From contig JAKEGJ010000029.1 of NCBI GenBank assembly GCA_022627495.1, forward strand, positions 42,408-106,407: 64,000 nt of DNA, read 5' to 3'. Position 1 is the stretch's first letter. Every line of letters starts with the position of its first letter. Position numbers and translations under genes: made by a program. Shown here piece by piece: positions 1 to 64,000 of this stretch. The stretch comes from Candidatus Micrarchaeota archaeon. GTDB lineage: Archaea; Micrarchaeota; Micrarchaeia; Anstonellales; Bilamarchaeaceae. The notes beneath the pieces were generated by a model. The model did not search any database, was not told where the DNA came from, and saw nothing but the letters and a program-made list of their open reading frames with translations.

Positions 1-1257
1 GTGCGAGTCGTGCATGACGCTTCCGCCGAACGCTCCTTTTTTAAGCCCGAACCCTTTGATGAAACCGACTGCGGGCCCTGCCTTCTTGTAGCGGTTTATC
101 AGCGCAATCTTCTGCGCACCTTCCTTCGCGAGCGAGCCGGCAGGCATTGTGAGCATGTCAGTGACAAGTTCGCCGTCCCTTGCCCCAATCACTTGGACGT
201 CTCCCCGTGCATCGAAGGCTATGTCGGCCTGGCAGATGGGCTCTGCCCTGAAATTGTTCAGCGCATTTTCACGGACGCGCGGAAGCGCCGCCTTTTTTCC
301 AGAATAAACCCGCATGCCGTCTATGTACGTCTCAAGGACGCGGAATGAATGCAGATCTCTCACGACTGTGATGTCTGCGGCATCCCCTGCCCGCAGCAGT
401 CCGGTCCCGAGGCCGTAGTGCTCGCACGGGTTCCTGGTGCAGGACCGTATTGCATCGACCGGCGCGATGCCGAGCTTCACGCATTTGCGCAACAGGGAAT
501 CCATGTGGCCCCTTGCGATATCCACCGGTTCCATGTCGTCCGTGCAGAGCATGTTCCTCCCGCCGCGGAGGATTGGATAAAGTGCGGACAGGTTCTTTGC
601 GGCCGAACCCTCGCGGACGAGAATCCTCATGCCCTTTCCCGACTTCTCCTTAGCTTCCTCCAGCGTGCTGCATTCGTGGTCTGTTCCGATGCCGGCCGAT
701 ATGTAGCGGTCGAGGTCCCCGCCGAGCAGGCCCGGGGCGTGCCCGTCGACGGCCTTTTTGTATTTCTTCGCCGCGGCTATCTTCGCCATGACATCCCGCT
801 TCCGGCCTATAACTCCGGGGTAATCCATCACCTCCGAAAGGTGGCTGATGCCCTTTTCCGACAGGAGCCGTCCGACTTCCTCAGGGCCGAGGCGGGCGCC
901 TGAGGTCTCGAAATCAGTGGCAGGGACGCAGGAAGGCGCGCCGAAAAAGAATTTCAGCCCCGAGCGGCGTCCGTTCCTCACCATGAAGCGGACGCCGCGT
1001 TCCCCGAGGACGTTTGCGATCTCGTGCGGGTCCGCGACCGCAGCAACAGTCCCGTGGCGCACCACTGCCCTGGCATATCCGGATGGGAGGAGCATCGTGC
1101 TTTCCACATGCATATGGCAGTCAACAAGGCCGGGCAGGATATATCTCGCCGGAGCTTTTGCGATGCGTTTGACGGCCTCTATCCTCTTCCCGAATTCCAC
1201 CTTGGCCGGATAGATGCCCTGGCCGAACACGTCCACTACCTGGCCGCGCAATTCCAT
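1..1257 (-). CDS. ade: Adenine deaminase (amidohydrolase), runs off the left edge of the window
   Basis: Not in the ORF track. Manual translation from ATG 1257 (RBS GAGGT): MELRGQVVDVFGQGIYPAKVEF...ILPGLVDCHMHVESTML...HGTVAAVADPHEIANVLG, with the HxH metal motif and the DPHEIANV signature of AdeC. Confidence 0.9.
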   Translation of the reverse strand, partial: MELRGQVVDVFGQGIYPAKVEFGKRIEAVKRIAKAPARYILPGLVDCHMHVESTMLLPSGYARAVVRHGTVAAVADPHEIANVLGERGVRFMVRNGRRSGLKFFFGAPSCVPATDFETSGARLGPEEVGRLLSEKGISHLSEVMDYPGVIGRKRDVMAKIAAAKKYKKAVDGHAPGLLGGDLDRYISAGIGTDHECSTLEEAKEKSGKGMRILVREGSAAKNLSALYPILRGGRNMLCTDDMEPVDIARGHMDSLLRKCVKLGIAPVDAIRSCTRNPCEHYGLGTGLLRAGDAADITVVRDLHSFRVLETYIDGMRVYSGKKAALPRVRENALNNFRAEPICQADIAFDARGDVQVIGARDGELVTDMLTMPAGSLAKEGAQKIALINRYKKAGPAVGFIKGFGLKKGAFGGSVMHDSH

Positions 1258-1460
1258 GAACCTCAATTTGCCCGGCCTATTTTTATATCGCTTGCGGGCC
1301 GCACAATCATCTAACATATTTATATAGTAATCCTGCCATAATAAATATCGGGGAGGGAAACCGATAGTAGTCGTCAAATGTGGGTAAGATTGGTTTAAAA
1401 AGTATTCTGTTTTAAATAATAGAATTAGGTGTATCAAAATCATTGAGAGGCGGGATTGAC

Positions 1461-4400
1461 ATGGGTGGACCTAGAAGGCTTCAAAATGTTCAAGAATTGG
1501 GGGCGCGCAATAGTGAAGATTTATATTCTGCACCTCGGTATTCAGAGGTACGCAGGCCGGGTTTCTTCGGTAAATTCCTGCTTTCTGCCGCTATGGCGGG
1601 TGCTATTATGACTGGTGGAGCTATGCGCGAGGCTGCTGCGCAGCAGCCGACGATGGATACGAGGGCCGTCGAGGCCCTGAGGGGGAATCTCGTTACGCAG
1701 CTGACCGGAATCGGCCAGCAGCTTGATACCATGAGGCGCGGCGGCATGCCCGCGCTCGTCACGTACACCGACGCCAACATGACCGCCCTTCTAGAGACGC
1801 TCGCTGCGAACTCCGCAGCATTAGGCATCCCTATTTCCGGGACCACCCGGGAGGAGCGTTTCCGCTCATTGAACAACTGGCTAAACGGCACCTGGCAGGG
1901 ACGCCCCGCGCTTGCGGGGAGAAACCGCGACAGCCCGATAGACCAGGCCTCGCTGGATGAACTTCGGACCAGGCTCACAATAGCGCTCAGCACCCCGGGC
2001 GCAACCGCGGTGGCGACCGCTGTCGCACCGGCAGTCTCCGGCCCGGCGGCCGCTCAGCCATCTGCTGCCGTGCCGGTCCCCGTGCCTGTTCCTTCAGGCC
2101 CGACGGCCGTTCCTGGCCAGCCTGCTGCGCCGACCGCGGCCCAGCCGGCAGCGCCTGCAACCGCATCTTTGCGGGACCAGCACTCAGGAGTGCTTTACGA
2201 TCTGGAATTCATCACCGCATGGGGGCGCACCGCCGCAATACGCCAGAGGGCGACCGCTCTCCGGCGCGACCTCACCCGTGAATTCGACGCCCGCAGGCCG
2301 AGCACGCGCACAATCGAGGCGAAGCTCACCCAGGCCCGGACCCTGATAACCGCAGAGCTTTCGCAGTCCGAACAGCGCGCGACCGAAGAGCGCAGGCGCC
2401 AGTTTGAGTCGGCCACAGGCCAGCCGCACCCGCTCGCAGCAACAATCACGGCGCTTGCAGCCGATTCGGCAGTGAACGCGGGCCTCCAGGCCGCTTCCGG
2501 CGGCAGGGTGAGGGTCTCGGACATATGGCTGCTTGACGACGCATCGATGAGGGCGATGGCGGCGCACCTTCAGAACGGCCGCTTCTCCGATGCGGTGACG
2601 CTTTTCAACATCCAGCAGGCGGCTTACCTCCGCATTGCCGAGATAACGCGCCAGACAGCGCAGTCCGAAGTGGCCGAAATCCACGGGAGCTCGCTTCCGA
2701 CGCGCCAGGAGCTTGAAGCGCGGGAGCGCCGGGATGGCGTCCCAGCTGGCACATACTACAACCGCAGGGTTCCAGCGGAAGGAAGAATCACCCGCCGCAT
2801 CCCGACTGCCCGGAGCGACCTCGAAGCCGTCGCGCAAAGGCGGGTTGATGCAGCCACTGCGATGGCGGGCCAGCAGGGCAGGATAGCGTACTACGCCCTG
2901 CAGGACCTTTACGACAACACGGTGACCGAATCACGGATGCTGCATTATCTTGTCAGCCTGTGGGATTACGCCAACAGCCACGGCCTCAGCTCGTATTCTG
3001 ACCAGGCGACGTTCTACCAGAACTATGCGCAATCCGCCGCGCTTTTCGTGGCACCGGAGCTGAATCCCTTCAGGGACCTCTATACTCGCGACCAGCAGGA
3101 CGCGCTCATCCGCGCGCACCTGAACCTTGCGCCCGGCACCATGCCGACCGCAGCGCAGAGGACCCGGGCGACCAGGGAGCTTACGGAGATGCTCATGAGG
3201 AACCAGCCGAGGAAATACGATTACACGATTTTCAACGTCTTCGAGCAGGTGGTCAGGATGAACCCGCCATCCGGCGCCCAGGGTGTGCAGCGCCTTGCAA
3301 GCGTCCGCTCGCTCCGGCTTACTACAGAGCTGGAATACCTTCCTTACCTGCGCGGCGTCCCGCCTATTCTCCGCGATGATGCGGGAAGGCCGCTTTCAGA
3401 TGACGCGGCCGCCCAGCAGGTGGCGCAGCTGCCTCAGCACCGATTCAGGTTAGCGCGCGCCGCGCTTGAAAGGGCGGCGCAGGCGGCACAATCCAGTGGC
3501 ATGCTGGCAAATGACCCGGTTCTGGTCGCCGCGCGCACCTGGCTCACGAACACGCAGACTGCGCCTGCCGCTGACCGGCTTGTCGCAGTATCCGATACGT
3601 TGTATAATATGACACTCGACCTTCTCTCAGTAAGGGAAGCAGAGCTGTGGGTGGCGAACCCGAGCCTGAGGCCGGCATCCGGTTCCTCGGTCACGACCGG
3701 GGCGCAGGAGCAGATACGCAGGGCACGGGACGCCTTCATCCGGAGCTTCTCGACCCCGCAGGTCGGAACAACGGTCCATCCCAACCTGTCAAGGAGGATG
3801 GGCGACGACGCGACGAACATGCTTATGCCGCCTGCTTACGCAACAACCGAAGCGTCGGGAATGTATTTCACCCGCGCCCGCTACATGAACGTCCCGGCTC
3901 CGGCAGGCGCCGCAGACACATGGCAGGCGACGGATGCCGAGCAGAGGGCAAGCGCGCTTGCAGGCGAGCAGCTTTATCTGACATTCCTTACGAGCATGGC
4001 CTCAGGCTCAGGCGCTGCGCTGTTTGGCCCATCGGCTGCCGATACCGTCTTGTCGCAGGCAGGCCTTGCAGGCCCGGCGAGGGCGCTCAACCTGACTGTG
4101 GGCAGGGCAAACCCGCTTTTCACATGGAGCGTCTCTCCGCTTGAGGGCTTCCCGGAGTACGAGCCGGTTTTAAGGAGGATGAGACCAACCGTCTCTCCGC
4201 TTGATACGCACCAGCTTCCGGCGCAGGTCCAGGCCAACCCGAACCTCGCAAACCACAACCACGAGGATGTGGACCAGTACGTCCATGGCGAAGCGTACGT
4301 TGAGGTGTCGAGGCAATTCTACATGGCCGTTGACCCGAGCGTCGACCCGCTCCTGCGCGGCTTTGAAATCGCGCCGAGTGCCTATCCTGTGCGCACCGAA

Positions 4401-5594
4401 GCCCACTTCAGGCAGCAGGACCAGGCCCTTAAAGACAGGATGATTGCGATAGCGCGCGAATACGGCCTTCCGGCCGACCGCCCCATAATCGACTCGCTCC
4501 GCGAGAGGATGATGACGGCCTCAGCCGCATATTCCCAGGCCCTGGCCGCTCCTGACGATGCGGCGCGCACTCGCCTTTTGGGCGAGCGCCTTACAGAAGC
4601 GAACCGCCTCATGCTCGTGATTCTCGACGTGAGGATAGCCCAGCTCGATGCGAGGCTCAGCGGCAACGTGATGCTGGCAGACGGCCAGCCGATACCGGTC
4701 CGCGACCTTGCGCGCTCGAGCGACCCCCGGAAATACGCGGTTGTCAGGGCGCAGGAGATGCTGGCGGAGGCGCGGGCGCTCCGGACGAGGATGGCCGCCG
4801 CTCCCGGTGCCGACTACTTCACACGGGGAGGCGCCGACCCCAGGGAGGCGATTGGAATCGCAGAGATGGGCATATCGAGCCTAACAGACACGGAAATCAC
4901 GCCGATACCGAGGCCCGTGGCCCCGCAGTTCACCGCAGTGGTCCCTAGCGACGCGATAACCCGCGACAGGAACTCCCGCGTGAACGACCGCAGCGACCGC
5001 GAGACGATAATAACCTTCACCGCGACGCGGACCATGATAACCCCGCAGGGCGGAAGAGAGGTGGCCCTGGCGGACTACGAGCGGGCGAACGGCAGGCAGA
5101 ACCTGACCTACTACTGGTTCATGTTCCAGGACATCCAGCCCGCGACGGGCATGCTCCTCCTGAATCCGCAGTACCGCGACCCTGCGCAGCCAAGGTATTC
5201 CGGGATGATAATGCGCGGCGTCACCACGACCGAAGGCAGGACCGGCGATTTCGTCGTACGCGTCCGGAGGGTTGATGCGCCTTCGCGCGATTTGGAATGG
5301 GCGCCGGTAGCCGAGGCGGACGGTCGCGTGCGGCCGGAGAACATCCTATTCGAGATGAACCCGGGCACGATGAACCCGGTCAGGGACGCGCGCCTCGATG
5401 CGAGCATCCGCTCCGCGGCTTTCGCGCGCCAGTCCAACCAGCAGACCGTTGTGGAATTCGGCCCTATAACGCCGGTGCTGATTGTCAGGCCCAGCGCCAC
5501 GAACGCACCGGCGCCTGCGGCCCCGGCCGCCACCGCGCGGACGGCGGCGCCTGCACAGCCTGCGGCTCCGGCATCATCGCAGAAGAGGAAATGA
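1461..5594 (+). CDS. Large orphan secreted/surface protein (~1377 aa), Ala/Pro-rich linkers
   Basis: Long ORF with GC-rich coding bias. Charged N-terminal extension, then hydrophobic segment FLLSAAMAGAIMTGG and an AAA-Q cleavage-like site. No recognised domain. Confidence 0.75.
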   Translation: MGGPRRLQNVQELGARNSEDLYSAPRYSEVRRPGFFGKFLLSAAMAGAIMTGGAMREAAAQQPTMDTRAVEALRGNLVTQLTGIGQQLDTMRRGGMPALVTYTDANMTALLETLAANSAALGIPISGTTREERFRSLNNWLNGTWQGRPALAGRNRDSPIDQASLDELRTRLTIALSTPGATAVATAVAPAVSGPAAAQPSAAVPVPVPVPSGPTAVPGQPAAPTAAQPAAPATASLRDQHSGVLYDLEFITAWGRTAAIRQRATALRRDLTREFDARRPSTRTIEAKLTQARTLITAELSQSEQRATEERRRQFESATGQPHPLAATITALAADSAVNAGLQAASGGRVRVSDIWLLDDASMRAMAAHLQNGRFSDAVTLFNIQQAAYLRIAEITRQTAQSEVAEIHGSSLPTRQELEARERRDGVPAGTYYNRRVPAEGRITRRIPTARSDLEAVAQRRVDAATAMAGQQGRIAYYALQDLYDNTVTESRMLHYLVSLWDYANSHGLSSYSDQATFYQNYAQSAALFVAPELNPFRDLYTRDQQDALIRAHLNLAPGTMPTAAQRTRATRELTEMLMRNQPRKYDYTIFNVFEQVVRMNPPSGAQGVQRLASVRSLRLTTELEYLPYLRGVPPILRDDAGRPLSDDAAAQQVAQLPQHRFRLARAALERAAQAAQSSGMLANDPVLVAARTWLTNTQTAPAADRLVAVSDTLYNMTLDLLSVREAELWVANPSLRPASGSSVTTGAQEQIRRARDAFIRSFSTPQVGTTVHPNLSRRMGDDATNMLMPPAYATTEASGMYFTRARYMNVPAPAGAADTWQATDAEQRASALAGEQLYLTFLTSMASGSGAALFGPSAADTVLSQAGLAGPARALNLTVGRANPLFTWSVSPLEGFPEYEPVLRRMRPTVSPLDTHQLPAQVQANPNLANHNHEDVDQYVHGEAYVEVSRQFYMAVDPSVDPLLRGFEIAPSAYPVRTEAHFRQQDQALKDRMIAIAREYGLPADRPIIDSLRERMMTASAAYSQALAAPDDAARTRLLGERLTEANRLMLVILDVRIAQLDARLSGNVMLADGQPIPVRDLARSSDPRKYAVVRAQEMLAEARALRTRMAAAPGADYFTRGGADPREAIGIAEMGISSLTDTEITPIPRPVAPQFTAVVPSDAITRDRNSRVNDRSDRETIITFTATRTMITPQGGREVALADYERANGRQNLTYYWFMFQDIQPATGMLLLNPQYRDPAQPRYSGMIMRGVTTTEGRTGDFVVRVRRVDAPSRDLEWAPVAEADGRVRPENILFEMNPGTMNPVRDARLDASIRSAAFARQSNQQTVVEFGPITPVLIVRPSATNAPAPAAPAATARTAAPAQPAAPASSQKRK

Positions 5595-5666
5595 GCGGAT
5601 AGCATTCATTGGGTGGGCAGGGGCGGAGGCGCCCCTGTAATACAATAAAAAAGGGAGGGAGAATGC

Positions 5667-7853
5667 GTGAAACTCAGACATGACAACGTTTCGGGAATCG
5701 GGAAGGAAGGGTGCAAGGACAGCGCAGCAGGGGCTGCGGAGCGTTCACGAATCAGCCGCTTAAGGGAGATTGCCGCAGCGGGAGCCATCGGCTTCGCGCT
5801 GTTTTTCTCAAGCGGGGTTGCCCGCGCCCAGAACGGCCCGGACGGCGGCGTTCCGCCGCGGCCCGATGCGGCAGCGACAGCGGTCGCGGACGCAGGCTCT
5901 GAAGAAACGGCGCCCGCATCTGCGCCGGCTTCAGCGAGAGCGCCGGTCGCGCATACCCTCCAGGCGCTTCCGCAAGCGATGTCCATATCCATCGACAGCT
6001 CCTCTCACCCGTCAAACGCTTCTGCGCCGGATATCCTGACAACCAACCTTCTCCGCATGTTCCGTCTCCGCGACCTGGTACGGAACCCGCCTGCAGCGCC
6101 TGCGGAAGGCCAGCAGGCCACGCCAGAGCGAATGGCATACGACGCCGCAATCAGCGCCTGGAGCGGCGCGGGCACGGCGGCCACATCAATCGATGCCGCA
6201 ATCGCGCGCGCCATGAGGACACTCGGTCGCACTGCGCAGACGCGCGAAAGCATGGGTTCCGACGCCGCAGCGCTTGAGGCCAAGCTCACAGAGCTTGATG
6301 CTTCCATTGGCGCCGCAGGCGGAACATCCTACACGCTCGAAGCGGCCGGAAACACGGTCGCATGCCTGCTCCGCATGATGCGCGGCGGCGAGGTGTGCAC
6401 GGAATCCGCGGCTCCGAGGCCGGAAGACCGCGCGACGCTTGCGCCGGCCCTTCCGCCGATTGAGGCGATCCCTGATTATTTCGGCTCGGAATTCATGCTA
6501 AGCGGATTCGGCCAGGGCAGGTTCGTCATGGCCGACCCGGCATCGACTCCGGCATTGAACTCGATGTTCGGCGGCTCGGGCATCGCGCAGGGAGCCCTCA
6601 ACACGTGGAAGGACGCCCTCGAGGTGCTCACCAATTCGCCCAATGACCCTGCGGCGCAGGCGAGCGCGGCCCACGCATTGCATTCCGCGCTGAGCCAGAT
6701 TCCACAAGACAAGGAAATCTGGACCAGGCCCGGATTCAATTCGGCGATGGTCGCACTGAACCAGGGAGACCTCCGCGGAGGACTTGCTGCGCTGCGCAGC
6801 GAGCCCGCGTTCAACGCGGTGTGGTCCACACTCGGCAACCTGAACCAGATTACGCTCAGCCAGAGGGCGATTGCACGCATCCGCACCGGTTTCCAGCTGC
6901 GGTTCCCGGACGGCACGAACCCCCAGGAGTTCCTGTCATTCAGGAGGGGCACCGAAGACAGGGCTTACCCGTGGGACGTGCTTTACTACCACGTCGGCGC
7001 TAACTACACGAACCTTCTGATGAGCGCGCGCCTCCAGGCCTACAGCCTGGACATCAACACGTTTTCCCTCACGCCCTCAGGGCCGGCCGTTTCCGTCTCG
7101 GGCGACGGCCACGCGGTCGACGGCATGGCCGGCATCACGTTCGGCGGCACCATGTTCCGCCAGCCGGTCGAGGCGACGCTCTCAGCCCGCCTTGGCTACC
7201 TCTGGTGGGCCATCCAGGCGCCTGACCAGCAGCAGCGGATGCTTTCAGTGAACGACGGCACAATGTACGGCATGCTCGATTTCAACGCCGCCATGGTGGG
7301 GTATGAGGGCAGGACAAACGCATTCAGGCTTAGCAGGTGGGGGCTTGGCATATTCAACCTGAACCCGTATGTCAATTTCACCCTGACCGGCAGGTCGTTC
7401 GAAGGCAACAACCTCCGGCTCGAGCATTCGATTACGCCGAGATACATGCTGTTCTGGGGCAGGAGGCAGGAAGGGCTGGAGAACCCATTGTTCTTCCAGA
7501 ACCGCGTCGGCGCGGATGTGCGCCCGCTTGACTTCACAATCCAGCAGAGCAGCGGCCTCACCTGGCATGCAGGCCCGGCGCTCAGCTACAACTGGAACAC
7601 CGAGCAGGGCATACACTCGTTCGAGCCTTACGCCTACGGCAGCCTCAGGTGGGCAGCCGGCGGCCTCGGCATCGATGCCCGCGTCGGTTACATCGCTGAA
7701 GCGGGCGGCCCGGAGGCATACCGCGCCCCGAGCACCGTGACCGGCATGCTGAATTTAATCCTGACGCCGGCCGCCTGGTTCTCAGGCGGCAGCGGGGCGA
7801 ACACTATACGCATCGATTCCGGCACCGGCACGGGAAGGGGTGGAAACAAGTGA
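5667..7853 (+). CDS. Orphan secreted protein, helical N-half and beta-strand-rich C-half; paralogue of 7934-9883
   Basis: Signal-like AAAGAIGFALFFSSGVARA-Q. Shares STPALNSMFGG, ALHSALS.IP..KEIW, GDLR.GL and RP.DFT.Q with the next gene. Confidence 0.75.
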   Translation: MKLRHDNVSGIGKEGCKDSAAGAAERSRISRLREIAAAGAIGFALFFSSGVARAQNGPDGGVPPRPDAAATAVADAGSEETAPASAPASARAPVAHTLQALPQAMSISIDSSSHPSNASAPDILTTNLLRMFRLRDLVRNPPAAPAEGQQATPERMAYDAAISAWSGAGTAATSIDAAIARAMRTLGRTAQTRESMGSDAAALEAKLTELDASIGAAGGTSYTLEAAGNTVACLLRMMRGGEVCTESAAPRPEDRATLAPALPPIEAIPDYFGSEFMLSGFGQGRFVMADPASTPALNSMFGGSGIAQGALNTWKDALEVLTNSPNDPAAQASAAHALHSALSQIPQDKEIWTRPGFNSAMVALNQGDLRGGLAALRSEPAFNAVWSTLGNLNQITLSQRAIARIRTGFQLRFPDGTNPQEFLSFRRGTEDRAYPWDVLYYHVGANYTNLLMSARLQAYSLDINTFSLTPSGPAVSVSGDGHAVDGMAGITFGGTMFRQPVEATLSARLGYLWWAIQAPDQQQRMLSVNDGTMYGMLDFNAAMVGYEGRTNAFRLSRWGLGIFNLNPYVNFTLTGRSFEGNNLRLEHSITPRYMLFWGRRQEGLENPLFFQNRVGADVRPLDFTIQQSSGLTWHAGPALSYNWNTEQGIHSFEPYAYGSLRWAAGGLGIDARVGYIAEAGGPEAYRAPSTVTGMLNLILTPAAWFSGGSGANTIRIDSGTGTGRGGNK

Positions 7854-7933
7854 GCGCCTGCACGATGCTCCGCCAAGCGCTTTTTTATAACCTTTCACCC
7901 TTATTTTTACTATATATTCTAAGGTGAAATCCT

Positions 7934-9883
7934 ATGGGCGGAACTGCGCAGATGGAAAGGCCGGCGGAATCTTCTGGTTATGAGCGACATTTGGCTGTCA
8001 TTAGGCAGCTCCCTCTGGCAGTGAGCGCAACGCATCCCACAAACGCGCCGACCGCTCTCGCTGCGGCGAACAACTCGGTCGTCATCGCAGAAATCCTCCA
8101 GATTGTGCGAGGTTCCCGCCCTCCGGAAGGCGACGCCCGCAGGGCGGTTTATGACGCCGCGGTTGCGACTCTGGGCGAAGGCAGCGGCCGCGACGCGGCG
8201 ATTGCGTACCTGACCCGGTCACACGTAGCTTCAATCAGCAGGCTGCACGGGCTTGTGGCTGGCGGGGAGAGCATGGGCGAGAACGCCGGGCGCGTCGAGA
8301 TGATGCTCTCGCCGATAGATGCCGGCATCGGCGCAGGCGGGGTGCAATACATCCCCTACGAGGCCATTGGAAACGAGGTCAGCACCCTGCTGCGCGTGGC
8401 GCGCGGCGGGCAGGCTGTCGCCGTCCCCACGGCGACTGACACGTCAACGACTGTACGTCCCCTTCCGCTCATAGAAACGCCCCTTCGCGATTTGGGCCCC
8501 ATCCACCTCCTTTCAAGCGCGGCCGAGGAATCCGTGGTCGCTCTGAACGCGACGAGCACGCCCGCACTGAACTCGATGTTCGGCGGCGAGTCAATCGCGC
8601 AGGCGAGCATGAACGCGCTGGCGAACGCCTACGCGACTATGGCCAACCATTCCAACGACCTTGCGGCGCAGCAGGCCGCGGCGCAGGCGCTTCATTCGGC
8701 CCTAAGCGCGATACCAAGCACCAAGGAAATCTGGAACGGAACGGTTCATCCGCACTTCAACGCCGCCATGCAGGCGCTTGCCAGGGGCGACCTTAGGACT
8801 GGCCTGAGCGAGCTCTCCCAGGAGCCCTCTTTCAACGCGGTCTACGGCCAGATGAACAACCTCTATATCATCACGGTCAACCAGCGTGCGGTATCGGTCC
8901 TGCGGGCCGGCGTGACCACGCGCTACGAATTTACGGAGAACCAGGATGCGTTCACCGCATTCATCCGCGGCTCGGCCAACAACTCGTTCGAGCCCCGCGT
9001 CCTTTGGCTCGGCCTCGGCCTGCACTATGAGCGCCTTCTCCTATCAGGCCAGCTCCACCAGCTTGCAGTGACGCCCGGAACCGGCGGCTCTCCCGGCACC
9101 GTGACCGAGACCCGCCGGCAGAGGGTGCAGGGCACCGGAGACGTTTTCACGGCCACGCCGCAGCTTGCGGTCGGCTTCAGCGCATGGAGCAACCCTGTCG
9201 AGCTTATCATCCACTGCAGCGTGGGCTACCAGTCATACTCGGTCGGGGCGGACGTCCCGACGCAGGGCGGCGGCACCCAGCGCCTTGAGACGAACGTAAG
9301 CGCCGCATATGGCGGCCCATGGGGCGCGCAAATCAACTTTCCCGGCCGGGAAGGCCAGCGCATGATGGTGAGGATGTCCTCGGTCAGCCTCGGAATGGTG
9401 GGGAACCCGGTGGATTTGAACGCATATGCAAACGTCTCGTTCGAAGGCAGGTGGTACGAGGGAAACACCCTGCGAATCCGCTCGGAGGCGACACTGGGAT
9501 ACCAGCACTTCCTGCAGCAGCACGGGAGCATGCTTGACATACGCCCCGCCGATTTCACCTTCCAGGTGAATCCGCAATGGAGCCTGTTCTTCGGGCCCGG
9601 GTTCCGCTACACCACGCGCTACGATTCCTCGGGCGAGGAGCTTTACCACACGCTCGATGGCTATGGGGCTTTCGGCTTCCGCTTCGACCGCGGCGTTTCC
9701 GTCGACATACGCGGGGGATACCTCGGCGAAGTCGGCGGCAGGGAAGAGGAGCGCATCCCGAGCACGCCATACGGCTCATTGAACATCACGCTAACGCCCC
9801 AGCTCTGGTTCGGAGGGAGCCAGAGACCCGCAGGCGCGAGGGACGTGGGATCCACGGTCCCAAGAAGGAGGAGGAGAGAATAA
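7934..9883 (+). CDS. Orphan protein, paralogue of 5667-7853, no obvious signal peptide
   Basis: RBS GGTGA upstream. Colinear shared motifs with the preceding gene. Confidence 0.75.
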   Translation: MGGTAQMERPAESSGYERHLAVIRQLPLAVSATHPTNAPTALAAANNSVVIAEILQIVRGSRPPEGDARRAVYDAAVATLGEGSGRDAAIAYLTRSHVASISRLHGLVAGGESMGENAGRVEMMLSPIDAGIGAGGVQYIPYEAIGNEVSTLLRVARGGQAVAVPTATDTSTTVRPLPLIETPLRDLGPIHLLSSAAEESVVALNATSTPALNSMFGGESIAQASMNALANAYATMANHSNDLAAQQAAAQALHSALSAIPSTKEIWNGTVHPHFNAAMQALARGDLRTGLSELSQEPSFNAVYGQMNNLYIITVNQRAVSVLRAGVTTRYEFTENQDAFTAFIRGSANNSFEPRVLWLGLGLHYERLLLSGQLHQLAVTPGTGGSPGTVTETRRQRVQGTGDVFTATPQLAVGFSAWSNPVELIIHCSVGYQSYSVGADVPTQGGGTQRLETNVSAAYGGPWGAQINFPGREGQRMMVRMSSVSLGMVGNPVDLNAYANVSFEGRWYEGNTLRIRSEATLGYQHFLQQHGSMLDIRPADFTFQVNPQWSLFFGPGFRYTTRYDSSGEELYHTLDGYGAFGFRFDRGVSVDIRGGYLGEVGGREEERIPSTPYGSLNITLTPQLWFGGSQRPAGARDVGSTVPRRRRRE

Positions 9884-9900
9884 AATCAGGGTGGGAGAAT

Positions 9901-12030
9901 ATGAAAAAACTACTGGCCATGCTTTTCGTGCTATCTGCATTCGCGTTCGCCACCAATGTGAACAACGCGAATTTCCAGGGCTCGGATTCCATATGGCATT
10001 TCGACACGGACATGCAATTCACCAGCGACTTCACGCTCAGCCTCGTTTCTGGCGAGGTCGCAAGCGGCAACCCGGCCAATCTTCAGACCGGTGACGAGGT
10101 CTGCTCGGGCGCGACGCTGCGCGTCACGCCTACCGTCAGCGCGAAATGGGCGACGCCCGATTTCGCTGCCGTCGCGATTTATCCGACGTGCGGCGGAGGC
10201 TACTGCCCGGCGATGATAGCGTCAGGCGGCGCCAGCTCCAACCGCAACATCGGCTGGCTCTCAACCTCGGCCTGGAACACCCAGAAGTCCTTTGGAGACG
10301 CGAACGACTTCTCCCAGGACTCGGCGAAATACAGCGCTCTTGGCGAATCCAACTTCGCCAACCAGCCGATAACCTACAACAACGTGACCGGCGAGTTCCA
10401 CAACAACAAGGAAGGCGGCGCGGCCGTTCTCTGCAAGGGAACGTTCCAGGTCCTGGATGGCGCCACCGTGAAGGGCACGTCCGCCATGCCATCGGCCAGC
10501 AGTGTCGACTTTGCGGTCAACACGGCCGGCTCGCACGCGATATCCACGCGGCTTAGCGGAGTGGACTGCTTCGCCGCTGTGGTGAAGCATCCGCTCAACA
10601 TAGCCGACAACCCCTCCTGGTTCTGGCTCGATTACTACACCCACAACGCCCCGTCCATCCCATCCACGGTGGCGACCGACACGATAACGCTGACGGTGGG
10701 CACATCGGGCGGCGACTGCGCATTCAACTACGTGACCGGCAGCGCCGAAGCGAGCAGCTCCTTCCTTGACGAGGATATCATCATGCTCGAGGCAAGGATA
10801 CACAACACCGGCGACCCCGTGCGCATAATCGGCGTATCAAGCTCAGATGCAGGCTTCATTGCAACCCCGTTCCCTGTCGCAATCTGCAGCGCGCTTGGCT
10901 TCCCGCCATCGCTTTGCCCCGCTTCGAACGGATTCAATACGGATATCGCATCCGGCGCGAACCGGGACCTCTTCGTCCTCATACAGCGCCAAGCCGGTGC
11001 CACAGGCGGCACCGTGCTTACGTTCAACGGGCAGACCGTCGCGGCGACCTGCGGCGGCGCGTCGACGTGCAGCGACACGCTCGACATCGGAGACGACGTG
11101 GCCATTACATGCGAAGTGGACCCCGCCTCGCTTGAAGTCGACACCCTCGTGGTGGCGGAATACACCGTCGCCTGCGAGAACCTGGCCGGAGACCCGATAC
11201 CCTGCACCGGCAGCAACTGGTACTGGGCGGGCCTTGACGGCGGCTTCATTGTCCGGACAAATTCGTATGCGTGGGCGTATTCCACAGACCCGCCCGGCTC
11301 AAGCGGCACGCTCAACTACGAGTCGGGAATCGCGCACTGCCTCTCCAACGTGAACGTCACGGACGACGGGCTAGGCAGCGAATACGAATGTGAATTCCTG
11401 CCTCCGAGCGCTACCATGAACATCAGCACGTCGAGGTGGTTCGACCTGAACTGCTTCGTGAACCACACGCAGAGCGACCCGGATTCAGCCGATTACGACA
11501 CGGTGAACGGACTCGACGGCAGCACAAGCAACTCGAGCACGGACGGCACCACATACACCGCACCCGGATACGAGGACAACGGAGACCTGCAGGCGTTCTC
11601 GAGCTGGGCTGGCATGCCCGACCCGATGGTGGGCATCGTGACGCTCGCCCCGATAAACGTGATAAACGGGAGCGGCAACAACACGAACAATACGAATGAC
11701 ACAAACGATACGCCAGACAATCCGGACAACCCCGGCTCAAGCAAGTGGTGCACGATAGGCACAAGCTCACTGAGCGTCTTCCCGGGCGCAAGCGGCTGGG
11801 TCGGAATCATGTGCGGCCCGCCCACCAACCTGACGACGTGCACGGAAGTCGTATGGACTACCGAAGGCGGCATCGTGCTTTCCGCCTCGGACATCTTCGG
11901 CACCGGATACACGATTAACGGGGAGCCGCATACCGGCGGCAGGATAATAGCCGTCGTGGACGGCATACCCGGGCACGTGTGCTGGCTGGGCTTCTACATA
12001 GCGGAGCCCGAGTGCTGGGAATACACGTAG
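9901..12030 (+). CDS. Secreted Cys-rich, Ig-like multidomain surface glycoprotein
   Basis: Classical signal peptide MKKLLAMLFVLSAFAFA. Many Cys, N-x-S/T sequons and an NNTNNTNDTNDT linker. True start taken as 9901, not 9577. Confidence 0.75.
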   Translation: MKKLLAMLFVLSAFAFATNVNNANFQGSDSIWHFDTDMQFTSDFTLSLVSGEVASGNPANLQTGDEVCSGATLRVTPTVSAKWATPDFAAVAIYPTCGGGYCPAMIASGGASSNRNIGWLSTSAWNTQKSFGDANDFSQDSAKYSALGESNFANQPITYNNVTGEFHNNKEGGAAVLCKGTFQVLDGATVKGTSAMPSASSVDFAVNTAGSHAISTRLSGVDCFAAVVKHPLNIADNPSWFWLDYYTHNAPSIPSTVATDTITLTVGTSGGDCAFNYVTGSAEASSSFLDEDIIMLEARIHNTGDPVRIIGVSSSDAGFIATPFPVAICSALGFPPSLCPASNGFNTDIASGANRDLFVLIQRQAGATGGTVLTFNGQTVAATCGGASTCSDTLDIGDDVAITCEVDPASLEVDTLVVAEYTVACENLAGDPIPCTGSNWYWAGLDGGFIVRTNSYAWAYSTDPPGSSGTLNYESGIAHCLSNVNVTDDGLGSEYECEFLPPSATMNISTSRWFDLNCFVNHTQSDPDSADYDTVNGLDGSTSNSSTDGTTYTAPGYEDNGDLQAFSSWAGMPDPMVGIVTLAPINVINGSGNNTNNTNDTNDTPDNPDNPGSSKWCTIGTSSLSVFPGASGWVGIMCGPPTNLTTCTEVVWTTEGGIVLSASDIFGTGYTINGEPHTGGRIIAVVDGIPGHVCWLGFYIAEPECWEYT

Positions 12031-12227
12031 CTCCCGGCAATTCTCTTTTTTCCCATTTTTCCCTAACCCGAGTTCGCCTGCTACGGCAGAAGAATTGCCC
12101 GACCTGCCGATGGGGCATCAGAATTGCCGAAGACGACATCTCTTTTGATTGCCGGGGGATGGCGACGTGTTGCCGGAGAAAGTGCAGTGGCGAAATTTGG
12201 CCTCAAACCCCCGGCCCTGCCCCCAAA

Positions 12228-13532
12228 TTAAGCCGAATAAGTTTCGAGCACCCTCGGGATAATGACTTCGAAATCGCGCTCGAGGGCCTCTTTCAAATCG
12301 CCCTTTTCGCCGTGCATCAGGAAAATCCTCCTAAGGCCCTTTATCGATTTCGCGAACTGCACTAGCTCGTTGAAATCCGCATGGCCCGTCAGCCTCACGC
12401 TTTCCACCCGGCATCCTATCCGTATCTCCCGCTCGTCTCTCGTCTTCAGCGTCTTGCCCCCGGCTATAACCTGGCTTCCGGGAGTCCCTTCTGCCTGGTA
12501 GCCCACGAATATCAGCGAGTTCCGCGGGTCGTTGCCCAGTTTCTCAAGGTAGAACAGAACCGGCCCCCCTGTCAGCATGCCCGATGTTGTGACAATGATG
12601 CAGGGCTCCTTGAGGACGTCTTCCCTCGTCTTGGTGCGGGGGTGGTGGAAATTCGGGCTTTTAAACGGATCATCCTCGCTCATCAGTATGCGCCGCTTTA
12701 TGTCGTCATTCGCGTAGATGGCGTTGTGGCGGTAGATTTTCATCGCCTTGTCTATCATCCCGTCGATGAATATCTTGGTCGGCGGGAGCGCCCCGGAGCG
12801 CATGTAGTCGTCAAGGGCGAGGAGGACCTCCTGCGCCCTTCCGACTGCGAAACTCGGGATAATCACGTGGCCGCCCCGATTCAGCGTGTCGTTGATTATC
12901 CCTATCATCTTCTGGTAGCTGTCCTTGTAGCTCGGAACGATGTCGGTTTTCGCGCCATAGGTGCTTTCCATGATTAGGGTGTCTGCTAGGAGGCCCCGCT
13001 CGCAGGGGTCCAGGACGCGCGTCTTGCGCATGCAGATGTCGCCGGAGAAGAGAACCCTGCGGCCCTCGCTCTCGACCATGGTCATCGCGCTTCCCATGAT
13101 GTGGCCCGCGGAGAAGAACGTCGTGCGGAATCCTGCGTCGAAGGGTTCCCGGTACTCCACCATCACCGAATCCTTCATCACCCCGTCCACGTCCTTGGAC
13201 GAGAACAGCTTCCGCTGCTCCCTCTCCCCGTGGTGGATGCGGTAGTAGTCGGCGAGCAGGACGCCCATCAGGTCGCGCGTGGGCTTCGTCAGGAATATCC
13301 TCGGCCTTGCCTTCTTGGAATAGACGTGAGGAAGGTACCCGCTGTGGTCGAGATGCGCATGCGACACTGTTATGTTGTTTATCCTTTTCAGCTCATCCTC
13401 GTGCAGGAGGGGGTACTCCGTCTTCTCGCCCAGCTTGATGCCGCAGTCGAGAAGGAGGTTCCGGTCCCCCAGATCCAGCAGCGTGCTCGCACGCCCGACT
13501 TCCTGCGCCCCGCCATAGAATGTTATCCTCAT
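12228..13532 (-). CDS. Beta-CASP metallo-beta-lactamase ribonuclease (aCPSF-like, no KH domains)
   Basis: GGAQEVGRAS, LDCG, SHAHLDHSG, AGHIMGS, SGD, ESTYG, GHAD and HGE motifs. Confidence 0.92.
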   Translation of the reverse strand: MRITFYGGAQEVGRASTLLDLGDRNLLLDCGIKLGEKTEYPLLHEDELKRINNITVSHAHLDHSGYLPHVYSKKARPRIFLTKPTRDLMGVLLADYYRIHHGEREQRKLFSSKDVDGVMKDSVMVEYREPFDAGFRTTFFSAGHIMGSAMTMVESEGRRVLFSGDICMRKTRVLDPCERGLLADTLIMESTYGAKTDIVPSYKDSYQKMIGIINDTLNRGGHVIIPSFAVGRAQEVLLALDDYMRSGALPPTKIFIDGMIDKAMKIYRHNAIYANDDIKRRILMSEDDPFKSPNFHHPRTKTREDVLKEPCIIVTTSGMLTGGPVLFYLEKLGNDPRNSLIFVGYQAEGTPGSQVIAGGKTLKTRDEREIRIGCRVESVRLTGHADFNELVQFAKSIKGLRRIFLMHGEKGDLKEALERDFEVIIPRVLETYSA

Positions 13533-13578
13533 GCAATCACTGCCTTCCATCAGTCCAATGCCGCAAAACCGCGGTACG

Positions 13579-13902
13579 CTAAACCATCCCGAGCTTGATT
13601 TTCGCCCGCTCGGACATCCTGTCAGGGCTCCAGGGCGGGTCGAAGACCACCGAGACTTCGATGTCCAGGTCCTTGAACTCGTCGAGTCTCGCCGTGATAT
13701 CCTCCAATATGTCGCTAATCAGCGGGCAGGCGGGCGTGGTGAAGGTGATTTTGATGAAAACCTTCTGCAATCCGCCCTTTTCCTTTCCTCGGATGTCTAT
13801 GTCGTAGACCAGCCCAAGGTCGACGATGTTGATGCCCAGTTCCGGGTCGGTGACGAGGCTCATCTTCTCCAGTATCTCCTTTTTCGTCACCATGAAGGCC
13901 AT
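13579..13902 (-). CDS. DUF59/SufT metal-sulfur cluster assembly factor
   Basis: DPELGINIVDLGLVY, TTPACP and FDPPWS motifs. Confidence 0.92.
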   Translation of the reverse strand: MAFMVTKKEILEKMSLVTDPELGINIVDLGLVYDIDIRGKEKGGLQKVFIKITFTTPACPLISDILEDITARLDEFKDLDIEVSVVFDPPWSPDRMSERAKIKLGMV

Positions 13903-13958
13903 TAGTGCGGGGAAAGATTATTTAATTTTGGGAGGATAATCACTCCGGGTGGTACCTG

Positions 13959-14351
13959 ATGAAAGAGATTACAGTGGTAGCCGGGAATGACGTCGGTTCG
14001 CTTGCGCAGGTTGCCGAGACGCTCGGCTCCGTTGGCGTGAACATCGAGGCGATTTCCGCATACGGCCAAGACGGCAAGGCGGTTTTCAGGGTTATTACGA
14101 ACGACGCCGCCACCGCTGTGAAGGCGCTGTCCAAGATTCCAGGCGTCCAGGTGAGGGAGGCCGACACCATCGTATACAAGATGATAAACAGGCCGGGCGA
14201 ACTGGGCAAAATCACCAGGAAACTGGCCAACCGCGGCGTGAACCTGGAAAGCCTCTACATCGTGAGCAGGAAACAGGACTTCACGGAAGTCGCAATCCGC
14301 CCTCTCGAGCGGGACTTCGAGAAAACGCGGGAGGTCCTCGGCATAAAATAG
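13959..14351 (+). CDS. Tandem ACT-domain protein
   Basis: NDVGSLAQV...GVNIE and NRPGELGKI...GVNLE repeats. Confidence 0.85.
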   Translation: MKEITVVAGNDVGSLAQVAETLGSVGVNIEAISAYGQDGKAVFRVITNDAATAVKALSKIPGVQVREADTIVYKMINRPGELGKITRKLANRGVNLESLYIVSRKQDFTEVAIRPLERDFEKTREVLGIK

Positions 14352-14375
14352 CGCAAGCAGCGCAGAAACCAGTAT

Positions 14376-14440
14376 TTTTATAAAATATGGAATAATCCGG
14401 GGGCGGGTTGCGCCCGCTCCCCATCCGGATTTTTATAAAA
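14376..14440. terminator. Imperfect inverted repeat between convergent genes, possible bidirectional terminator
   Basis: TTTTATAAAA...ATCCGG-GGGGCGGG..CCCGCTCCCC-ATCCGGAT-TTTTATAAAA. Confidence 0.4.
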
Positions 14441-14464
14441 TTGAAGATATAATAAAAAAAAGAA

Positions 14465-15163
14465 TCAATCCACGCTTACCGTGGATTGCGAATTCTCCGC
14501 CCCGGCCGTTATCGGCCGAATTGAGACGTCCCTGCCCTCGGCAGTCGTAAACGTGGTCCATGCGCCGACCGGGCACAGCTTGTTGGCTTCGACCTCTGCA
14601 CCCCCGCAGGTTATCCTGAAGCGGGCGTTCAGTCCGCTGATGCCAAGGAACTCGAATCCATAGCCGCCGACGCTTTTCGGCTCCCCGACGCTGAACAGGT
14701 CGGTGAGCGACTCATCCGCTCCAGCAAGGCCTTCCGTGCAAAGGAGGGGGCCCGCATCCGCGCCGCCGTCGCTTCCGCCGTCGAGGTCCGTGTCAGTCCC
14801 TGAATCGGTGGTTGTTTCGGTATCGGTGCCGGAATCGGTCGAGGTATCGGTGTCGGTTCCGCTGTCAGTGCTCGTGTCGCTGTCGGTCGTGGTGTCGCTG
14901 TCCGTGCTCGCGTCGGTGCAGCCGCCGTCTGCCGTGCATCCCGAGGCTTGCGGAAGCCCCTTGCTATCCTCGGTGCAGCTTGCGAGGCTCGCACCAGCAA
15001 GCGCGGAGATGACCGCAAGGCCTGCAATCATGCCCTTCATGGTCCTGAATCGTGATGCGCCGCCTTTCGATTCCTCTGCCTGCGCTTCCGCGCCTTCTTT
15101 CTGCTCAGCCGCGCCCTTGCGCGCCTGGGTTTTAGATATGACTTCATTTGGGTTCGATGCCAT
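14465..15163 (-). CDS. Lipoprotein-like orphan with an Asp/Thr/Ser low-complexity repeat
   Basis: Hydrophobic segment ending in lipobox-like LASC, then a (TDSGTDTD)n tract and DGGSDGGADAG. Confidence 0.7.
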   Translation of the reverse strand: MASNPNEVISKTQARKGAAEQKEGAEAQAEESKGGASRFRTMKGMIAGLAVISALAGASLASCTEDSKGLPQASGCTADGGCTDASTDSDTTTDSDTSTDSGTDTDTSTDSGTDTETTTDSGTDTDLDGGSDGGADAGPLLCTEGLAGADESLTDLFSVGEPKSVGGYGFEFLGISGLNARFRITCGGAEVEANKLCPVGAWTTFTTAEGRDVSIRPITAGAENSQSTVSVD

Positions 15164-15297
15164 TCAACAATCACCCTCCCGTGATGGTTCTTAGACCTTT
15201 TATTGTAGCCAACCATTTATAAATATTCACTTTCTCCCACAAGTTTCGCCACGCAGCCATCAGAAAGGCTTATATGCCGCGCGCACGTGAGCTATCC

Positions 15298-15687
15298 ATG
15301 GCGCCACGGCAGGTCATCCTCGACACGAACTTCCTGTTCCTGCCCTTCCAGTTCAAAATCGACATCCTGCGCGAGCTGGACTACCTAATAGAGCCGAGCC
15401 ACCGGTATGTCATATCTTCTAAGACCATATCCGAGCTGAAGAAAATCGGGAAGAAAATCGGCAAGGACGGAATGGCCGCGCGCCTCGCGCTGAAGCTGGT
15501 GGAGGCAAACAGGAGCCAAATCGACATCGTGGAGAGCTCCCAGCATGTCGATGACTGGATTGTCGAATACTCGAAAGCCAACCGTGCCATCGCCTGCACC
15601 AACGACAGCGACCTGCGCAAACGGCTCCGGGCGCTCGATATTAAAGTTGTAACGATGAAATCGAAATCTAAACTGGGGTTCGTATGA
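15298..15687 (+). CDS. PIN-domain protein, Fcf1/Utp24-like
   Basis: VILDTNFL, EL, VDDWI and CTNDSDLRKRL motifs. Confidence 0.88.
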   Translation: MAPRQVILDTNFLFLPFQFKIDILRELDYLIEPSHRYVISSKTISELKKIGKKIGKDGMAARLALKLVEANRSQIDIVESSQHVDDWIVEYSKANRAIACTNDSDLRKRLRALDIKVVTMKSKSKLGFV

Positions 15688-16010
15688 GCGAAGACGACAT
15701 CCTCGTCATGGGCTGCGCAGGCATCCTTATTCTTGCCGCCATAGGCGTCATCGCATTCGTCATCATGGGCATGAAGGCGTACAGCTTTGAGAAGCGCAAG
15801 GAAGGCGCCAATACGTGCCTGACCGTCATCGCAAAGCGCAACCTCTCCAAGGTCACGGTGCAGGCCCGCTTCGGCAATGAGGAGATAAAGTTCGAAAGAA
15901 AAAGGATACGGAAGGGGCAGAGCGTCGAATTCGTCTATCCCGCTTCCGACAAATCCGCCAGGCTGACTGTGGAAACCGAGACCGGAAGCCCCCACAGCGT
16001 GGAAGTCTGA
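15684..16010 (+). CDS. Small membrane-anchored hypothetical protein
   Basis: N-terminal TM helix. Overlaps the PIN stop by 4 nt. Confidence 0.7.
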   Translation: MSEDDILVMGCAGILILAAIGVIAFVIMGMKAYSFEKRKEGANTCLTVIAKRNLSKVTVQARFGNEEIKFERKRIRKGQSVEFVYPASDKSARLTVETETGSPHSVEV

Positions 16011-16033
16011 TGGCAGGGGGGGCCGCCGGCTGA

Positions 16034-16900
16034 TTAAGACGGCGGCGGGATTTTGCTGTGCTCGGGCCCCTTGGGGCCGCCCTTCTTCTTTCCGCCAAAT
16101 AGCTTCTTGTAGGCGAACCATAGGATTCCCGCGACTATCGCAATCGGGAGCAGGAACCCGGCCCCGACAACAATCAGGCTTATTGCAGCCGCCACGGCTG
16201 TGAAGAACCACTGTCCCAGGCTCTCGAGGGGGAGGGTCAACTGCGTGCTCGCAGGCTTCTCCTCGTACACGGTTATCGCTATCGCCGAGCGCTCGACCTT
16301 CGAGACCAGGTACTGCTTCTCGCCCTTAAGGAGCTCAAGCTCCGTTTCGACGCGGGACACCTCGCGCTCAACTGACAGCAGGTCGCTCACGTTGTCGCTC
16401 TTGTCATAAAGGCTGTATAGCCTTTCGAGCTCGACCTCCTTGTTCTTTATGCGGGTATCGAGGTCGGTATAAAGCTTGGTGACGTCTTCGAGGCGCACGG
16501 ACATGTCCTTGACCTCGCCGGCCTGCTGGAGCATGGCGCTGATGCTTTCGAATTTCGACGGCGGCACCAGCACGGTCAGGGTATACTGCTTGCGGTTGGA
16601 GTACTCGTTGTACACTATGTTGCTCGTATCGGCGCCCTGCGCCCGCAAATCGTCCTTCAAGGTCTCGAATTTCGCCTGGAGCGTCCCTTCCGGGACCTTT
16701 AACGTGATGGAGCCTTCCTTCGTGACGTACGTGCCGTCCGATGCCTGCTGGCCATAATCCACGGCATTATATGCCGGCGCCAGAGCTTCCCGGGATGTCC
16801 CGGTCCCCCCGTACATGGGCATGCTTTCATCCCCCATCATCCCCAGGCATCCAAACATCAGAACGAAAGACAGCAGACCGAAAACCGCAAGCTTATCCAT
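16034..16900 (-). CDS. DUF4349-like coiled-coil membrane lipoprotein
   Basis: FGC lipobox, EDVT..YTDLDTR, LLSVERE..RVETELE and a C-terminal TM segment. Confidence 0.8.
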   Translation of the reverse strand: MDKLAVFGLLSFVLMFGCLGMMGDESMPMYGGTGTSREALAPAYNAVDYGQQASDGTYVTKEGSITLKVPEGTLQAKFETLKDDLRAQGADTSNIVYNEYSNRKQYTLTVLVPPSKFESISAMLQQAGEVKDMSVRLEDVTKLYTDLDTRIKNKEVELERLYSLYDKSDNVSDLLSVEREVSRVETELELLKGEKQYLVSKVERSAIAITVYEEKPASTQLTLPLESLGQWFFTAVAAAISLIVVGAGFLLPIAIVAGILWFAYKKLFGGKKKGGPKGPEHSKIPPPS

Positions 16901-17028
16901 ACCATCACCGCAGTCAAATCCCGCTTAACAATTAAACCGCTTCGCTTTTCCTTAGCCCATAGCCGCACTATGCGCCCTTGCCGAATCCGTACCGCAATCG
17001 ATTTAATCCATGCCTGCAAATCCGCTTC

Positions 17029-17973
17029 ATGCTCCTCCTGTACCGAGGCGAGGTTTTCAATGCCAACTTCTTCCACAACGCGGGAATCGACATCGACCAC
17101 AGCTTCCTCCTTGCTGGCGGGGGGCAGAAGACCCTCCTCGTCTCGATGATGAACGAGGCGCTGGCCCGGGCGAAGTTCCGGGGCCGTGTCGCGGTGTATG
17201 CGGATGCGATGAAAGCGCTTTCGGGCCGGCTCCGGGGCCGCACAGTGAAGTTCGATGCGTCTTCGATGAGCTGCCGCATGGCGGCGCATATCCGGAAATT
17301 CTGCAGGATGGAGGACTATTCGCAGGAGCTCCTAACCGCCCGGGCGGTTAAGACCCCCGCCGAAGCCGCGCATGTGCGGAGGGCTGTGCGGGAGACGAAG
17401 GGCATCTTCGCCTCGATAGACTGGAAGGCGGCCCGCACCGAGGAGGACTTGCAGAAGCAGCTGCTCATGATGACCCTTGAGCGCGGCCTGGAGCCTGCAT
17501 TCGCGCCCATCGTCTCGACCGACGCAAACACGGCCTACCCCCACTATGCCGCAGGCGCAAAAAAGCTCGGCTCTCTGGTGCTTGTCGACTACGGCGTCCG
17601 CTACCGGCATTACTGCGCGGACCTGACAAGGTGCTTCATACGCGACGGCGACCGGAAGAAGAAAGAGCAGTATGAAAGGCTGCAGGACATCTGTTATTTC
17701 CTGGCGGACGCCCTTCCGGGCCTTGAGCGCGGGAAAGACGCGGCCGCGCTTGCGGGCGAACTGATTGCGCAGGCCGGCTTTCCTAAGATGCCCCATGCGA
17801 TTGGCCATGGCGTCGGGCTGGACATCCACGAGTTCCCGAGGCTCGGCCCGAAGTCCGATGATTTGCTTGCAGGGGCGACGCTGGCAATCGAGCCTTCGTT
17901 CTACCTGAAAAGGTACGGCATGCGATATGAGGAGACCGTCTGGTTCGATGGTAAACGGGCCCGCATACTCTGA
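17029..17973 (+). CDS. Xaa-Pro aminopeptidase (M24)
   Basis: PHY, VDYG, CADLTR, HAIGHGVGLDIHE, IEP and GMRYEE motifs. Confidence 0.9.
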   Translation: MLLLYRGEVFNANFFHNAGIDIDHSFLLAGGGQKTLLVSMMNEALARAKFRGRVAVYADAMKALSGRLRGRTVKFDASSMSCRMAAHIRKFCRMEDYSQELLTARAVKTPAEAAHVRRAVRETKGIFASIDWKAARTEEDLQKQLLMMTLERGLEPAFAPIVSTDANTAYPHYAAGAKKLGSLVLVDYGVRYRHYCADLTRCFIRDGDRKKKEQYERLQDICYFLADALPGLERGKDAAALAGELIAQAGFPKMPHAIGHGVGLDIHEFPRLGPKSDDLLAGATLAIEPSFYLKRYGMRYEETVWFDGKRARIL

Positions 17974-17977
17974 GCCC

Positions 17978-18445
17978 TCAGATTTCCACGAATCCATCCG
18001 CGCTCTGGTAGAGCCCCTTGCCCTCCTTCCTCTTCACGACATTCACCGCCTTGCCGACAAAAACCGTGTGGTCCCCGGCCTCTATTTCCTGCACAACATC
18101 GCACTCGATGCCGGCCAGGCACTCGCGGATGAGCGGCACGTTGGCGCCTTGTTCCTTCGTGAGGCCCGCATCAAGGAACTTGTCAATGCCATCCCTGCCG
18201 CTGATCGTCCCGCAGGCCTTCACCGCCTGCAGCAGTTCCGGGCCGGGCAGGTTGATTCCGAACGCCCTGCCCCCCCTTATCATGCCGTGGCTGTGCCTTT
18301 TCGGGGAGACCGAGACGCCGAATAATGGCGGGTCCATCGACATGGGGAATACCCACGATGCACTCATCACATTGTCCTTCCCATTAAGCCTGCTGGTAAT
18401 CAGGCACACCCGGGCCGGATAGAGCATGCGATATAAGCGTTCCAT
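17978..18445 (-). CDS. Flavin reductase-like protein
   Basis: NVMSASW, SMDPPL and GDHTVFVG motifs. Confidence 0.9.
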   Translation of the reverse strand: MERLYRMLYPARVCLITSRLNGKDNVMSASWVFPMSMDPPLFGVSVSPKRHSHGMIRGGRAFGINLPGPELLQAVKACGTISGRDGIDKFLDAGLTKEQGANVPLIRECLAGIECDVVQEIEAGDHTVFVGKAVNVVKRKEGKGLYQSADGFVEI

Positions 18446-18472
18446 GCTTCCTTTTCATCCTCTGCCTTAAAA

Positions 18473-18543
18473 AAAAAGCATGATGCAGGAGCGCTTGAGC
18501 CTGGGTTCAAGGCTCCCGCAATTTCTTCGAAATTGCAGGAGGA
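18473..18543. repeat. Distal att-like copies of the tRNA-Leu 3' end, embedded in hairpins
   Basis: AAAAAGCATGATGCAGGAG matches AAAAAG-ATGATGCAGGAG at 45001-45018. A second copy TGCAGGAGGAA lies at ~18533-18543. Coincides with the composition shift. Confidence 0.6.
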
Positions 18544-18613
18544 ACGGCCTCTGAGCTGATCTGAGGTCTGAATTGTTTCTTGATTCTGTAATGATGATCC
18601 TTCCATCAGAATA

Positions 18614-19012
18614 TCAAATTTTCAAAGTATCCTTCACCATCGCGATGAAATGCTCCGTCTGTTCAATGTATATCTGCGCATCTTCGTAAGAGAATGCTTT
18701 CTTCCCATAATCAGCCCCGCTTTTATCCCTCATCGCATTAGCTATCAATGCCTTGAAGCCATCCGCTCCTTGCGGGAGCTTGCCTTCCCTTGCGATCTTC
18801 ATGAATACGATTGCCGCATCGTCGTGGCGAGTCGATTTGTGGCCGAGGAATTTCAGGGAAAGCGCGTCATTTGCACGGATTATCGAATGGATCGCCTGGG
18901 CGCAGCAGACATTGGCCCGTGCGTCATCCCCCTCCGCATCAATTAATCCCTGCTTGGCCGAGACTAGCCAGCTCTCAGCTTCCCGTAACGCTCGTATCGG
19001 CGAGTCCGTCAT
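18614..19012 (-). CDS. HEPN-domain protein (toxin of a HEPN-MNT pair)
   Basis: Helical HEPN pattern AESWL..A, AQAIHSIIRANDAL, H, R....ADY, A....E. Overlaps the MNT stop. Confidence 0.8.
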   Translation of the reverse strand: MTDSPIRALREAESWLVSAKQGLIDAEGDDARANVCCAQAIHSIIRANDALSLKFLGHKSTRHDDAAIVFMKIAREGKLPQGADGFKALIANAMRDKSGADYGKKAFSYEDAQIYIEQTEHFIAMVKDTLKI

Positions 19013-19551
19013 TTCAATCTCTCCCCTTTCTTATCTGCCATGAAGTCTTCGAGTTCTTTTCTGTCTAGGAACGTGATCGGCACGATCTTGGTCCCGAACT
19101 TCTCAAACACCTCGAACACAATGCTGTTCGCATCATACCCTTTCATCACAAGCAGAGCGATATCGATATCGCTCATCGGCTTCTCTTTCCCTGTAGCCAC
19201 GCTCCCGAACAGATAAGCCTCTTTTACGCTGCTTTCTTTGGCAAGCAGGTCCCGAAGTGCCCGGACTGTGAATGCCTGAGGGCTCATGCTTATCTTCAAG
19301 AGGGAGAGGACCGAATCCAGATATTCAGATTTATGGAGCTTGATCGTCACACTCTTCCCGACCTTTCCGGTCTCGATGATGCCTGCAGGCTCCCATTTCC
19401 GGACCAATCGCCATGCCGAGGCGAAAGGAACTCCGGCCTCTTTCGCAAGCTCGTTTATCGTGAACTGCCGCTTGGGGTACTTCACCAGCGTTTCAAGGAG
19501 CTTCCGGGAGCCCTTGTATTTGATCAGTTGTATCGCTTCCATTCGAATCAC
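19009..19551 (-). CDS. wHTH-fused minimal nucleotidyltransferase (MNT antitoxin)
   Basis: N-terminal HTH FTINELAKEAGVPFASAWR and LFGSVATG...SDIDI. Confidence 0.88.
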   Translation of the reverse strand: MIRMEAIQLIKYKGSRKLLETLVKYPKRQFTINELAKEAGVPFASAWRLVRKWEPAGIIETGKVGKSVTIKLHKSEYLDSVLSLLKISMSPQAFTVRALRDLLAKESSVKEAYLFGSVATGKEKPMSDIDIALLVMKGYDANSIVFEVFEKFGTKIVPITFLDRKELEDFMADKKGERLK

Positions 19552-19656
19552 TTATCCAAAAGTGAATAATATAATCCATATGTGGATATAAACCCTCCTG
19601 GCGGTGCAATGTTCACACCAGTACGAATATAAATATGTGTTAGCAAATAACCTTTT

Positions 19657-20673
19657 ATGCAAGATAATCCCCGGCTATTCTTCCCGTCCGGTGTTAGGCC
19701 GAGCCAAATCCCGAAAGGGATCGGAGCCTTGCTTAAGGGCTGGGATGTGCCCGAAAATCATTTCCGCGATCCGGACCGCCTGCCCCTGGTGGATTTCAGG
19801 GCTATGACCTCCGCCTGCCGCTGGAATTGTTTTCACTGTTTCACTGACAAGCAGAAAAAGAGCCTTACACTTCAAGAGATAAAATCAGTCATAGACCAGC
19901 TTGCAGATATGCGGGCCTGGGCGATAAACTATCTGGGGGAAGGGGAACCCACTCTGGACAAGGATTTTTTCGATATCGTGGAGTATACCTCGGCCAAAGG
20001 CATCCAACCGGTCATCTTCTCTGACGCAGCGACCAGACTGAGGGATAGGGATTTTGTGAGGCGGCTCTATGAAAGCGGATCCACCTTGCTCCCGAAATGC
20101 GATAGTCTATTCGATGAAGCGTACCAGAATTGGATTGTAGGTGACCGTGGTGGGGGGTACTTCAGTCAAAGGAACGAAGCGATAGCCATCTTGATAGACG
20201 AGGGCTTTAACAGCACAAGCAAGGATGGGACGACGAGACTGGGTTTCGATATGGTCCTATCTGCACGAAACGTGCATGAAGTTGAGCAGACACTCAGATT
20301 CTGCAGGGAAAACAACATCTGGATAGTCTTCTCATTCTTCCTTCCCGCTGGAAGAAGCAATATGGCTGATTTCGACCGTTCGCTCATGCTCTCCCCGGAT
20401 GAGAAGAAGCGCATTCGTGAGATCGTGGCCGAAGTTGATGCGGAATACGGAGTTTCCCATGAGGCACTGAATAATTTCTTGACGCATAGATGCGTTGAGT
20501 TCATGTGCATCTACGGAGATGGGAGGGTGAGCCCTTGCCCCGGTAACGAAGAAATCCTTGGAAATATAAAACTCAATTCTATCAGGGAGATTAGCAGGTT
20601 GATTGTCGAGAAGCACCCCCGCCATGAACGAAGAACGTTCGATGGCAACTGCCCTTATCGCGAGCGGTTCTAG
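19657..20673 (+). CDS. Radical SAM protein with Twitch/SPASM-like C-terminus
   Basis: CRWNCFHC (CxxxCxxC), GEGEPTL and C...IYGDGRVSPC...GNI...C. Confidence 0.88.
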   Translation: MQDNPRLFFPSGVRPSQIPKGIGALLKGWDVPENHFRDPDRLPLVDFRAMTSACRWNCFHCFTDKQKKSLTLQEIKSVIDQLADMRAWAINYLGEGEPTLDKDFFDIVEYTSAKGIQPVIFSDAATRLRDRDFVRRLYESGSTLLPKCDSLFDEAYQNWIVGDRGGGYFSQRNEAIAILIDEGFNSTSKDGTTRLGFDMVLSARNVHEVEQTLRFCRENNIWIVFSFFLPAGRSNMADFDRSLMLSPDEKKRIREIVAEVDAEYGVSHEALNNFLTHRCVEFMCIYGDGRVSPCPGNEEILGNIKLNSIREISRLIVEKHPRHERRTFDGNCPYRERF

Positions 20674-21368
20674 GAAATGCTGAATCCGACGCTTGTCTAT
20701 GGTTATTCGTCGACCCTTTCATTACCGGGCAGTCTTTTTAACCTCTGGCCCACAGAGGAGAAATCGGCGGACGGAAGCCATCTGGCTAAACTTAGACCAG
20801 ATTTGAAGGATTTATGGCGGTATTTGAGGCCTTTGCGACCGGCAGGACGCCGGGTTGCCAATAGTGGAACGCGGTAAGCGTTCCACTGCTGCTCTGAGTA
20901 CACTGAGAAGGTGCGACCTCAGGCCGAATTCGTGTTCATGCCGAGCACGTGGTGTTCATGCGAGCGTAGCGAGCCAACGAAAAAAAACGAGGCCAGTGAA
21001 CAAAAATGCAGGCGCACTTGGCCGCGGCCAAGGCTCCATGCATCCCGCAAGGGATGCAATCTGCAAGTTTTGGGCCGCCTTTTCCTAAAAGGCGGAATGC
21101 AGGAGGAAAATGCCGAGCCCAGGGCTCGGAACAGAACCGTTTCAGTCCCGAGCGCTTGGTTCGAATCTTCCCTCCTGCAATATCCTATTGGTTCAGGTCA
21201 GAACAGAGCCCTGTTTTGACCTACCAACCGAGTGCTGTTCTGAGGAGAGAACTATATAAAGCTAGGTCTGGCGTTAGCTTGGCCAAAGGACCACTCTCCT
21301 CATTAAATATTCTGATAAGCATATTTTTATCAGAAATTTATTTATATTAGAATAATTATATGTAAATC

Positions 21369-21722
21369 ATGGCTGATTACAAAGGGTTATCCGAGTATGT
21401 CCGAATGAAGATAGAAGGTAGAAGTTTCAAGAATGAAAAATACAGGTGGTACATCAAAGAGTTACTTCGATTAGAAGGATATGCCATCAGAGGCCGATGG
21501 TGGCGCGGAAGCGCATATGAGCAAGGTATTGGTTATCTTCATGATAAAGAATTCACGGCTATCCTGAAGGAACTTAATCCTAAAAAGTACCCTGAATGGT
21601 TGAACTGGTTCAAGGAAGAGAAAAGGGTTGAGCAAGAACGAAATCGGAAAGAGGCTCTTGGAAAGAAAAAGCTTGAAGCCGCCGAGAAAAGATGGTGGGT
21701 GAAGATGGGCGGAACCATCTGA
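21369..21722 (+). CDS. Hypothetical basic protein
   Basis: 117-aa ORF after an AT-rich promoter-like tract; no motif recognised. Confidence 0.6.
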   Translation: MADYKGLSEYVRMKIEGRSFKNEKYRWYIKELLRLEGYAIRGRWWRGSAYEQGIGYLHDKEFTAILKELNPKKYPEWLNWFKEEKRVEQERNRKEALGKKKLEAAEKRWWVKMGGTI

Positions 21723-21724
21723 GT

Positions 21725-21871
21725 TCACTTAGTCCGTATGCCATCCTTAATCAATTGCTCTTTTTCCTCACCGGTAAGTTCCTCTTTATTTACTAATTTC
21801 CTTGTAATCTCCTGGTATCTGCCTAGTTTTCGTTTTATGTTACCTATTATGTATGCCTCGTCGCCGTACAT
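21725..21871 (-). CDS. 48-aa ORF, third gene of the Argonaute operon
   Basis: Manual translation MYGDEAYIIGNIKRKLGRYQEITRKLVNKEELTGEEKEQLIKDGIRTK. Starts 4 nt after the helicase stop, with GGGGTGA as RBS. Confidence 0.55.
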   Translation of the reverse strand: MYGDEAYIIGNIKRKLGRYQEITRKLVNKEELTGEEKEQLIKDGIRTK

Positions 21872-21875
21872 GTAT

Positions 21876-24536
21876 TCACCCCGTTGAATCTTCCATAACT
21901 TCGCGCTTGAACTCTTCGATGACTGCTTTGCATATTAGGTGTTCGCAATCCTTCTCCGCGAGTGCCTTAAGGAAAGAATCCGGATCCTTCTTCCATAGTA
22001 AAATCTGATTAATTTTCCTTGTCAGTGTTTCGAAAGCCGACTTTGCCGGTTGGGCTTGGTCAAGGCGAAAATCGACTGTACCGAGATTAACTGTTGTTCT
22101 AAGACCCACATACCCAATCGCAATCTTGATTTTTTCGAGCTGTATTCCATTCGCCTTCGCATAGGCACGCCTATAAGCTTCGAGTTGTTGTCTATGCTCC
22201 GAGCCCCGGCTGTCGTTCTTGTCAGTCTTCCAATCAAGAATCAAATAAGAATCGTCATTCTTGAATATCGCGTCTATATACCCTACAAATTCTACGCCTG
22301 CTCCGGTTCCAATTAACTGGTCCAAGGGAATCTTTACAAGTTGCTCTGATAGCACTGTTTCAGGATAATGCAACTTAACTTCGGTTATCACCTGCTTTAT
22401 GTTATCTGCATAAGGAGCGGTTTTTTCCGTTACATTATACGATTCACCCTTCAGAATTGCTTCAGCAAGAGTATGAACCTCAGAGCCAAGGCTTAATGAT
22501 GGCGCGTACTCCCTTATTCCGAGTAAATTATTTTCGATATACTCGCATGGGTCTGTTTCAAGAGATGAAAATGAGACGTGATCCAGGCCTTCGAAATGTT
22601 TTTTAACGAAATTTCGGATCCAACCCCTTTTCTCATTAAGTAATGCACCAGATCCTTCTACGTCACCGTTTACGAACAATGCATATGCCCGCTTCAATCT
22701 CTCTGCTAGTTCGAATCCTTCGGTTCCTTTCACCTCAATCGGCTGCCTCTCGCTTGCCTCGTTGATGTAATCTTCAATTTTGTCAGGAATTATATGAAGG
22801 CTTTCCTCTGCCCTGGTCAGCGCTACGAACGAAATCCTCAATGCCTCTTCATTAAGTTCCTCTTCGGCATCTATGCCTTTTGTCTTTAGAATAGCCTTTA
22901 CTACCTCATCTTGGAAGTTATCACTGTCCCTCGTTTTTCGGGGAACATAAATTACAGCTGGGAACTGCCTCCCCTTGGCCTTGTGGACAGTTGTCAAGAC
23001 AACCTTTTTCTCGACATCCGACTCATCAACAAGGAGATCCGAAGACTTCAGATAGCTTATGACCTCCCAGTAGCTTATCTTATCCAGTGCGGAAAGCGCC
23101 TCGTTAAACGCTTTCTGCATGGCCAATGCTGCCAGAAGATATTCTTTACCATAAGCAGTGGCAACGGGCAGTATTCTTGTCCTGAACAAAGCGTTTACAT
23201 CCTCTATAGTCTTTACCGATTCACGCATATGCTTGAAATCCGGACTTTTTTCGAATATATCGTTAATGGTTAAGTTCTCTTGTTTTGTCAATTCAAAAGC
23301 ATCCTGGATGGGGATAGGAAAGAACGGTGTAAACATCGAGTTGACAACGTCATCAATATCATTACTCAGTACCCCTCTCAAAAAGCCTATTGTATGCGTT
23401 CTGGCATCGTCTGACGCTGAAAAATAGGTCGAGGAATGGTCAATCCCTCTTCTCTGCAACTCCTGGGATATCTTTAGTATCTGAAAGTTTGTTCTTGCGA
23501 TAATAGCAATCTTTTCGTGCTCTTTCATGAGCCTATTCGTTAGTTCGCCCACGGCGGCAAGCGAATCTTCGCTGGCGACTTCATATACAGTCGGTTTCTT
23601 GCCGCCGCCTTTACGTGGATTTCTGAGGTCTTTTAACTCTTCCCTATGAAGCGCGTCCTTTGTTTTCGAAACCAGGTATTTTCGGGAAAAATCTAGAATT
23701 GCGCTGGTGCTCCTAAAGTTTTCTGACAAAACAAATGTCTTCGCCTTTGAGAATTTCTTAAAGTTGAGTACGGATCCCCCTTGGAAGCCGAAAATGGCCT
23801 GCTTCTTATCTCCAACCGCAAAAAAAGTCTCTCCGGACTCAAGAGCGATCTCCGCCTCCATCGTGTTTACATCTTGCAGCTCATCGATTAGCACATACTT
23901 GAAACGCCGCTTGTTTTTTATCTTCAAGAAGTCGATAAGCATATCCGCATAATCGATTCCTTTCTCTTTTTTCACCTGCTCGTAATGCCTGTACACGTCG
24001 ATGAAAGACTCTGCAAACTTGTCCATCTCCTCTTTTGAGAGGTTTTTATATGGTCCCAACAAGTTTTTTACCTGCTGAATGTCGATATCATCAGGAAGGA
24101 CCCCGAAACTCTTCAGGTAACGAATAAGGTTTTCCATCTTTGGGACAATGGTGTCTATTAGATAGTCATCCCCGTAGCGCAAGAGCTCGTTTTCCCTGAA
24201 ATATCTATAGATTGCATAGCGCAATAAGTTAGCGGGAATCGTTTCATCACGGCCAATCTGCTCGAGCGCATACGCGTGAAACGTAAAGACGTTAAGGTTA
24301 GCATAATCGATTGCAAGGCTATCCCCTTCAAGTAAGTGTATTATCCGCTCTTCCATTTCTTTTTTTGCCTTTTTGGTAAAGGTGAGGCATAGGATATCGG
24401 TCGGCTTGATGCCTTCCTTTATGAGTTTGATGTATTTGTGGGCCAATAGCAGGGTTTTCCCAGTTCCGGGATTGGCGATCACTAAGGTGTCCCCCTTATG
24501 ATCCAGTATTTCAAGCTTTTCCTTGTTTAGCGTCAT
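21876..24536 (-). CDS. UvrD/AddA-like SF1 helicase fused to a C-terminal PD-(D/E)XK (RecB/Cas4-like) nuclease
   Basis: Motifs I ANPGTGKT, Ia LTFTKKA, Ib TFHA, II DELQD, III VGDKKQAIFGFQG, IV NFRS, V TVHKAKGRQF and VI FVALTRA. Nuclease motifs G..VH, GYIDAI, ILDWKT and QLEAY. Confidence 0.93.
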   Translation of the reverse strand: MTLNKEKLEILDHKGDTLVIANPGTGKTLLLAHKYIKLIKEGIKPTDILCLTFTKKAKKEMEERIIHLLEGDSLAIDYANLNVFTFHAYALEQIGRDETIPANLLRYAIYRYFRENELLRYGDDYLIDTIVPKMENLIRYLKSFGVLPDDIDIQQVKNLLGPYKNLSKEEMDKFAESFIDVYRHYEQVKKEKGIDYADMLIDFLKIKNKRRFKYVLIDELQDVNTMEAEIALESGETFFAVGDKKQAIFGFQGGSVLNFKKFSKAKTFVLSENFRSTSAILDFSRKYLVSKTKDALHREELKDLRNPRKGGGKKPTVYEVASEDSLAAVGELTNRLMKEHEKIAIIARTNFQILKISQELQRRGIDHSSTYFSASDDARTHTIGFLRGVLSNDIDDVVNSMFTPFFPIPIQDAFELTKQENLTINDIFEKSPDFKHMRESVKTIEDVNALFRTRILPVATAYGKEYLLAALAMQKAFNEALSALDKISYWEVISYLKSSDLLVDESDVEKKVVLTTVHKAKGRQFPAVIYVPRKTRDSDNFQDEVVKAILKTKGIDAEEELNEEALRISFVALTRAEESLHIIPDKIEDYINEASERQPIEVKGTEGFELAERLKRAYALFVNGDVEGSGALLNEKRGWIRNFVKKHFEGLDHVSFSSLETDPCEYIENNLLGIREYAPSLSLGSEVHTLAEAILKGESYNVTEKTAPYADNIKQVITEVKLHYPETVLSEQLVKIPLDQLIGTGAGVEFVGYIDAIFKNDDSYLILDWKTDKNDSRGSEHRQQLEAYRRAYAKANGIQLEKIKIAIGYVGLRTTVNLGTVDFRLDQAQPAKSAFETLTRKINQILLWKKDPDSFLKALAEKDCEHLICKAVIEEFKREVMEDSTG

Positions 24537-24557
24537 AGTATCACCTTAACCTCATCT

Positions 24558-26846
24558 TCATCTTGGAATGTACGGCACAGTAATGTCCTCCTTATTCAGT
24601 TTCGCCAGATTTTGGACGATGTGCAATGGTAAAATAGTCTTGGGCTGCGCATAGATAGAACTCCAATCAAGGTAGCGCAGTTCGTTAAAAATCTGCGACA
24701 GCTGCAGTACGTCCATGTCGGGCGTTATCTCAAAATCGATATTAAGACGCAATGCTGCAGGACTGCCCTTTCGTGTTCTTGCAGTTACTAGAATGGCGTG
24801 CTTATTGTCCCGAGCTATTGCCACCTCGCTTATCATGAATTGCTGCTGCGGAGTACCATAAACCCGATACGGGCCGGATTTCACTACGGATACAATACGA
24901 ATATTGCTTTTTTCCGACATTATTTTGTGCTCTTCAAGCTCTTTTTTGGCTTCTTCCGCTCCTTGCCGGTAACCGGGGAGTTCAGTATGATGAATCCGTC
25001 CGTCTTTGAAGAGGATGATTTCATCGACCTTTGCACCGGTGGTTTTCTCAGTTTCAAGGTAAGCATCCGAAGCCGCATCGAAAAACCACTGTTTCAATTC
25101 CTCAGAAGAGACCAGTTCCCCGCGATGAGACCCTAGTGTTTTCCTATGTAGGACGCGTCCAAGATTATCGCAGACTGCCGCATATGCTGCGGATTCTTTA
25201 TGATTCTCAGGATTGCGTGATACGTCGAATCCCATAAAGTAGGTTTTTTTCTTTTCATCCATGTTCCCCGCAGGTTTGGCGAGATGCCAGATGGACTCGC
25301 CCTTTTTTAAAGATTTATCGTACATCTGCACGGCCATAACTTGGATTCGGGGCAATACATATTTGTCAAAATTTGGATTGGCTTTTGCCCCTTGTGCTGC
25401 TTCAATAAAATCCGTCGTAATCATCTGGCTTGAAATTGACTTGTCGCCGAGGGCCTTTTTTGCGTAAAAATACGTCTTCGGACTAAGTTTTGGTATTACA
25501 GTCAAAGTAACTGCTTCGGGTACCGCGTTCATTCTTTTTATCGATAAAGCATATCCGGTCGGATTAGTCAATTCCACGATATTCAAAGGCTCCAGTAACT
25601 CAAAACGAGCAAGGTGAAACGCAGCAGCTACGCGATTTAGCTCTTGGAAGAAAACTTTGACTTTGTTCTCGTATCCTGGCGGGCAAACGCATTGCACCCC
25701 GACAACCTCTTTATGGGTTATAGGCCCGAAACTGCTAAGGCAGTATTTTATATTTGGGCCCCAGTTAGATGGAGGACTTCGGTTGTCGCCTCCAAAAACG
25801 AGCTGCGGCGAGCTAAGGAGATACGGCTTTCCGTACACTTGGTTTTCTTTTTTCATCCAGTCGAAAAGCCCGGTATTGATTCTAACATTCGTGCCTCCTA
25901 CCGAAAGTGGTTCAGAAAATAGTCTTGTTGCCAACTGTAGCGTCTCTTTAACCCGTTGCTCGGGACCATAATCAATCTTTAATTTTTGGGCTTGATCCAG
26001 CAATTCATCTCCCAAGTCGATGAGTACTTCGACAAGATATGGTGGAAAACTGAGGGGTTCGGACTTGCCCTTTACCTTTATCTGAAGAACCGGGCCATCA
26101 TCCTTAGAAAGTGTTATCCCCCTGCTTCGGAACCATCTTTGCCAATTTGGCGAACCGTTCAAATAGTCATAAACCGTCGTGCCATTAGGAAGGTGGTAAT
26201 CACCGATGCTTTGAAAAATCACATCGGATACCTGGCCATTGTAACTTCCTACGCCAGGCGCAACACTAAAGCAACTAACCCATCTGCCCTTAAGGTAATC
26301 AAGTATTTGCTCATGGTTGCTTGGATATCCGAAACGCTTCAATAAGTTAGCTACCGGTTGCCTCCAGACTATTTTCGGATCAACCCATATTCCGGCTCGG
26401 CCATCCGGGAAGACTTCAACATCGAAGGAAAAACCGCGGTAATACTCTAGGATATCTACCTTTACCGGCGTTTTTTCGGTACATGCATGCTTTCGTAGGT
26501 CAAATACATACCCCAGCTCTTGGCACCTTGACTTGAAGGCGCCATGGAGCATTTCCTTGAATAATTGCGGCCACTCCCTGCAGTTTGCCTTCCGCGGAGT
26601 GGTTGAAAGGTTAAATGAAATTCCATCGACAATCTCCTTTGGTTCAAGACCGGGGGAGTCGTTTACGAAGACTGATTCGCCTTGATTAAGAACGGCCACG
26701 GCAAGGCCCCGGGATGACAAGCGCCAAGCAAGCTTCCTTGAATACTTAAATTTGCTGGTTGAATCAACCTCTGAGGCCAACCTGTATTCCCGAGTCGTCA
26801 TCTCGGTAAACGCAACCCCTTCGCTTATAAAAAAGTTAGACAGCAT
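24558..26846 (-). CDS. ago: Long prokaryotic Argonaute (N-L1-PAZ-L2-MID-PIWI)
   Basis: PAZ-like TVYDY...PVLQIK...FPPYLV. MID Y-K-Q-K (YFYAK, SSQMI, MYDK). PIWI MGFDVS, RGE, LFKDGR, LDWSS and PLHIVQNLAK. ATG 26846 is preceded by GGTGA. Confidence 0.9.
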   Translation of the reverse strand: MLSNFFISEGVAFTEMTTREYRLASEVDSTSKFKYSRKLAWRLSSRGLAVAVLNQGESVFVNDSPGLEPKEIVDGISFNLSTTPRKANCREWPQLFKEMLHGAFKSRCQELGYVFDLRKHACTEKTPVKVDILEYYRGFSFDVEVFPDGRAGIWVDPKIVWRQPVANLLKRFGYPSNHEQILDYLKGRWVSCFSVAPGVGSYNGQVSDVIFQSIGDYHLPNGTTVYDYLNGSPNWQRWFRSRGITLSKDDGPVLQIKVKGKSEPLSFPPYLVEVLIDLGDELLDQAQKLKIDYGPEQRVKETLQLATRLFSEPLSVGGTNVRINTGLFDWMKKENQVYGKPYLLSSPQLVFGGDNRSPPSNWGPNIKYCLSSFGPITHKEVVGVQCVCPPGYENKVKVFFQELNRVAAAFHLARFELLEPLNIVELTNPTGYALSIKRMNAVPEAVTLTVIPKLSPKTYFYAKKALGDKSISSQMITTDFIEAAQGAKANPNFDKYVLPRIQVMAVQMYDKSLKKGESIWHLAKPAGNMDEKKKTYFMGFDVSRNPENHKESAAYAAVCDNLGRVLHRKTLGSHRGELVSSEELKQWFFDAASDAYLETEKTTGAKVDEIILFKDGRIHHTELPGYRQGAEEAKKELEEHKIMSEKSNIRIVSVVKSGPYRVYGTPQQQFMISEVAIARDNKHAILVTARTRKGSPAALRLNIDFEITPDMDVLQLSQIFNELRYLDWSSIYAQPKTILPLHIVQNLAKLNKEDITVPYIPR

Positions 26847-26871
26847 CTTTTCACCGTTCAAACTAAGGAAT

Positions 26872-26920
26872 CCGATATATTTAAAGTTATTTTACTTAAT
26901 AAGTTTAATAAATTTAATAA
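26872..26920. promoter_or_regulatory. Divergent promoter region with three TTAATAA repeats at 9-bp period
   Basis: TTAATAA at 26896, 26905 and 26914, and TATA-like TTTAAATATA on the minus strand, between ago and the DUF6293-type gene. Confidence 0.5.
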
Positions 26921-26932
26921 CCGGGTAAGCGG

Positions 26933-27661
26933 ATGAAAAACGTCAGACTTAGAGTCCATATAGCACCCCTCGGGTTCGAAATAGACAGAATCGTCTTACC
27001 ACTTCAAGAATTGAAGGCAGATAAGGTTTGGCTATTGACCCACAGTAAGGGGGACCAGGCATCAGCCTATCGTGAAAAGGTGATTAGCCTCCTGGAGAAG
27101 GCGGATATACGTCATGAGCTTGCCGAGTGCGACATAACGGATCTTTATGATGTGCTCCGAACCTTTAGATTGATAATCGAGAAAGAAGCTGAGAATGACA
27201 TTTTCATAAACGTATCATCCGGTTCGAAAATCGAGGCAATCGCCGGAATGATGGCCTCAATGATTTTCAAAAACGGCACCCAGATAACCCCATATTATGT
27301 CGTCCCTAAAAAATATCTCGTTGAACCCGAAGGAATCCCTCTCACCGAAGGTGTTGAATCCATTAATGCCCTTCCAGAGTACCGAATGGAACAGCCCAAA
27401 AAGCAGCTCCTTGACGTCCTAAAACTTATTGATCAAGCTGGGGGGGCAATATCGAAAAAAGACCTTATCGAAGAGGCAGAACGGCGGGGATTGATAGTTG
27501 TAGGGGGAAGGAATCCTACCCAGTCAAAATATATCAGCCTAAACAAGAATTATCTCGAACCGCTTCAAAGCTGGAAGCTTGTAAAAATTCAAAAGGATCG
27601 GCGCTGGAAAAACATTTTACTAACGGACGAGGGGAGAAACATGTTACGGTTCTTAGGGTGA
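26933..27661 (+). CDS. DUF6293/HFX_2341-type regulator: CARF-like Rossmann domain plus wHTH
   Basis: RVHIAPLGFEIDRI, ADKVWLL and INVSSGSKI (CARF-like), with C-terminal wHTH ending LTDEGR. Confidence 0.8.
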   Translation: MKNVRLRVHIAPLGFEIDRIVLPLQELKADKVWLLTHSKGDQASAYREKVISLLEKADIRHELAECDITDLYDVLRTFRLIIEKEAENDIFINVSSGSKIEAIAGMMASMIFKNGTQITPYYVVPKKYLVEPEGIPLTEGVESINALPEYRMEQPKKQLLDVLKLIDQAGGAISKKDLIEEAERRGLIVVGGRNPTQSKYISLNKNYLEPLQSWKLVKIQKDRRWKNILLTDEGRNMLRFLG

Positions 27662-27711
27662 TTACGATTAAGAGGTCTATAATTTATAAATTTGGGATGT
27701 AAGTATTTTTT

Positions 27712-28776
27712 ATGCAGATTGTGAAAAGTATCGTATTCCGTAAGCTTACAGATGCCGATTTCTTTCACATCAATAAACCTGCTGGAACTGAAACGGGGGG
27801 TGGGGGGCAGTCCTATATCGATATATCGACCTCAGCCGTTACCTTGAATAATTGGAAGGAGTTTTTTCACGGAATAACTCCTTTTCAAAGAAGTGGGCGA
27901 ATAGGTTGGAAAGTACCCATCCATAGTTTAGGGACTAAAACGCCTGCTCAAGAAATTACTATTGCGGAACGTCGTGATACTAGTGTCAGTATCCGTGAAC
28001 AAAAACTATCCAGCAGAGAAAGTAATCGAGTATATGCATGGCATCCAGACTATACAGATTTTCCAAAACCCACCAATCCATCGGAGAAAGAGCATATCTA
28101 TGATCTCCGTATCTATATCGTAAAATTAGAGAATGGAGAATACTGGGCAGGATGGTTGAATAGAAGTCGTCCTGAACCAAACTGGTCGGTGAATAAAGAT
28201 CTCAATGAAATTTTCCTGAAAGATGAGGGTTATATCAAATTTAACGGAAATACTCTTTTTGAGGAAGCTGATTCTGAATGGTCATTTAGAATAGCACCCG
28301 CAACCGCCACCCAAATTACCGATCCAATTGTTCCTACAACTGAGTTAGAACGAAAAATTGATGATAGAATATTATTTGATGAAGATGAGGGCGAAACTGA
28401 AAATAATCCTCCGGTGATTAAAGAGGTCGTCAGGAAAATAAGAATAAGAAATACCAAAGCAGTTAAACAACTTAAACAATTATACGGGAATAAATGTCAA
28501 ATATCGGGAGAAATATATACATTTCAGAAGAAAGATGGCGAACTCTATTCAGAAGCACATCATCTAATCCCATTGGGTGAAGGGGGGGCCGATTCAGCAC
28601 ACAACATTGTGATATTAAGCCCACTCCTCCACCGCATGCTCCATAACGCAAAAGTCGAGAATCTAGACCTTAGAAATATCAAGGATAACAAATTAACAAT
28701 AAAAATTAATGGAAAGGATTATACTATTACTTGGCATCCCGATCATGCGAAAATTGTGGAACAATTTAACCAGTAA
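27712..28776 (+). CDS. HNH endonuclease, probable restriction enzyme
   Basis: RN...V..LK..Y..KCQI, YSEAHHLIPLGEGGAD..HNIVILSPLLHRMLH. Convergent with two MTases. Confidence 0.8.
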   Translation: MQIVKSIVFRKLTDADFFHINKPAGTETGGGGQSYIDISTSAVTLNNWKEFFHGITPFQRSGRIGWKVPIHSLGTKTPAQEITIAERRDTSVSIREQKLSSRESNRVYAWHPDYTDFPKPTNPSEKEHIYDLRIYIVKLENGEYWAGWLNRSRPEPNWSVNKDLNEIFLKDEGYIKFNGNTLFEEADSEWSFRIAPATATQITDPIVPTTELERKIDDRILFDEDEGETENNPPVIKEVVRKIRIRNTKAVKQLKQLYGNKCQISGEIYTFQKKDGELYSEAHHLIPLGEGGADSAHNIVILSPLLHRMLHNAKVENLDLRNIKDNKLTIKINGKDYTITWHPDHAKIVEQFNQ

Positions 28777-29839
28777 AAAGGTGGAATAGATATTCAGTTA
28801 CGTGCTCTTCAGCCTTTTCATTCCTACTCTTAAACCGTTTATGTTTGAATTCTTTTACTGAGATATCGCCAAAAGATTTGAAAAATGACATAAGTTGCTC
28901 TTTAGTAAGAAGCCCATCGCTGCTATAACTTATAAGAAAGTGTTTGCAATCCATCTCTGTGATTATCTTTGTAAACGCTCCACGGATTTTGATTTTCGAA
29001 CAAAAATCAGAGTACTCATCTCGCCAAGGTCTCAAACCACTTTTTCCAATTGCTGAGGGTTCGTCCTCCTTTGCTATCGTTTCAAGCAGATGGTAATTAG
29101 CCGCATATTGTCTTTTGATATAAGGGGGATCAATGTAACACGTATCTGCTTTGATGTCCTTGGCCAGTTCTTCTGCATGTCCATGTTTGACATCATGGCC
29201 GTCAAGTTTACCTCCTTTTTCAAAATTTGTTGGTGTAAGTTTTAACGGAACTCTCGCTCGTTGCACGAATTTAGATAAGTAATGGCCATACGTTCCAGCG
29301 ATATTTGCTACGTCATTGGATGCTAATATTAGGTCATGAATGAGCAAGGAATGCTCAATATCTGTCAAATCCCCGTTCATCTTCGCTTCTTTTATGAATG
29401 CTCTAATCGCATCAATTTTTTGAGCATTTTCTCCTGTGAAATATTTTCGTGGTTCAAATCCATTTTGTGGTTTGCCATCTGAACTGAACTCACGCCAAAA
29501 AAAACCCTTTATCCCTTCCAAATTATTTAGCGTATATATCATTTGCAAATAACCCGATTCATCTCCTAAAAATTGTTGTTTACTTTCAGATAAGTATTTC
29601 TTAACTCGTTCAAACCTTGGGGGGATTTGAAGGAAAAGTTTAGCTTTAGTAAGTAGGCATGCTTGGAGCATAACGTCGCAAGCAATTACTCGATATCCTC
29701 TTTTTCTTAGTTCAACTGAAATTGCACCTGTGCCACACATCAAATCTACTACTGTTCCATTTGGAGGGGTTACCCTACTCACCTCCTCTAGTATTCTATC
29801 ACTTATCTTCTTTTTTGCCCCGATATAACGGTATCCCAT
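28766..29839 (-). CDS. DNA adenine methyltransferase (alpha class, D12/FokI-like)
   Basis: RYIGAK, DLMCGTG, YIDPPY, QYAANYH and ISYS motifs. Confidence 0.9.
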   Translation of the reverse strand: MGYRYIGAKKKISDRILEEVSRVTPPNGTVVDLMCGTGAISVELRKRGYRVIACDVMLQACLLTKAKLFLQIPPRFERVKKYLSESKQQFLGDESGYLQMIYTLNNLEGIKGFFWREFSSDGKPQNGFEPRKYFTGENAQKIDAIRAFIKEAKMNGDLTDIEHSLLIHDLILASNDVANIAGTYGHYLSKFVQRARVPLKLTPTNFEKGGKLDGHDVKHGHAEELAKDIKADTCYIDPPYIKRQYAANYHLLETIAKEDEPSAIGKSGLRPWRDEYSDFCSKIKIRGAFTKIITEMDCKHFLISYSSDGLLTKEQLMSFFKSFGDISVKEFKHKRFKSRNEKAEEHVTEYLFHLFTG

Positions 29840-29848
29840 GAATAGCCC

Positions 29849-31618
29849 TTACATTGTTTTTCTAAAGATTTCTTCAGTATCAATTTTTTTGAGTTCTCTG
29901 ATAGGAAGAAGTTCGTCTGATTCATTTATTGCATTGAATATTATTTCATAATCCTTCTTTGTGAGCGAAAACAACTTAGCGATAAAATATTCTATTTTGG
30001 CATCGGTTTCATCATTTGGTTTTTTCCCATTCTTTAATATTGGGCGAAGTAACTTAGTTATCCTATTTTTTATCTTGATATTCTCTTTATTTTTAAGATT
30101 TGGTAGAGGTAAATTGGCAATCTGTGATTGGGTAAGATACGGGTGTGATCTCCATTCCAATTCTCCAAATGCTTTAATTAGATAGAAATAGTACGCTCGT
30201 GAATTCAATAATCCGATGTAGAACTCTAAATCATCGAGTTCCATTTTTGATTTAACGATATATACGACCTGGCTTGTGTAAGAATCGCTATAATCGAGTG
30301 CCGCAGTAATGCCGACCCCTGTCTTTCGAATAAATATTTTAGGACTTCTATACAGTTCTGGTTCTTTGTAATTAATCCCCCGGAACCCCAATTCAATATA
30401 TTTTGAAGGTGAAGTAGAATACCGCTTCAGATCACCCCCTCTTATAAGACTTGCAGACTTTTTTGTTTTCTTATTTGTTACAATTGTCTCTTGCTTTGCG
30501 GTGGCGGTGTTGATTTTTTTCCCGCAATACGGACAATTAGTGATTGGTTTTTCCGACAATGGCATCCACAATGAGCAGTAATTGCAAGCAAATACTTTAC
30601 CTGAACTACTTAACTCTACCCCTCTTGATATTGTGAGAACATCGTCTAATCTGCCATTCGCAGGTTTCAACTTCTTTATCACATTGGTTTCTGTTTCTTT
30701 AAGGTCTATGTCGAAGCGTTGAAAGTCATTATTCCTAAATCGTTGTTGGGGCACTATATGAATATTTTTTCTCTCTGATTCCTTGAAGCTCAATTGTCCC
30801 TTCAATATCTTGTTCCTATCATTACTCGTGAGTCGAAAACAATCAACTTGACCTAACTTTTTTGGTGGAGCGTTTCTGCATATAATAACAACACAAGATC
30901 TATTCACTCGCGGAAATAGTTTTTCGCCTAAACGTGCAATGAATCTTATCTCTGTTTTTTCAATTAAAACATTGCGAAGAATGCTCTTCTCGTGATTCAG
31001 TATAGAATCCGGTACGATGAATGCAAAGTACCCTCCCTTCTTAACAATTTTCAATGCCAGCTCCATAAAAAGTTCAAACGAATCAAATTGCCCCTGTAAT
31101 GTTTTGAAATCCGCAACTCTAAGTTGTTTTTTATACTCGGACAAATCTGCGCCCCACGGCGGATTTGTTATTAAAAGATCAAAACCCTCCGTTACCCCGG
31201 TTTTTTTGAAGATAGTTTTCCATCCCGAAGTTAGAGATGTATTTTTTATAGGGCAAAGTGCATTTGAATTTAGAAGCCGAAACTTCATTTGATTTGAGTC
31301 CAATTCTGTTAATCTATTTTTACTGGCTTCAATGGCATTGCAATCGATGTCAATACCAGAAAAAATGATAGAATCACGTTTCATTATTTCTTTTTTTATC
31401 TCAACTGCAACTTTCTCAAGAAGAACCCCATCTCCAACTGCAGGATCAATAATACTGATACTCCTTTTGTTTTTGATTTGGCCATCCTTTTCCACATACT
31501 CTACGAGCTTGTGAGCAACATACTCCGCAAGATTATCCGGAGTATATACTGCTCCATTTTTTTTGACGAGTTTAGAATCGTCAGAAACATTCTCAACTAA
31601 CTTAGCAAATGAGTTCAT
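29849..31618 (-). CDS. N6-adenine DNA methyltransferase (gamma class, TaqI/Eco57I-like) with zinc ribbon in the TRD
   Basis: GAVYTP, IDPAVGDG, GIDID and NPPW; CNYC...CPYC; TaqI_C-like GLLNS...LP. Confidence 0.9.
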   Translation of the reverse strand: MNSFAKLVENVSDDSKLVKKNGAVYTPDNLAEYVAHKLVEYVEKDGQIKNKRSISIIDPAVGDGVLLEKVAVEIKKEIMKRDSIIFSGIDIDCNAIEASKNRLTELDSNQMKFRLLNSNALCPIKNTSLTSGWKTIFKKTGVTEGFDLLITNPPWGADLSEYKKQLRVADFKTLQGQFDSFELFMELALKIVKKGGYFAFIVPDSILNHEKSILRNVLIEKTEIRFIARLGEKLFPRVNRSCVVIICRNAPPKKLGQVDCFRLTSNDRNKILKGQLSFKESERKNIHIVPQQRFRNNDFQRFDIDLKETETNVIKKLKPANGRLDDVLTISRGVELSSSGKVFACNYCSLWMPLSEKPITNCPYCGKKINTATAKQETIVTNKKTKKSASLIRGGDLKRYSTSPSKYIELGFRGINYKEPELYRSPKIFIRKTGVGITAALDYSDSYTSQVVYIVKSKMELDDLEFYIGLLNSRAYYFYLIKAFGELEWRSHPYLTQSQIANLPLPNLKNKENIKIKNRITKLLRPILKNGKKPNDETDAKIEYFIAKLFSLTKKDYEIIFNAINESDELLPIRELKKIDTEEIFRKTM

Positions 31619-31770
31619 TTAGCCGCCTTCTTTATGCCCATCAGTTCGTCCACCTTATTCTGAACAAATCTGGAAAGATTGATACTATTGGTTTTAAGAT
31701 ATTCAACCTGGTCTTCTCTCAGCGTTATTGATCTTGGTATGTACCTTTTTCCATTTTTCATCTTTGGCAT
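31615..31770 (-). CDS. 51-aa ribbon-helix-helix/CcdA-like protein, probable controller of the MTase operon
   Basis: Manual translation MPKMKNGKRYIPRSITLREDQVEYLKTNSINLSRFVQNKVDELMGIKKAAK. Stop overlaps the MTase start (ATGA). Confidence 0.7.
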   Translation of the reverse strand: MPKMKNGKRYIPRSITLREDQVEYLKTNSINLSRFVQNKVDELMGIKKAAK

Positions 31771-31969
31771 CACCGACTCATCAACTAATGATGTTTAAAA
31801 CGTTTTTCTGTTATTTCAATGTTATCATACTCATCATATATATCATATATATTTTAATTATTATGTTTATTATATGTATTGAAAATATCAAGGCGATTTC
31901 AACATAGGTCATTTTTCTGCCCAATTGGGCACTTTCCATAAAATAGTCCCTTGAGATATCTATTCAGCC

Positions 31970-32821
31970 ATGTCTAAGCATCTTGTTGTGATCGGCGATT
32001 GCCGGAACATGGCTGAAGTGGAAGATGGCTCGGTCCAGCTCGTAGTAACAAGCCCGCCTTATTTCAATGTCAAGGACTATGGCATTGACAACATCGGCTC
32101 GATTGACGAGTACGACGTATATCTGCGAGCCATGCGCCAGGTTTTCAGCGAGTGCTACCGGATTCTGGAAGATGGCCGTTATTGCTGCATTAACGTCTCG
32201 GACGTGATAAGCGGCGAGTCGAAATACCCGATTCCGTCCCATTACGTTAGCATTCTCCAGCGGGCCGGATTCGCCTACCGTGATGATATTGTCTGGAAAA
32301 AGCCAAGCGGCGTAGGGGCCAAGGCTAGCGGAGGGAGCGGCAAGCGGTTCGGCACGCTCATCCAGAACCCCTTTCCGATGTACTATTACCCGAACAACAT
32401 CTACGAGCATATCCTCATTTTCAGGAAAGGAAAGTTCGATTTCAAGACGGTCAGCATGCAAGAGAAAGAAAAGGCCCGAATCGACATCGGAGAGGCAAAG
32501 AGGCGCTGGAGCAACGATATCTGGGAGATGGTCCCGGAAATCAAAAACAAGTACAACCGGGACACTCACCCGGCCATGTTCCCGGAAGAGCTGCCCGAAG
32601 CGCTTATCCGACTTTACACGTACCCGGATGAAACGGTCCTTGACCCGTTCCTCGGCAGCGGCACTACAACCAAGGTAGCCCGCCAGCTCGAGCGCAACTC
32701 GATAGGGTATGAGATCAACCTCGCCTACCTGCCGATAATCGAAGAAAAGGCGGGTTTTGAGGGGCCGGATCCGGATTTTCGCGTTATCATAAGGCAAAAT
32801 GGTGATATGCATGAGGACTAG
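31970..32821 (+). CDS. Site-specific N4C/N6A DNA methyltransferase (beta class)
   Basis: VTSPPY precedes HPAMFP and DPFLGSGTT. Confidence 0.92.
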   Translation: MSKHLVVIGDCRNMAEVEDGSVQLVVTSPPYFNVKDYGIDNIGSIDEYDVYLRAMRQVFSECYRILEDGRYCCINVSDVISGESKYPIPSHYVSILQRAGFAYRDDIVWKKPSGVGAKASGGSGKRFGTLIQNPFPMYYYPNNIYEHILIFRKGKFDFKTVSMQEKEKARIDIGEAKRRWSNDIWEMVPEIKNKYNRDTHPAMFPEELPEALIRLYTYPDETVLDPFLGSGTTTKVARQLERNSIGYEINLAYLPIIEEKAGFEGPDPDFRVIIRQNGDMHED

Positions 32822-33122
32822 GGAGTTGTTATTGGGAATTCTGCTGGCGGGACTTTGTATCGCTGCTCCGCTCAGTATACCCGCCGATCAGCCGATATGC
32901 AACCTTTACGGCATAATCAAGGTCATCGGTACAATTGTAGGTGTGCTGATGGCAGCTTATGCGGGCTTCATACTGGCAAGCACCCACGAGCTGACGGAAA
33001 GGAATGCGGCCAAGGCATTGCTTAGCGGAGTTGCGATAGGCCTGATAATCATCTGGCTAGCTCCGCTCATCGTAACCAATCTGGTAGGGGCAAGCGGCAG
33101 CGTTTGCGGGTGGACATCGTGA
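32811..33122 (+). CDS. TrbC/VirB2-like pilin
   Basis: Signal plus two TM helices, and ERNAAKALLSGVAIGLIIIWLAP pilin-like pattern. Confidence 0.7.
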   Translation: MRTRELLLGILLAGLCIAAPLSIPADQPICNLYGIIKVIGTIVGVLMAAYAGFILASTHELTERNAAKALLSGVAIGLIIIWLAPLIVTNLVGASGSVCGWTS

Positions 33123-33343
33123 TTGACCTGTCAGCGATAGCCACCTCAATCAGGCTGGTCGCGATTTTCTTTTCTGTCGTGATTATGGGCTATGCAGGTC
33201 TGATAATCGCGACAAGCAGCGACCCGATGGCCAGGAATGAGGGCAAGGAGATAATAGCTGGGGTTGTAATCGGCCTATCGATTCTGTTCCTCGGGCCGGT
33301 TATCTCATCCGCTTTGACAGGAGGTGTTTACTGTCCTGCCTAG
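33119..33343 (+). CDS. Second TrbC/VirB2-like pilin
   Basis: YAGL..ATS.DP..RNEGKEIIAGVVIGL. Paralogous to the previous gene; GTGA overlap. Confidence 0.7.
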   Translation: MIDLSAIATSIRLVAIFFSVVIMGYAGLIIATSSDPMARNEGKEIIAGVVIGLSILFLGPVISSALTGGVYCPA

Positions 33344-34838
33344 ATTTTTCCTCCTGCTTCTGGTTCCTTTGGCCTTTGCTGGCTACCAGCATCATGACTA
33401 CGTAAGGGATAGCGATTATCATGGTCCCACGCCAGTCAACGATACGTTAATCGACAACTGCCCGGCGCTAGGGATAGACCAAAGCGTATGTGATGCGGCA
33501 AATAGCACCAATCTTACAAAAACCGCGAAAAAAGCGCTTATCCTTGCAGCCTTGAATCCTGATGCCACCCTACCGGATTATGGGTTTATTGATGCCTGGA
33601 ACGCCGGGATGGGTTTTGGGAAATACCCGCCATTCGGTGTAGCTCCTATAAGCAGCGGTTCGATACGGGATGCCTGGGTAAAGATAGTCGATATTTGGCC
33701 TTCGGTCATTGAAGGCAATGAGACGTTATTGAACGATACGGGCAAGATTAGGGCCAGGTACGGGTTTACCTTCGTTTTGCCTGATAAAACGGCTTCGGGG
33801 GACTGTAAAACCGGTTATAGCGCCGATGGATACAACTACAGCCTTGAGATCCTCCAGAACGGGACAAATCTCAGCGAAAACAACGAAAAAGACGCTGATT
33901 TCAGACTTAACGAAAGCATCGGTCTCTTCCAAGCAAACCTTTCGATTGCCAGCGGCTATAAGGCGCGTCATTATGTCTGGGTAACCCACTGTGACGATGA
34001 CGACGATTGCCATGAAACGTGCGAATACGCATATACCCAGAATGTTACGGATCAGCTGAACCCATCTGATTCCAAGACCGGGCAGCTCTACAATTTCAGC
34101 TATGCCGCCAAATCGATGGTGGATGCTAACCATAGCGGCCTTCTGGACTTCTGGTTTTCATATAACGTTAGCGATGATTTCTCTGAGATAGTTTTGGAAA
34201 GCGGGAATTCGAACATACGAATTCGGGGAACGGAGTACAGGCTAATCGCGCTTTATGAACCGTACAACATCCTTACCTACGACGCGATACCAAAGAATAG
34301 CTCGGCTTTTCCCTATTACGCCCCGATTATCTACGACAATCAGACCGAAAACTTGACTTCGGTTCAAAGAACGATACGAACGTTTATCCCATACTCCGAC
34401 AATTGCACAATTGCCTTTCAATCGCATTTCAACAGGACAATAATCCCGCAATTCTGCAATGTAACGAATCAGACGCCGATTCTCAACGTCTCGATTGCCG
34501 AACGCCTTGACGATTCAACTGTATTGGACGTTTTATTCTATGATAACACAACCGGGCAGCCATTCCCAAACAAGCGGTTAGCGGTCAGGTTTGACGGTCA
34601 AGAGAAGAATATCACAACCGGCCCATCCGGCAAGGCAAAGATTACCATCCCGATTTCTGCTGGACTTGTGAGGATCTCATTCATTACCGACCTTGAAGCC
34701 AAGAGCGCTGAAACGATAGTCGTTCTTGCCCAACAGCCGGACATTAACGAACAAACCCTGCTAGGCTTGGTCCTATTGCTGCTCGCCCTGCTTCTCGCTT
34801 ATCGGATAGGTACGAGGTGGATTAATGCAATGGCTTAG
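33324..34838 (+). CDS. Secreted, C-terminally anchored glycoprotein in the transfer operon
   Basis: Signal peptide, many N-x-S/T sequons, a CDDDDDC loop and a C-terminal TM segment. Confidence 0.7.
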   Translation: MFTVLPRFFLLLLVPLAFAGYQHHDYVRDSDYHGPTPVNDTLIDNCPALGIDQSVCDAANSTNLTKTAKKALILAALNPDATLPDYGFIDAWNAGMGFGKYPPFGVAPISSGSIRDAWVKIVDIWPSVIEGNETLLNDTGKIRARYGFTFVLPDKTASGDCKTGYSADGYNYSLEILQNGTNLSENNEKDADFRLNESIGLFQANLSIASGYKARHYVWVTHCDDDDDCHETCEYAYTQNVTDQLNPSDSKTGQLYNFSYAAKSMVDANHSGLLDFWFSYNVSDDFSEIVLESGNSNIRIRGTEYRLIALYEPYNILTYDAIPKNSSAFPYYAPIIYDNQTENLTSVQRTIRTFIPYSDNCTIAFQSHFNRTIIPQFCNVTNQTPILNVSIAERLDDSTVLDVLFYDNTTGQPFPNKRLAVRFDGQEKNITTGPSGKAKITIPISAGLVRISFITDLEAKSAETIVVLAQQPDINEQTLLGLVLLLLALLLAYRIGTRWINAMA

Positions 34839-35781
34839 GGTTATTTTGTTCCTCGGGGTAGTCTTGGGGTGTGCGTTCTCACAATCGGCAAGCATACAGA
34901 TACCGGCCCCCACGTGCAACAGCTCGGCTGACCTCCTAACGACAATCAGCACTATGCCCCAGTGCGTTTCTGAGGCGATATTCAATACCATGGTAGAGGG
35001 ATTCATGTACTCGGCGCAGCAGTTTTACGGCCTCTCCATGACCCTCCTGACTGCATCCCCGGACATCAACTGGTTCTGCCAGCCATATCAGAACGTGATG
35101 GCGATTATCGAGACCTTTTACACAATAATCCTAATGGGTTTGGGAGCCTACTATATCCTCCATTCGACCGAAGTGGATGGCCGGGTCCGGTCAAAGATAT
35201 GGCTGAAAAACATCTTTTTCATGGTGGTGGCACTTGCCTTTTCATTCAATCTTTTCGGGATGCTGCTGGACCTTAATCAGAGCATCTGCACGACGATTTA
35301 CTCTTCCGTCAGCTCGAATATCTTCGACATAAACGCTCAGCTTTCGAACATGATATTTGCTCTTATCGTGGTATCCAGCTTTTGCGTGATGAACGGCTTA
35401 ACATTCGCAACGCTCATGGCCCGCTACATGCTGATTCCGTTTCTTCTTCTCCTCTTCCCACTGTCGATTTTCCTATATTTTATCCCTTTTACGCGGAACT
35501 GGGGCGCTTACCTGTTCAAGTTCATTGCCCTCGTTGTTTTCATGACAACGATTGATGCAATCCTGCTACTCGGGCTTTCGTATCTTTTCAATTCGCCGGA
35601 CCCGATATTATCCGGTACGCTGAAGACCTTCGGCCTGATGATCGGCTTCGGACTGATTGGGATAGTCAACGCGATAATTTACCTTATCGCCGTGATTTCG
35701 GTGGTCTCAATGGCACTCAAGACGGTTGAATCCTTAGCCTCGATTGCCATGAAGATAGCGATAATGCTCTCCTTCCTGTGA
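34825..35781 (+). CDS. Polytopic membrane protein, VirB6/TrbL-like
   Basis: Several TM helices, R..LI.FLLLLFPL...LYFIPFTR pattern, and position between the pilins and VirB4. Confidence 0.7.
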   Translation: MQWLRVILFLGVVLGCAFSQSASIQIPAPTCNSSADLLTTISTMPQCVSEAIFNTMVEGFMYSAQQFYGLSMTLLTASPDINWFCQPYQNVMAIIETFYTIILMGLGAYYILHSTEVDGRVRSKIWLKNIFFMVVALAFSFNLFGMLLDLNQSICTTIYSSVSSNIFDINAQLSNMIFALIVVSSFCVMNGLTFATLMARYMLIPFLLLLFPLSIFLYFIPFTRNWGAYLFKFIALVVFMTTIDAILLLGLSYLFNSPDPILSGTLKTFGLMIGFGLIGIVNAIIYLIAVISVVSMALKTVESLASIAMKIAIMLSFL

Positions 35782-35785
35782 TTCT

Positions 35786-38700
35786 ATGGCCTACGACATT
35801 CCAGACGAGATAAAATACCGGGAGAAGATAATCGCCAACCTGGACAGCAGGCAGCTCATCTATGCTGCCCTTTTTGGATTTCTCGCATTCCTGGCTTTCA
35901 GGCTGCCGGTTGAGGGGGAGCTGAAATTCGCACTGCCGACGCTCATATCGCTGACAGGTGTGGGTTTCATATTCCTCAATTTGGGAGAGCGCATTAGAGA
36001 GGTATTCAGTTTTTACTTCGCCTTCAGAAAAGCAGAGTATAAGGAATCGGCAGCGCAGAAATTCTTCGAAGTCAAATCAGTATCGGATAATGTCATCCAT
36101 TTAGACAACGGCAAGAGGCTGGCAGTTCTCGAAGTCCAGCCAGTGAACTTCAGGCTTTTGGACGACGGAAGAAAACTGGCGCTCATATCGAATTACAAGG
36201 CATTTTTGAATCAACTAATGACACCGGTTCAAATCCTCGTAAGGACAAAATCGGTCAGCCTTGAAGACTATTTTAACAAGACAAACAGCAGGCGAATCAA
36301 GGATGGGCTTCTCCTCGCGCTCTATTCTGATTTTCGCATTTTTGAGGAAGATTTCCTTTCGTCTAACAGCATCAAGGAGAGACAGTTCTACCTTATCGTT
36401 CCATTCACAAAGAATACAATTCCAGACAAGCAGATACCGCCCTTGAAATTGCTTGAAGATATAATGAGTATCACTCAGGAGAAACTAGAGGCTTGCGGCC
36501 TTGAAATGCGCAGGTTAAATGATGCTGAAATAACCGACTTATTGTATTCCTACGGCAGTAGCTCTGAAGATAACGAAGAAAGGCCAGACGACTTGTTTAA
36601 TTCGATAGTTGGCCGTATCACATCTGGTATAAACAGAATCAAGACCCTCAACAGGCACTTCCCGGGGTACGCATGGCAGATTAAGCTTGGCCCTGAGAAC
36701 GTTACACCGCCACTGCTTAGGAACACGAAAAAAACACCAGAAATATTTAGCTTGGGTAAAGCTCGGGGCGCAAGCAGTTTTCAAAGCATAGGCGATATGG
36801 GCTTATGCCCCCCTCCGAGCACGATATTGCAGTTCGCTGGCTCAGATATTTTGCATCCGAAGCAAAACATCAAGATAACGGGAAGGCAAATCGGATATAA
36901 AATCCCAAGAAATCGCATGTGCCCCCTGGGTTCTGGAAAATTGGTCTGGCCGGAAAGCTTCGGAGGTTGGATAAAAGATGACGTCGAGCCCGAACCCGGT
37001 AACTTCAGGCAGGATATAACGCCTTCATTTGACATCCGCAAGAACTGCGCTTATGTAAACGAAGAGATCCACCGTATCGTAAAGGTGTCCGGGTATCCCC
37101 GTAAGGTTGAAGATGGCTGGCTCCAGGCATTTCTCACAAAAAACGAAAACTACGATATAATCATGCACATCGACCCGGCATCGATAAACGCCAGGCTTGT
37201 CTATCTTCACAATCAGATAATACAGCAAACGAGCGACCTTGTTATGAGCACTTCCAAAGGCACGCCAAATCCTGCCCTAGAGATAAAGAAAGCCGATACG
37301 ACGAGGGTATATGACTCCCTTTACAAAGGGGAGGAGAAAATGTTCGACGTCTCCATTTACCTAGACAATCATGCCCCCACTATCCCCGACCTCGGCCTGT
37401 TAACCGAAAAATGCAAATCGAACCTCAACGCGCAGATGATGGTACCCAAGGTTACGGAGTGGAGGATGGCAGACGGCATAAAATCCACTCTGCCGATAGC
37501 GTTCAATCCTCTAGCTGCCGGGCGGGATTTTCTTACAAACTCGCTTGCAGCCTCTTTTCCCTTTATTTCCCCTTCAAATACGAAGAAAAATGGCATTCTG
37601 TTTGCCCGTGAAGCCGATACTATGACACCCCTGTTTCTGGATTTCAAAGGCATGAACAACAAGCATTTTTTCATAATCGGGATAAGCGGATCAGGCAAGA
37701 GCTACACAAGCAAATACCTTATGATGCAGCAGCTCTTTGCGGAGGATACAAAAGTCTTTATCCTGGACCCTAATGGCGAATACGTGCCGTTATGCAAAAG
37801 CCTCGGCGGGCAGGTAATCGAGCTATCGCGTGGTTCCCAATCCACAATCAATATCTTCGACCTTGGAGGAAATGATTACAGCGATAAAATGCTAAGCCTG
37901 CTCTCCGCTTTTGACATTATCGTAGGCGGGCTTACAGAGAGCCAGAAAGGGGTTCTGAGCAAGGTTCTTACCCGCGCGTATGCAAGGAAAGGCGTAATCC
38001 ACAGCAGGCCCGAAACGTGGGACCGGGATGCCCCGACCTTCAGCGATGTGCGGGATGCAGCGCTGGAAATCAAGGCCGAGTTCGCAGGTGGTAACGAATA
38101 CCTGAAAGACCCAAGCATCGAAGCCCTTCTCAACCGCATTGAGATGTATTGCCAGAGCGGGCTCTTCGGTTTTCTTGACCAGCCGTCCAAATTGGACGTA
38201 AATAAGGGCTTTGTTTGCTTCGACCTGAGCAAACTGCCTAACGCGGTCAAGAACCTGCTTATGTTTGCCACGCTTGAGATAATACGGCAGGAGATTAGCA
38301 AGGATAAAAAGCCCAAAATCGTGCTGATTGATGAAGGCTGGTCGCTGCTCCGGAGCCGGGAAGTTGCGAACTATATTCTCGAATTTGTCAAGACCTCAAG
38401 AAAATTCAACACGTCGTTGGGGTTTGTTACGCAGGAGATGGAGGACTTGCTACGAAGCAGGACGGGAAAATCCATCCTGAATACGGCTTCGGTCAAAATT
38501 CTCATGAGGCAGAATCCGAGTAATATCGACCTGATTTCTGATACCCTGAAGCTCAACCCTGCCACGAAAGAGTATCTGCTGACGGCACGGAACGGCCACG
38601 GATTGCTATTTACAGAACAGAACGCGTTCAAGTTCTTTGTCAAGGCATCGGACAAGCTGCACGCGCTCATAACAACCAAGCCCGAAGAGCAGGTTCAAAA

Positions 38701-39208
38701 ACCTGAAAAGAAGCCGAAATTGAAGGGAAAAATCAGCCTCGACAAAGGACTGTATCTAAAGAAGGAGATTAGCGAAGACGAGGAAGCTTATCTCCTGCAA
38801 AACGGCTACGAACCTTGTAAGGGGAGGACTTCAAAGGATGGCGGATCAACTTGGTACTTTGTCAAGATTAGGCATAATGAAAGCCAGGAACATGCGTTTC
38901 TCTGCTGGACTACCTATGAAGCCGCAAAAAGGCGATTCGATAACGTAGAAATGAATACGACCCGCTGCGGAGATGTCGTGATAGATACGGGGAGAAAGAA
39001 GATAGCCTTTGAAATCGAGACTGGAGCGAACTTGAAACAATATTCGGATGAGTTTCTTAGACAAAAGTTTCAGCAACTTGATGATGAATTCGATGAGTAT
39101 TACATACTCGTTTCCAAATACAATTTTCAGAAGCGGTATAAACGATATGGAAAAGTAATCCTGAGAAACAAGATAGAAGAAACCCTTGCAGGGATAGGGA
39201 GACAATAA
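35786..39208 (+). CDS. PrgI/VirB3-like + VirB4 ATPase + C-terminal PD-(D/E)XK-like domain fusion
   Basis: N-terminal YDIPDEIKYREKII..L..RQL plus 2 TM. NKHFFIIGISGSGKS, ILDPNGEY, IDEGW, SRKFN and TQ motifs. C-terminal ESQEH...GDVV...AFEIETG. Confidence 0.85.
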   Translation: MAYDIPDEIKYREKIIANLDSRQLIYAALFGFLAFLAFRLPVEGELKFALPTLISLTGVGFIFLNLGERIREVFSFYFAFRKAEYKESAAQKFFEVKSVSDNVIHLDNGKRLAVLEVQPVNFRLLDDGRKLALISNYKAFLNQLMTPVQILVRTKSVSLEDYFNKTNSRRIKDGLLLALYSDFRIFEEDFLSSNSIKERQFYLIVPFTKNTIPDKQIPPLKLLEDIMSITQEKLEACGLEMRRLNDAEITDLLYSYGSSSEDNEERPDDLFNSIVGRITSGINRIKTLNRHFPGYAWQIKLGPENVTPPLLRNTKKTPEIFSLGKARGASSFQSIGDMGLCPPPSTILQFAGSDILHPKQNIKITGRQIGYKIPRNRMCPLGSGKLVWPESFGGWIKDDVEPEPGNFRQDITPSFDIRKNCAYVNEEIHRIVKVSGYPRKVEDGWLQAFLTKNENYDIIMHIDPASINARLVYLHNQIIQQTSDLVMSTSKGTPNPALEIKKADTTRVYDSLYKGEEKMFDVSIYLDNHAPTIPDLGLLTEKCKSNLNAQMMVPKVTEWRMADGIKSTLPIAFNPLAAGRDFLTNSLAASFPFISPSNTKKNGILFAREADTMTPLFLDFKGMNNKHFFIIGISGSGKSYTSKYLMMQQLFAEDTKVFILDPNGEYVPLCKSLGGQVIELSRGSQSTINIFDLGGNDYSDKMLSLLSAFDIIVGGLTESQKGVLSKVLTRAYARKGVIHSRPETWDRDAPTFSDVRDAALEIKAEFAGGNEYLKDPSIEALLNRIEMYCQSGLFGFLDQPSKLDVNKGFVCFDLSKLPNAVKNLLMFATLEIIRQEISKDKKPKIVLIDEGWSLLRSREVANYILEFVKTSRKFNTSLGFVTQEMEDLLRSRTGKSILNTASVKILMRQNPSNIDLISDTLKLNPATKEYLLTARNGHGLLFTEQNAFKFFVKASDKLHALITTKPEEQVQKPEKKPKLKGKISLDKGLYLKKEISEDEEAYLLQNGYEPCKGRTSKDGGSTWYFVKIRHNESQEHAFLCWTTYEAAKRRFDNVEMNTTRCGDVVIDTGRKKIAFEIETGANLKQYSDEFLRQKFQQLDDEFDEYYILVSKYNFQKRYKRYGKVILRNKIEETLAGIGRQ

Positions 39209-39210
39209 TT

Positions 39211-39332
39211 AATTACGAGCTAACCTTGCGTTTTCGCATGAGTTAAGGCGTATCTCCTTCAAATTTGAGAAAATTACGGCCTAAAAACAGGGCGTAATCT
39301 CGCTAAAAAAATTACGACCTCAGTTACGACCT
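39211..39332. repeat. Cluster of short TTACG(A/G)CC-type direct and inverted repeats, candidate origin
   Basis: AATTACGAGCT (~39211), AAATTACGGCCT (39271), inverted GGCGTAAT (39291), AAATTACGACCT (39309) and GTTACGACCT (39323). Confidence 0.5.
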
Positions 39333-39341
39333 CTGCGAACA

Positions 39342-39518
39342 TTAAAGGTCATGCGGCAGCATCGTAGTCCTCCCGTTTGCTGTCGCCCGCTTAGCCGCTC
39401 TATCGAGCATCTGCCGGACTTCCCCATTCAGGGCAGCGTAGAGATCCTTTGAAACGCGGAGCTCGCCCTGCCTGAAAAACGATTTCACTGAGCCCTTTGA
39501 TACAAATCCATCCTTCAT
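39342..39518 (-). CDS. 58-aa histone-fold protein (alpha3-truncated, face-to-face/Bd0055-like class)
   Basis: Manual translation MKDGFVSKGSVKSFFRQGELRVSKDLYAALNGEVRQMLDRAAKRATANGRTTMLPHDL, with L1 RVS and L2 RTT....D motifs. RBS GAGGGG; starts 1 nt after the cdc6 stop. Confidence 0.82.
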   Translation of the reverse strand: MKDGFVSKGSVKSFFRQGELRVSKDLYAALNGEVRQMLDRAAKRATANGRTTMLPHDL

Positions 39519-39519
39519 T

Positions 39520-40587
39520 TCAATCCCCCCTCAATCGGATAATGGAACACCTCGGCCGATTTCCGGCCATCACGTTTTCAATGGAAATGAGGCCTTTCTG
39601 GTCCATTGCCCGCAGATAGTTGCGGATTTGCCGCTTGGTTCGGAGAATTCCCGACCGGAAAAGGGGGTAAAGCTCCGTAGTGGTCTTCTGGCCTTCTTTC
39701 AGAAGGCCATGAATCAAGAGTTCTTCCCTTGACAGTTCGGCCCCAATAAGCCCGATTTCGCGCTTTATGGCTAAAACGTCATTTTTGGATACTTCTGCAA
39801 GTCCCTGATCCTCCGAGCTTCTTGCGGCCCTCCAGAGGATTTCAAGGGCAAAACGACCGCCACCGTGACTTGCTACGCTGATGTCTGCTATCTCCTCTAT
39901 CAGCGAGCTGTCATAAGAGCCAGGCCGTAACCCGGCGGAGGCTCGCTCTTTCAGGAGTGTAAGCAGCTCATCACGAGTGAACTGGGGAATCTCGATTTTC
40001 GTGAACCTGAGGATTTCGCGGGTTTCCTGCGGAAGCTTCGAAAGCACGGCTTCGTTATCCGAGATCCCGATAATGCCGAAATAGACCTTTTCCTCATCCA
40101 GATGGGCGATATTCTGGAGGATACGAGCATCATCGTAATGGATAAGAGCTTCAATCTCATCGAGAACGAGAAGGACGGGTTTCTTCGAGTAGCGCATGAG
40201 TTCCACGATACGGTCGAATATCTCATCGGATGCCCGCCCTCTCCTTGAGACAGGTTCGCCCAATGCGTCCGCGATCTTGGTGAATATGGACATGGAGGTG
40301 TTGTACCGGCAACAGTTGGCATAGATGCACAATAACCTGCGGCTTTCTTCCACCTCTCCTATAGCCCACCTGACTAAGGCGGTCTTGCCCGAACCTGAGG
40401 GACCGGATATGAAGACATTCTCAGAGAGATGGCCTGTCTGAAGGCTGTTCATGGCTGCCAGAACGCTTTCTCCTACAGCTTGCCGGCATCCAAGGTTGCT
40501 TTTGGGATAGAACCGGGGCAAAAGAACTGATTCATCCTGGATTATCCGGTTTTTTGAAGCAATCATCACGACGCTTTGGTGTTCCAT
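39520..40587 (-). CDS. cdc6: Orc1/Cdc6-family replication initiator (divergent, element-borne)
   Basis: GPSGSGKT, YANC, LVLDEIE, L..ILKER-like, sensor GGGRFAL and a C-terminal wHTH. Confidence 0.85.
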   Translation of the reverse strand: MEHQSVVMIASKNRIIQDESVLLPRFYPKSNLGCRQAVGESVLAAMNSLQTGHLSENVFISGPSGSGKTALVRWAIGEVEESRRLLCIYANCCRYNTSMSIFTKIADALGEPVSRRGRASDEIFDRIVELMRYSKKPVLLVLDEIEALIHYDDARILQNIAHLDEEKVYFGIIGISDNEAVLSKLPQETREILRFTKIEIPQFTRDELLTLLKERASAGLRPGSYDSSLIEEIADISVASHGGGRFALEILWRAARSSEDQGLAEVSKNDVLAIKREIGLIGAELSREELLIHGLLKEGQKTTTELYPLFRSGILRTKRQIRNYLRAMDQKGLISIENVMAGNRPRCSIIRLRGD

Positions 40588-40723
40588 CTCCCTCCTCCCG
40601 CTTGATTGTGTTACTTGGAACAGGATTATGGTAATATGTTATATTTATATTTGTCGCTCAAAAAAGGAGACATTTGCTTTATTTTCGACTATTTTATAAA
40701 CATTTGGATACAAATATCTAGAT

Positions 40724-41158
40724 ATGTATGAGATTGATAAGACAGATACAGCTATTATTGGGATCCTGAAGGATAATGCCAGGCTTTCAGTCAGGCAGAT
40801 CTCCAAAAAATGTGGTGTGCCATCAGCAACAGTACATAAAAGAATGCTGAAACTGGAGAACGAAGGCGTTATCGAGAGATATTCGGCAGTGATCAACAAG
40901 GCAAAGCTCGGAAAAGAAACAATTGCTTATGTATTGGTAAGGATAAAGCCGGAAGCCGATTACACGTCGATGATGGAGCAGGTAGAAAAACGGGAAGAAG
41001 TTGAGGATATGAGCGCTTTGGCAGGCCAATTTGACTTAATTCTGAAAATACGTGTCAGGAGCATCCCGGAACTTGATGCTTTTGTCATGCGCTACCTACG
41101 CAAGTTCAAGGAGGTCGCACAGACTCAGACTCTCGTTGTTTTCAGGCACTGGCATTAG
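40724..41158 (+). CDS. Lrp/AsnC transcriptional regulator
   Basis: IDKTD..II..L..NARLS..ISK...TVHKRM.KLENEGVI and GQFD motifs. Confidence 0.92.
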   Translation: MYEIDKTDTAIIGILKDNARLSVRQISKKCGVPSATVHKRMLKLENEGVIERYSAVINKAKLGKETIAYVLVRIKPEADYTSMMEQVEKREEVEDMSALAGQFDLILKIRVRSIPELDAFVMRYLRKFKEVAQTQTLVVFRHWH

Positions 41159-41172
41159 TTTTTGATAGTCCT

Positions 41173-41448
41173 TTACATGTTGTCCATCTTGAAGAGCACT
41201 CTCGCGCCTTTTACTTCTTTCTTAAGTTTCGGAGCGTTCTGGATTATTTCGATAAGCTCCAGGTATCGCTTTACAGTGCGCTTGTGGAGCCTTGTCGTAA
41301 CGACGATAGAGTGGATATTGGCGGATTTCTTGGACAGGATAGCCATGACCCGACCGACATCTTCCAATATTTTAGCCACGGAACAAATAGGCAGTTCCCA
41401 CCTAAATACCTTGAATAACACAGTGTATTTTTCCCTTCCCATCAACAC
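41173..41448 (-). CDS. Small wHTH-like protein (start uncertain)
   Basis: NIHSIVVTTRLHKRTVKRYLELI HTH-like segment. Confidence 0.55.
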   Translation of the reverse strand: MLMGREKYTVLFKVFRWELPICSVAKILEDVGRVMAILSKKSANIHSIVVTTRLHKRTVKRYLELIEIIQNAPKLKKEVKGARVLFKMDNM

Positions 41449-41685
41449 TCCGACGTAAGGGATGGGAAATTATAGGGAAATTGATGGGAAATAGACCGTA
41501 ATTCGCAAACGGGGCATTTTTGTATCCAAAAGGGCACTTCGGGATAAATAGTTTTGATGCGTTGCTTATATATGACCGAAAACACGGGGAATATAATTAT
41601 TGTGCCTTGGTGGATGGTGGAATTGAAAAGAAGTATTGAAATTGAATCAGAAAATCGAGCCCTAAATAAATCAAAACGGTAGTAA

Positions 41686-43620
41686 TCACATTTGTTTCTT
41701 TTCAAGAAATTCGAGTTTCAATATTCTGATTTTTTGCTCTCTATTTCCAATTACTACCCCCCATCTCTCTTCAAGGAAGTCCAATAATTTTAATCCACGG
41801 TCACGAATCTCCTCCGGCGTCCAACTTTCTTTTAAAGCGACTTCATTTTCGCTGTAAGATCCGTTGAAGTACCCTACATTACCCTCCTTTTGCACTTTTT
41901 TATCTTGAAAACAGTCATCTTGTAAAGACGAATTCTTAGGTTGAGAAAGAGTGAGTAGATTTCCCAAATTGTGGCAGAGTACTCTCTTTTGTTCATAATC
42001 ATACTGACCGAAATAGTTCTCCCAACATTCTAGATTAGCGTGTTGAGGAAAAATATGTTCGACAGTGACGTATCCTTTTTTTGCATGGGAGATTTCTTTC
42101 CAATCAAGCTTCTTTTGATTTGTTTTTGATTTTTCAAATAGCGAGTAATCATATTCATAAAGGAAGTATCTTACTCCCTCCCAACCATAAAATCCATCCC
42201 GGTCATAAATGTCAAATTTTTCTCCTATCTGCTTTTCGAATTCTTTTGCGTCGTAATACTCTTTTGTCCAATCATTGATCTGTTCGATAATTGAATCGAT
42301 ATCTCCTTCCTTTTCATTCCGATAGTATTTCCGAGCATATCCATAAAATTCGCTATTCCCAGTAAATGCTCTTCTTTGAGATATTCTAAATACTAAGAAA
42401 ACGTATCGTTCCATCGCTTTCAATAATTCAATTAACTTTTCTTTTGGTTCTTTATTTCTGACTAACAGCGCCATTAATAGCGGAGGAAAAGCACCGTGTC
42501 CCACCCGTTTCAGTCTATCTAGCCACAGTATTATCTCATCATCCATCTTGGACAATTCCGGATTCATTATTTCATACCACTTTCTCACGCTTTCCTGCAA
42601 ACTCGTTATATACTCTTGAATATCTGTTACCTCTAATTTCTTTGCCATCACATCCTTAACTGTAAACTGTTCCTTCAATAAGAAAGTAACATAGTCATCT
42701 GCAGTTTTTCTTGAGTATTTGAAATATGCTATCCAGTGATTCTTTAGAAACTCATCGTCATCAAGAGGGTTATCTTTATTTTTTCCTAAGAATTCGTAAA
42801 TAGTTTTCCAACATTCATTGATATTTTTTCGTAATGTAACTCGTTCATTTTCGTTGTTATAGCTAAGCTTTGTAGATAAGTAAATCAACCTGTTTTTCAA
42901 TAATTCAAGTTTCGACAAGTCTTTTCCACGGTTATTCATAGTTTCAAAAGCAACAAAAACATCCAAATCCTCTTCAATTTCATAAACATTAAATTTCAGT
43001 TTTGATACAACCTTGCTAAATAAGACATTAAGCTCTTCTGGTTGCATCTGCTCAATTCTTCTGTGGAAATAATGTTTTGCGTATTCCATATTAGCAGTAT
43101 ACAGAGTTTCAATTTTCTGATTGGTATTGGATTTTTCACCGAAAATTATTGTTTTAAGAAATTCGTAACTTGGATTGTCCTTTTCATAGCCAAAAAGATA
43201 TGTTTTCGAGATTCCTTGGGGGTTTGAAAGATATATGTACTGATCTCGTATTTCATCTATTGAATGGTATTCCAATCGCTTTCCAACGCTTTCAAGCTTA
43301 TCGCAAATAACCTTGATTAGAATTATGATCGTGGTTAATCTTTGTTGGCCATCTACTACATAGAATGGACGATATCCCTTCCCCTCTATAAGCCACTTGT
43401 CATCATCCCAGTTTTGATATACCTCCTTTCGAACTTTTTCTAGTGTAAGTACTCCTGTGTAATGGAAGTGGTTGGGGGCAAGTGTTTCTAAGTCCTCCCA
43501 AAAATCCTCCAACTGTTGTTTTTCCCATGCAAAACCTCTCTGATAATCGGGTATTCGATAAATGTTTCTTTGAAATATGTCTGCTATTGAATTTAGTTTT
43601 TCCGATGAGATGGAAACCAC
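41686..43620 (-). CDS. GmrSD-type (DUF262 + DUF1524) type IV restriction protein
   Basis: IPDYQRGFAW, VVDGQQRLTT, FETMNNRG, VEHIFPQ and LGNL..L....NS motifs. Confidence 0.92.
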   Translation of the reverse strand: MVSISSEKLNSIADIFQRNIYRIPDYQRGFAWEKQQLEDFWEDLETLAPNHFHYTGVLTLEKVRKEVYQNWDDDKWLIEGKGYRPFYVVDGQQRLTTIIILIKVICDKLESVGKRLEYHSIDEIRDQYIYLSNPQGISKTYLFGYEKDNPSYEFLKTIIFGEKSNTNQKIETLYTANMEYAKHYFHRRIEQMQPEELNVLFSKVVSKLKFNVYEIEEDLDVFVAFETMNNRGKDLSKLELLKNRLIYLSTKLSYNNENERVTLRKNINECWKTIYEFLGKNKDNPLDDDEFLKNHWIAYFKYSRKTADDYVTFLLKEQFTVKDVMAKKLEVTDIQEYITSLQESVRKWYEIMNPELSKMDDEIILWLDRLKRVGHGAFPPLLMALLVRNKEPKEKLIELLKAMERYVFLVFRISQRRAFTGNSEFYGYARKYYRNEKEGDIDSIIEQINDWTKEYYDAKEFEKQIGEKFDIYDRDGFYGWEGVRYFLYEYDYSLFEKSKTNQKKLDWKEISHAKKGYVTVEHIFPQHANLECWENYFGQYDYEQKRVLCHNLGNLLTLSQPKNSSLQDDCFQDKKVQKEGNVGYFNGSYSENEVALKESWTPEEIRDRGLKLLDFLEERWGVVIGNREQKIRILKLEFLEKKQM

Positions 43621-43701
43621 CCTCAGCTAAAGTGATACGTTTGAATAGCCAAGTTAAATATATAAAAAGGTTTGAATTTGCTAAATTGATTTAGCTGAAA
43701 A

Positions 43702-44919
43702 CTAAACAATGGCCTTCTCCAATCCCATCTCGAAAATCTTCTTTAGCATCATGTCCTTGAATTCGTTATCCTGCATCAGCCGGTTCATGATGCTGTCGGT
43801 CGCCTGCCGATCCTTCTCCAGCGATACTATGAGGGTTTCATCCAGCGGAAGCCCGCAACGGGTACAATACTTGGATGCCGGGGAATTGTGCTCCTTGCAC
43901 CTCTGGCAGTTCTTCGCCTTTATCTTTTCCTCTTGGCTAACCTCATCGTGAACTAGCCCCTGAATCTTCAGAAGGGCGTTATCTACGTCCCTTCCGCTCA
44001 TATGGACGTAAGTCGAAGCCATATCCGAACCCTGAACCCAGCCAAAATGCTCCTTCATTTGGGCTTCCGTAAGCTTGCTGGCCAAGGCGGTTGCCCGAGA
44101 ATGGCGGAATAAGTGGGGGTGGATATGCTTCTTTATCCCGGCCTTAATCGCCAGATTTCGCAATAGCTTGTAAACCGAACGGTGGTCCATGCACTCAATC
44201 ATATTCTTGGTTTTCCATTTCGGAGAGCGCGGGGGCCAAAGCGGGGCTTTCGGATCGTCCTTTCTCCTGTAATTATCGACCCACAAGGCCAAGGCTGGCG
44301 CCGAGCTGATTACCCTTACCCGCCTATCCCCGGTTTTCCCTGAAACGCGCAGGACTGCCCCGTATTGGTCGAATTTGACGTTTTGCATACTGAGGGTAAG
44401 CAATTCCCCTATCCGACACCCGGACTCGTATAAAACCAGTACAAATGCCTTATCCCTCGGATTTTCTGCCTCATTGACAATCCTGAGTATTTCGTCCTCT
44501 GTCAAAAGGTCTTCCGGTAGCTTGTGTTTCCCATTTTTCAGCTTCGGCTTCAGCCAGCTTATCTCCGGAGGGAATGTCTCATCATTCCCTTTGAGCCACT
44601 TATAGTACATTTTGAGGACGATTTTGTAATCAAGACGGGTATACTCCGAATACTTCGGATTGGTTTCAAGCCCGCCTACCAACGCGATAAGATTCTCCTT
44701 GGTGGCATTTCCAAACGGCTTATTGAGCCATGCAGCAAGGAAACGAAGGCAGTAAACGACCTTTGCGACCCGGCCATGTGACGCGCCTTTTGCAAGGCGC
44801 ACTTTCGAAAAAGAGATTATGGACTCCTTGTTCTCCTTACTGACTCCCGGATCCTTATTGAGGTTCTCTATCGCCAGTTCCAGGCGTCTGGAATAGTTGT
44901 ATAGACCGAATCCATCCAT
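43702..44919 (-). CDS. int: Tyrosine integrase with C-terminal zinc ribbon (SNJ2-like archaeal family)
   Basis: ESGCRIGE, GKTG.R, HPHLFRHSRAT, HFGW, Y.H and CQRC...CTRCG. Adjacent to the tRNA 3' end. Confidence 0.93.
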   Translation of the reverse strand: MDGFGLYNYSRRLELAIENLNKDPGVSKENKESIISFSKVRLAKGASHGRVAKVVYCLRFLAAWLNKPFGNATKENLIALVGGLETNPKYSEYTRLDYKIVLKMYYKWLKGNDETFPPEISWLKPKLKNGKHKLPEDLLTEDEILRIVNEAENPRDKAFVLVLYESGCRIGELLTLSMQNVKFDQYGAVLRVSGKTGDRRVRVISSAPALALWVDNYRRKDDPKAPLWPPRSPKWKTKNMIECMDHRSVYKLLRNLAIKAGIKKHIHPHLFRHSRATALASKLTEAQMKEHFGWVQGSDMASTYVHMSGRDVDNALLKIQGLVHDEVSQEEKIKAKNCQRCKEHNSPASKYCTRCGLPLDETLIVSLEKDRQATDSIMNRLMQDNEFKDMMLKKIFEMGLEKAIV

Positions 44920-45010
44920 GATTTCACTCCGGCTGGAGGTCTATTTTAGGGTTCGTGCCCCTTTGGGCAGAAATCTGCCCCAAGGTTACAGACCCGAACC
45001 AAAAAGATGA

Positions 45011-45129
45011 TGCAGGAGGAAGGATTCGAACCTTCGAAGGCGCTGAGCCAGAGGATTTCCCAGGCTGCATTCGGCTCGGGAATGTTAGGCTCTTAAGTCC
45101 ACCGCGTTTGACCGCTTCGCTACTCCTGC
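45011..45129 (-). tRNA. tRNA-Leu(UAA) with a 35-nt intron at 37/38 (45057-45091)
   Basis: Acceptor GCAGGAG/CTCCTGC-A, D arm GCGAAGCGGTCAAACGC, loop CT-TAA-G|intron|A, long variable arm, T arm GAAGG-TTCGAAT-CCTTC. No encoded CCA. Confidence 0.92.
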
Positions 45130-45199
45130 GCGAGTATCTTTTTTTTTACGCCTTGGGTAAAACCTCAGGCGGGAAGAGCGAAGCACAAAAAGCCCGCTT

Positions 45200-45295
45200 T
45201 TTGACCGCTTCGCTACTCATGCGTGAAAATCGGTGTTTCACGTTAGCTGGAGTGGCGAATCTTGAACCGCAGTTCAAGTACTTCGCTACTCCTGC
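45200..45295 (-). repeat. Two partial copies of the tRNA-Leu 5' end upstream of the gene
   Basis: 45200-45223 matches 45107-45130 with 1 mismatch. 45281-45295 (CTTCGCTACTCCTGC) is exact and forms one arm of a hairpin at 45246-45295. Confidence 0.75.
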
Positions 45296-45369
45296 AAAAG
45301 ATTTCCTCAGATTATTCTTAGGGTAAATCTTTTATCAAACTTCCGTATGATTCCCGAAGGCCGCCAGTT

Positions 45370-46380
45370 TCAGTCCAATGGCCGATTAGGGCTGCGTTCA
45401 ATCTGCGCGCGGAGCAGCGGGTCGGCCTCGGCAAGGGCGCTAATGTCCGGGACTGCGCCCGGGTGCATCAGGACGACCCTCCGCGCCATGTCGAACCGGG
45501 CCAGCATGCTGTCCCTGGCGAATCCGATGGCCTGCCTGTCGCCTTCCATGGCATCGTAGCTCCTTATGTACGCGCTCACGAGCTTCGCCGCGAGCACCCG
45601 CTCTATGGGGAAGATGCCGTCTTCTGGCATGATGTCTGTTCCGAACGGCCTGAAGAGGAGGTGCATCACGAGCGGCATTGCCTGTGCGGTGAGCGCAGGC
45701 TGGACCGCCGGAGCCATCCACCTGCCGCCACCGGTGTCGAACATGACCGGCAGCAGTCCCAGCCCGGAGAGCGTCTCCAGCCCCGTGCCGGCCGCGTGCG
45801 CCCGGGCGCCGGACCCTGCCGGCCCCCTCAGCACGCTGTCGCAGAACGCGCCCATGACTGCTCTCCTCCCATCCATCTCCGCATCTTCAAGCGTGATTCC
45901 CTGCGAAAGCAGCAGGAGCGCCTTCGCTATGCCCCTGCCCCGGAAATCATCATCGATGCCGTATCTGGAAAACGCGAATTCCCGGTCGGCGGTCCCGGCA
46001 TACATCAGGCCGGTGAAATATCCCTTGCAGTCCATCCGGAGGCTCTTGAAAAAGGAAATGCCTACGACCCTGCCTTCCATGAGCGCTGCAAGGGCGTGGA
46101 ACCTTGCGCCGTACCCGCATTGCTTGATTTTATGCCATTCCGCCTGGTCGTGCAGGGATATGCCCTCCTCTATCCTCTCATACGGAATCCTTTCGTCCCG
46201 GTTCGGGGTGAGGTGCGCATAAAGCCCCGAAATGTCCGCTGGGTTCGAGCACAACCCGCCGCCATGGCGGCCCAGCTCCACGAAATCCACGAGCGCTTCG
46301 GCCCGGATTATCCGCGCCCGCTCACGCTCATCCGGGCAAAGCCGTAAATATTCCCGGGGAAAGATGCGCCGATAAAGCAT
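45370..46380 (-). CDS. Hypothetical protein with GNAT-like motif
   Basis: DDFRGRGIAKALL acetyl-CoA-binding-like motif. Confidence 0.55.
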   Translation of the reverse strand: MLYRRIFPREYLRLCPDERERARIIRAEALVDFVELGRHGGGLCSNPADISGLYAHLTPNRDERIPYERIEEGISLHDQAEWHKIKQCGYGARFHALAALMEGRVVGISFFKSLRMDCKGYFTGLMYAGTADREFAFSRYGIDDDFRGRGIAKALLLLSQGITLEDAEMDGRRAVMGAFCDSVLRGPAGSGARAHAAGTGLETLSGLGLLPVMFDTGGGRWMAPAVQPALTAQAMPLVMHLLFRPFGTDIMPEDGIFPIERVLAAKLVSAYIRSYDAMEGDRQAIGFARDSMLARFDMARRVVLMHPGAVPDISALAEADPLLRAQIERSPNRPLD

Positions 46381-46446
46381 GGAATATCCCCCTGAACCGT
46401 TCTTGCTTCTGCTGAGAATCGAGCGTGTTTCTGGTACCTGCCAGGT

Positions 46447-47187
46447 TCAACCATACATCGAGCCGCCTTCGCTGGCGCCCGGCCCCTTCTTCCTCGTAAT
46501 GCGCGACTTGAGGACGGATTCCCTTATGTCCTTGGAGTATTCCTCGGCCTCCTTCTCAAGTTTCGCGGTGTTGATTTGGACGCCGGTTATCCGGGCGAGC
46601 ACCTTCAGGACGTTCGAAGCGGCCTTCGGGTCCAGGTACTCTTCGGAGGATTCGGCGAGGATGGTAGTCACGGGGAAGTGGTCCAGGGCGCCTTTTGCGA
46701 GCAGGATGCCCGTCACGCCGGTGGTCGCCCCCTCCTTGATCGGCTTGGCGATTTTCTTGGCTATTACGTCCTTCACCACCTCGGGGTCGCTCGAGACCAC
46801 GAAAACGCCCTTCTTCTCCTCCTGGAGCGATATGCCCCCGAGGGAGATTATGCTCGATGCGCCGACGGATTTGGCGAACTCGTAAATCTTGTCGGCCACG
46901 TCCTGGGAGGAGCCGATGGGTATCGTCATCTCGGAGATGATGACCAGCATGTTCATCTTCTCGGAGTAATGGATGCGCGCGGCCGGCATGGGCTTATAAT
47001 CATGGATGGCTGCCAGGGGCGCGAACTCGGCGCTGGAGATGTACCCTCCGAAATCCATCTGCAGCGATTCGACAATCTGCGATGCGGCGACGCTCCCGAC
47101 GAGGCCGGTGCCCGGGAATCCCATGACCAGAGTCGGCTTGCGAAGTTTCTTCAAATCGGCAGTCCTGTGGATTTCTACGTCGCCCAT
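46447..47187 (-). CDS. PAC2-family proteasome assembly chaperone
   Basis: GFPGTGLVGS, IISLGG, GVTGILL and DPKAA motifs. Start reassigned to 47187. Confidence 0.88.
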   Translation of the reverse strand: MGDVEIHRTADLKKLRKPTLVMGFPGTGLVGSVAASQIVESLQMDFGGYISSAEFAPLAAIHDYKPMPAARIHYSEKMNMLVIISEMTIPIGSSQDVADKIYEFAKSVGASSIISLGGISLQEEKKGVFVVSSDPEVVKDVIAKKIAKPIKEGATTGVTGILLAKGALDHFPVTTILAESSEEYLDPKAASNVLKVLARITGVQINTAKLEKEAEEYSKDIRESVLKSRITRKKGPGASEGGSMYG

Positions 47188-47242
47188 ACGCCAATATGGG
47201 TTGCTATATGCTTTTATACTATTCGCATCTAATCCGGAATCT

Positions 47243-47410
47243 ATGTCAGTGAAGCAGGAAAAAGTCTCGATGCCGATGGCTTCGGCGGGCATAATCGGTT
47301 TCTCGCCCGACATGAAAATCAGCGGCATGGAAATCGACCCTAAATTCCTGGTCGTGGCCATTGCGGCAATCGTGGTCATCGTGCACGTCGCGAACTTCGC
47401 GACGCTTTAG
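47243..47410 (+). CDS. secG: Preprotein translocase subunit Sec61-beta/SecG
   Basis: PMASAGIIGF...IDPKFLV followed by one TM helix. Confidence 0.85.
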   Translation: MSVKQEKVSMPMASAGIIGFSPDMKISGMEIDPKFLVVAIAAIVVIVHVANFATL

Positions 47411-48515
47411 CGACAAGCTCCCTAATCCTGACCGCGCGCGAATCCCGCATCTTCTCTTCCGCCAGCACCAGCACCCTCATGCGGTCCTCCTCGGCATCCT
47501 TCAGGGACTGCACGATTTTCGAAAGCCTCATAATCGGCACAAGTCCTTCATCGGTATTTACCTTGAACTCCACCGGCCTGAAGAACCTGCGGGGGTAATC
47601 AATCAGGATGTCGCAGCCGGCTTCCCTGGAAAGCGCGCCTTCAAGCCGCCTCGCCCGCTCCTCGCCCCAGCCCTCCTTCTGGAGCGAACCCACTTCCTTG
47701 TAGAGCTTCCTCAGGATGAGGGCCCTGGCATACGGCCCCCCCTTTTTTGAACACGCAATCGCGGCGAGCGCCCCCTCGTCGTCCATCGACGCAAGCGCTT
47801 CCGGGGAGCACGTGCCGTCGGATATCGCCCCCTCCATCGCGCGGTAAAGCATGGCCGTCGCAATCCGCACGGTGCGGTGGAGATAGACCGTGGAGAACAT
47901 CATGAAGCGGGCAATCAGCATGTACTCCGCCGCTTCCAGCCCTCCCTTCCCGATGCACAGCTCGTCGTCCTTCATCGCCAGGGTGTGGACGATGCGGTCG
48001 ATGTCGATTATCCCGTATGCGACGCCTGTGTTCAGCGCGTCCCTTTTCAAATAATCCATGCGGTCGGCGCCCAAATCCGAAGTGATTATGCTGCCATAAG
48101 GCGATTCGCCTATGCCGGCTATCTCCGCCGGCCTGTAGCATTCGGAGAGGATGTCCGCAATCTCGCCCCTGCATACCATGCGCTTCCCGAGGGCCTCGTG
48201 GTTCCCAACGTGCCTCTCCAGCACATCCTCGCCTTCATGCGAGAATGGCGTGTGGCCGATGTCATGGAGCAGGCCGTAAATCTTCACCTTGCGGACTTCA
48301 TCATCGTCGAGGCCTATTTTGCGGGCAATCAGGGCTGACAGGTGCGCGGTGCCAATCGAATGCTCGAAACGGGTGTGGTTGGCGCCGGGATAGACGAGGT
48401 TCGTGACCGACATCTGCTTTATCCTTCGCAGGCGCTGGAACGGGGGGCTGTCTATCACCCTGGCCTCGAGATCATCGAAGCTGACGGTTCCGTGTATCTC
48501 GTCCTTGATTATCAT
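47376..48515 (-). CDS. HD-domain phosphohydrolase (SAMHD1/YwfO-like)
   Basis: IKDEIHG, FQRLRRIKQ, HTRFEHSIG, LLHDIGHTPFSH and DRMDYL.RD motifs. Confidence 0.9.
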   Translation of the reverse strand: MIIKDEIHGTVSFDDLEARVIDSPPFQRLRRIKQMSVTNLVYPGANHTRFEHSIGTAHLSALIARKIGLDDDEVRKVKIYGLLHDIGHTPFSHEGEDVLERHVGNHEALGKRMVCRGEIADILSECYRPAEIAGIGESPYGSIITSDLGADRMDYLKRDALNTGVAYGIIDIDRIVHTLAMKDDELCIGKGGLEAAEYMLIARFMMFSTVYLHRTVRIATAMLYRAMEGAISDGTCSPEALASMDDEGALAAIACSKKGGPYARALILRKLYKEVGSLQKEGWGEERARRLEGALSREAGCDILIDYPRRFFRPVEFKVNTDEGLVPIMRLSKIVQSLKDAEEDRMRVLVLAEEKMRDSRAVRIRELVAKASRSSRRAR

Positions 48516-48546
48516 CGGACCAACCTGGGTACGGGCAAGCGCCGTT

Positions 48547-49359
48547 TTACACCGGGGCGAAGACGCCCCTCTTCTTCTCCACCAAATCGCCGTTTTCAGC
48601 CATGAGCCGGAGCACTGCAAGGCATCCTTCCGCATCCAGCTTGGTTGCGGAAGCGATCGAAGGCGCATCCATCTCGTCCTTGAGCACCGCGTTTATCTCG
48701 GCCTGCGCCTTTGTGAAAAAGTTTCTTGTCACTATGTAGAATTTTCCGTCGAAGCCCTTGACGCCCACGACCTCGCCGCTCTTCATCTGGCCCCCCAGCT
48801 GCTCTGAGAGCGTCATCGCCTCGCGCTTGTCCTGGACTATGATGAATCCGCGGCTGTGGAGGATGCCGAGGGTTCCAGTGGCGCTTGCGGCCCTCCTGCT
48901 TCCCCCCGTGTCCGCCTCCTTCTGAGCGGGTGCCACGGCAGCCTGCGCATCCCCTTTCGGATAAATGAGGGCGTATGTGCTGTCGCTAATGTTATAGACG
49001 CCGTCCTTGTACTTGTTGCCGCGGAAGACGTTGACCAGGCCCCTCTGCACCAGCTCGCCCAAGGTGGCCATCTCGCTCCCGGACAAGGCCCCGCCCACAT
49101 GGGCCGGGGTGCGATTCTCGAAACGAATCGAAAGCAGTTTTTTCAGGACCGCTCTTTCCCCTTCGCCAAGAACGCCGTGTTCCTGCTGCCGTCCCTCTGC
49201 GCGTTCCGTCCGGCCCGCCTGCTGGCCTAGCGGAACCGATATGAGGTAATACCCCTCTTTCAGCTGGAAAATCTCGAGTTCGGCCTCGCCGGAGATGTCC
49301 GGGGGGAGCTCGATATATGCCTTCTCCTGCCTTCGAAGGACGCGGGCCTTTGCCATCAC
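48547..49359 (-). CDS. Hypothetical protein with AbrB-like N-terminus and wHTH-like C-terminus
   Basis: AYIELP near the N-terminus and L..MAENGDLVEKKRG at the C-terminus. Confidence 0.6.
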   Translation of the reverse strand: MMAKARVLRRQEKAYIELPPDISGEAELEIFQLKEGYYLISVPLGQQAGRTERAEGRQQEHGVLGEGERAVLKKLLSIRFENRTPAHVGGALSGSEMATLGELVQRGLVNVFRGNKYKDGVYNISDSTYALIYPKGDAQAAVAPAQKEADTGGSRRAASATGTLGILHSRGFIIVQDKREAMTLSEQLGGQMKSGEVVGVKGFDGKFYIVTRNFFTKAQAEINAVLKDEMDAPSIASATKLDAEGCLAVLRLMAENGDLVEKKRGVFAPV

Positions 49360-49369
49360 AGAAGTTCTG

Positions 49370-50533
49370 TCAGGCCTGGTTTATATTAGTAGTGGGGGAT
49401 GATTTGGGCTTCTGCACTGGCGGAGGCGGCTTGGAATAGCGCGGGGGCGGGAAGGTGACGTCCAGCAACTCGACTTTTCCGCCCCTGATGCATGATAACG
49501 CCTCGGATGCAAGCGCGCCGGTCGCGCTCCCCTCTCCCAGCCGGACCACGATGCGTTCGAGAATTTCTTCGATGCGGTCGCTTCCCATCTTCTGGAGGCC
49601 GGCCGCCGCGTCCTCCCTGGCCTTAGCGCTCCCGTGCGTAAGTGCGTGGAGAAGCGCATTCTCGACATTCCTTGTGATGAGCCTGATGCTGTGCGCGTCC
49701 AGGATCTCCCCCATCGGGCCAGGGGTGGCTCCGTAAGAAGCGAGCTGCCTGACCGCAATAAGCATGTCGGCCTCGGCCGCTTTCGGGGAATATACCGTTT
49801 CGACCGCGCTGAATACGCATTCGATATACATGCACTGCGGCGCGGTCGTATCCGGATATACCGTTTCGAGCAGGAATTCCCGGTCGGCTTTCGCCCCTTC
49901 CAGCTCGTCCTTTACCCTTATTGGGCCGATGCTCTCGCCGGCCACGCATTTCACCTGGTCCCCGAATCCGTTGCGGATTATGGAAACGAGCTCTCCCTTG
50001 ACCTCCGGGCTGTCTATCAGCCTGAGCGCCTCAATCATGAAAATGACGTTCTGCTCGAGCGCCTCGCTCGTCATGCCGCAGGTCCTGCCGCTATGAATCG
50101 CGGACTCGGTTTCATGGATGGCCCTGATTAGGCATCTCTTGGCGGTCTCGACGAACCACGGCTTGTCGAATGCCTTGCTTTCGATTTCGTTTTTTCCTAT
50201 CTTGACCACTGCAGCTCCTATGCCGATAATGGCGATGTACGCGCTGGGAGTCACGGGGTATGCCGCAAGCATGAACAGCTTCTCATACATGTCGCGCGAT
50301 TCCGGGTTCTGGCTCGTGTCGCAGAGCCTGATTCCAGTGTCGACGAGCCCCCCATGGTCGCCTTTGTTCTCCATTATGGCCTCGATAAGGGCCTTCCAGG
50401 CGCCTTCAATCTCAGGCTGCGACACGGATTTGTTCGCTACCATCCTTTTCAGCTCCGCGAGGGCTGCCTTGTCGCCTTCTGCGAGTTTTTGGAACGTTTC
50501 AATGGATATCATATGGTTTTGCCCCTGGGACAT
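49370..50533 (-). CDS. Hypothetical helical (HEAT-like) protein
   Basis: AREDAAAGLQKMG HEAT-like unit and a Pro-rich tail. Confidence 0.6.
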   Translation of the reverse strand: MSQGQNHMISIETFQKLAEGDKAALAELKRMVANKSVSQPEIEGAWKALIEAIMENKGDHGGLVDTGIRLCDTSQNPESRDMYEKLFMLAAYPVTPSAYIAIIGIGAAVVKIGKNEIESKAFDKPWFVETAKRCLIRAIHETESAIHSGRTCGMTSEALEQNVIFMIEALRLIDSPEVKGELVSIIRNGFGDQVKCVAGESIGPIRVKDELEGAKADREFLLETVYPDTTAPQCMYIECVFSAVETVYSPKAAEADMLIAVRQLASYGATPGPMGEILDAHSIRLITRNVENALLHALTHGSAKAREDAAAGLQKMGSDRIEEILERIVVRLGEGSATGALASEALSCIRGGKVELLDVTFPPPRYSKPPPPVQKPKSSPTTNINQA

Positions 50534-50688
50534 CTTGTATGTGTGTGTTAATATATGGTTTTTCGTATATTTAAAGCTATCGATTCCGCGTATTACCCGG
50601 GCTGGGCTGGTTGTTTTTCAATCTGGGTAAGGGGAATCCGTGTTACTGCTTTTGCTATTTCAAGTATTTAAACATTTCGTTGATTGCC

Positions 50689-50783
50689 GTTTTTTTGTTG
50701 AATGCAGGCCTACCGGTTTTTTGTTGAATGCGGGGCTACCGCCCCGCAGTTTTTTTTATTGAGTGCGAGCCTACCGGCTCGCA
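50689..50783. repeat. Three tandem REP-like units (T-tract, TTGA.TGC, stem-TACC-stem)
   Basis: TGCAGGCC-TACC-GG (truncated), TGCGGGGC-TACC-GCCCCGCA and TGCGAGCC-TACC-GGCTCGCA. Confidence 0.7.
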
Positions 50784-50852
50784 GACGCAAAGGCGTCTTC
50801 CCTAGCCCTCCGTACTGGCGTTTTTTAAATCCTTGACGCCGATAGATTGCGC

Positions 50853-52163
50853 ATGGCGATTTCTCCATTCGAAGAGAGGTACCGGACAGAGATGAATGCT
50901 GTTTTTGACGACGCGACGAAGCTCCGCAAATGGATGGCTGTCGAGGTCGCCCTCGCCAAAGCCCATGCGTCATTGGGCCACATACCCAAGGATGCGCCGG
51001 CGAAGATTGAGGAAGCCGCGGGCAAGGTGAAGCATGAGCGCGTGCTGGAGATAGAGGCCCAAATCCACCATGACCTGATGGCGATGGTGAAAGCGCTTTC
51101 GGAGGAGGCCGGGGAAGCCGGAAAGTACGTCCATCTGGGAGCGACCAGCTATGACATCGAAGATACCGCCACGGCACTGATTTTCATAGATGGCATCGCC
51201 ATGCTCGAGAAGCGCCTGGGCGTCCTCGCGTCAGTCCTCAAGAAGCTCGCACTGGAGCACAAGGGGACGGTATGCATCGGCCGCACGCACGGCCAGCATG
51301 CGGTGCCCACGACCTACGGGATGAAATTCGCCCTGTATTACCAGGAGCTCAAGCGCGACCTTGAGCGGCTGGATGAAGCCAAGCGGCGCATATCGGTCGG
51401 GAAGATGTCCGGCGCGGTCGGCACCATGGCGACATTCGGGAAAGACGGCCCGAAGATGCAGAAACTGGTCATGAAGGAGCTCGGCCTGGGCGAGGACCCG
51501 ATCACCAACCAGGTCGTCCAGCGCGACCGGCATGCCGAAGCGCTCTGCGCAATCGCGCTATCCGGCGCGCTCCTGGAGAAAATCGCAAAGGAAATCCGCA
51601 ACCTGCAACGGAGCGAGATTGGGGAGGTTTCCGAGCCCTTTTCGGCAAAGCAGGTGGGCTCCTCCACCATGCCGCAGAAGCGCAACCCGCACAAGTGCGA
51701 GCGCGTCTGCTCCCTTGCGCGCCTTCTCCGGGCCAATGTCCTGACGGCCATTGAAAACATATCGCTCGAGCACGAGCGCGACCTCACCAACAGCGCGAAC
51801 GAGCGTGCGATATTCGGCGAAAGCTTCATATGCCTCGATTACATGGCTCTCGAAATGACCAAAATACTCGACGGCCTGGTGTTCTACCCGGACAACATCA
51901 AGAGGGACCTGGAATTGACGCAGGGCCTTGTGATGAGCGAGCGCATAATGATACGCCTGGTCGAAAGCGGCAGGCTGGGGCGGCAGGAGGCCCACGAGGC
52001 GGTCCGCCAGATGGCCCAGGAGGCCTTCACAAAAAAACGCCACATGAAGGAGCTGGCAGTCGGGCGCAAGCTCCTCTCCAAGGCGGAGGCGGACGAGCTC
52101 TTCGACTATACTACGTATGTCGGCCAGGCCAAGCGGATTGTGGAGGATGCGGTCCGGGATTGA
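50853..52163 (+). CDS. purB: Adenylosuccinate lyase
   Basis: ISPFEERY, HLGATSYD, GRTHGQHA and GSSTMPQKRNP signature. Confidence 0.96.
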   Translation: MAISPFEERYRTEMNAVFDDATKLRKWMAVEVALAKAHASLGHIPKDAPAKIEEAAGKVKHERVLEIEAQIHHDLMAMVKALSEEAGEAGKYVHLGATSYDIEDTATALIFIDGIAMLEKRLGVLASVLKKLALEHKGTVCIGRTHGQHAVPTTYGMKFALYYQELKRDLERLDEAKRRISVGKMSGAVGTMATFGKDGPKMQKLVMKELGLGEDPITNQVVQRDRHAEALCAIALSGALLEKIAKEIRNLQRSEIGEVSEPFSAKQVGSSTMPQKRNPHKCERVCSLARLLRANVLTAIENISLEHERDLTNSANERAIFGESFICLDYMALEMTKILDGLVFYPDNIKRDLELTQGLVMSERIMIRLVESGRLGRQEAHEAVRQMAQEAFTKKRHMKELAVGRKLLSKAEADELFDYTTYVGQAKRIVEDAVRD

Positions 52164-52292
52164 CGGCATCCGCCCCCGCGGCCAACCAACCCCCCCAGAC
52201 TGCGCGGCGCCTTGTCCGTCGTCGTAAGGTCAATCGTGCGGTTTATATACCCTTTCCTGATTATCATAACAGACCATCCTGAGGTATGTCAT

Positions 52293-53102
52293 ATGGCTAC
52301 ACCGGCGAAGACTTACACCATGGCCGCCATCGCGGTCGGATTCATCGGGGCTCTTTTCGCCCTAATAGGCGGGGGCGGCCTTCTCTCGCTCGTCGGCGCC
52401 CTACTCTGCTTCCTGGGCTCGGTGCTCGGAGTCCTTTTCTGGAGATACGGCTACATCATGATCCCCCTGATCACCGAGAGGACCAAAATCGTGATGATGT
52501 CGGATCTGGGCTATGAAATCCCCCCGACGCAGGACGTCGTGCTGAAGAGCTCCGGCGGCATCTTTTACGCCTCGGCATTCCTGGGCCTCAAGATATTCGA
52601 ATCCGCGACGGAAAAGACCAACGAGGAGACGATGTCATACAACCAGTTCTTCGAGCGCGCGATATCCAACATCAAATACGTCACCAAGATAGCATACCTC
52701 CTTTACGTCGAAGATGTCGGCGAGAAGAGAAAACTCATAGAGACAAAGCGCGCTGAAGGCCAGCTCCGGCTCGCCCGCGAGCGGGACAAGGGCCAGCCCG
52801 ACGTCCTCAAGATCGACCGGCTCGAGCGCGAAGTGGCGATATGGGACAACCAGCTCACAAAGCTGATCAAAGGCGTGAAGCCGATGGGCGTGATAGCATA
52901 CGCGCAGACGACTGCGGTCGGGCTGAGCAAGGATGCCGCCATGGCAGGCGCGCGCTCCCAGGCGAACGAGCTCAAGACCGTCCTCGCCAATGCCCTCAAC
53001 GTGGAGGTCGTGAACCTCACGGGCGACGAGATGCTCAAATGCTTTGAGTGGGAAAAGTTCTTCCCCATGACCGCGCAGGAAATGGAGGAGAGCGTGATCT
53101 GA
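52293..53102 (+). CDS. Membrane protein coupled to the VirB4-like ATPase
   Basis: Two N-terminal TM helices and a coiled coil. TGATG overlap with the ATPase. Confidence 0.7.
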   Translation: MATPAKTYTMAAIAVGFIGALFALIGGGGLLSLVGALLCFLGSVLGVLFWRYGYIMIPLITERTKIVMMSDLGYEIPPTQDVVLKSSGGIFYASAFLGLKIFESATEKTNEETMSYNQFFERAISNIKYVTKIAYLLYVEDVGEKRKLIETKRAEGQLRLARERDKGQPDVLKIDRLEREVAIWDNQLTKLIKGVKPMGVIAYAQTTAVGLSKDAAMAGARSQANELKTVLANALNVEVVNLTGDEMLKCFEWEKFFPMTAQEMEESVI

Positions 53103-54685
53103 TGGCGATTGGCGGAAAGCTGAGGCTTATAAAGCTGTCAAATTCATCCATATCCAGGCGCAACCTGCTGGTGCATCCGCCAGAGCCGCCCATGGAAGTG
53201 CTCTTCGCCGACCCCACGGACTCGATATTCATCGGCAGGACCAAGATATTCAGCATGCCCTTCTACTGGAGCTTCCAGAACGTCGCGAACCCGCACATCG
53301 CGATTGTCGGCATATCCGGTTCGGGAAAGTCCTATTTCATCAAGACCTTCCTGCTCCGCGCGGCCTTCGTCTGGAACAGCAACGCCCTCATCATCGACTG
53401 GGCCGGAGAGTACAAGGACTGGGTCAAGCAGAGCGGCGGCAAGATCGTGTCGCTCGGCAAGGGCTCGTACCTGAACCTCCTCGATTTGGGCGGCATGAAG
53501 CCCTACGACCGCATCAAGCAGGTCATGCGCACGATGGAGCTCCTTACCGACATCACGAACTACCCCGAGCAGAGGCGCCTCACCGAGCAGGCGATTGAGA
53601 AGGTCTACCTGGAGAACAAGTTCAGGATGGACGCCCGGGAGCAGAAGGACGAACTGGGCAAGCCCCTGAACCCCCCGACGCTAAAAGACGTCGTCCGCGT
53701 CCTTACCGAGCAGTCCCAGGTGGGGACGTACGAATTCCCGGCGGAACTGGAGAACGCGATTTACCGCCTCAAGCAGTTCACCAAGCCCGGAGAGGACTTC
53801 TTCGCCCAGCAGAGCACGGTGAGCCTCGACGAACTCATCACATCCGGCCTTGTCGACATGGACCTTGCCGGCCTCCCGGACGAGACCTCGCGCGCCCTTG
53901 CGGCGCTGACGATACTCCAGTTCATAAAGGAGAAGATGAGGCTTGAAGGCTGGTCGTATTCCAAGGGCCTGAAGCTGCTGATCGTCCTGGACGAGGCCTG
54001 GAAGATAGGCAAGGACGAGAACTCGGACGCGGTCATGATAGTCCGCGAAGGCCGCAAGTACAATTTCGCCATGATTATCGCGTCGCAGAACCCGACGGAC
54101 ATCAGCGAGGCGATATTCTCCAACGTCGGCACCACGTTCATGCTGAAAGTCAAGTTCGAGAAGTTCCTGGATTATCTGCAGGGCTCTCTGAACTTCAGCA
54201 ACTTCATGCGGGACGAGATATCTCGCCTCGGCGTGGGGCAGTGCGCGGTCAACATGTCGCTCACCCTGCCAACGCCGTACCCGTCGACTTTCCTTATCGA
54301 GAAGATTGAGGGCGAGGAGCCGAGCAAGGAGTTCTTCCTCGACCTGGCAGGCGTGCTCACAGACAAGCAGAGGAGGGATGTTGCAGTGTCAAGAAGCGTT
54401 TCGTTCCTTAAGGAGGATTTCAGGAGGAAGCTTAGGCAGTTCGGCATGACCGATGAGAAAATCGAGGACCTCACGAAGACTTTCGACAAGTCGAACCGGC
54501 GCATGGACGTCGTCTCGTTCGTGATTACCCTCGAGCGCGACGGCATAGCGCGCAGGAACATCGGCGACTTCCTAAAAGACGCCGGCATAGACGACGTGAC
54601 GATAATCAACATCTTCGGAAAGGTGGACCTCAAGAAGAGCGGCGGCGTAGGCCGCGAGATAAGCCAGGTAGTCCTGGAGGAGTGA
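53102..54685 (+). CDS. VirB4/HerA-like (DUF87) ATPase
   Basis: NPHIAIVGISGSGKS, IIDWAGEY, LDEAW, REGRKY and ASQ motifs. Confidence 0.88.
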   Translation: MAIGGKLRLIKLSNSSISRRNLLVHPPEPPMEVLFADPTDSIFIGRTKIFSMPFYWSFQNVANPHIAIVGISGSGKSYFIKTFLLRAAFVWNSNALIIDWAGEYKDWVKQSGGKIVSLGKGSYLNLLDLGGMKPYDRIKQVMRTMELLTDITNYPEQRRLTEQAIEKVYLENKFRMDAREQKDELGKPLNPPTLKDVVRVLTEQSQVGTYEFPAELENAIYRLKQFTKPGEDFFAQQSTVSLDELITSGLVDMDLAGLPDETSRALAALTILQFIKEKMRLEGWSYSKGLKLLIVLDEAWKIGKDENSDAVMIVREGRKYNFAMIIASQNPTDISEAIFSNVGTTFMLKVKFEKFLDYLQGSLNFSNFMRDEISRLGVGQCAVNMSLTLPTPYPSTFLIEKIEGEEPSKEFFLDLAGVLTDKQRRDVAVSRSVSFLKEDFRRKLRQFGMTDEKIEDLTKTFDKSNRRMDVVSFVITLERDGIARRNIGDFLKDAGIDDVTIINIFGKVDLKKSGGVGREISQVVLEE

Positions 54686-54699
54686 GGGGGTAGATTCAA

Positions 54700-55350
54700 G
54701 TGGCTTTGAAGGATGAGGCTGCAGCGGGGCCGAAAAGGATGTGCGTGTCCTGCCAGACTGATGTGTCGGGCAGGCGGGCCCTTCCCGTGAAGGAAGACCG
54801 CATAATACGGGCAATCCGGGCGGTCAAAAAGGCCCTCGGCATAGCGCAGATGAACGAGCTTTACGTGTGCGAAGCCTGCCTGCCGAAGCACAACGAGCGC
54901 AGGCGCTCGTTCGAGAAGACGCTCCTTTTCGCCAGCGTGCTTGCCGGCATCATGCTCATCCTCCTCATCCTGGTCCCGATGCTCTCAGGGCGCTTCGAGG
55001 CCTGGGCGATACTCTCGGGATTCGTGGTGGCGGGCTTCATAGTGCTCGTCCCGATAATGTTCAAGTACGTGCCGGCCGTGGCCGGCGTCAGCTCGACGGC
55101 ATACCCGTCTTCGGTCCGCTGGGCCCCGCCGATTCCCCAGGCGCAACCCGGGGCGGCAACCCCCCCGCCTCCGGAACCGAGGCCTGCTCCTGCCCCGCCA
55201 GTCGAATACAAGAAGGAGCAGCCTTCCGCTCCGCCACCCCGGGCCGCGGTGACGAAGCCCGCCGGAGGGGCCAAAGCGGCCAGGCCGGCCCCCAAGAAAT
55301 CGGAGGGGGCGAAAGATGATCGGAGCTCGAAGAAATCCAGGAAAAAATGA
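54700..55350 (+). CDS. Zinc-finger membrane protein with Pro-rich tail
   Basis: CVSC...CEAC, two TM helices and a Pro/Lys-rich C-terminus. Confidence 0.7.
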   Translation: MALKDEAAAGPKRMCVSCQTDVSGRRALPVKEDRIIRAIRAVKKALGIAQMNELYVCEACLPKHNERRRSFEKTLLFASVLAGIMLILLILVPMLSGRFEAWAILSGFVVAGFIVLVPIMFKYVPAVAGVSSTAYPSSVRWAPPIPQAQPGAATPPPPEPRPAPAPPVEYKKEQPSAPPPRAAVTKPAGGAKAARPAPKKSEGAKDDRSSKKSRKK

Positions 55351-55359
55351 GGTGTTGAC

Positions 55360-56175
55360 ATGCCGCTTCCATTGACGCAACCAAAGAAAGGCGCAAATGC
55401 CCCGGGCGCTCCAGCGTCCCCGGCGCAGGGAGGCCCGGCCGGGGCTTCGGCCAAGGAGGAGATGCACCCGCCGCAGGTCGACGGCTTCAAGATAAAGGGC
55501 AGGCTGGTCAAGGGCAAGCTCAAGGACCTCTCCTCCGTCCTCCGCTCGATATCCTTCCTGGAGCTGGCCCCGGAAAAGGACGTGCTGAATGTCATATATG
55601 TCGAAAGCCGGGACATCGACAAGAATCCCTACCTCTTCTCAATCATCAGGATCAAGGAGGACGAACTGGAAGTGCTTTACACAATCCCATCCGAAATCGG
55701 ACCAAAGAAAAGGAGGGTGGACGTCATCCGCTACCTCCTGAACATCCTGTCCCTGGTTGACTCGTCCTACTCCGTCGACAACAAGACCGTATACCAGCTC
55801 GTCGAGAACGCGATAAAGGAGCTGGCGGGCTCGGTTACGATGGACTACAACAAGCTCTACACCTCCTACGATTCGCTCAAGAAGGAGGTCGACGACCTGA
55901 AGAAGAAAGTGGACCGGCTCACCGAGCAGAACCAGGCGCTGACGTCATCGAATTACGAGCTTAAGACGCAGAACGACGATTTGAGGCTGCGCGTTCAGCA
56001 GCTCGAGGGCCTCTCCGACGACGCGCTCAAGGGGAAGCTCCAGGAGTGGGTCGCTGAGCATAGCGGCACGATGAACATCTCGGAATTCACCAAGGTCTAC
56101 AAGGTCTCCGATGCCAGGGTCGAGGAGATGCTGAACAAGCTGGTCAGCGAAGGGTACCTGGACGTTGTGCAGTAG
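55360..56175 (+). CDS. Coiled-coil protein with C-terminal wHTH-like segment
   Basis: Heptad region LKKEVDDLKKKVDRL, and EEMLNKLVSEGYL at the end. Confidence 0.7.
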   Translation: MPLPLTQPKKGANAPGAPASPAQGGPAGASAKEEMHPPQVDGFKIKGRLVKGKLKDLSSVLRSISFLELAPEKDVLNVIYVESRDIDKNPYLFSIIRIKEDELEVLYTIPSEIGPKKRRVDVIRYLLNILSLVDSSYSVDNKTVYQLVENAIKELAGSVTMDYNKLYTSYDSLKKEVDDLKKKVDRLTEQNQALTSSNYELKTQNDDLRLRVQQLEGLSDDALKGKLQEWVAEHSGTMNISEFTKVYKVSDARVEEMLNKLVSEGYLDVVQ

Positions 56176-56187
56176 GGTTTGTTCCAC

Positions 56188-58749
56188 ATGGCTGAACTGA
56201 GCACGAAAATCAAGAGAAAAGTCTACAACTTCGAGCTTCGGAAGAAGTACCAGTACATCAGCCATTACAAGGTAAAGGTGCGGCCCCCCATCGAGCGCAT
56301 CAAGGATATGATAAAAGCGATGACGGCCCCCAAGAAGCAGGAGAAGAAGGCGCCATCGGTCATAAGCGAGCCGCCCCGCGGCGGATTCAACTTCATGGTT
56401 TTCGGCGCCTTCATCCTGATCGCGCTCATCATCCTGGGGATGGCCTGGCTCTACCTTTCGTCGCTCCTGGCGCCGGTGGCCGGAGGCTTCCAGCCGCAGG
56501 TCGAAAAGGCCATGATTAGCAATACGCTGGAAGAAGGCGACATCCTGACCACGGGCTCGCGAGGCAGCACGTCCTACACGGCGGCCATCCTTGTAAATTA
56601 CGACGCGCGGAACATCAAGAATTACACCATCAACCTGACTACCTACGACAACAAGCTGCCGTCCGAAGTGTTCATCCTCAACAGCGAACGGTTCGAGGCG
56701 ACCACATACCCGGATTTCATATCCGCCCTCCGCCAGGACCTGGCAAAACGGCAGATCATACTGAATGAGATAACCCTGAAGCAGCTCGAAACCATCCCCG
56801 AAGGCGCGCTCGTCATAGTCCCCTCGGGCGCCATCCCGAAGGAAATCCTCGGCGTCGACAGCCCCCTGACCATGCAGAAGCTCGCCGAACGCGGGGTTGT
56901 CGTAGTGTACATCGGCCAGCCTCTTTCCAAGATGCTTAACGGCACGCTCGTGGCATTCACGCCTGCCGAAGTCCTCTCGACGCTTCCGGTGAAATTCGAC
57001 GAGAATGCGCCGCTCGGCTCGACCGGGGGCTTCCACCTCTACCAGCCGCTCTACCAGGCGAATCCCGCAGGCGGTTTCAGCGGGACCGTCGTTTACGGCT
57101 CCGTGAGCATCATCCGGCGCGGCGACGGGGCGTTCATCTTCATACCCCAGACGCTTGACGGCGGCTGGAGGGGCAACTCCACCGCCGCGGCCGAGGACAT
57201 CTCCCGCATAGTCTTCGAAGTCCCGTGGGCCGAGCCAAGCTCGGAGAACAAGACATACGTTTTCACCAACCAGACGGAATACGCCGGAAGGCAGTACCTC
57301 TTCTCGGAGCCGTTCAAGGCGACGAAGACCACGGTCAAGGCCGATTTCCTCGGGTACTCGTCCGTCTCCGAAAACCCGGTCCGCGAGACGCTGTACATCC
57401 GGCTCGACAAGCAGAGGAACAACTCGCTCTTCATCGAAGAGGGCGGGAAGGTTGTTTCGGCGAACATCACTAACCTTCCCGTGCGCATGAACGCACAGCT
57501 CCGCGAGAACGTGGCCGCGCAGCCGAACATGTACCTTGTTGTGCTCAACAACAACGGCACCGAGATACAGACGTTCCCGCAGGGGAACGTGAACGTGCAG
57601 GCCGACGCCTCTTTCGACGTCCTCATTTACCTGGACCGGGGCGAATACCTGGTCCGCCTCGTTGACGACGAGAGCAACGTATATGCGGAGACCTACATGA
57701 AGGTCGTTTCCATAGACATCGACTACCTCGGCAACGACCCGCAGAAGAAGTCAATATACCGCTTCAGCATCACGATGGACGGCGCCCCGAAAATCCTGAA
57801 CGAGATAGGCGTCAAAGTCGACGGCGGCCAGTATGGCAGCTACACGTTCAACAATGTGGACTATCTTCGCGTGGACCTGAGCCAATATACCGGGAGCGAG
57901 CAGCTCCCCCTCGGCAAGCACAGCTTCGATTTCACTGCGGGCGGCCTGAAGGTGTCCGTTCCCGTGACGCATGCCAGGGCGAGGACGCTCTTCGACGAGC
58001 CCATCTTCTGGGTGACGATGCTGCTCACGGGCGGCATCGTCGGCGTGGGCATCCTCTTCGCAAGGCAGGAGGCGGTTTACTTCTCAATAGACATCCCCGA
58101 CTTCCCCCCGGTGACCCGCACCAAGATCCCCCTCTCATCCGACGCGGTCCTCGGCATCTTCGAGAAGGTGAACGAGAACTACCGCTGGCAGACGACGCCG
58201 CTCACGACCGGCGAGGTCAAAAACGGGTTCAAGGACATATTCGTCCAGGGCAAGCCGATTTACATAACCGACTACAACGTCGAATACCTCCTTGACGAGC
58301 TGGAGAAAAAGGGCATGGTCCGCGAATCGCTCGGCTACTACGGCCTTACATCCTGGGAGGAGAAGAGCGGGCACACCGTGACCTACCTCTCCCTCATGCG
58401 CCGCCTGCGCGACATCTGCGTCAACAACGCCATCCCATTCACCGGGCTCGGCGAATCCGAGGAAGCCGACAGCGAGATTACCGTGGTCGGCCAGCAGATG
58501 TCCCTCCACTTCTACCGCAAAGGGATGGATGCGAAGGTTCTGCTTGCGCGGGTGATTCCCACGATAGGCCGGGGGATAGCGATTATCCTCTTCAGGAACA
58601 ACTCGGACAAGGAGCAGTTCCAGACCATAATCAACTCGTCGCCCTCGATAGGGCCGCTAATCGTGAAGATGGAGTCCGACAGCTCGTCGCTGCTTCTTAG
58701 CACCGTAGATGAACTTGAGAAGATGCTAGTCGAATTCAAGAGCATGTGA
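56188..58749 (+). CDS. Large membrane protein with extracellular domain between two TM helices
   Basis: TM near the N-terminus, a long sequon-rich region, a second TM and a cytoplasmic tail. Confidence 0.72.
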   Translation: MAELSTKIKRKVYNFELRKKYQYISHYKVKVRPPIERIKDMIKAMTAPKKQEKKAPSVISEPPRGGFNFMVFGAFILIALIILGMAWLYLSSLLAPVAGGFQPQVEKAMISNTLEEGDILTTGSRGSTSYTAAILVNYDARNIKNYTINLTTYDNKLPSEVFILNSERFEATTYPDFISALRQDLAKRQIILNEITLKQLETIPEGALVIVPSGAIPKEILGVDSPLTMQKLAERGVVVVYIGQPLSKMLNGTLVAFTPAEVLSTLPVKFDENAPLGSTGGFHLYQPLYQANPAGGFSGTVVYGSVSIIRRGDGAFIFIPQTLDGGWRGNSTAAAEDISRIVFEVPWAEPSSENKTYVFTNQTEYAGRQYLFSEPFKATKTTVKADFLGYSSVSENPVRETLYIRLDKQRNNSLFIEEGGKVVSANITNLPVRMNAQLRENVAAQPNMYLVVLNNNGTEIQTFPQGNVNVQADASFDVLIYLDRGEYLVRLVDDESNVYAETYMKVVSIDIDYLGNDPQKKSIYRFSITMDGAPKILNEIGVKVDGGQYGSYTFNNVDYLRVDLSQYTGSEQLPLGKHSFDFTAGGLKVSVPVTHARARTLFDEPIFWVTMLLTGGIVGVGILFARQEAVYFSIDIPDFPPVTRTKIPLSSDAVLGIFEKVNENYRWQTTPLTTGEVKNGFKDIFVQGKPIYITDYNVEYLLDELEKKGMVRESLGYYGLTSWEEKSGHTVTYLSLMRRLRDICVNNAIPFTGLGESEEADSEITVVGQQMSLHFYRKGMDAKVLLARVIPTIGRGIAIILFRNNSDKEQFQTIINSSPSIGPLIVKMESDSSSLLLSTVDELEKMLVEFKSM

Positions 58750-58875
58750 CCTTGGCCAACCTCAAGTGGGTACGAAACTAGGGCACGCAAGTCGAATCTG
58801 GGCGGCCCTGCCCAAAAAAACTTTTCCAGGCGGGGCTCTCCCTTCCCGATCCCCGGCAATCCGGGGAAAATCAGC

Positions 58876-59556
58876 CTATTTGTGGTTTTTTTCGAACAGT
58901 TCGTTCATCTTCTTGTCATCGATGAATTCCAGAAGCCTGTTGCAGCGCTCGCACCTGAATTCGATGTTGGCCGCGGATTCGAAATTGGTTATGCTCGAAG
59001 CCCCGCACGTGGGGCAGAAATAGAATTCCTGGCCGCTTTCGTTGCTTATCGCCCCGGGCCTTGCAGTGTGGCTTGTCGCCCATTTCTCCATCCTCGACTG
59101 GTTCAGGGACCAGCTGTACGAATACCATCCGGTCTCGCTGTCCTTTTCGCGGATGTAGTTGACGAGCCCTTCGTTGTGTAGCTTGTTGAGCGTGGCCCGG
59201 ACGTCTGAAATCTTGATCTTGAGCCTTTTTGCGAGCTCTTCGTCGCTATGGTTGCCGTAGAAGTTCCTGACGATGGCAAGGGCGTTCTCACCCCCGATTT
59301 CGATCAGGTCCTGCCTGACGTTGGAATCGCCGAGTATCTTGCCGACCTGGCGCATGAATTCGTGGTTCTGTGCAGTGGGTTTTGCGGAGGGCTCCTCCGG
59401 CCTCTTCAGGGGCTTCTTCTGCTGCATCGCGGCGTTCTTGGAGGCCTTTGCGGCCTTGCCCCTGCCAGCCGCTGCATTGGCCGCTTTAAGGGGCTTATTC
59501 GCTTTCTTTACGGCCTTGCTGGCCTTCCTGGGACTATTGGATTTAGGTTTAGACAT
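58876..59556 (-). CDS. tfe: Transcription factor E (TFE alpha)
   Basis: SDEELA..L.....DVRATLNKL...GLV, ETGWYSYSW, FYFCPTC and FRCERC. Lys/Ala-rich N-terminal extension. Confidence 0.92.
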   Translation of the reverse strand: MSKPKSNSPRKASKAVKKANKPLKAANAAAGRGKAAKASKNAAMQQKKPLKRPEEPSAKPTAQNHEFMRQVGKILGDSNVRQDLIEIGGENALAIVRNFYGNHSDEELAKRLKIKISDVRATLNKLHNEGLVNYIREKDSETGWYSYSWSLNQSRMEKWATSHTARPGAISNESGQEFYFCPTCGASSITNFESAANIEFRCERCNRLLEFIDDKKMNELFEKNHK

Positions 59557-59611
59557 TCTGACCGCCACAAGCATCACCCACAACAATCCTGTTATTGCTC
59601 AATTTTAGTAT

Positions 59612-60070
59612 TTAAATGTTTCTATCCAGCCTCTCTGCTATCCTCTGTCCGCATATGACCATCTTTTTGAGCTCCTCGCGCACCTGCGGCCGGATTTGCA
59701 TGGAATCAATCTGCCGCAGGCGGTTCTGGTAGCGGCGGTACGCCTTGATTGCGGCCGCGTATGAGTCGCGGGCGTGCACGTCATAAATCTGGGCGCCTAT
59801 CAGCCTTTTTTCGAGTTTGGTCATGCTTTGCGCTGGGGCATGCACGCGGACATTGAGGCGCGCAGCCACTTTCTGCACGAAATGCGAAGGCGGGCTTGTG
59901 TCGGAAGCCACCAGGACGGGCACCCCGACGGCGGATACCAGCCTTACCAGGCGCTCGTCGCTAGCCTCCTTCTCGCACCCGCTCGCCACCAGCCTCCCTT
60001 CCAGGTCGAGTATCGCATAGCCCGTCTTTATCCCCGGGTCGATGCCGACTATTACGTAAATCAGCCGCAC
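59612..60070 (-). CDS. DUF460-like RNase H-fold protein
   Basis: IVGIDPGIKTGYAILDLEG, VASD..P and HARDSYAAA motifs. Confidence 0.85.
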   Translation of the reverse strand: MRLIYVIVGIDPGIKTGYAILDLEGRLVASGCEKEASDERLVRLVSAVGVPVLVASDTSPPSHFVQKVAARLNVRVHAPAQSMTKLEKRLIGAQIYDVHARDSYAAAIKAYRRYQNRLRQIDSMQIRPQVREELKKMVICGQRIAERLDRNI

Positions 60071-61233
60071 CCCCTCTGGCGCCTGAGGAGGCCCTCGTAT
60101 ATTGCGAGCGTTTCCCCGGCGCTACGCTGGATTGAGTATCTTTTCGCAGTCTTCCTTCCTTCCGCGGCCATCCTCCCCCGAAGCTCAGGTTGGTCAAGAA
60201 GGCGCTCCATCGCCTTGGCAAAAGCCGCCGTGTCTCCCGGCTCCACAAGGATTCCGTCCAACTTGTCCGTGACTACCTCCTTCGCCCCCAGCCTGCGGAC
60301 GCCAACGGCGGGGAGGCCGATGTGCATCGCTTCCACGAAAGTTAGGCCGAAGGTTTCGCTGTCGGATGCCGAGGCGAAGACCTGCGCAGACTTGTACGCC
60401 ACGGCGGGGTGCTTGACGCGCCCTGTGAAAACCACGTTCCTTATGCCAATCGACCTTGCGAACTCGCGGAAGTTCTTTTGGTACGGGCCAAGGCCCGCAA
60501 CGATAAGGAATTTGTCGTCATCCTCTATCATCCGGAACGCCTCAAGCAGCCTATCAACCCTCTTTTCGAAGCTGAGCCGGCCCAGGTATATCACGGTCTT
60601 CTTCCCGCGGGGTATCCCGTGCGCCTTCCGGAAAGCCGCGACGTCCCTGGCGCTGCACCGGAGCTTCCCAAGGTCTATCCCGTTGGGCAGGTATTCGACC
60701 TTCCGGAGGCCGTAAGAGCGAAGTTCCTTCACGAGTTCATGCGTCGGCGCGGTCACGATATCCGCCATCCCGAATAAGTGCCGGACGAACCCCTTGGCCG
60801 TGTGCTTGCCCCAATCATTCAGCACACCCGGAAGCCTGCCGCTTAGGAGGTGGGGGACGTAATCCGGGTAATGCGTGTGGTACGTGGCGACGACCGGGAT
60901 GCCCCTCCCCTTCCCGGCCATCATCCCCTGGAGGCCCAGGTTTATCGGGGCGTGCGCATGGATGATGTCGAAATCCTCCCGCTCTATCAGCTTGGCTATC
61001 CTGGGAAAATTCATCGAGGCTATCCGGTAGCCCTCATAGAACGGGAAAGGCCGCGAGGGCACCCAGCATATCCTGAAATTGGCCGAAACGCGCTCAATCC
61101 GGAAACGCCCCTCCCCCGGTGCGAACAGGACGATTTCGTGTTCCCTGGAAAGAACGCCTATCACGTCGCAAAGGAATGCCACGACGCCGTTCGTCTGCGG
61201 CAAATAGGTGTCCGTGAACAGGGCAATCTTCAT
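60061..61233 (-). CDS. Glycosyltransferase family 4
   Basis: MKIALFTDTYLPQTNGV, TYHT, GRLSFEKR and ETFGLTFVEAM motifs. Confidence 0.93.
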   Translation of the reverse strand: MKIALFTDTYLPQTNGVVAFLCDVIGVLSREHEIVLFAPGEGRFRIERVSANFRICWVPSRPFPFYEGYRIASMNFPRIAKLIEREDFDIIHAHAPINLGLQGMMAGKGRGIPVVATYHTHYPDYVPHLLSGRLPGVLNDWGKHTAKGFVRHLFGMADIVTAPTHELVKELRSYGLRKVEYLPNGIDLGKLRCSARDVAAFRKAHGIPRGKKTVIYLGRLSFEKRVDRLLEAFRMIEDDDKFLIVAGLGPYQKNFREFARSIGIRNVVFTGRVKHPAVAYKSAQVFASASDSETFGLTFVEAMHIGLPAVGVRRLGAKEVVTDKLDGILVEPGDTAAFAKAMERLLDQPELRGRMAAEGRKTAKRYSIQRSAGETLAIYEGLLRRQRGCG

Positions 61234-61376
61234 CCGTATCCCGGATTAGACTGCCACCTGATTCTTATTAAGGCTTGCCCAAAAACGGGGCGTAAAGGAA
61301 AAAATAAAAACGGGCGGGCAGCGGCTTTTGGGAATCTAATTCGTGGAGTTTGCCGCCGCGCTCCCGTTTCGGAAGC

Positions 61377-62633
61377 TCATTGCGCGCTCTCGTTGTATTT
61401 TTCCACGTACTCTAGCAGTCCCTGTATGTCGACTTCGTCGGTTTCGCTGCCGGTGGTGCTGGCGCTCTGGTTAGTCGCAGAGCCTCCCGCCTCATTTCCG
61501 TCAGGCGCATCAGAGGAACCGCCGTCCTGCTGTGCCCTGGGGGCTGCCGCCTCCTCGCAGAACGCCAGCTTCGACGAGTTCTGCAGCTGCGAGCAATACG
61601 AAGCGTTCTTATACGCCCCGGCGAGCTCGATGAAGCAGTCGTCCTTGTAATACATTGACGCGATAGCCGCGCATATCGCCGTGTCTTTGGTGAGCGGGAC
61701 CAGGGCCACGAGGCAACGGTCCCTCCTCCCGCCTGCCAGATCGCACAGGTCCCTGCGCTTCAGGTTCAGGGCGGCATCCGCCACGCATTTGTCGCGCTCG
61801 TCGCCCCTCATGCCGGTGTGGCAGGTGGCGAGCTTGACCTGCTGCTCCCTTTCGTTCCTGAAGGCGCCCATGGCATTTCCCCCCAATTCCGGAAGCGGAG
61901 GGATGGATGGCGCGCCCTCCCGGAACAAAGCGACTGTCGTCACCTTCTCATGGGTCAGGTTCCCTTCCTCGTACCTGAGCGTCGTCTCGTATGCCAGGCC
62001 TTTGCCGGGTTCGATGCATCGCGTGAGGTCGTACACCTTGGGGGATTGGGCCCCGATGCCAAAGAGCGCGGCATCCGACACCGTCGCGTTTGAATAGTCT
62101 ATCACATATGTTACCTCGCTGCAGTCGGCGCCTCCGACGCTCTTATCCGATATCTCCGCCTCTGCATGCAGGTATCCCTTGCCAATCAGCTCTTCCATCG
62201 AGCTTTCAGCTTTCAGGATATTCGTGTTGTTGAAGAATTTCGACTGCGAGAATGCGATGTAATTCTGCATCTCGCTGTTGTTCTGCACCGACACGCAGGA
62301 CTCGTTTACCGGGTATCTTATGCAGAATACGGTGTCGTTTGCGCCCATGTATATCCTTTTTATGGACAGGGGATTCGTTATCTCGATATACCTTTCCCCG
62401 CCTGCCGCCATCAGCAGGTAGGCCGTCTTGTATCCGTCTGAGACCTCGTTGTATGCATACGTGTAGTTGTCGAGGTTTTTCCCAAAGCCCGCGCCCTTCA
62501 TGAGAAGCATCTCGGCTTCCGTGCTGTTGGCCGGGGGTGTAGCCGCGGGCATCGTGAAAACCACGTAAAGCGCTACGGCCACAAGAATCGCGCTGACCAA
62601 TAAAAGCTTGTGCTGGTACTCCATGTCTGACAC
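61377..62633 (-). CDS. Membrane-anchored protein with C-terminal Cys repeats
   Basis: N-terminal TM helix and repeated (R/K)DxC...A...K...C units. Confidence 0.7.
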   Translation of the reverse strand: MSDMEYQHKLLLVSAILVAVALYVVFTMPAATPPANSTEAEMLLMKGAGFGKNLDNYTYAYNEVSDGYKTAYLLMAAGGERYIEITNPLSIKRIYMGANDTVFCIRYPVNESCVSVQNNSEMQNYIAFSQSKFFNNTNILKAESSMEELIGKGYLHAEAEISDKSVGGADCSEVTYVIDYSNATVSDAALFGIGAQSPKVYDLTRCIEPGKGLAYETTLRYEEGNLTHEKVTTVALFREGAPSIPPLPELGGNAMGAFRNEREQQVKLATCHTGMRGDERDKCVADAALNLKRRDLCDLAGGRRDRCLVALVPLTKDTAICAAIASMYYKDDCFIELAGAYKNASYCSQLQNSSKLAFCEEAAAPRAQQDGGSSDAPDGNEAGGSATNQSASTTGSETDEVDIQGLLEYVEKYNESAQ

Positions 62634-62739
62634 CTGTCCTTCTGGAATTCGGGTTTCGGCTATTAATTACTTTCTGTTATTTCCGGTGGGCGTGCAATCC
62701 TGCACGGATTTTTAATACACATCCCACAGTAACCTCTCC

Positions 62740-63288
62740 ATGGATTTCATACCAAAGAAGGTATTTTTCACCAAAGGAGTCGGGCGCGCGACCGAGCAGC
62801 TCACATCCTTCGAGTTCGCCCTGCGCGATGCCGGCATTTCGCCGTTCAACCTCGTGTCCGTTTCAAGCATCCTCGCTCCCAAGGCGGAGATTATCTCCAA
62901 GGCAGAAGGGCTGAAATTCCTTAACAGCGGCCAGGTCGTGTTCACTGTCATGTCGCGCTGCGCGGCGAACGAGCCTAACCGCCTCATCGCGGCTTCGGTC
63001 GGCTGCGCGATTCCCGCGGACCGGGAGATTTACGGCTACCTCAGCGAGCACCATGCGTTCGGCCAGACCGAGGAAAAGGCCGGCGAATACGCCGAGGACC
63101 TGGCGGCTACCATGCTCGCTTCGTCATTGGGCGTCCCGTTCGATTCCAACACCGCATGGGACGAGCGCGAGCAGCAGTTCAAGATGAGCGGCAAGTTCGT
63201 CAAGACAATGAACATCACGCAGTCCGCGGTATGCGACAAGGAAGGGAACTGGACTTCTGTCGTCGCCGCAGCGGTTTTAATATTATAG
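62740..63288 (+). CDS. pdaD: Pyruvoyl-dependent arginine decarboxylase
   Basis: [20 protein letters not shown] (Ser-Ser cleavage site) and YGYLSEHH. Confidence 0.95.
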
Positions 63289-63336
63289 CGTTCAATAGCC
63301 ATAACGCCAAAGGCGTCATTCCATCAAGGTGAAATT

Positions 63337-63771
63337 ATGGGATTCTGGGATTCTGTGCTGGGAAGCGACAAGGGCTCGGAGGCCGAGCCGCAGGCGGACA
63401 AGTCATCCAATCCATTCAACGTTTCGATATCTTTCGCGCCGCTGCGCCTCTCGGCAAAGAACCGGAGCTCGGTCAGCCTGGTCGTGAAGGTGAAGAATGT
63501 CTCCGCATCGCCCCAGATAGTCTCGGTCGATGCGCTTCTTCCGCGCGAAGCGATGATAGGGTTCGACCCCGCATGCATAAACAAGGCCGCAGAGAAGCGC
63601 CTGGGCGAACTGAAGCCCGGCGCGGTCATGGACGTCCCCATCACCATCTGGTCCAGCAACCAGACAAAGGAAGGGAACTACCCGGTCGAAGTCACGGTCT
63701 ATTCTCATTATATCGGGTATGACAAGGTGCTTAGCTACCTGAAGAAGAGCACCTCTCTCCGTGCGGTCTGA
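63337..63771 (+). CDS. Hypothetical Ig-like beta protein
   Basis: RBS GGTGA; beta-rich, LGELKPG pattern. Confidence 0.65.
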   Translation: MGFWDSVLGSDKGSEAEPQADKSSNPFNVSISFAPLRLSAKNRSSVSLVVKVKNVSASPQIVSVDALLPREAMIGFDPACINKAAEKRLGELKPGAVMDVPITIWSSNQTKEGNYPVEVTVYSHYIGYDKVLSYLKKSTSLRAV

Positions 63772-63825
63772 ACCTATAACTTCCCTTTAACATCATTTTT
63801 ATCCTTTTCTATACACATTACTGCC

Positions 63826-64000
63826 ATGTCCGAGGCCCTGATCCGGTTTTTTAAGCGCCGTTATATCAGAAACCACCCGGAAAAAATCCGGGAAAGAATA
63901 ATCGAACGGGCGGAGCGGTATCGTTCTGAGGGCTTGGATAGCAGAATCCCATTCCTCAAGTATGCGATGACCGGGCAGGACGTCCCGATGGGGTCGACAG
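63826..64000 (+). CDS. Hypothetical protein, runs off the right edge of the window
   Basis: Open frame from ATG 63826 (MSEALIRFFKRRYIRNHPEK...) to the window end. Confidence 0.45.
   Translation, partial: MSEALIRFFKRRYIRNHPEKIRERIIERAERYRSEGLDSRIPFLKYAMTGQDVPMGST

What the first reader, a model, noticed from the sequence alone, without database searches (positions are those of the whole stretch)
21725..27661. Argonaute plus UvrD-type helicase-nuclease operon: candidate new DdmDE-like defence system on an archaeal island
Seen: a full-length pAgo is followed after 21 nt (with RBS GGTGA) by an SF1 helicase with all core motifs fused to an intact-looking PD-(D/E)XK nuclease. A 48-aa ORF follows, and a CARF-like/wHTH regulator is divergent. 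Known: DdmE (slicer-dead pAgo) recruits the SF2 helicase-nuclease DdmD; CbAgo depends on host RecBCD; some pAgos pair with Cas4-like or other nucleases. Inference: a dedicated SF1 AddA/RecB-like partner could be loaded at guide-matched targets to degrade DNA, or could make guides from DNA ends in a host lacking RecBCD. I do not recall this pairing being characterised, but cannot confirm novelty without a search.
Basis: partly seen in the sequence, partly recalled or inferred. Interest (0 to 1): 0.92.

Follow-up and report, generated by a model that had tools for sequence, protein, structure and literature searches.

The report
Archaeal Argonaute with AddA-like helicase-nuclease partner
A very divergent Argonaute gene sits in one operon with a compact AddA/RecB-type helicase-nuclease on a mobile island of a tiny DPANN archaeon, a pairing seen before only in gene-neighbourhood surveys and never tested, and a good candidate for learning how Argonautes get help from DNA-end-processing enzymes.

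Summary
On the minus strand, a 762-767 aa long Argonaute (24558-26861) is followed after 21 nt and a GGTGA by an 886 aa UvrD-type SF1 helicase fused to a RecB-type PD-(D/E)XK nuclease (21876-24536). A CARF-like (HFX_2341) wHTH regulator is divergent (26933-27661).

The pAgo clade is rare: 2 of 401 genomes of its phylum. All 3 full-length members found have the helicase-nuclease directly downstream. Two of these share a conjugative-element-like block, so they count as about 2 independent cases.

The helicase-nuclease family is much wider (37 of 401 genomes) and mostly pAgo-free. The pAgo and helicase trees disagree, so the modules were re-paired at least once.

The pAgo keeps D-E-D, but its fourth catalytic residue is Gln. 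Three of the four residues of the 5'-phosphate guide-binding motif align with TtAgo's.

The partner is not a DdmD homologue (SF1A, not SF2); its fold is closest to AddA. The 48-aa ORF is not conserved.

UvrD/PD-(D/E)XK proteins in pAgo operons were listed in a 2018 survey, and I found no experimental study. Verdict: a real, uncharacterised variant of accessory-assisted pAgo immunity. Whether the partner makes guides or acts as effector is unresolved.

The parts
24558..26861 (-). Long prokaryotic Argonaute. The ORF runs from the TTG at 26861; the probable start is the ATG at 26846, giving 762 aa. The PIWI tetrad is D546-E582-D620-Q750, and MID residues Y464, K468 and Q479 align with three of TtAgo's 5'-phosphate pocket residues.
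   Evidence: PADLOC PDLC02428 gave E 4.6e-33. hhalign to TtAgo covered the PIWI/MID region (probability 90%, E 1.4e-6). Foldseek hits of a low-confidence model are full-length Argonautes.
21876..24536 (-). AddA/RecB/AdnB-like single-chain helicase-nuclease. An SF1A UvrD-type motor (about residues 1-600) is followed by a RecB-family PD-(D/E)XK nuclease (about residues 680-850; H688, D755, D768, K770, Q784, Y788).
   Evidence: The AF2 model has pLDDT 85.2. The Foldseek top hit is AddA (4ceh_A, E 1.4e-23), followed by UvrD, RecB and AdnB.
24537..24557 (-). 21-nt spacer between the pAgo stop and the helicase start, holding GGTGA (ribosome-binding-site-like). It implies co-transcription.
   Evidence: The equivalent spacers are about 8 nt in L001 and about 4 nt between the inserted exonuclease-like ORF and the helicase in L002.
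26933..27661 (+). Divergently transcribed HFX_2341-family (CARF-fold) regulator with a C-terminal winged helix.
   Evidence: It is conserved in the same divergent position in L002 (66% identity).
26862..26932 (.). AT-rich divergent promoter region. It has a TATA-like TTTAAATATA about 35 nt before the pAgo ATG, reiterated TTATTAA words, and an imperfect 17-nt inverted repeat at 26886-26921. It is a possible operator, which is an inference only.
   Evidence: The L002 counterpart is also AT-rich, with reiterated ATTAAGT words but no inverted repeat.
21725..21871 (-). 48-aa ORF 4 nt after the helicase stop. It is probably not part of the system.
   Evidence: No family hit. tblastn at E<=10 found it only in the window's own DNA, among all loci held at that point.
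31970..34838 (+). Element backbone genes syntenic with the relative's pAgo locus: an N6/N4 DNA methylase (31970-32821), a T4SS-pilin-like gene (32799-33122) and a 504-aa protein of unknown family (33324-34838).
   Evidence: In G410:C43 these genes lie directly beside the regulator. In the window they are separated from it by the insertion at 27712-31618.

Best explanation
This is a mobile-element-borne, Argonaute-based DNA-interference operon in which the pAgo works together with a co-transcribed minimal AddA/RecB-type helicase-nuclease.

Proposed mechanism:
1. The SF1A motor loads at DNA ends or nicks of incoming plasmid or virus DNA and unwinds it 3'-5'. Its RecB-type nuclease cuts the displaced strand into short 5'-phosphorylated DNAs.
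2. The pAgo captures these as guides in its MID pocket.
3. The guide-loaded pAgo binds complementary invader DNA and probably nicks it. This creates new entry points, from which the helicase-nuclease degrades the target and produces more guides, a positive loop.
4. The divergent CARF-fold/wHTH protein controls transcription of the operon.

Shown: the gene order, the domains, the intact motifs and the recurrence of the pair. Inferred: DNA guides, guide generation by the partner, slicing by a D-E-D-Q site, physical contact between the proteins, and the regulator's role.
For: 1. The operon is tight, with a 21-nt spacer and GGTGA.
2. The pair recurs in 3 of 3 full-length clade members, in two archaeal phyla. 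The pAgo clade is in only 2 of 401 and 1 of 401 sampled genomes of those phyla, and the helicase family in 37 of 401. Chance adjacency is therefore very unlikely.
3. The gene trees conflict. pAgo identities are window-L002 74% and window-L001 43%. Helicase identities are window-L001 70.5% and window-L002 61%. The helicase tree groups window with L001 with SH-aLRT support of 98. The pair was therefore re-assembled at least once, which points to selection for the combination.
4. D546, E582 and D620 are invariant in the three clade members and align with the first three tetrad residues of TtAgo. Y464, K468 and Q479 are also invariant and align with three of TtAgo's 5'-phosphate pocket residues.
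5. The partner is AddA/RecB/AdnB-like by sequence and by fold, and all its catalytic residues are invariant in 69 homologues.
6. There is precedent. [quoted passage not shown] The Cas4-family nuclease ACE1 binds the MID-PIWI lobe of its pAgo and processes guides (passages of PMC12094033).
7. In L002 a DnaQ/PolB-exonuclease-like ORF is inserted between the two genes (phrog_403 E 1.3e-11). This is a further DNA-end-processing activity in the same operon.
8. The setting is a defence-rich mobile island.
Against: - The fourth tetrad residue is Gln. Ryazansky et al. give the canonical residue as D, H or K, so slicing is unproven.
- The helicase-nuclease family is mostly pAgo-free. 35 of the 37 helicase-bearing genomes in the phylum sample have no match to the pAgo clade profile. 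pAgo-linked members carry no extra domain (same length). The enzyme clearly has a function of its own.
- Only three full-length pairs are known, and two of them share a syntenic element block. That leaves about two independent cases.
- One metagenomic fragment related to the pAgo (residues 541-656, 46% identity) has no helicase within 5 kb downstream. It looks truncated.
- The pAgo model is poor (pLDDT 50), so the N/PAZ lobe and guide type are not established.
- The genome has NurA, so another end-resection route may exist.
Confidence: 0.45

Rival explanations
1. Recruit-and-shred, functionally like DdmDE. The pAgo cannot slice because the fourth catalytic residue is Gln. It serves only as a guide-directed sensor that binds invader DNA, opens an R-loop-like structure and hands the displaced strand to the helicase-nuclease. 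The helicase-nuclease is then the sole effector.
For: - The fourth tetrad residue is non-canonical (definition in PMC6299218).
- Putative nuclease genes are reported to be more frequent in the operons of catalytically inactive pAgos (passages of PMC6299218).
- In DdmDE an inactive pAgo recruits a helicase-PD-(D/E)XK nuclease that degrades the non-target strand (passages of PMC11795196).
- The gene order and tight coupling fit this reading.
Against: - D, E and D are invariant across members that are only 43% identical. That is unusual for a dead site.
- The partner is SF1A with 3'-5' polarity and belongs to a family that mostly lives without a pAgo. It has no pAgo-specific domain.
- The pAgo and helicase genes were re-assorted. 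This argues against a finely co-evolved handover interface.
Confidence: 0.25
2. The two genes are neighbours without a joint mechanism. The helicase-nuclease is a stand-alone DNA-repair or stand-alone defence enzyme that is common in DPANN archaea and roams defence islands. The pAgo is a stand-alone system that happens to sit upstream of it.
For: - The helicase family is in 37 of 401 genomes and the pAgo clade in 2 of 401.
- In 21 of the 24 helicase loci examined there is no pAgo.
- More distant members lie beside housekeeping genes: tRNA-guanine transglycosylase, SMC and a pilus ATPase.
- Close members without a pAgo lie beside R-M, PLD-SNF2 and GmrSD genes.
- A distant HFX_2341-like regulator sits near the helicase in 7 of 24 loci without a pAgo between them. 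The regulator-helicase pair may therefore be the older unit.
Against: - 3 of 3 pAgo-clade members have the helicase immediately downstream, with 4-21 nt spacers, in two phyla.
- The conflicting gene trees show that the pair was re-formed rather than merely inherited.
Confidence: 0.2
3. The operon serves the mobile element itself, for example in processing DNA for transfer or integration or in excluding sister elements, rather than defending the host.
For: The operon is contiguous with T4SS-like genes (pilin-like, TraG/VirB4-like ATPase), a Cdc6/Orc gene and an integrase. The block made of the 504-aa gene, pilin-like gene, methylase, regulator, pAgo and helicase is syntenic in a second genome.
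Against: - L001 shows the pair next to a rhomboid-like gene, on a short contig with no T4SS genes visible.
- The helicase family is mostly outside such elements.
- No known conjugation system uses an Argonaute (from my own knowledge; not searched).
Confidence: 0.07

Closest known systems
APACE1 (long-A pAgo plus Cas4-family nuclease ACE1; Bobadilla Ugarte et al. 2025, PMC12094033, passages read)
   Same: A long pAgo is co-encoded with a PD-(D/E)XK nuclease of the RecB/Cas4 family (PF12705 here). In APACE1 the nuclease binds the MID-PIWI lobe, makes and trims guides, and boosts interference.
   Different: The nuclease here is fused to a full SF1A helicase motor, so it could act on duplex DNA from ends. 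ACE1 lacks a helicase and cuts only ssDNA. The Cys residues near the nuclease domain are not conserved across the family. The pAgo is archaeal, very divergent and has Gln at the fourth catalytic position. APACE1 pAgos are reported to have an intact DEDX tetrad.
DdmDE of Vibrio cholerae (passages of PMC11795196)
   Same: An Argonaute is paired with a helicase fused to a PD-(D/E)XK nuclease, on a mobile island, with a presumed anti-plasmid role.
   Different: DdmD is an SF2, DinG-like, 5'-3' motor that forms an auto-inhibited dimer. The partner here is SF1A and UvrD/AddA-like. DdmE is catalytically inactive, whereas D-E-D is kept here. No sequence relation to DdmD appeared among the best PADLOC hits (25 of 48 shown).
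AddAB / RecBCD / AdnAB end-resection machines acting with stand-alone long-A pAgos (CbAgo, TtAgo)
   Same: The fold and motifs of the partner match AddA, RecB and AdnB. These machines are reported to supply DNA guides to pAgos (PMC12094033).
   Different: This is one 886-aa chain with no AddB/RecC/AdnA-like second subunit nearby. It is encoded in the same operon as the pAgo rather than elsewhere as a housekeeping complex. The host is an archaeon.
og_6 of Ryazansky et al. 2018 (UvrD helicase / P-loop proteins with PD-(D/E)XK motifs enriched in pAgo operons; PMC6299218, passages read)
   Same: It has the same domain combination in the same genomic relation to pAgos.
   Different: It is only a survey entry, with no clade, mechanism or experiment given in the text I read.
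Gabija GajB
   Same: The best PADLOC hits of the helicase are GajB profiles (E 3e-38), and both are UvrD-type SF1 proteins.
   Different: GajB has no nuclease domain and works with the OLD-family nuclease GajA. No such gene is near the operon.

Membership tests
Argonaute / PIWI superfamily (long pAgo) | PIWI domain with RNase H-like fold | tested here: met
   PADLOC pAgo profiles gave E 4.6e-33 and 8.5e-27. Pfam Piwi gave 3.3e-5, below its cut-off. hhalign to TtAgo PIWI gave probability 90% and E 1.4e-6. Foldseek hits of the low-confidence model are Argonautes in all but one of the listed rows.
Argonaute / PIWI superfamily (long pAgo) | Catalytic tetrad DEDX, with X = D, H or K as defined in PMC6299218 | tested here: inconclusive
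   D546, E582 and D620 align with D478, E512 and D546 of TtAgo, and Q750 aligns with D660. The TtAgo catalytic numbering is recalled; the positions were counted in the alignment. Gln is not among the canonical residues. All four residues are invariant in the 3 clade members.
Argonaute / PIWI superfamily (long pAgo) | MID-domain 5'-phosphate guide-binding motif (Y/R-K-Q-K) | tested here: inconclusive
   Y464, K468 and Q479 align with R418, K422 and Q433 of TtAgo (the role of these residues is recalled). The alignment does not resolve the fourth Lys; K516, K519 and K520 are candidates by eye.
Argonaute / PIWI superfamily (long pAgo) | N-terminal lobe with a PAZ domain (full-length architecture) | tested here: inconclusive
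   About 440 residues precede MID. Foldseek alignments span about 750-850 columns against full-length Agos, but the model has pLDDT 50. Language-model look-alikes of residues 6-440 are PAZ-bearing clusters with scores of 0.86-0.93. There is no Pfam PAZ hit.
Long-A pAgo clade | Placement inside the long-A branch of a MID-PIWI tree | not tested
   No reference set of pAgos could be assembled. The best-matching PADLOC profile also matches the genomes of S. elongatus, T. thermophilus, M. jannaschii and M. acetivorans. These hold long-A pAgos by my recollection.
DdmDE | Partner is an SF2 (DinG-like) helicase fused to a PD-(D/E)XK nuclease | tested here: not met
   The partner is SF1A: Pfam UvrD-helicase 7.3e-41, PDB sequence hits to PcrA/UvrD/Rep, and an AddA fold. 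The nuclease part of the criterion is met.
DdmDE | pAgo component is catalytically inactive | tested here: inconclusive
   Three of the four tetrad residues are kept and the fourth is Gln.
APACE (pAgo plus Cas4-family enzyme) | Stand-alone Cas4-family nuclease (no helicase) co-encoded with a long-A pAgo | tested here: not met
   The nuclease domain is PF12705, with only a faint Cas4 equivalog hit (E 0.0073). It is fused to a helicase.
AddAB / RecBCD / AdnAB helicase-nucleases | UvrD-type SF1 motor followed by a RecB-family nuclease in one chain | tested here: met
   (AddA 4ceh_A E 1.4e-23; RecB and AdnB also match). The catalytic residues are invariant.
AddAB / RecBCD / AdnAB helicase-nucleases | Second large subunit (AddB, RecC/RecD or AdnA) encoded alongside | tested here: not met
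   There is no such gene in the window neighbourhood, and none recurs beside the 24 helicase loci compared. Only one UvrD-family gene was found in the genome.
Gabija | GajB-type helicase next to a GajA OLD-family nuclease | tested here: not met
   GajB profiles hit the helicase core, but no OLD/TOPRIM ATPase-nuclease is among the neighbours scanned.
CARF-fold transcription regulators (HFX_2341 / Csa3-like) | N-terminal CARF-like Rossmann domain plus a C-terminal winged helix | tested here: met
   HFX_2341_N 1.2e-39, DUF6293_C 1.4e-18, Csa3_N 4.1e-6, and PADLOC CARF3 9e-73. Ligand binding was not tested. No Cas10 was found in the 82%-complete genome.

The most novel reading that the evidence does not exclude
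The pAgo acts as the programmable specificity subunit of a minimal, single-chain AddA-like resection enzyme. Guide-matched sites decide where the helicase-nuclease is loaded, or where it is licensed to degrade. This would be an SF1-based archaeal counterpart of DdmDE that arose independently. Its modules were swapped between elements, it sits under a CARF-fold sensor-regulator, and conjugative-like elements of DPANN archaea carry it to eliminate rival plasmids and viruses.
Probability: 0.25. Interest if true: 0.85.

Novelty: new variant of a known kind. Interest (0 to 1): 0.66.

Why it matters
How pAgos obtain guides, and how they turn target recognition into destruction of duplex DNA, is still open for organisms without RecBCD/AddAB. 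This is especially so for archaea. Here the end-processing helicase-nuclease is hard-wired into the pAgo operon, so the dependence can be tested with two genes.

The partner is a minimal, one-chain AddA-like enzyme from a widespread but unstudied archaeal family, which is of interest on its own.

The pAgo is far from every solved Argonaute by sequence (no PDB sequence hit). It carries an unusual D-E-D-Q site, so it would also widen what is known about catalytic requirements.

A pAgo coupled to a helicase could also matter for tool building, because pAgos act poorly on double-stranded DNA. PMC9071414 (abstract seen in the search listing) makes that case for CbAgo plus RecBC.

Tried and rejected
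- Word-indexed homologue searches for the pAgo returned only the window's own protein, both with one sequence and with the 3-row profile. Relatives at 74% and 42% identity exist in genome records, so this blank is a limit of the tool. I do not use it as evidence of rarity.
- The exhaustive HMM search (search of protein representatives) was not accepting jobs.
- The metagenome scan with the pAgo profile gave one truncated fragment only. Viral-contig scans gave nothing for the pAgo and only two remote UvrD-like hits for the helicase. A tblastn of the pAgo against plasmids gave no match.
- PDB sequence searches for the pAgo gave 0 hits with the profile and one chance-level non-Ago hit with the single sequence.
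- The AF2 model of the pAgo from 3 sequences was poor (pLDDT 50.2). I used its Foldseek result only for the gross statement 'Argonaute-like over its whole length'.
- Complex prediction on pAgo 350-767 against helicase 590-886 gave 'no answer' (score 0.00). I draw no conclusion from it.
- The look-up of sequencing runs listed no RNA holder. The only DNA holder may be the source sample.
- The promoter and terminator scans gave counts no higher than shuffled sequence and do not cover archaeal promoters. No flanking direct repeats of 13 nt or more were found for the island.
- I considered Gabija because GajB is the top PADLOC hit. I rejected it because there is no GajA and because this protein has a fused nuclease.
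- I considered the 48-aa ORF and the two small plus-strand ORFs at 21006-21722 as system parts. I rejected them because none has a family hit or a conserved counterpart.
- A tblastn with TtAgo against plasmids, meant to build a reference pAgo profile, returned almost only Thermus copies. No pAgo tree was made.
The genomic contexts of the closest helicase homologues (P0007-P0011, P0013, P0014, P0080) therefore remain unknown.

Full report
WHAT IS THERE. On the minus strand lies an ORF of 767 codons (24558-26861). Its probable start is the ATG at 26846, behind a GGTGA. After 21 nt and another GGTGA comes an 886-codon ORF (21876-24536), and 4 nt after that a 48-codon ORF (21725-21871). A 242-codon gene (26933-27661) is transcribed divergently.
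- The first protein is an Argonaute. Pfam Piwi is weak (E 3.3e-5, under the cut-off), but PADLOC pAgo profiles match strongly. PDLC02428 gave E 4.6e-33 over residues 6-714. That profile also matches the genomes of S. elongatus, T. thermophilus, M. jannaschii and M. acetivorans.
- The second protein has UvrD-helicase (7.3e-41), UvrD_C and PDDEXK_1 (1.4e-9) domains.
- The divergent gene is an HFX_2341-family CARF-fold regulator with a winged helix (1.2e-39 and 1.4e-18; PADLOC CARF3 9e-73).
- The 48-aa ORF has no family hit.

SETTING. The genes lie in a low-GC mosaic island. GC is 0.36-0.52 between about 18 and 44 kb, against 0.57-0.65 in the flanks. The host genome is 1.45 Mb and 82% complete. 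Its close relatives carry record titles naming Micrarchaeota, a DPANN group. The island holds:
- an HNH protein and two DNA methylases (27712-31618, GC about 0.37);
- an N6/N4 methylase, a T4SS-pilin-like gene and a TraG/VirB4-like ATPase;
- a Cdc6/Orc gene, an Lrp/AsnC regulator, GmrSD and a tyrosine integrase (43702-44919).
No tRNA gene and no flanking direct repeat of 13 nt or more mark its ends.

THE ARGONAUTE. It is far from anything solved. PDB sequence searches gave no Argonaute, either with the profile or with the single sequence. A profile-profile alignment to T. thermophilus Ago, fetched from plasmid pTT27, covers MID and PIWI with probability 90% and E 1.4e-6. The local motifs line up, GFD with GFD, GE with GE, DGR with DGR, and PLH with PLH:
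- D546, E582 and D620 fall on TtAgo D478, E512 and D546. Q750 falls on D660. The identity of the TtAgo catalytic residues is recalled, and I counted their positions in the alignment.
- Y464, K468 and Q479 fall on R418, K422 and Q433 of the TtAgo 5'-phosphate pocket. The alignment does not resolve the fourth Lys.
- All these residues are invariant in the three clade members, which are only 43-74% identical.
By the definition in Ryazansky et al. (X = D, H or K) the tetrad is non-canonical. However, a site that keeps D-E-D across such divergence does not look decayed.

An AF2 model built from three sequences is poor (pLDDT 50). Even so, its Foldseek hits are full-length Argonautes in all but one listed row. 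Language-model look-alikes of residues 6-440 are PAZ-bearing clusters. I read it as a long pAgo of unplaced clade.

THE PARTNER. With a 69-sequence alignment the AF2 model is good (pLDDT 85.2, pTM 0.76). Its best Foldseek matches are AddA of AddAB (E 1.4e-23), then UvrD, RecB and AdnB/AdnA. By sequence, the motor matches PcrA/UvrD/Rep, and the nuclease segment 726-815 matches AdnB. The Walker A, DExx, arginine-finger and RecB-nuclease residues are invariant in 69 homologues: H688, D755, D768, K770, Q784 and Y788. It is thus a compact, single-chain AddA/RecB-type SF1A helicase-nuclease. No second subunit is encoded nearby. It is the only UvrD-family gene found in the genome. A NurA homologue exists elsewhere.

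IS THE PAIR CONSERVED? Taking the pAgo side first, I found three full-length clade members:
- The window.
- L002 (= G410:C43), a Micrarchaeota MAG with the pAgo 74% identical.
- L001 (= G411), a Bathyarchaeota MAG with the pAgo 42% identical.
In all three the helicase-nuclease follows directly on the same strand. The spacer is 21 nt in the window and about 8 nt in L001. In L002 a 209-aa DnaQ/PolB-exonuclease-like ORF is inserted, and the helicase starts about 4 nt after it. The clade is rare:
- 1 of 41 relatives, which is the window's own genome;
- 2 of 401 genomes of the phylum;
- 1 of 401 in the phylum of G411, plus one remote pAgo;
- 1 of 6 in the family of G410.
One metagenome contig holds a truncated relative (residues 541-656 only) with no helicase downstream.

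From the helicase side the family is large. A word-indexed search gave 680 hits, and the 120 best are 50-71% identical over the full length. They come from DPANN, Bathyarchaeota, Nitrososphaerota and even one Leptospiraceae record. In what appears to be the same 401-genome draw (the same handles are listed), 37 genomes have an orthologue at E<=1e-100, and 35 of those have no pAgo-clade match.

I compared 24 helicase loci: the window, 3, and 20 places fetched. The last 20 are the higher-scoring ones among the 39 places, so this is not a random sample. A pAgo is adjacent in 3 of the 24.
- More distant members (36-45% identical) lie beside housekeeping genes: tRNA-guanine transglycosylase, SMC and a pilus ATPase.
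- The two close members without a pAgo lie beside defence genes. L058 has a type IIG R-M gene and a PLD-SNF2 gene. L076, in the same genus as the window, has R-M subunits and GmrSD.

RE-ASSORTMENT. The two genes tell different histories. For the pAgo, window and L002 are nearest (73.9%), and L001 is equidistant from both (43.2 and 43.5%). For the helicase, window and L001 are nearest (70.5%), and L002 is equidistant (61.2 and 62.1%). In a 39-row helicase tree the window groups with L001 in a 7-row set with SH-aLRT support of 98, and L002 falls outside it. The contexts of the P-numbered rows in that tree are unknown. So the pair was re-formed or one partner replaced at least once, always within one helicase subclade. 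This strengthens the case that the combination is selected. It also argues against a finely co-evolved interface.

REGULATOR AND ELEMENT. The CARF-fold regulator is conserved in the same divergent position in L002 (66% identity). The L001 contig ends at the pAgo. The window and G410:C43 share a block made of a 504-aa gene, a T4SS-pilin-like gene, an N6/N4 methylase, the regulator, the pAgo and the helicase. In the window the HNH and methylase cassette (27712-31618) has been inserted into this block. Window and L002 are therefore not independent witnesses, and I count about two independent cases.

A distantly related regulator, with a weak HFX_2341_N hit plus an HTH, lies within about 5 kb of the helicase in 7 of the 24 loci. 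hhalign to the window regulator gave probability 89.6%. In two of the seven it is directly upstream on the same strand. A regulator-helicase link may thus predate the pAgo. No Cas10 was found in the genome, so a cyclic-oligoadenylate signal has no evident source.

MECHANISM. I favour a cooperative loop, at 0.45. The AddA-like enzyme enters at ends or nicks of invading DNA and produces short 5'-phosphorylated DNAs. The pAgo loads them and finds, and probably nicks, matching DNA. The helicase-nuclease then degrades the target from the new entry points. Three things support this: the anatomy, the conserved and re-formed pairing, and the precedent that RecBCD/AddAB and the Cas4-family ACE1 supply or trim guides for long-A pAgos (PMC12094033).

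The main rival, at 0.25, is a DdmDE-like recruit-and-shred mode with a slicing-dead pAgo. The Gln at the fourth catalytic position keeps this open. A looser reading, in which the two genes are independent neighbours, gets 0.20, because the helicase family plainly functions without a pAgo. An element-serving role gets about 0.07.

COMPARISON AND NOVELTY. The system is not a DdmDE member. DdmD is an SF2, 5'-3' enzyme and DdmE is inactive (PMC11795196). It is not APACE1 either, because ACE1 has no helicase. Ryazansky et al. 2018 already list UvrD-helicase proteins with PD-(D/E)XK motifs (og_6) among proteins enriched in pAgo operons. The 2025 APACE1 paper says that helicase-associated long-A pAgos await study.

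Four full-text searches, passages of an archaeal defence survey (PMC12988326) and one search for the PADLOC model name turned up no experimental work on such a pair. Supplements were closed. I therefore rate it a new variant of a known kind: real, uncharacterised and experimentally attractive, but not a new category.

Noticed in passing
window 27712-31618: A very low-GC (about 0.37) cassette holds an HNH-domain protein (27712-28776), a D12-class adenine methylase (28766-29839) and an Eco57I/TaqI_C-type methylase (29849-31618). It is inserted between the regulator and the element backbone, and it is absent at the same place in G410:C43.
   Followed up: partly
window 32799-44919: A conjugative-element-like backbone. 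It holds a T4SS-pilin-like gene (32799-33122), a TraG/VirB4/HerA-like ATPase of 1140 aa (35786-39208), a Cdc6/Orc gene (39520-40587), an Lrp/AsnC regulator (40724-41158), a GmrSD type IV restriction enzyme (41686-43620, GC about 0.34-0.41) and a tyrosine integrase (43702-44919).
   Followed up: partly
L066 2901-3494, L067 10863-11456, and L059, L065, L069, L071, L002 13879-14490: A protein of about 200 aa (weak HFX_2341_N hit plus an ArsR-type HTH) recurs within about 5 kb of the helicase-nuclease in 7 of 24 loci. In two of them it is directly upstream in the same orientation. This may be an unrecognised regulator-helicase module of DPANN archaea.
   Followed up: partly
L002 5367-5996: A 209-aa ORF is inserted between the pAgo and the helicase in the Micrarchaeota relative. 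It resembles DnaQ/PolB-type 3'-5' exonucleases (phrog_403 E 1.3e-11; Pfam hits only weak). It is absent from the window and from L001.
   Followed up: partly
L002 8698-10458: An AIPR (abortive-infection) family protein lies convergently just after the helicase in the relative, so that locus is also a defence island.
   Followed up: no
L021 1-444: A metagenome contig starts inside a pAgo-clade relative (residues 541-656, 46% identical). The frame closes early and no helicase follows, so this is possibly a decayed copy.
   Followed up: partly
window 18614-19551: A Pol-beta-type nucleotidyltransferase (19009-19551) is followed by an overlapping 132-aa ORF (18614-19012). The arrangement looks like an MNT/HEPN-type toxin-antitoxin pair, but the small ORF had no Pfam hit.
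   Followed up: no
L027-L030 (G047, G172, G003, G204): Other genomes of the phylum hold ORFs of about 300-510 aa that match only the PIWI half of the pAgo profile (E 1e-14 to 1e-17). They are probably short pAgos. No helicase-nuclease homologue lies in the 3.7-3.8 kb fetched around them.
   Followed up: partly
L063 3761-6448: An AAA+/TPR protein next to one helicase homologue carries an intein with a LAGLIDADG endonuclease.
   Followed up: no
window 9577-12030: An 817-aa ORF in the high-GC flank has no Pfam family at E<=0.001.
   Followed up: no

Follow-up and report, generated by a model that had tools for sequence, protein, structure and literature searches.

Histones of the face-to-face (FtF) type, in which helix α3 is truncated, are already known, those of plasmids and viruses included; they were recognised only recently. 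In three reports (PMC11390915; 10.64898/2025.12.06.692711; PMC12701072), FtF histones are described as binding DNA without sequence preference and as abundant chromatin proteins elsewhere. HTkC (TK1040) of Thermococcus kodakarensis is described as wrapping DNA round a toroidal tetramer (10.64898/2025.12.06.692711), and its gene is chromosomal, highly expressed and stand-alone, with canonical histones present in the same species. HLp of Leptospira perolatii wraps about 60 bp nonspecifically, likewise as a tetramer (PMC12701072); it is a chromosomal chromatin protein of a bacterium, with an N-terminal tail and with no link to a replication initiator, in all of which it differs from the histone described below. 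On mobile genomes, section 7 of PMC11390915 records FtF histones on plasmids of Halobacteria. Viral histones share with our protein the FtF-type fold, the predicted tetramer and the mobile setting, but differ from it in their N-terminal tails, which are rich in lysine and 5-40 aa long.

The closest described mobile elements are the ICEs of Nitrososphaeria (PMC6563490; PMC5797428) and those with the Ced/Ted machinery (PMC9905601). In these, a tyrosine integrase, a tRNA target, att repeats, a VirB4-like ATPase, VirB2-like pilins and a polytopic membrane protein recur, and some carry Cdc6/Orc1; all are shared with the element analysed here. The word 'histone' has 0 occurrences in PMC6563490 and PMC9905601, and PMC5797428 speaks of host histones only. 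Unlike the ICEs and the Ced/Ted systems as described, the element analysed here has a histone in its conserved core.

The locus lies in a window of 64,000 nucleotides of contig JAKEGJ010000029.1, from a Candidatus Micrarchaeota assembly (GCA_022627495.1). Its histone is like HTkC in length class (58 vs 58-59 aa), signature residues and predicted tetramer. Unlike HTkC, it is encoded on a mobile element, as the second gene of an Orc1/Cdc6 operon, in a genus where canonical histone (PF00808) was found in 0 of 40 genomes. We found no prior description of a Cdc6-histone operon, and the supplementary gene-neighbourhood data of PMC11390915 may bear on its novelty.

An FtF histone gene in an operon with cdc6

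The initial annotation had claimed a 58-aa ORF with histone-fold motifs, starting 1 nt after the cdc6 stop. The ORF is present; RVSKD forms its residues 21-25 and A..RA..NGRTT....DL its C-terminus, and a single base (39519) separates the TGA of cdc6 (39522-39520) from the histone ATG (39518-39516). The operon is made up as follows.

39520..40587 (-): divergent Orc1/Cdc6 AAA+ protein, 355 aa, first gene of the operon, assigned by Cdc6_lid and clade membership
39524..39532 (-): Shine-Dalgarno-like purine run GAGGGGGGA, within the last Cdc6 codons and 5 nt before the histone ATG
39342..39518 (-): FtF (α3-truncated) histone gene, 58 aa, with its stop codon at 39342-39344

Searched with phmmer against PDB sequences, the 58-aa protein matched HTkC (9f2c_A, E 1.4e-6) and the DUF1931 protein 9qt0, which is histone HLp (E 1.5e-3), and a profile of the ORF and 10 close homologues matched 735 protein clusters at E<=1e-3. 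The published FtF signature R41/N45/R47/T49/D54 of D4GZE0 (PMC11390915, section 7) corresponds to R44, N48, R50, T52 and D57 here, all of which are present. These five residues are invariant across 11 close copies; in an alignment of 88 relatives, R44, R50 and D57 are invariant, with N48 and T52 at least 90% conserved. R44 aligns with HTkC R45, a residue termed critical for tetramer formation (10.64898/2025.12.06.692711); the R45A variant of HTkC is reported to lose the tetramer. Among four element copies, dN/dS for the histone ORF was 0.10-0.56. The comparison with histone and DUF1931 family models that the initial annotation had suggested came out negative, with no PF00808 or PF09123 match to the ORF at E<=1; the sole Pfam match was DctP (E 0.1, 12.4 bits against a cut-off of 23.4 bits), and NCBIfam returned no family. 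At E<=0.01, PF00808 and DUF1931 each matched 17 of the 88 relatives and Histone matched 8. The Pfam models PF09123 and PF00808 are too narrow for this branch of histones, and a Pfam match is not what defines the FtF type.

The structure of the protein was predicted with AF2. A first model, from 11 close sequences, was poor (pLDDT 67.5) and was replaced by one from 88 sequences, which reached a pLDDT of 92.4 and has helices at residues 8-16 and 24-47 and a short one at 55-57. In Foldseek the nine top chains were HTkC, HLp and HBb (TM 0.86-0.91), with TM 0.88 and rmsd 0.9 A for 9f2c_A (38% identity over 56 columns) and TM 0.90-0.91 for HLp (9QT0/9QT1). The assignment to the α3-truncated FtF type, made in the initial annotation, is thereby borne out in the five signature residues, the stub α3 and the fold of about 55-60 residues. 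A tetramer, the other outcome for which a structure prediction had been proposed, was predicted as well: with four copies, of which one was scored, ipSAE was 0.88/0.88/0.87 versus 0.01 for the best control, the partner pLDDT was 91-92 and at least 98% of the contacts were common to runs. Of 30 proteins solved as pairs of one chain, 20 attain the ipSAE mark passed here, as does 1 of 23 solved as single chains. Predicted contacts between dimers fall at residues 43-44, 47-48, 50, 54 and 56-57, as expected for two dimers joined through the C-terminal end of α2 and α3. Because solved tetramers of HTkC and HLp exist, the pass may mirror those structures rather than the 58-aa protein itself.

The ORF is confirmed as a real gene for an FtF histone, with HTkC (PDB 9F2C) as its best solved relative. 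That it is a chance open frame, as its mere 58 codons and the want of a Pfam family match might suggest, is already contradicted by the significant matches to solved histones and the 735 related clusters, by the confident fold, by a dN/dS well below 1 and by the conservation of the Shine-Dalgarno-like run and the post-Cdc6 position down to 39% histone identity, and we regard its probability as negligible.

The Orc1/Cdc6 partner has an AAA+ domain to about residue 205, a lid at 211-271 and a C-terminal part of about 77 aa that is presumed to be a winged helix; the best 25 of 27 Pfam matches included no Cdc6 C-terminal winged-helix family. Cdc6_lid scored 45.9 bits (cut-off 27) and AAA_22 46.3 bits, and the translation contains GPSGSGKT as Walker A and LVLDEIE as Walker B. 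TIGR02928 scored 141.9 bits against its cut-off of 181.3, with residues 15-278 alone aligned.

The tight coupling of the two genes recurs well outside the window. A survey of a 401-genome sample of the host phylum, seeded with histones, gave 44 other loci with a strong FtF histone, and in 22 of these Cdc6 lies upstream of it. The stop and start codons overlap as ATGA in all three close metagenome loci; among directly adjacent pairs of other genomes, the gap is -19 to +27 nt in 19 of 21, and GGAGG-, GGTGG- or GGGGG-like runs precede the histone start in 24 other pairs listed. Across the four closest copies, identity is 88-95% for the histone and 82-86% for the C-terminal domain of Cdc6, but only 62-66% for its AAA+ domain; the C-terminal block thus travels together.

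The integrative element and its relatives

The cdc6 and histone genes are carried by an element of 26.5 kb (18474-45018) that has a tRNA-Leu gene as its insertion site, with a GC content of 0.36-0.52 within it versus 0.57-0.65 outside. Its features are given below.

18474..18491: attL core, an 18-nt direct repeat whose copies agree at 16/18 bases
18614..31618: variable cargo
31970..39208 (+): conserved transfer-type module
31970-32821 (+): N4/N6 DNA methylase, part of the transfer-type module
32799-33122 and 33104-33343 (+): two VirB2-like pilins (T4SS_pilin 36.2 bits), the second a pilin ORF
within 31970..39208 (+): 504-aa anchored protein and 318-aa 8-TM protein
35786-39208 (+): VirB4/TraG/HerA-like ATPase, 1140 aa (TraG P-loop 93.6 bits)
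40724..41158 (+): Lrp/AsnC-family regulator, adjoining cdc6 in related elements too
41173..41448 (-): conserved 91-aa element protein without a family match
41686-43620: GmrSD gene, cargo outside the 18614..31618 block
43702..44919 (-): tyrosine integrase (Phage_integrase 72.2 bits)
45001..45018: attR core, extending into the tRNA gene at its 3' end
45011..45129 (-): target tRNA gene (Rfam tRNA 46.9 bits, E 7.8e-9)

The target tRNA has a long variable arm, a 37-nt intron and, as read from the alignment, a UAA anticodon (Leu); ARAGORN missed the gene. In two raw-read runs, the only matches to the region came from tRNA of other organisms.

In the congeneric genomes G244 and G378 the site is empty, the flanking genes being adjacent around a single att-like sequence. 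Together with the att repeats, the integrase and the tRNA target, these empty sites bear out the view of the initial annotation that the histone is encoded on a mobile element. An independent contig of 30,362 nt spans 37000-51430, including the right element junction; a chimeric contig as the cause of the island was rejected because of this contig and the att, tRNA and empty-site evidence. Within 18614..31618 the cargo comprises an MNT-like nucleotidyltransferase, a radical-SAM protein, a UvrD-PD-(D/E)XK helicase-nuclease with a pAgo, a CARF-like wHTH protein, a type IV REase-like protein and two methylases.

In a comparison of histones on elements and chromosomes, of the kind proposed in the initial annotation, the Cdc6-linked histones fall outside a 97/95 clade of 19 chromosomal FtF histones. 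The Cdc6-linked loci share a backbone of methylase, two pilins, membrane proteins, VirB4-like ATPase, Cdc6-histone pair, Lrp regulator and integrase, and a VirB4-like ATPase and/or an integrase was present in 18 of the 20 neighbourhoods examined. This delimits the core, comprising backbone, att site and tRNA target, of a widespread family of DPANN conjugation-type elements that had not been described. All 21 histone-linked Cdc6 proteins sampled form one 100/100 clade. The histone is absent beside one Cdc6 of this clade (L119) and beside a nested clade of 12 chromosomal Cdc6 paralogues, so that such a Cdc6 can work without a histone. Conversely, the element L103 has a histone and no recognisable Cdc6, and three VirB4 loci that have no Cdc6 have no histone either. 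Outside this group, a profile search of genome contigs gave a single weak bacterial locus (L002), a search of viral contigs with the close-homologue profile gave nothing, and no phage record matched the 58-aa histone.

In the host's own genome, represented by a MAG that is 81.6% complete, the element histone is the sole FtF match, and no DUF1931 match was found; Alba is present.

Roles considered for the histone

The initial annotation offered packaging of the excised circle, help at initiation, silencing of cargo and shielding of DNA as alternative roles. Of these, a role tied to the initiator is favoured by the operon link, by the joint presence and absence of histone and Cdc6 and by the lack of histones in the hosts. 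We put at about an even chance the reading, the likeliest of those considered, in which the FtF histone wraps DNA as an architectural partner to the initiator of the element, encoded with it in a conserved replication/maintenance operon. The histone would be translated by coupling or re-initiation from the Shine-Dalgarno-like run in the last Cdc6 codons, would fold with its stub α3 into dimers, and these would pair into a DNA-wrapping tetramer. On the excised element, the winged helix of Cdc6 would recognise the element's origin and the histone tetramer, which would have no sequence specificity, would wrap about 60 bp beside it; DNA bent or strained in this way could favour assembly of the initiator and loading of the host replisome. 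We propose that the element supplies an architectural factor because its host has none of that kind. Small helpers that bend or wrap DNA are familiar from bacterial plasmids, in the form of IHF/HU at iteron origins and of plasmid-borne H-NS-like proteins; their folds are unrelated to the histone fold, and the factor is usually the host's and is not co-translated with the initiator. They serve as a working analogy only, and the HLp tetramer is the best experimental model for how the 58-aa histone might act. A histone-initiator operon in histone-free hosts makes it testable whether a histone-fold tetramer serves as a replication/maintenance cofactor or as bulk chromatin. In these archaea the known mobile elements are few and genetic tools are not known; a cdc6-histone cassette, together with its origin, could be the starting point of a shuttle vector.

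A stronger form of this reading, which we hold to be possible yet rather doubtful, sees in the Cdc6-histone pair a self-sufficient origin machine reduced to 'initiator plus nucleosome', in which the FtF tetramer would be an obligate subunit, wrapping the origin of the element for opening by a single Orc1/Cdc6 in cells that lack histones. If this were true, the pair would be a precedent, on a prokaryotic mobile element, for ORC functionally paired with histone-wrapped DNA, and the second Orc1/Cdc6 paralogue of the host family would be a domesticated copy that has lost its histone.

Two intergenic regions next to the operon were considered as sites of action.

39209..39341: convergent intergenic region with repeats, candidate origin or transfer site
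40588..40723: AT-rich 136-nt divergent region from cdc6 to the Lrp/AsnC gene, with inverted repeats 40640-40654 / 40710-40724

The first holds five copies of a GGTCGTAA-like 8-mer in both orientations and a T7 run; among 300 shuffles one reached five copies, and among 453 tiles four did. In relatives, too, iteron repeats come behind VirB4 at its 3' end, with seven copies in L100, which has neither cdc6 nor histone, and five in L103, where none follow the histone. The motif covaries with VirB4, being the same in L005 (92% VirB4 identity to the window) and different in L004 (57%). The iteron cluster was accordingly downgraded as a Cdc6/histone origin; the repeats track VirB4, which leaves no cis site tied to the cdc6-histone pair. 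The second region presumably holds promoters and is an alternative origin candidate. A scan for sigma-70-type promoters and terminators gave background numbers only, under a model that does not apply to archaea.

Distinctly less probable than the initiator-partner reading is that the histone is a general chromatin protein or silencer of the element, coating its DNA, integrated or excised, so as to compact this DNA or repress the transfer and cargo genes, much as plasmid-borne nucleoid proteins of bacteria do, with the Cdc6 operon merely timing expression. The sequence-independent binding and the abundance of FtF histones elsewhere (PMC11390915) fit this role, as do the histone of L103, which is without Cdc6, and the stronger conservation of the histone than of the Cdc6 AAA+ domain. 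Haloarchaeal plasmids offer a parallel: tblastn gave 71 plasmid records with FtF histones, 43-60% identical among the best matches listed, and in the eight loci inspected the histone is stand-alone and never adjacent to Orc1/Cdc6 (0/8), usually divergent from an HTH/PadR regulator and, in five, with xseA or xseAB within 3.5 kb downstream. But a general coat would have no need of the strict one-gene coupling seen in the spacing of -19 to +27 nt, the three VirB4 loci that share the backbone and have no Cdc6 are also without the histone, and a histone-free host offers no pool of histone to spare or to mimic.

We consider it improbable that the histone is a factor of transfer or establishment, compacting or protecting DNA during conjugation-like transfer or on arrival, at the iterons of the VirB4 end. 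Such a role would suit the backbone, with its two pilins, 8-TM protein and VirB4-like ATPase, and the proximity of the genes, since the ends of the histone and VirB4 genes are 130-460 nt apart in most elements, with element-specific, VirB4-tracking repeats between them. The histone is, however, co-translated with Cdc6 while the transfer genes lie on the other strand, L100 combines VirB4 and repeats with no histone, and no relaxase, coupling protein or other DNA-processing partner was identified in the element.

Very unlikely is an Orc/Cdc6-based defence system of the 'HerA/FtsK capture' type predicted by Aravind and colleagues, in which restriction of invading DNA would fall to Cdc6, a nuclease and the HerA-like ATPase, and the histone would be accessory. 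In mobile neighbourhoods described in PMC10853773, a Cdc6 is coupled with REase and wHTH domains and with HerA/FtsK ATPases; in the present element, the 1140-aa ATPase matches DndH/HerA models in PADLOC, and defence cargo is plentiful. This reading was nevertheless rejected on domain architecture: the systems of that report insert an inactive REase between the Cdc6 AAA+ core and the C-terminal wHTH, whereas the 355-aa Cdc6 consists of AAA+ and lid with 84 residues left and has no nuclease family match. Neither Cdc6 nor histone matches any PADLOC model at 1e-5, and the gene for the ATPase belongs to the conserved transfer-type block, alongside those for pilins and membrane proteins.

A further point against defence is that the Cdc6 clade includes a paralogue present in 26 of 28 genomes of the host genus. 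Judging by the Cdc6 tree, the second Orc1/Cdc6 paralogue of the host family probably derives from the element lineage. The host's own genome holds two Cdc6 copies that score better than that of the element, at 346 and 208 bits.

A face-to-face histone encoded directly behind Cdc6

The initial annotation had placed the start of a 58-aa ORF 1 nt past the cdc6 stop codon, and the raw sequence agrees with this observation as written: the Cdc6 stop TGA (39522-39520) is followed by 1 base and then by the histone ATG (39518-39516). The histone gene has a dN/dS of 0.10-0.56 when the window is compared with three metagenome copies.

39342..39518, minus strand: histone ORF, 58 aa (ORF listing)
39520..40587, minus strand: Cdc6 ORF, 355 aa (ORF listing), with the histone ORF directly after it
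39532-39524, minus strand: SD-like purine run GAGGGGGGA, within the final Cdc6 codons and 5 nt ahead of the histone ATG

Pfam recognised no family in the 58-aa ORF, the sole line being DctP at E 0.1, and NCBIfam matched nothing. When all PDB sequences were searched with phmmer, the best match was 9f2c_A (E 1.4e-6); weaker ones were 9qt0_A (DUF1931, E 1.5e-3) and, with E about 0.8, the Bdellovibrio histones 8fvx and 8cmp. PMC11390915 describes 9F2C as the crystal structure of HTkC from Thermococcus kodakarensis, the structure that defined face-to-face (FtF) histones, and gives the FtF signature in Haloferax D4GZE0 as R41, N45, R47, T49 and D54. The window histone carries this signature with identical spacing (R44, N48, R50, T52, D57), and all five residues are kept in 10 close homologues (76-95% identity, all metagenomic). 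A profile of these 11 sequences matched 735 clusters at E≤1e-3 and 24 at E≤1e-10 among 1.84 billion representatives. In an alignment of 88 single-domain forms of 53-66 aa (the ORF and 87 of 159 proteins, excluding doublets, longer tailed forms and some near-duplicates), R44, R50 and D57 do not vary, and conservation is at least 90% at N48 and T52. The proposed comparison with the histone and DUF1931 families gave matches for some relatives and none for the ORF itself: at E≤0.01, PF00808 matched 17 of the 88, DUF1931 17 and Histone 8, whereas the window ORF matched none of the three.

Structure prediction, also proposed in the initial annotation, returned a histone fold. AF2 pLDDT was 67.5 with a shallow alignment and 92.4 with a deep one, the latter giving helices at 8-16 and 24-47 and then a short C-terminal turn. 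Foldseek against the PDB ranked HTkC first (TM 0.88, rmsd 0.9 Å, 38% identity), followed by HLp, the Leptospira perolatii tetrameric histone (TM 0.90-0.91), and HBb (0.86-0.90), with nucleosomal and archaeal HMf-type histones lower in the ranking (TM 0.52-0.77). A four-copy prediction gave ipSAE values of 0.88, 0.88 and 0.87 against 0.01 for the best control, with partner pLDDT of 91-92 and at least 98% of contacts common to the runs; the ipSAE mark is reached by 20/30 proteins solved as one-chain pairs and 1/23 solved as single chains, a calibration that applies only roughly to four copies. The predicted dimer-dimer contacts (residues 43-44, 47-48, 50, 54, 56-57) are the signature residues. 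Because the HTkC and HLp tetramers are already solved, this prediction indicates likeness and is not proof. On sequence and predicted fold, the 58-aa protein is filed as an FtF histone.

Pfam recognises both an AAA+ module and a lid of the Cdc6 type (45.9 bits) in the 355-aa protein. TIGR02928 scored 141.9 bits (cut-off 181.3), aligning residues 15-278 only, and two better Orc1/Cdc6 copies lie elsewhere in the genome (346 and 208 bits). Compared with three related loci (L003, L004, L005), the AAA+ domain is 62-66% identical, the C-terminal domain 82-86% and the histone 88-95%; the Cdc6 is mosaic in this respect, a pattern suggestive of recombination within the cdc6 gene.

An integrated element in a tRNA-Leu gene

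The mobile setting claimed for the pair was confirmed. Between about 19 and 45 kb the GC content drops from 0.57-0.65 to 0.36-0.52, in an island whose genes include a tyrosine integrase, an Lrp/AsnC regulator and GmrSD, together with a transfer-type block. In this block, an N4/N6 methylase and two pilin ORFs are joined by an anchored protein of 504 aa, a protein of 318 aa that has eight hydrophobic segments, and a VirB4/TraG/HerA-like ATPase of 1140 aa.

18474-18491 and 45001-45018, no strand: att direct repeat, 18 nt, 16/18 identical (repeat search)
45011-45129, minus strand: target tRNA gene (Rfam 46.9 bits), with a 37-nt intron and long variable arm

The right att repeat overlaps the 3' end of the tRNA gene, which ARAGORN missed at 45011-45129 and whose anticodon is UAA as read from the alignment. 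Two congeneric genomes (G244 and G378) have the flavin-reductase gene from the left of the island immediately next to the right-flank genes; in G244 the match to the window follows the left flank until the repeat and the right flank beyond it. From the repeats, the tRNA overlap and these uninterrupted flanks, the element is therefore 18474-45018, about 26.5 kb, integrated in a tRNA-Leu gene. A public 30,362-nt contig, possibly from the same sample, covers 37000-51430.

Two partial copies of the tRNA 5' half lie upstream of the gene (45194-45219 and 45266-45294) and may be scars of earlier integrations. At 21876-26861 on the minus strand, a pAgo gene (Piwi domain; PADLOC PprPIWI/pAgo) adjoins a UvrD helicase fused to a PD-(D/E)XK nuclease, with a CARF-like wHTH regulator and a type IV REase-like protein beside them. 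The ATPase (35786-39208, plus strand) carries two membrane segments at its N-terminus, and roughly 190 additional residues at its C-terminus match no family and contain, by eye, a D...ExE nuclease-like motif. In many relatives, iterons specific to the element lie past the 3' end of this gene.

Conservation and descent of the Cdc6-histone pair

In three close metagenome loci the Cdc6 is 69-71% identical and the histone gene overlaps it via ATGA; one of the three runs on into the same 1140-aa ATPase. An FtF profile search gave matches in 94 of 401 genomes of the phylum, and in 7/28 other genomes of the host genus (a tally that includes the unpublished G029, which no other result depends on). The proposed survey of pairs covered all 44 places at E≤1e-15, with the window's own locus excluded.

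Table. Upstream context of the histone gene at 44 loci
Cdc6_lid protein, directly upstream on the same strand: 20/44
Cdc6 detectable by tblastn alone (L037): 1/44
Cdc6 one small ORF farther upstream (L015): 1/44
Cdc6-linked total: 22/44
Class II aminoacyl-tRNA synthetase: 4/44
Sigma-70-like protein: 2/44
PIN protein: 1/44
Type I restriction subunit: 1/44
Neighbour without family match or on opposite strand: 14/44

The gap between Cdc6 and histone is -19 to +27 nt in 19/21 directly adjacent pairs. The two others are L027, at -50 nt with an uncertain start, and L048, at +282 nt with a broken Cdc6 frame. The histone starts of the pairs are preceded by SD-like runs. Up to 20 kb around 20 pairs, a homologue of the VirB4-like ATPase occurs in 17, an integrase in 13 and at least one of the two in 18. 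Most neighbourhoods share the order methylase, two pilins, 504-aa protein, 318-aa protein, ATPase, histone-Cdc6 (opposite strand), Lrp, 91-aa protein, integrase.

Four chromosomal FtF histones in four other families (L012, L016, L026, L035) are encoded 37-140 nt past a class II aminoacyl-tRNA synthetase gene, which is a conserved housekeeping context, unlike that of the element copies. In two genomes of family f16 (L029, G113:C8; L057, G199:C56), a chromosomal-type FtF histone follows a sigma-70-like protein of ~380-400 aa with regions 2 and 3, and in L029 region 4; such a neighbour is unexpected in an archaeon and points either to a bacterial contig binned wrongly or to a gene acquired by transfer.

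The histone tree (47 rows, 58 columns) is weakly resolved. Within it, a 97/95 clade tracking host taxonomy is made up of 19 histones without Cdc6 linkage, and all 26 Cdc6-linked rows fall outside that clade. The Cdc6-linked label requires 3 changes, where shuffling gives a mean of 15.8. The Cdc6 tree had 43 rows: 21 histone-linked copies, 20 chosen unlinked copies and the genome's own two other copies. All 21 linked Cdc6 fall in one 100/100 clade of 34. It also takes in the unlinked L119 and, as a nested group with 100/100 support, 12 unlinked chromosomal paralogues from the host family, among them the second copy in the window's own genome. Outside it are canonical Orc1 and eight further paralogues. 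No histone-like ORF was found beside Cdc6 at any of the 22 unlinked loci. As read from these trees, the pair is old within a single Cdc6 lineage that has lost the histone at least twice, one of the losses being that of the nested paralogues.

G000:C8:5857-6867 (L041) and 11 relatives (L108-L118): host family's second Orc1/Cdc6 paralogue, the nested 100/100 clade

This second paralogue, to judge by its place in the tree, looks like a domesticated element initiator minus its histone. A match to the element Cdc6 in 26/28 genomes of the genus is consistent with a domesticated host paralogue.

Possible roles of the histone and candidate sites

Histone identity, coupling to Cdc6 and mobile context are established by computation. 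The kinds of component are known; what is new is that an operon of Cdc6 and an FtF histone is conserved as the core of an element family whose hosts are histone-free. The FtF family has been described before, with extra plasmid copies in Halobacteria (PMC11390915), as have viral FtF-type proteins (PMC13681535) and integrative-conjugative elements with Cdc6 in Nitrososphaeria (PMC6563490 and PMC5797428). Full-text searches, and term searches within PMC11390915, PMC9905601, PMC10853773, the HTkC preprint, PMC6563490 and PMC13681535, found no link between a histone and Orc1/Cdc6 on an archaeal element. Haloarchaeal FtF histones include 71 plasmid records; unlike the element's pair, the plasmid gene was not adjacent to Cdc6 in 8/8 loci inspected. 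The plasmid gene is usually divergent from a small HTH/PadR regulator, and xseA or xseAB (exonuclease VII) lies ≤3.5 kb past it in 5/8 loci (L007, L008, L104, L105, L106).

We infer, at roughly even odds, that the histone acts as an architectural partner of the element's initiator. General chromatin of the element, or silencing, is a less probable role, a part in transfer or establishment seems improbable, and defence is a very remote prospect.

PF00808 at E≤1e-3 was absent from all 40 genomes of the genus (16 at least 90% complete); the window's own genome (81.6% complete) gave nothing better than E 0.2 for PF00808 and no match for DUF1931, and it has Alba and a single FtF copy, that of the element. 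Every placeable FtF copy found in the genus is Cdc6-linked, and histone-fold proteins were found in the host genus only on the element. An ATPase-seeded search found the ATPase in 46/401 genomes, and of four ATPase loci with usable flanks and no detected Cdc6, three also lack the histone (L100, L101, L102) and L103 has a histone without recognisable Cdc6; a fifth such locus ends at the contig end. The cargo genes of the element encode pAgo with a UvrD-nuclease, a CARF-like regulator, methylases, a type IV REase-like and an MNT-like protein.

In the 133-nt convergent spacer past the histone, a GGTCGTAA-like 8-mer occurs five times, a level reached by only 1/300 shuffles and 4/453 window tiles, and in related elements the corresponding spacer contains four- to six-fold repeats of their own. 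These repeats at first resembled an origin, but several observations speak against linking them to the pair. Where the spacer is long they lie close to the end of the ATPase gene; L100 has seven copies at the ATPase end without cdc6 or histone, and L103 has five past the ATPase and none past the histone. In equal 200-nt windows after the histone, 3/10 loci exceed all 60 shuffles. The motif also co-varies with the ATPase (window and L005, 92% identical, same motif; L004, 57%, different motif), and the Cdc6 C-terminal domain is nearly constant across these copies (82-86%). A second candidate site of action for Cdc6 and the histone is the AT-rich stretch of 136 nt on the upstream side of cdc6.
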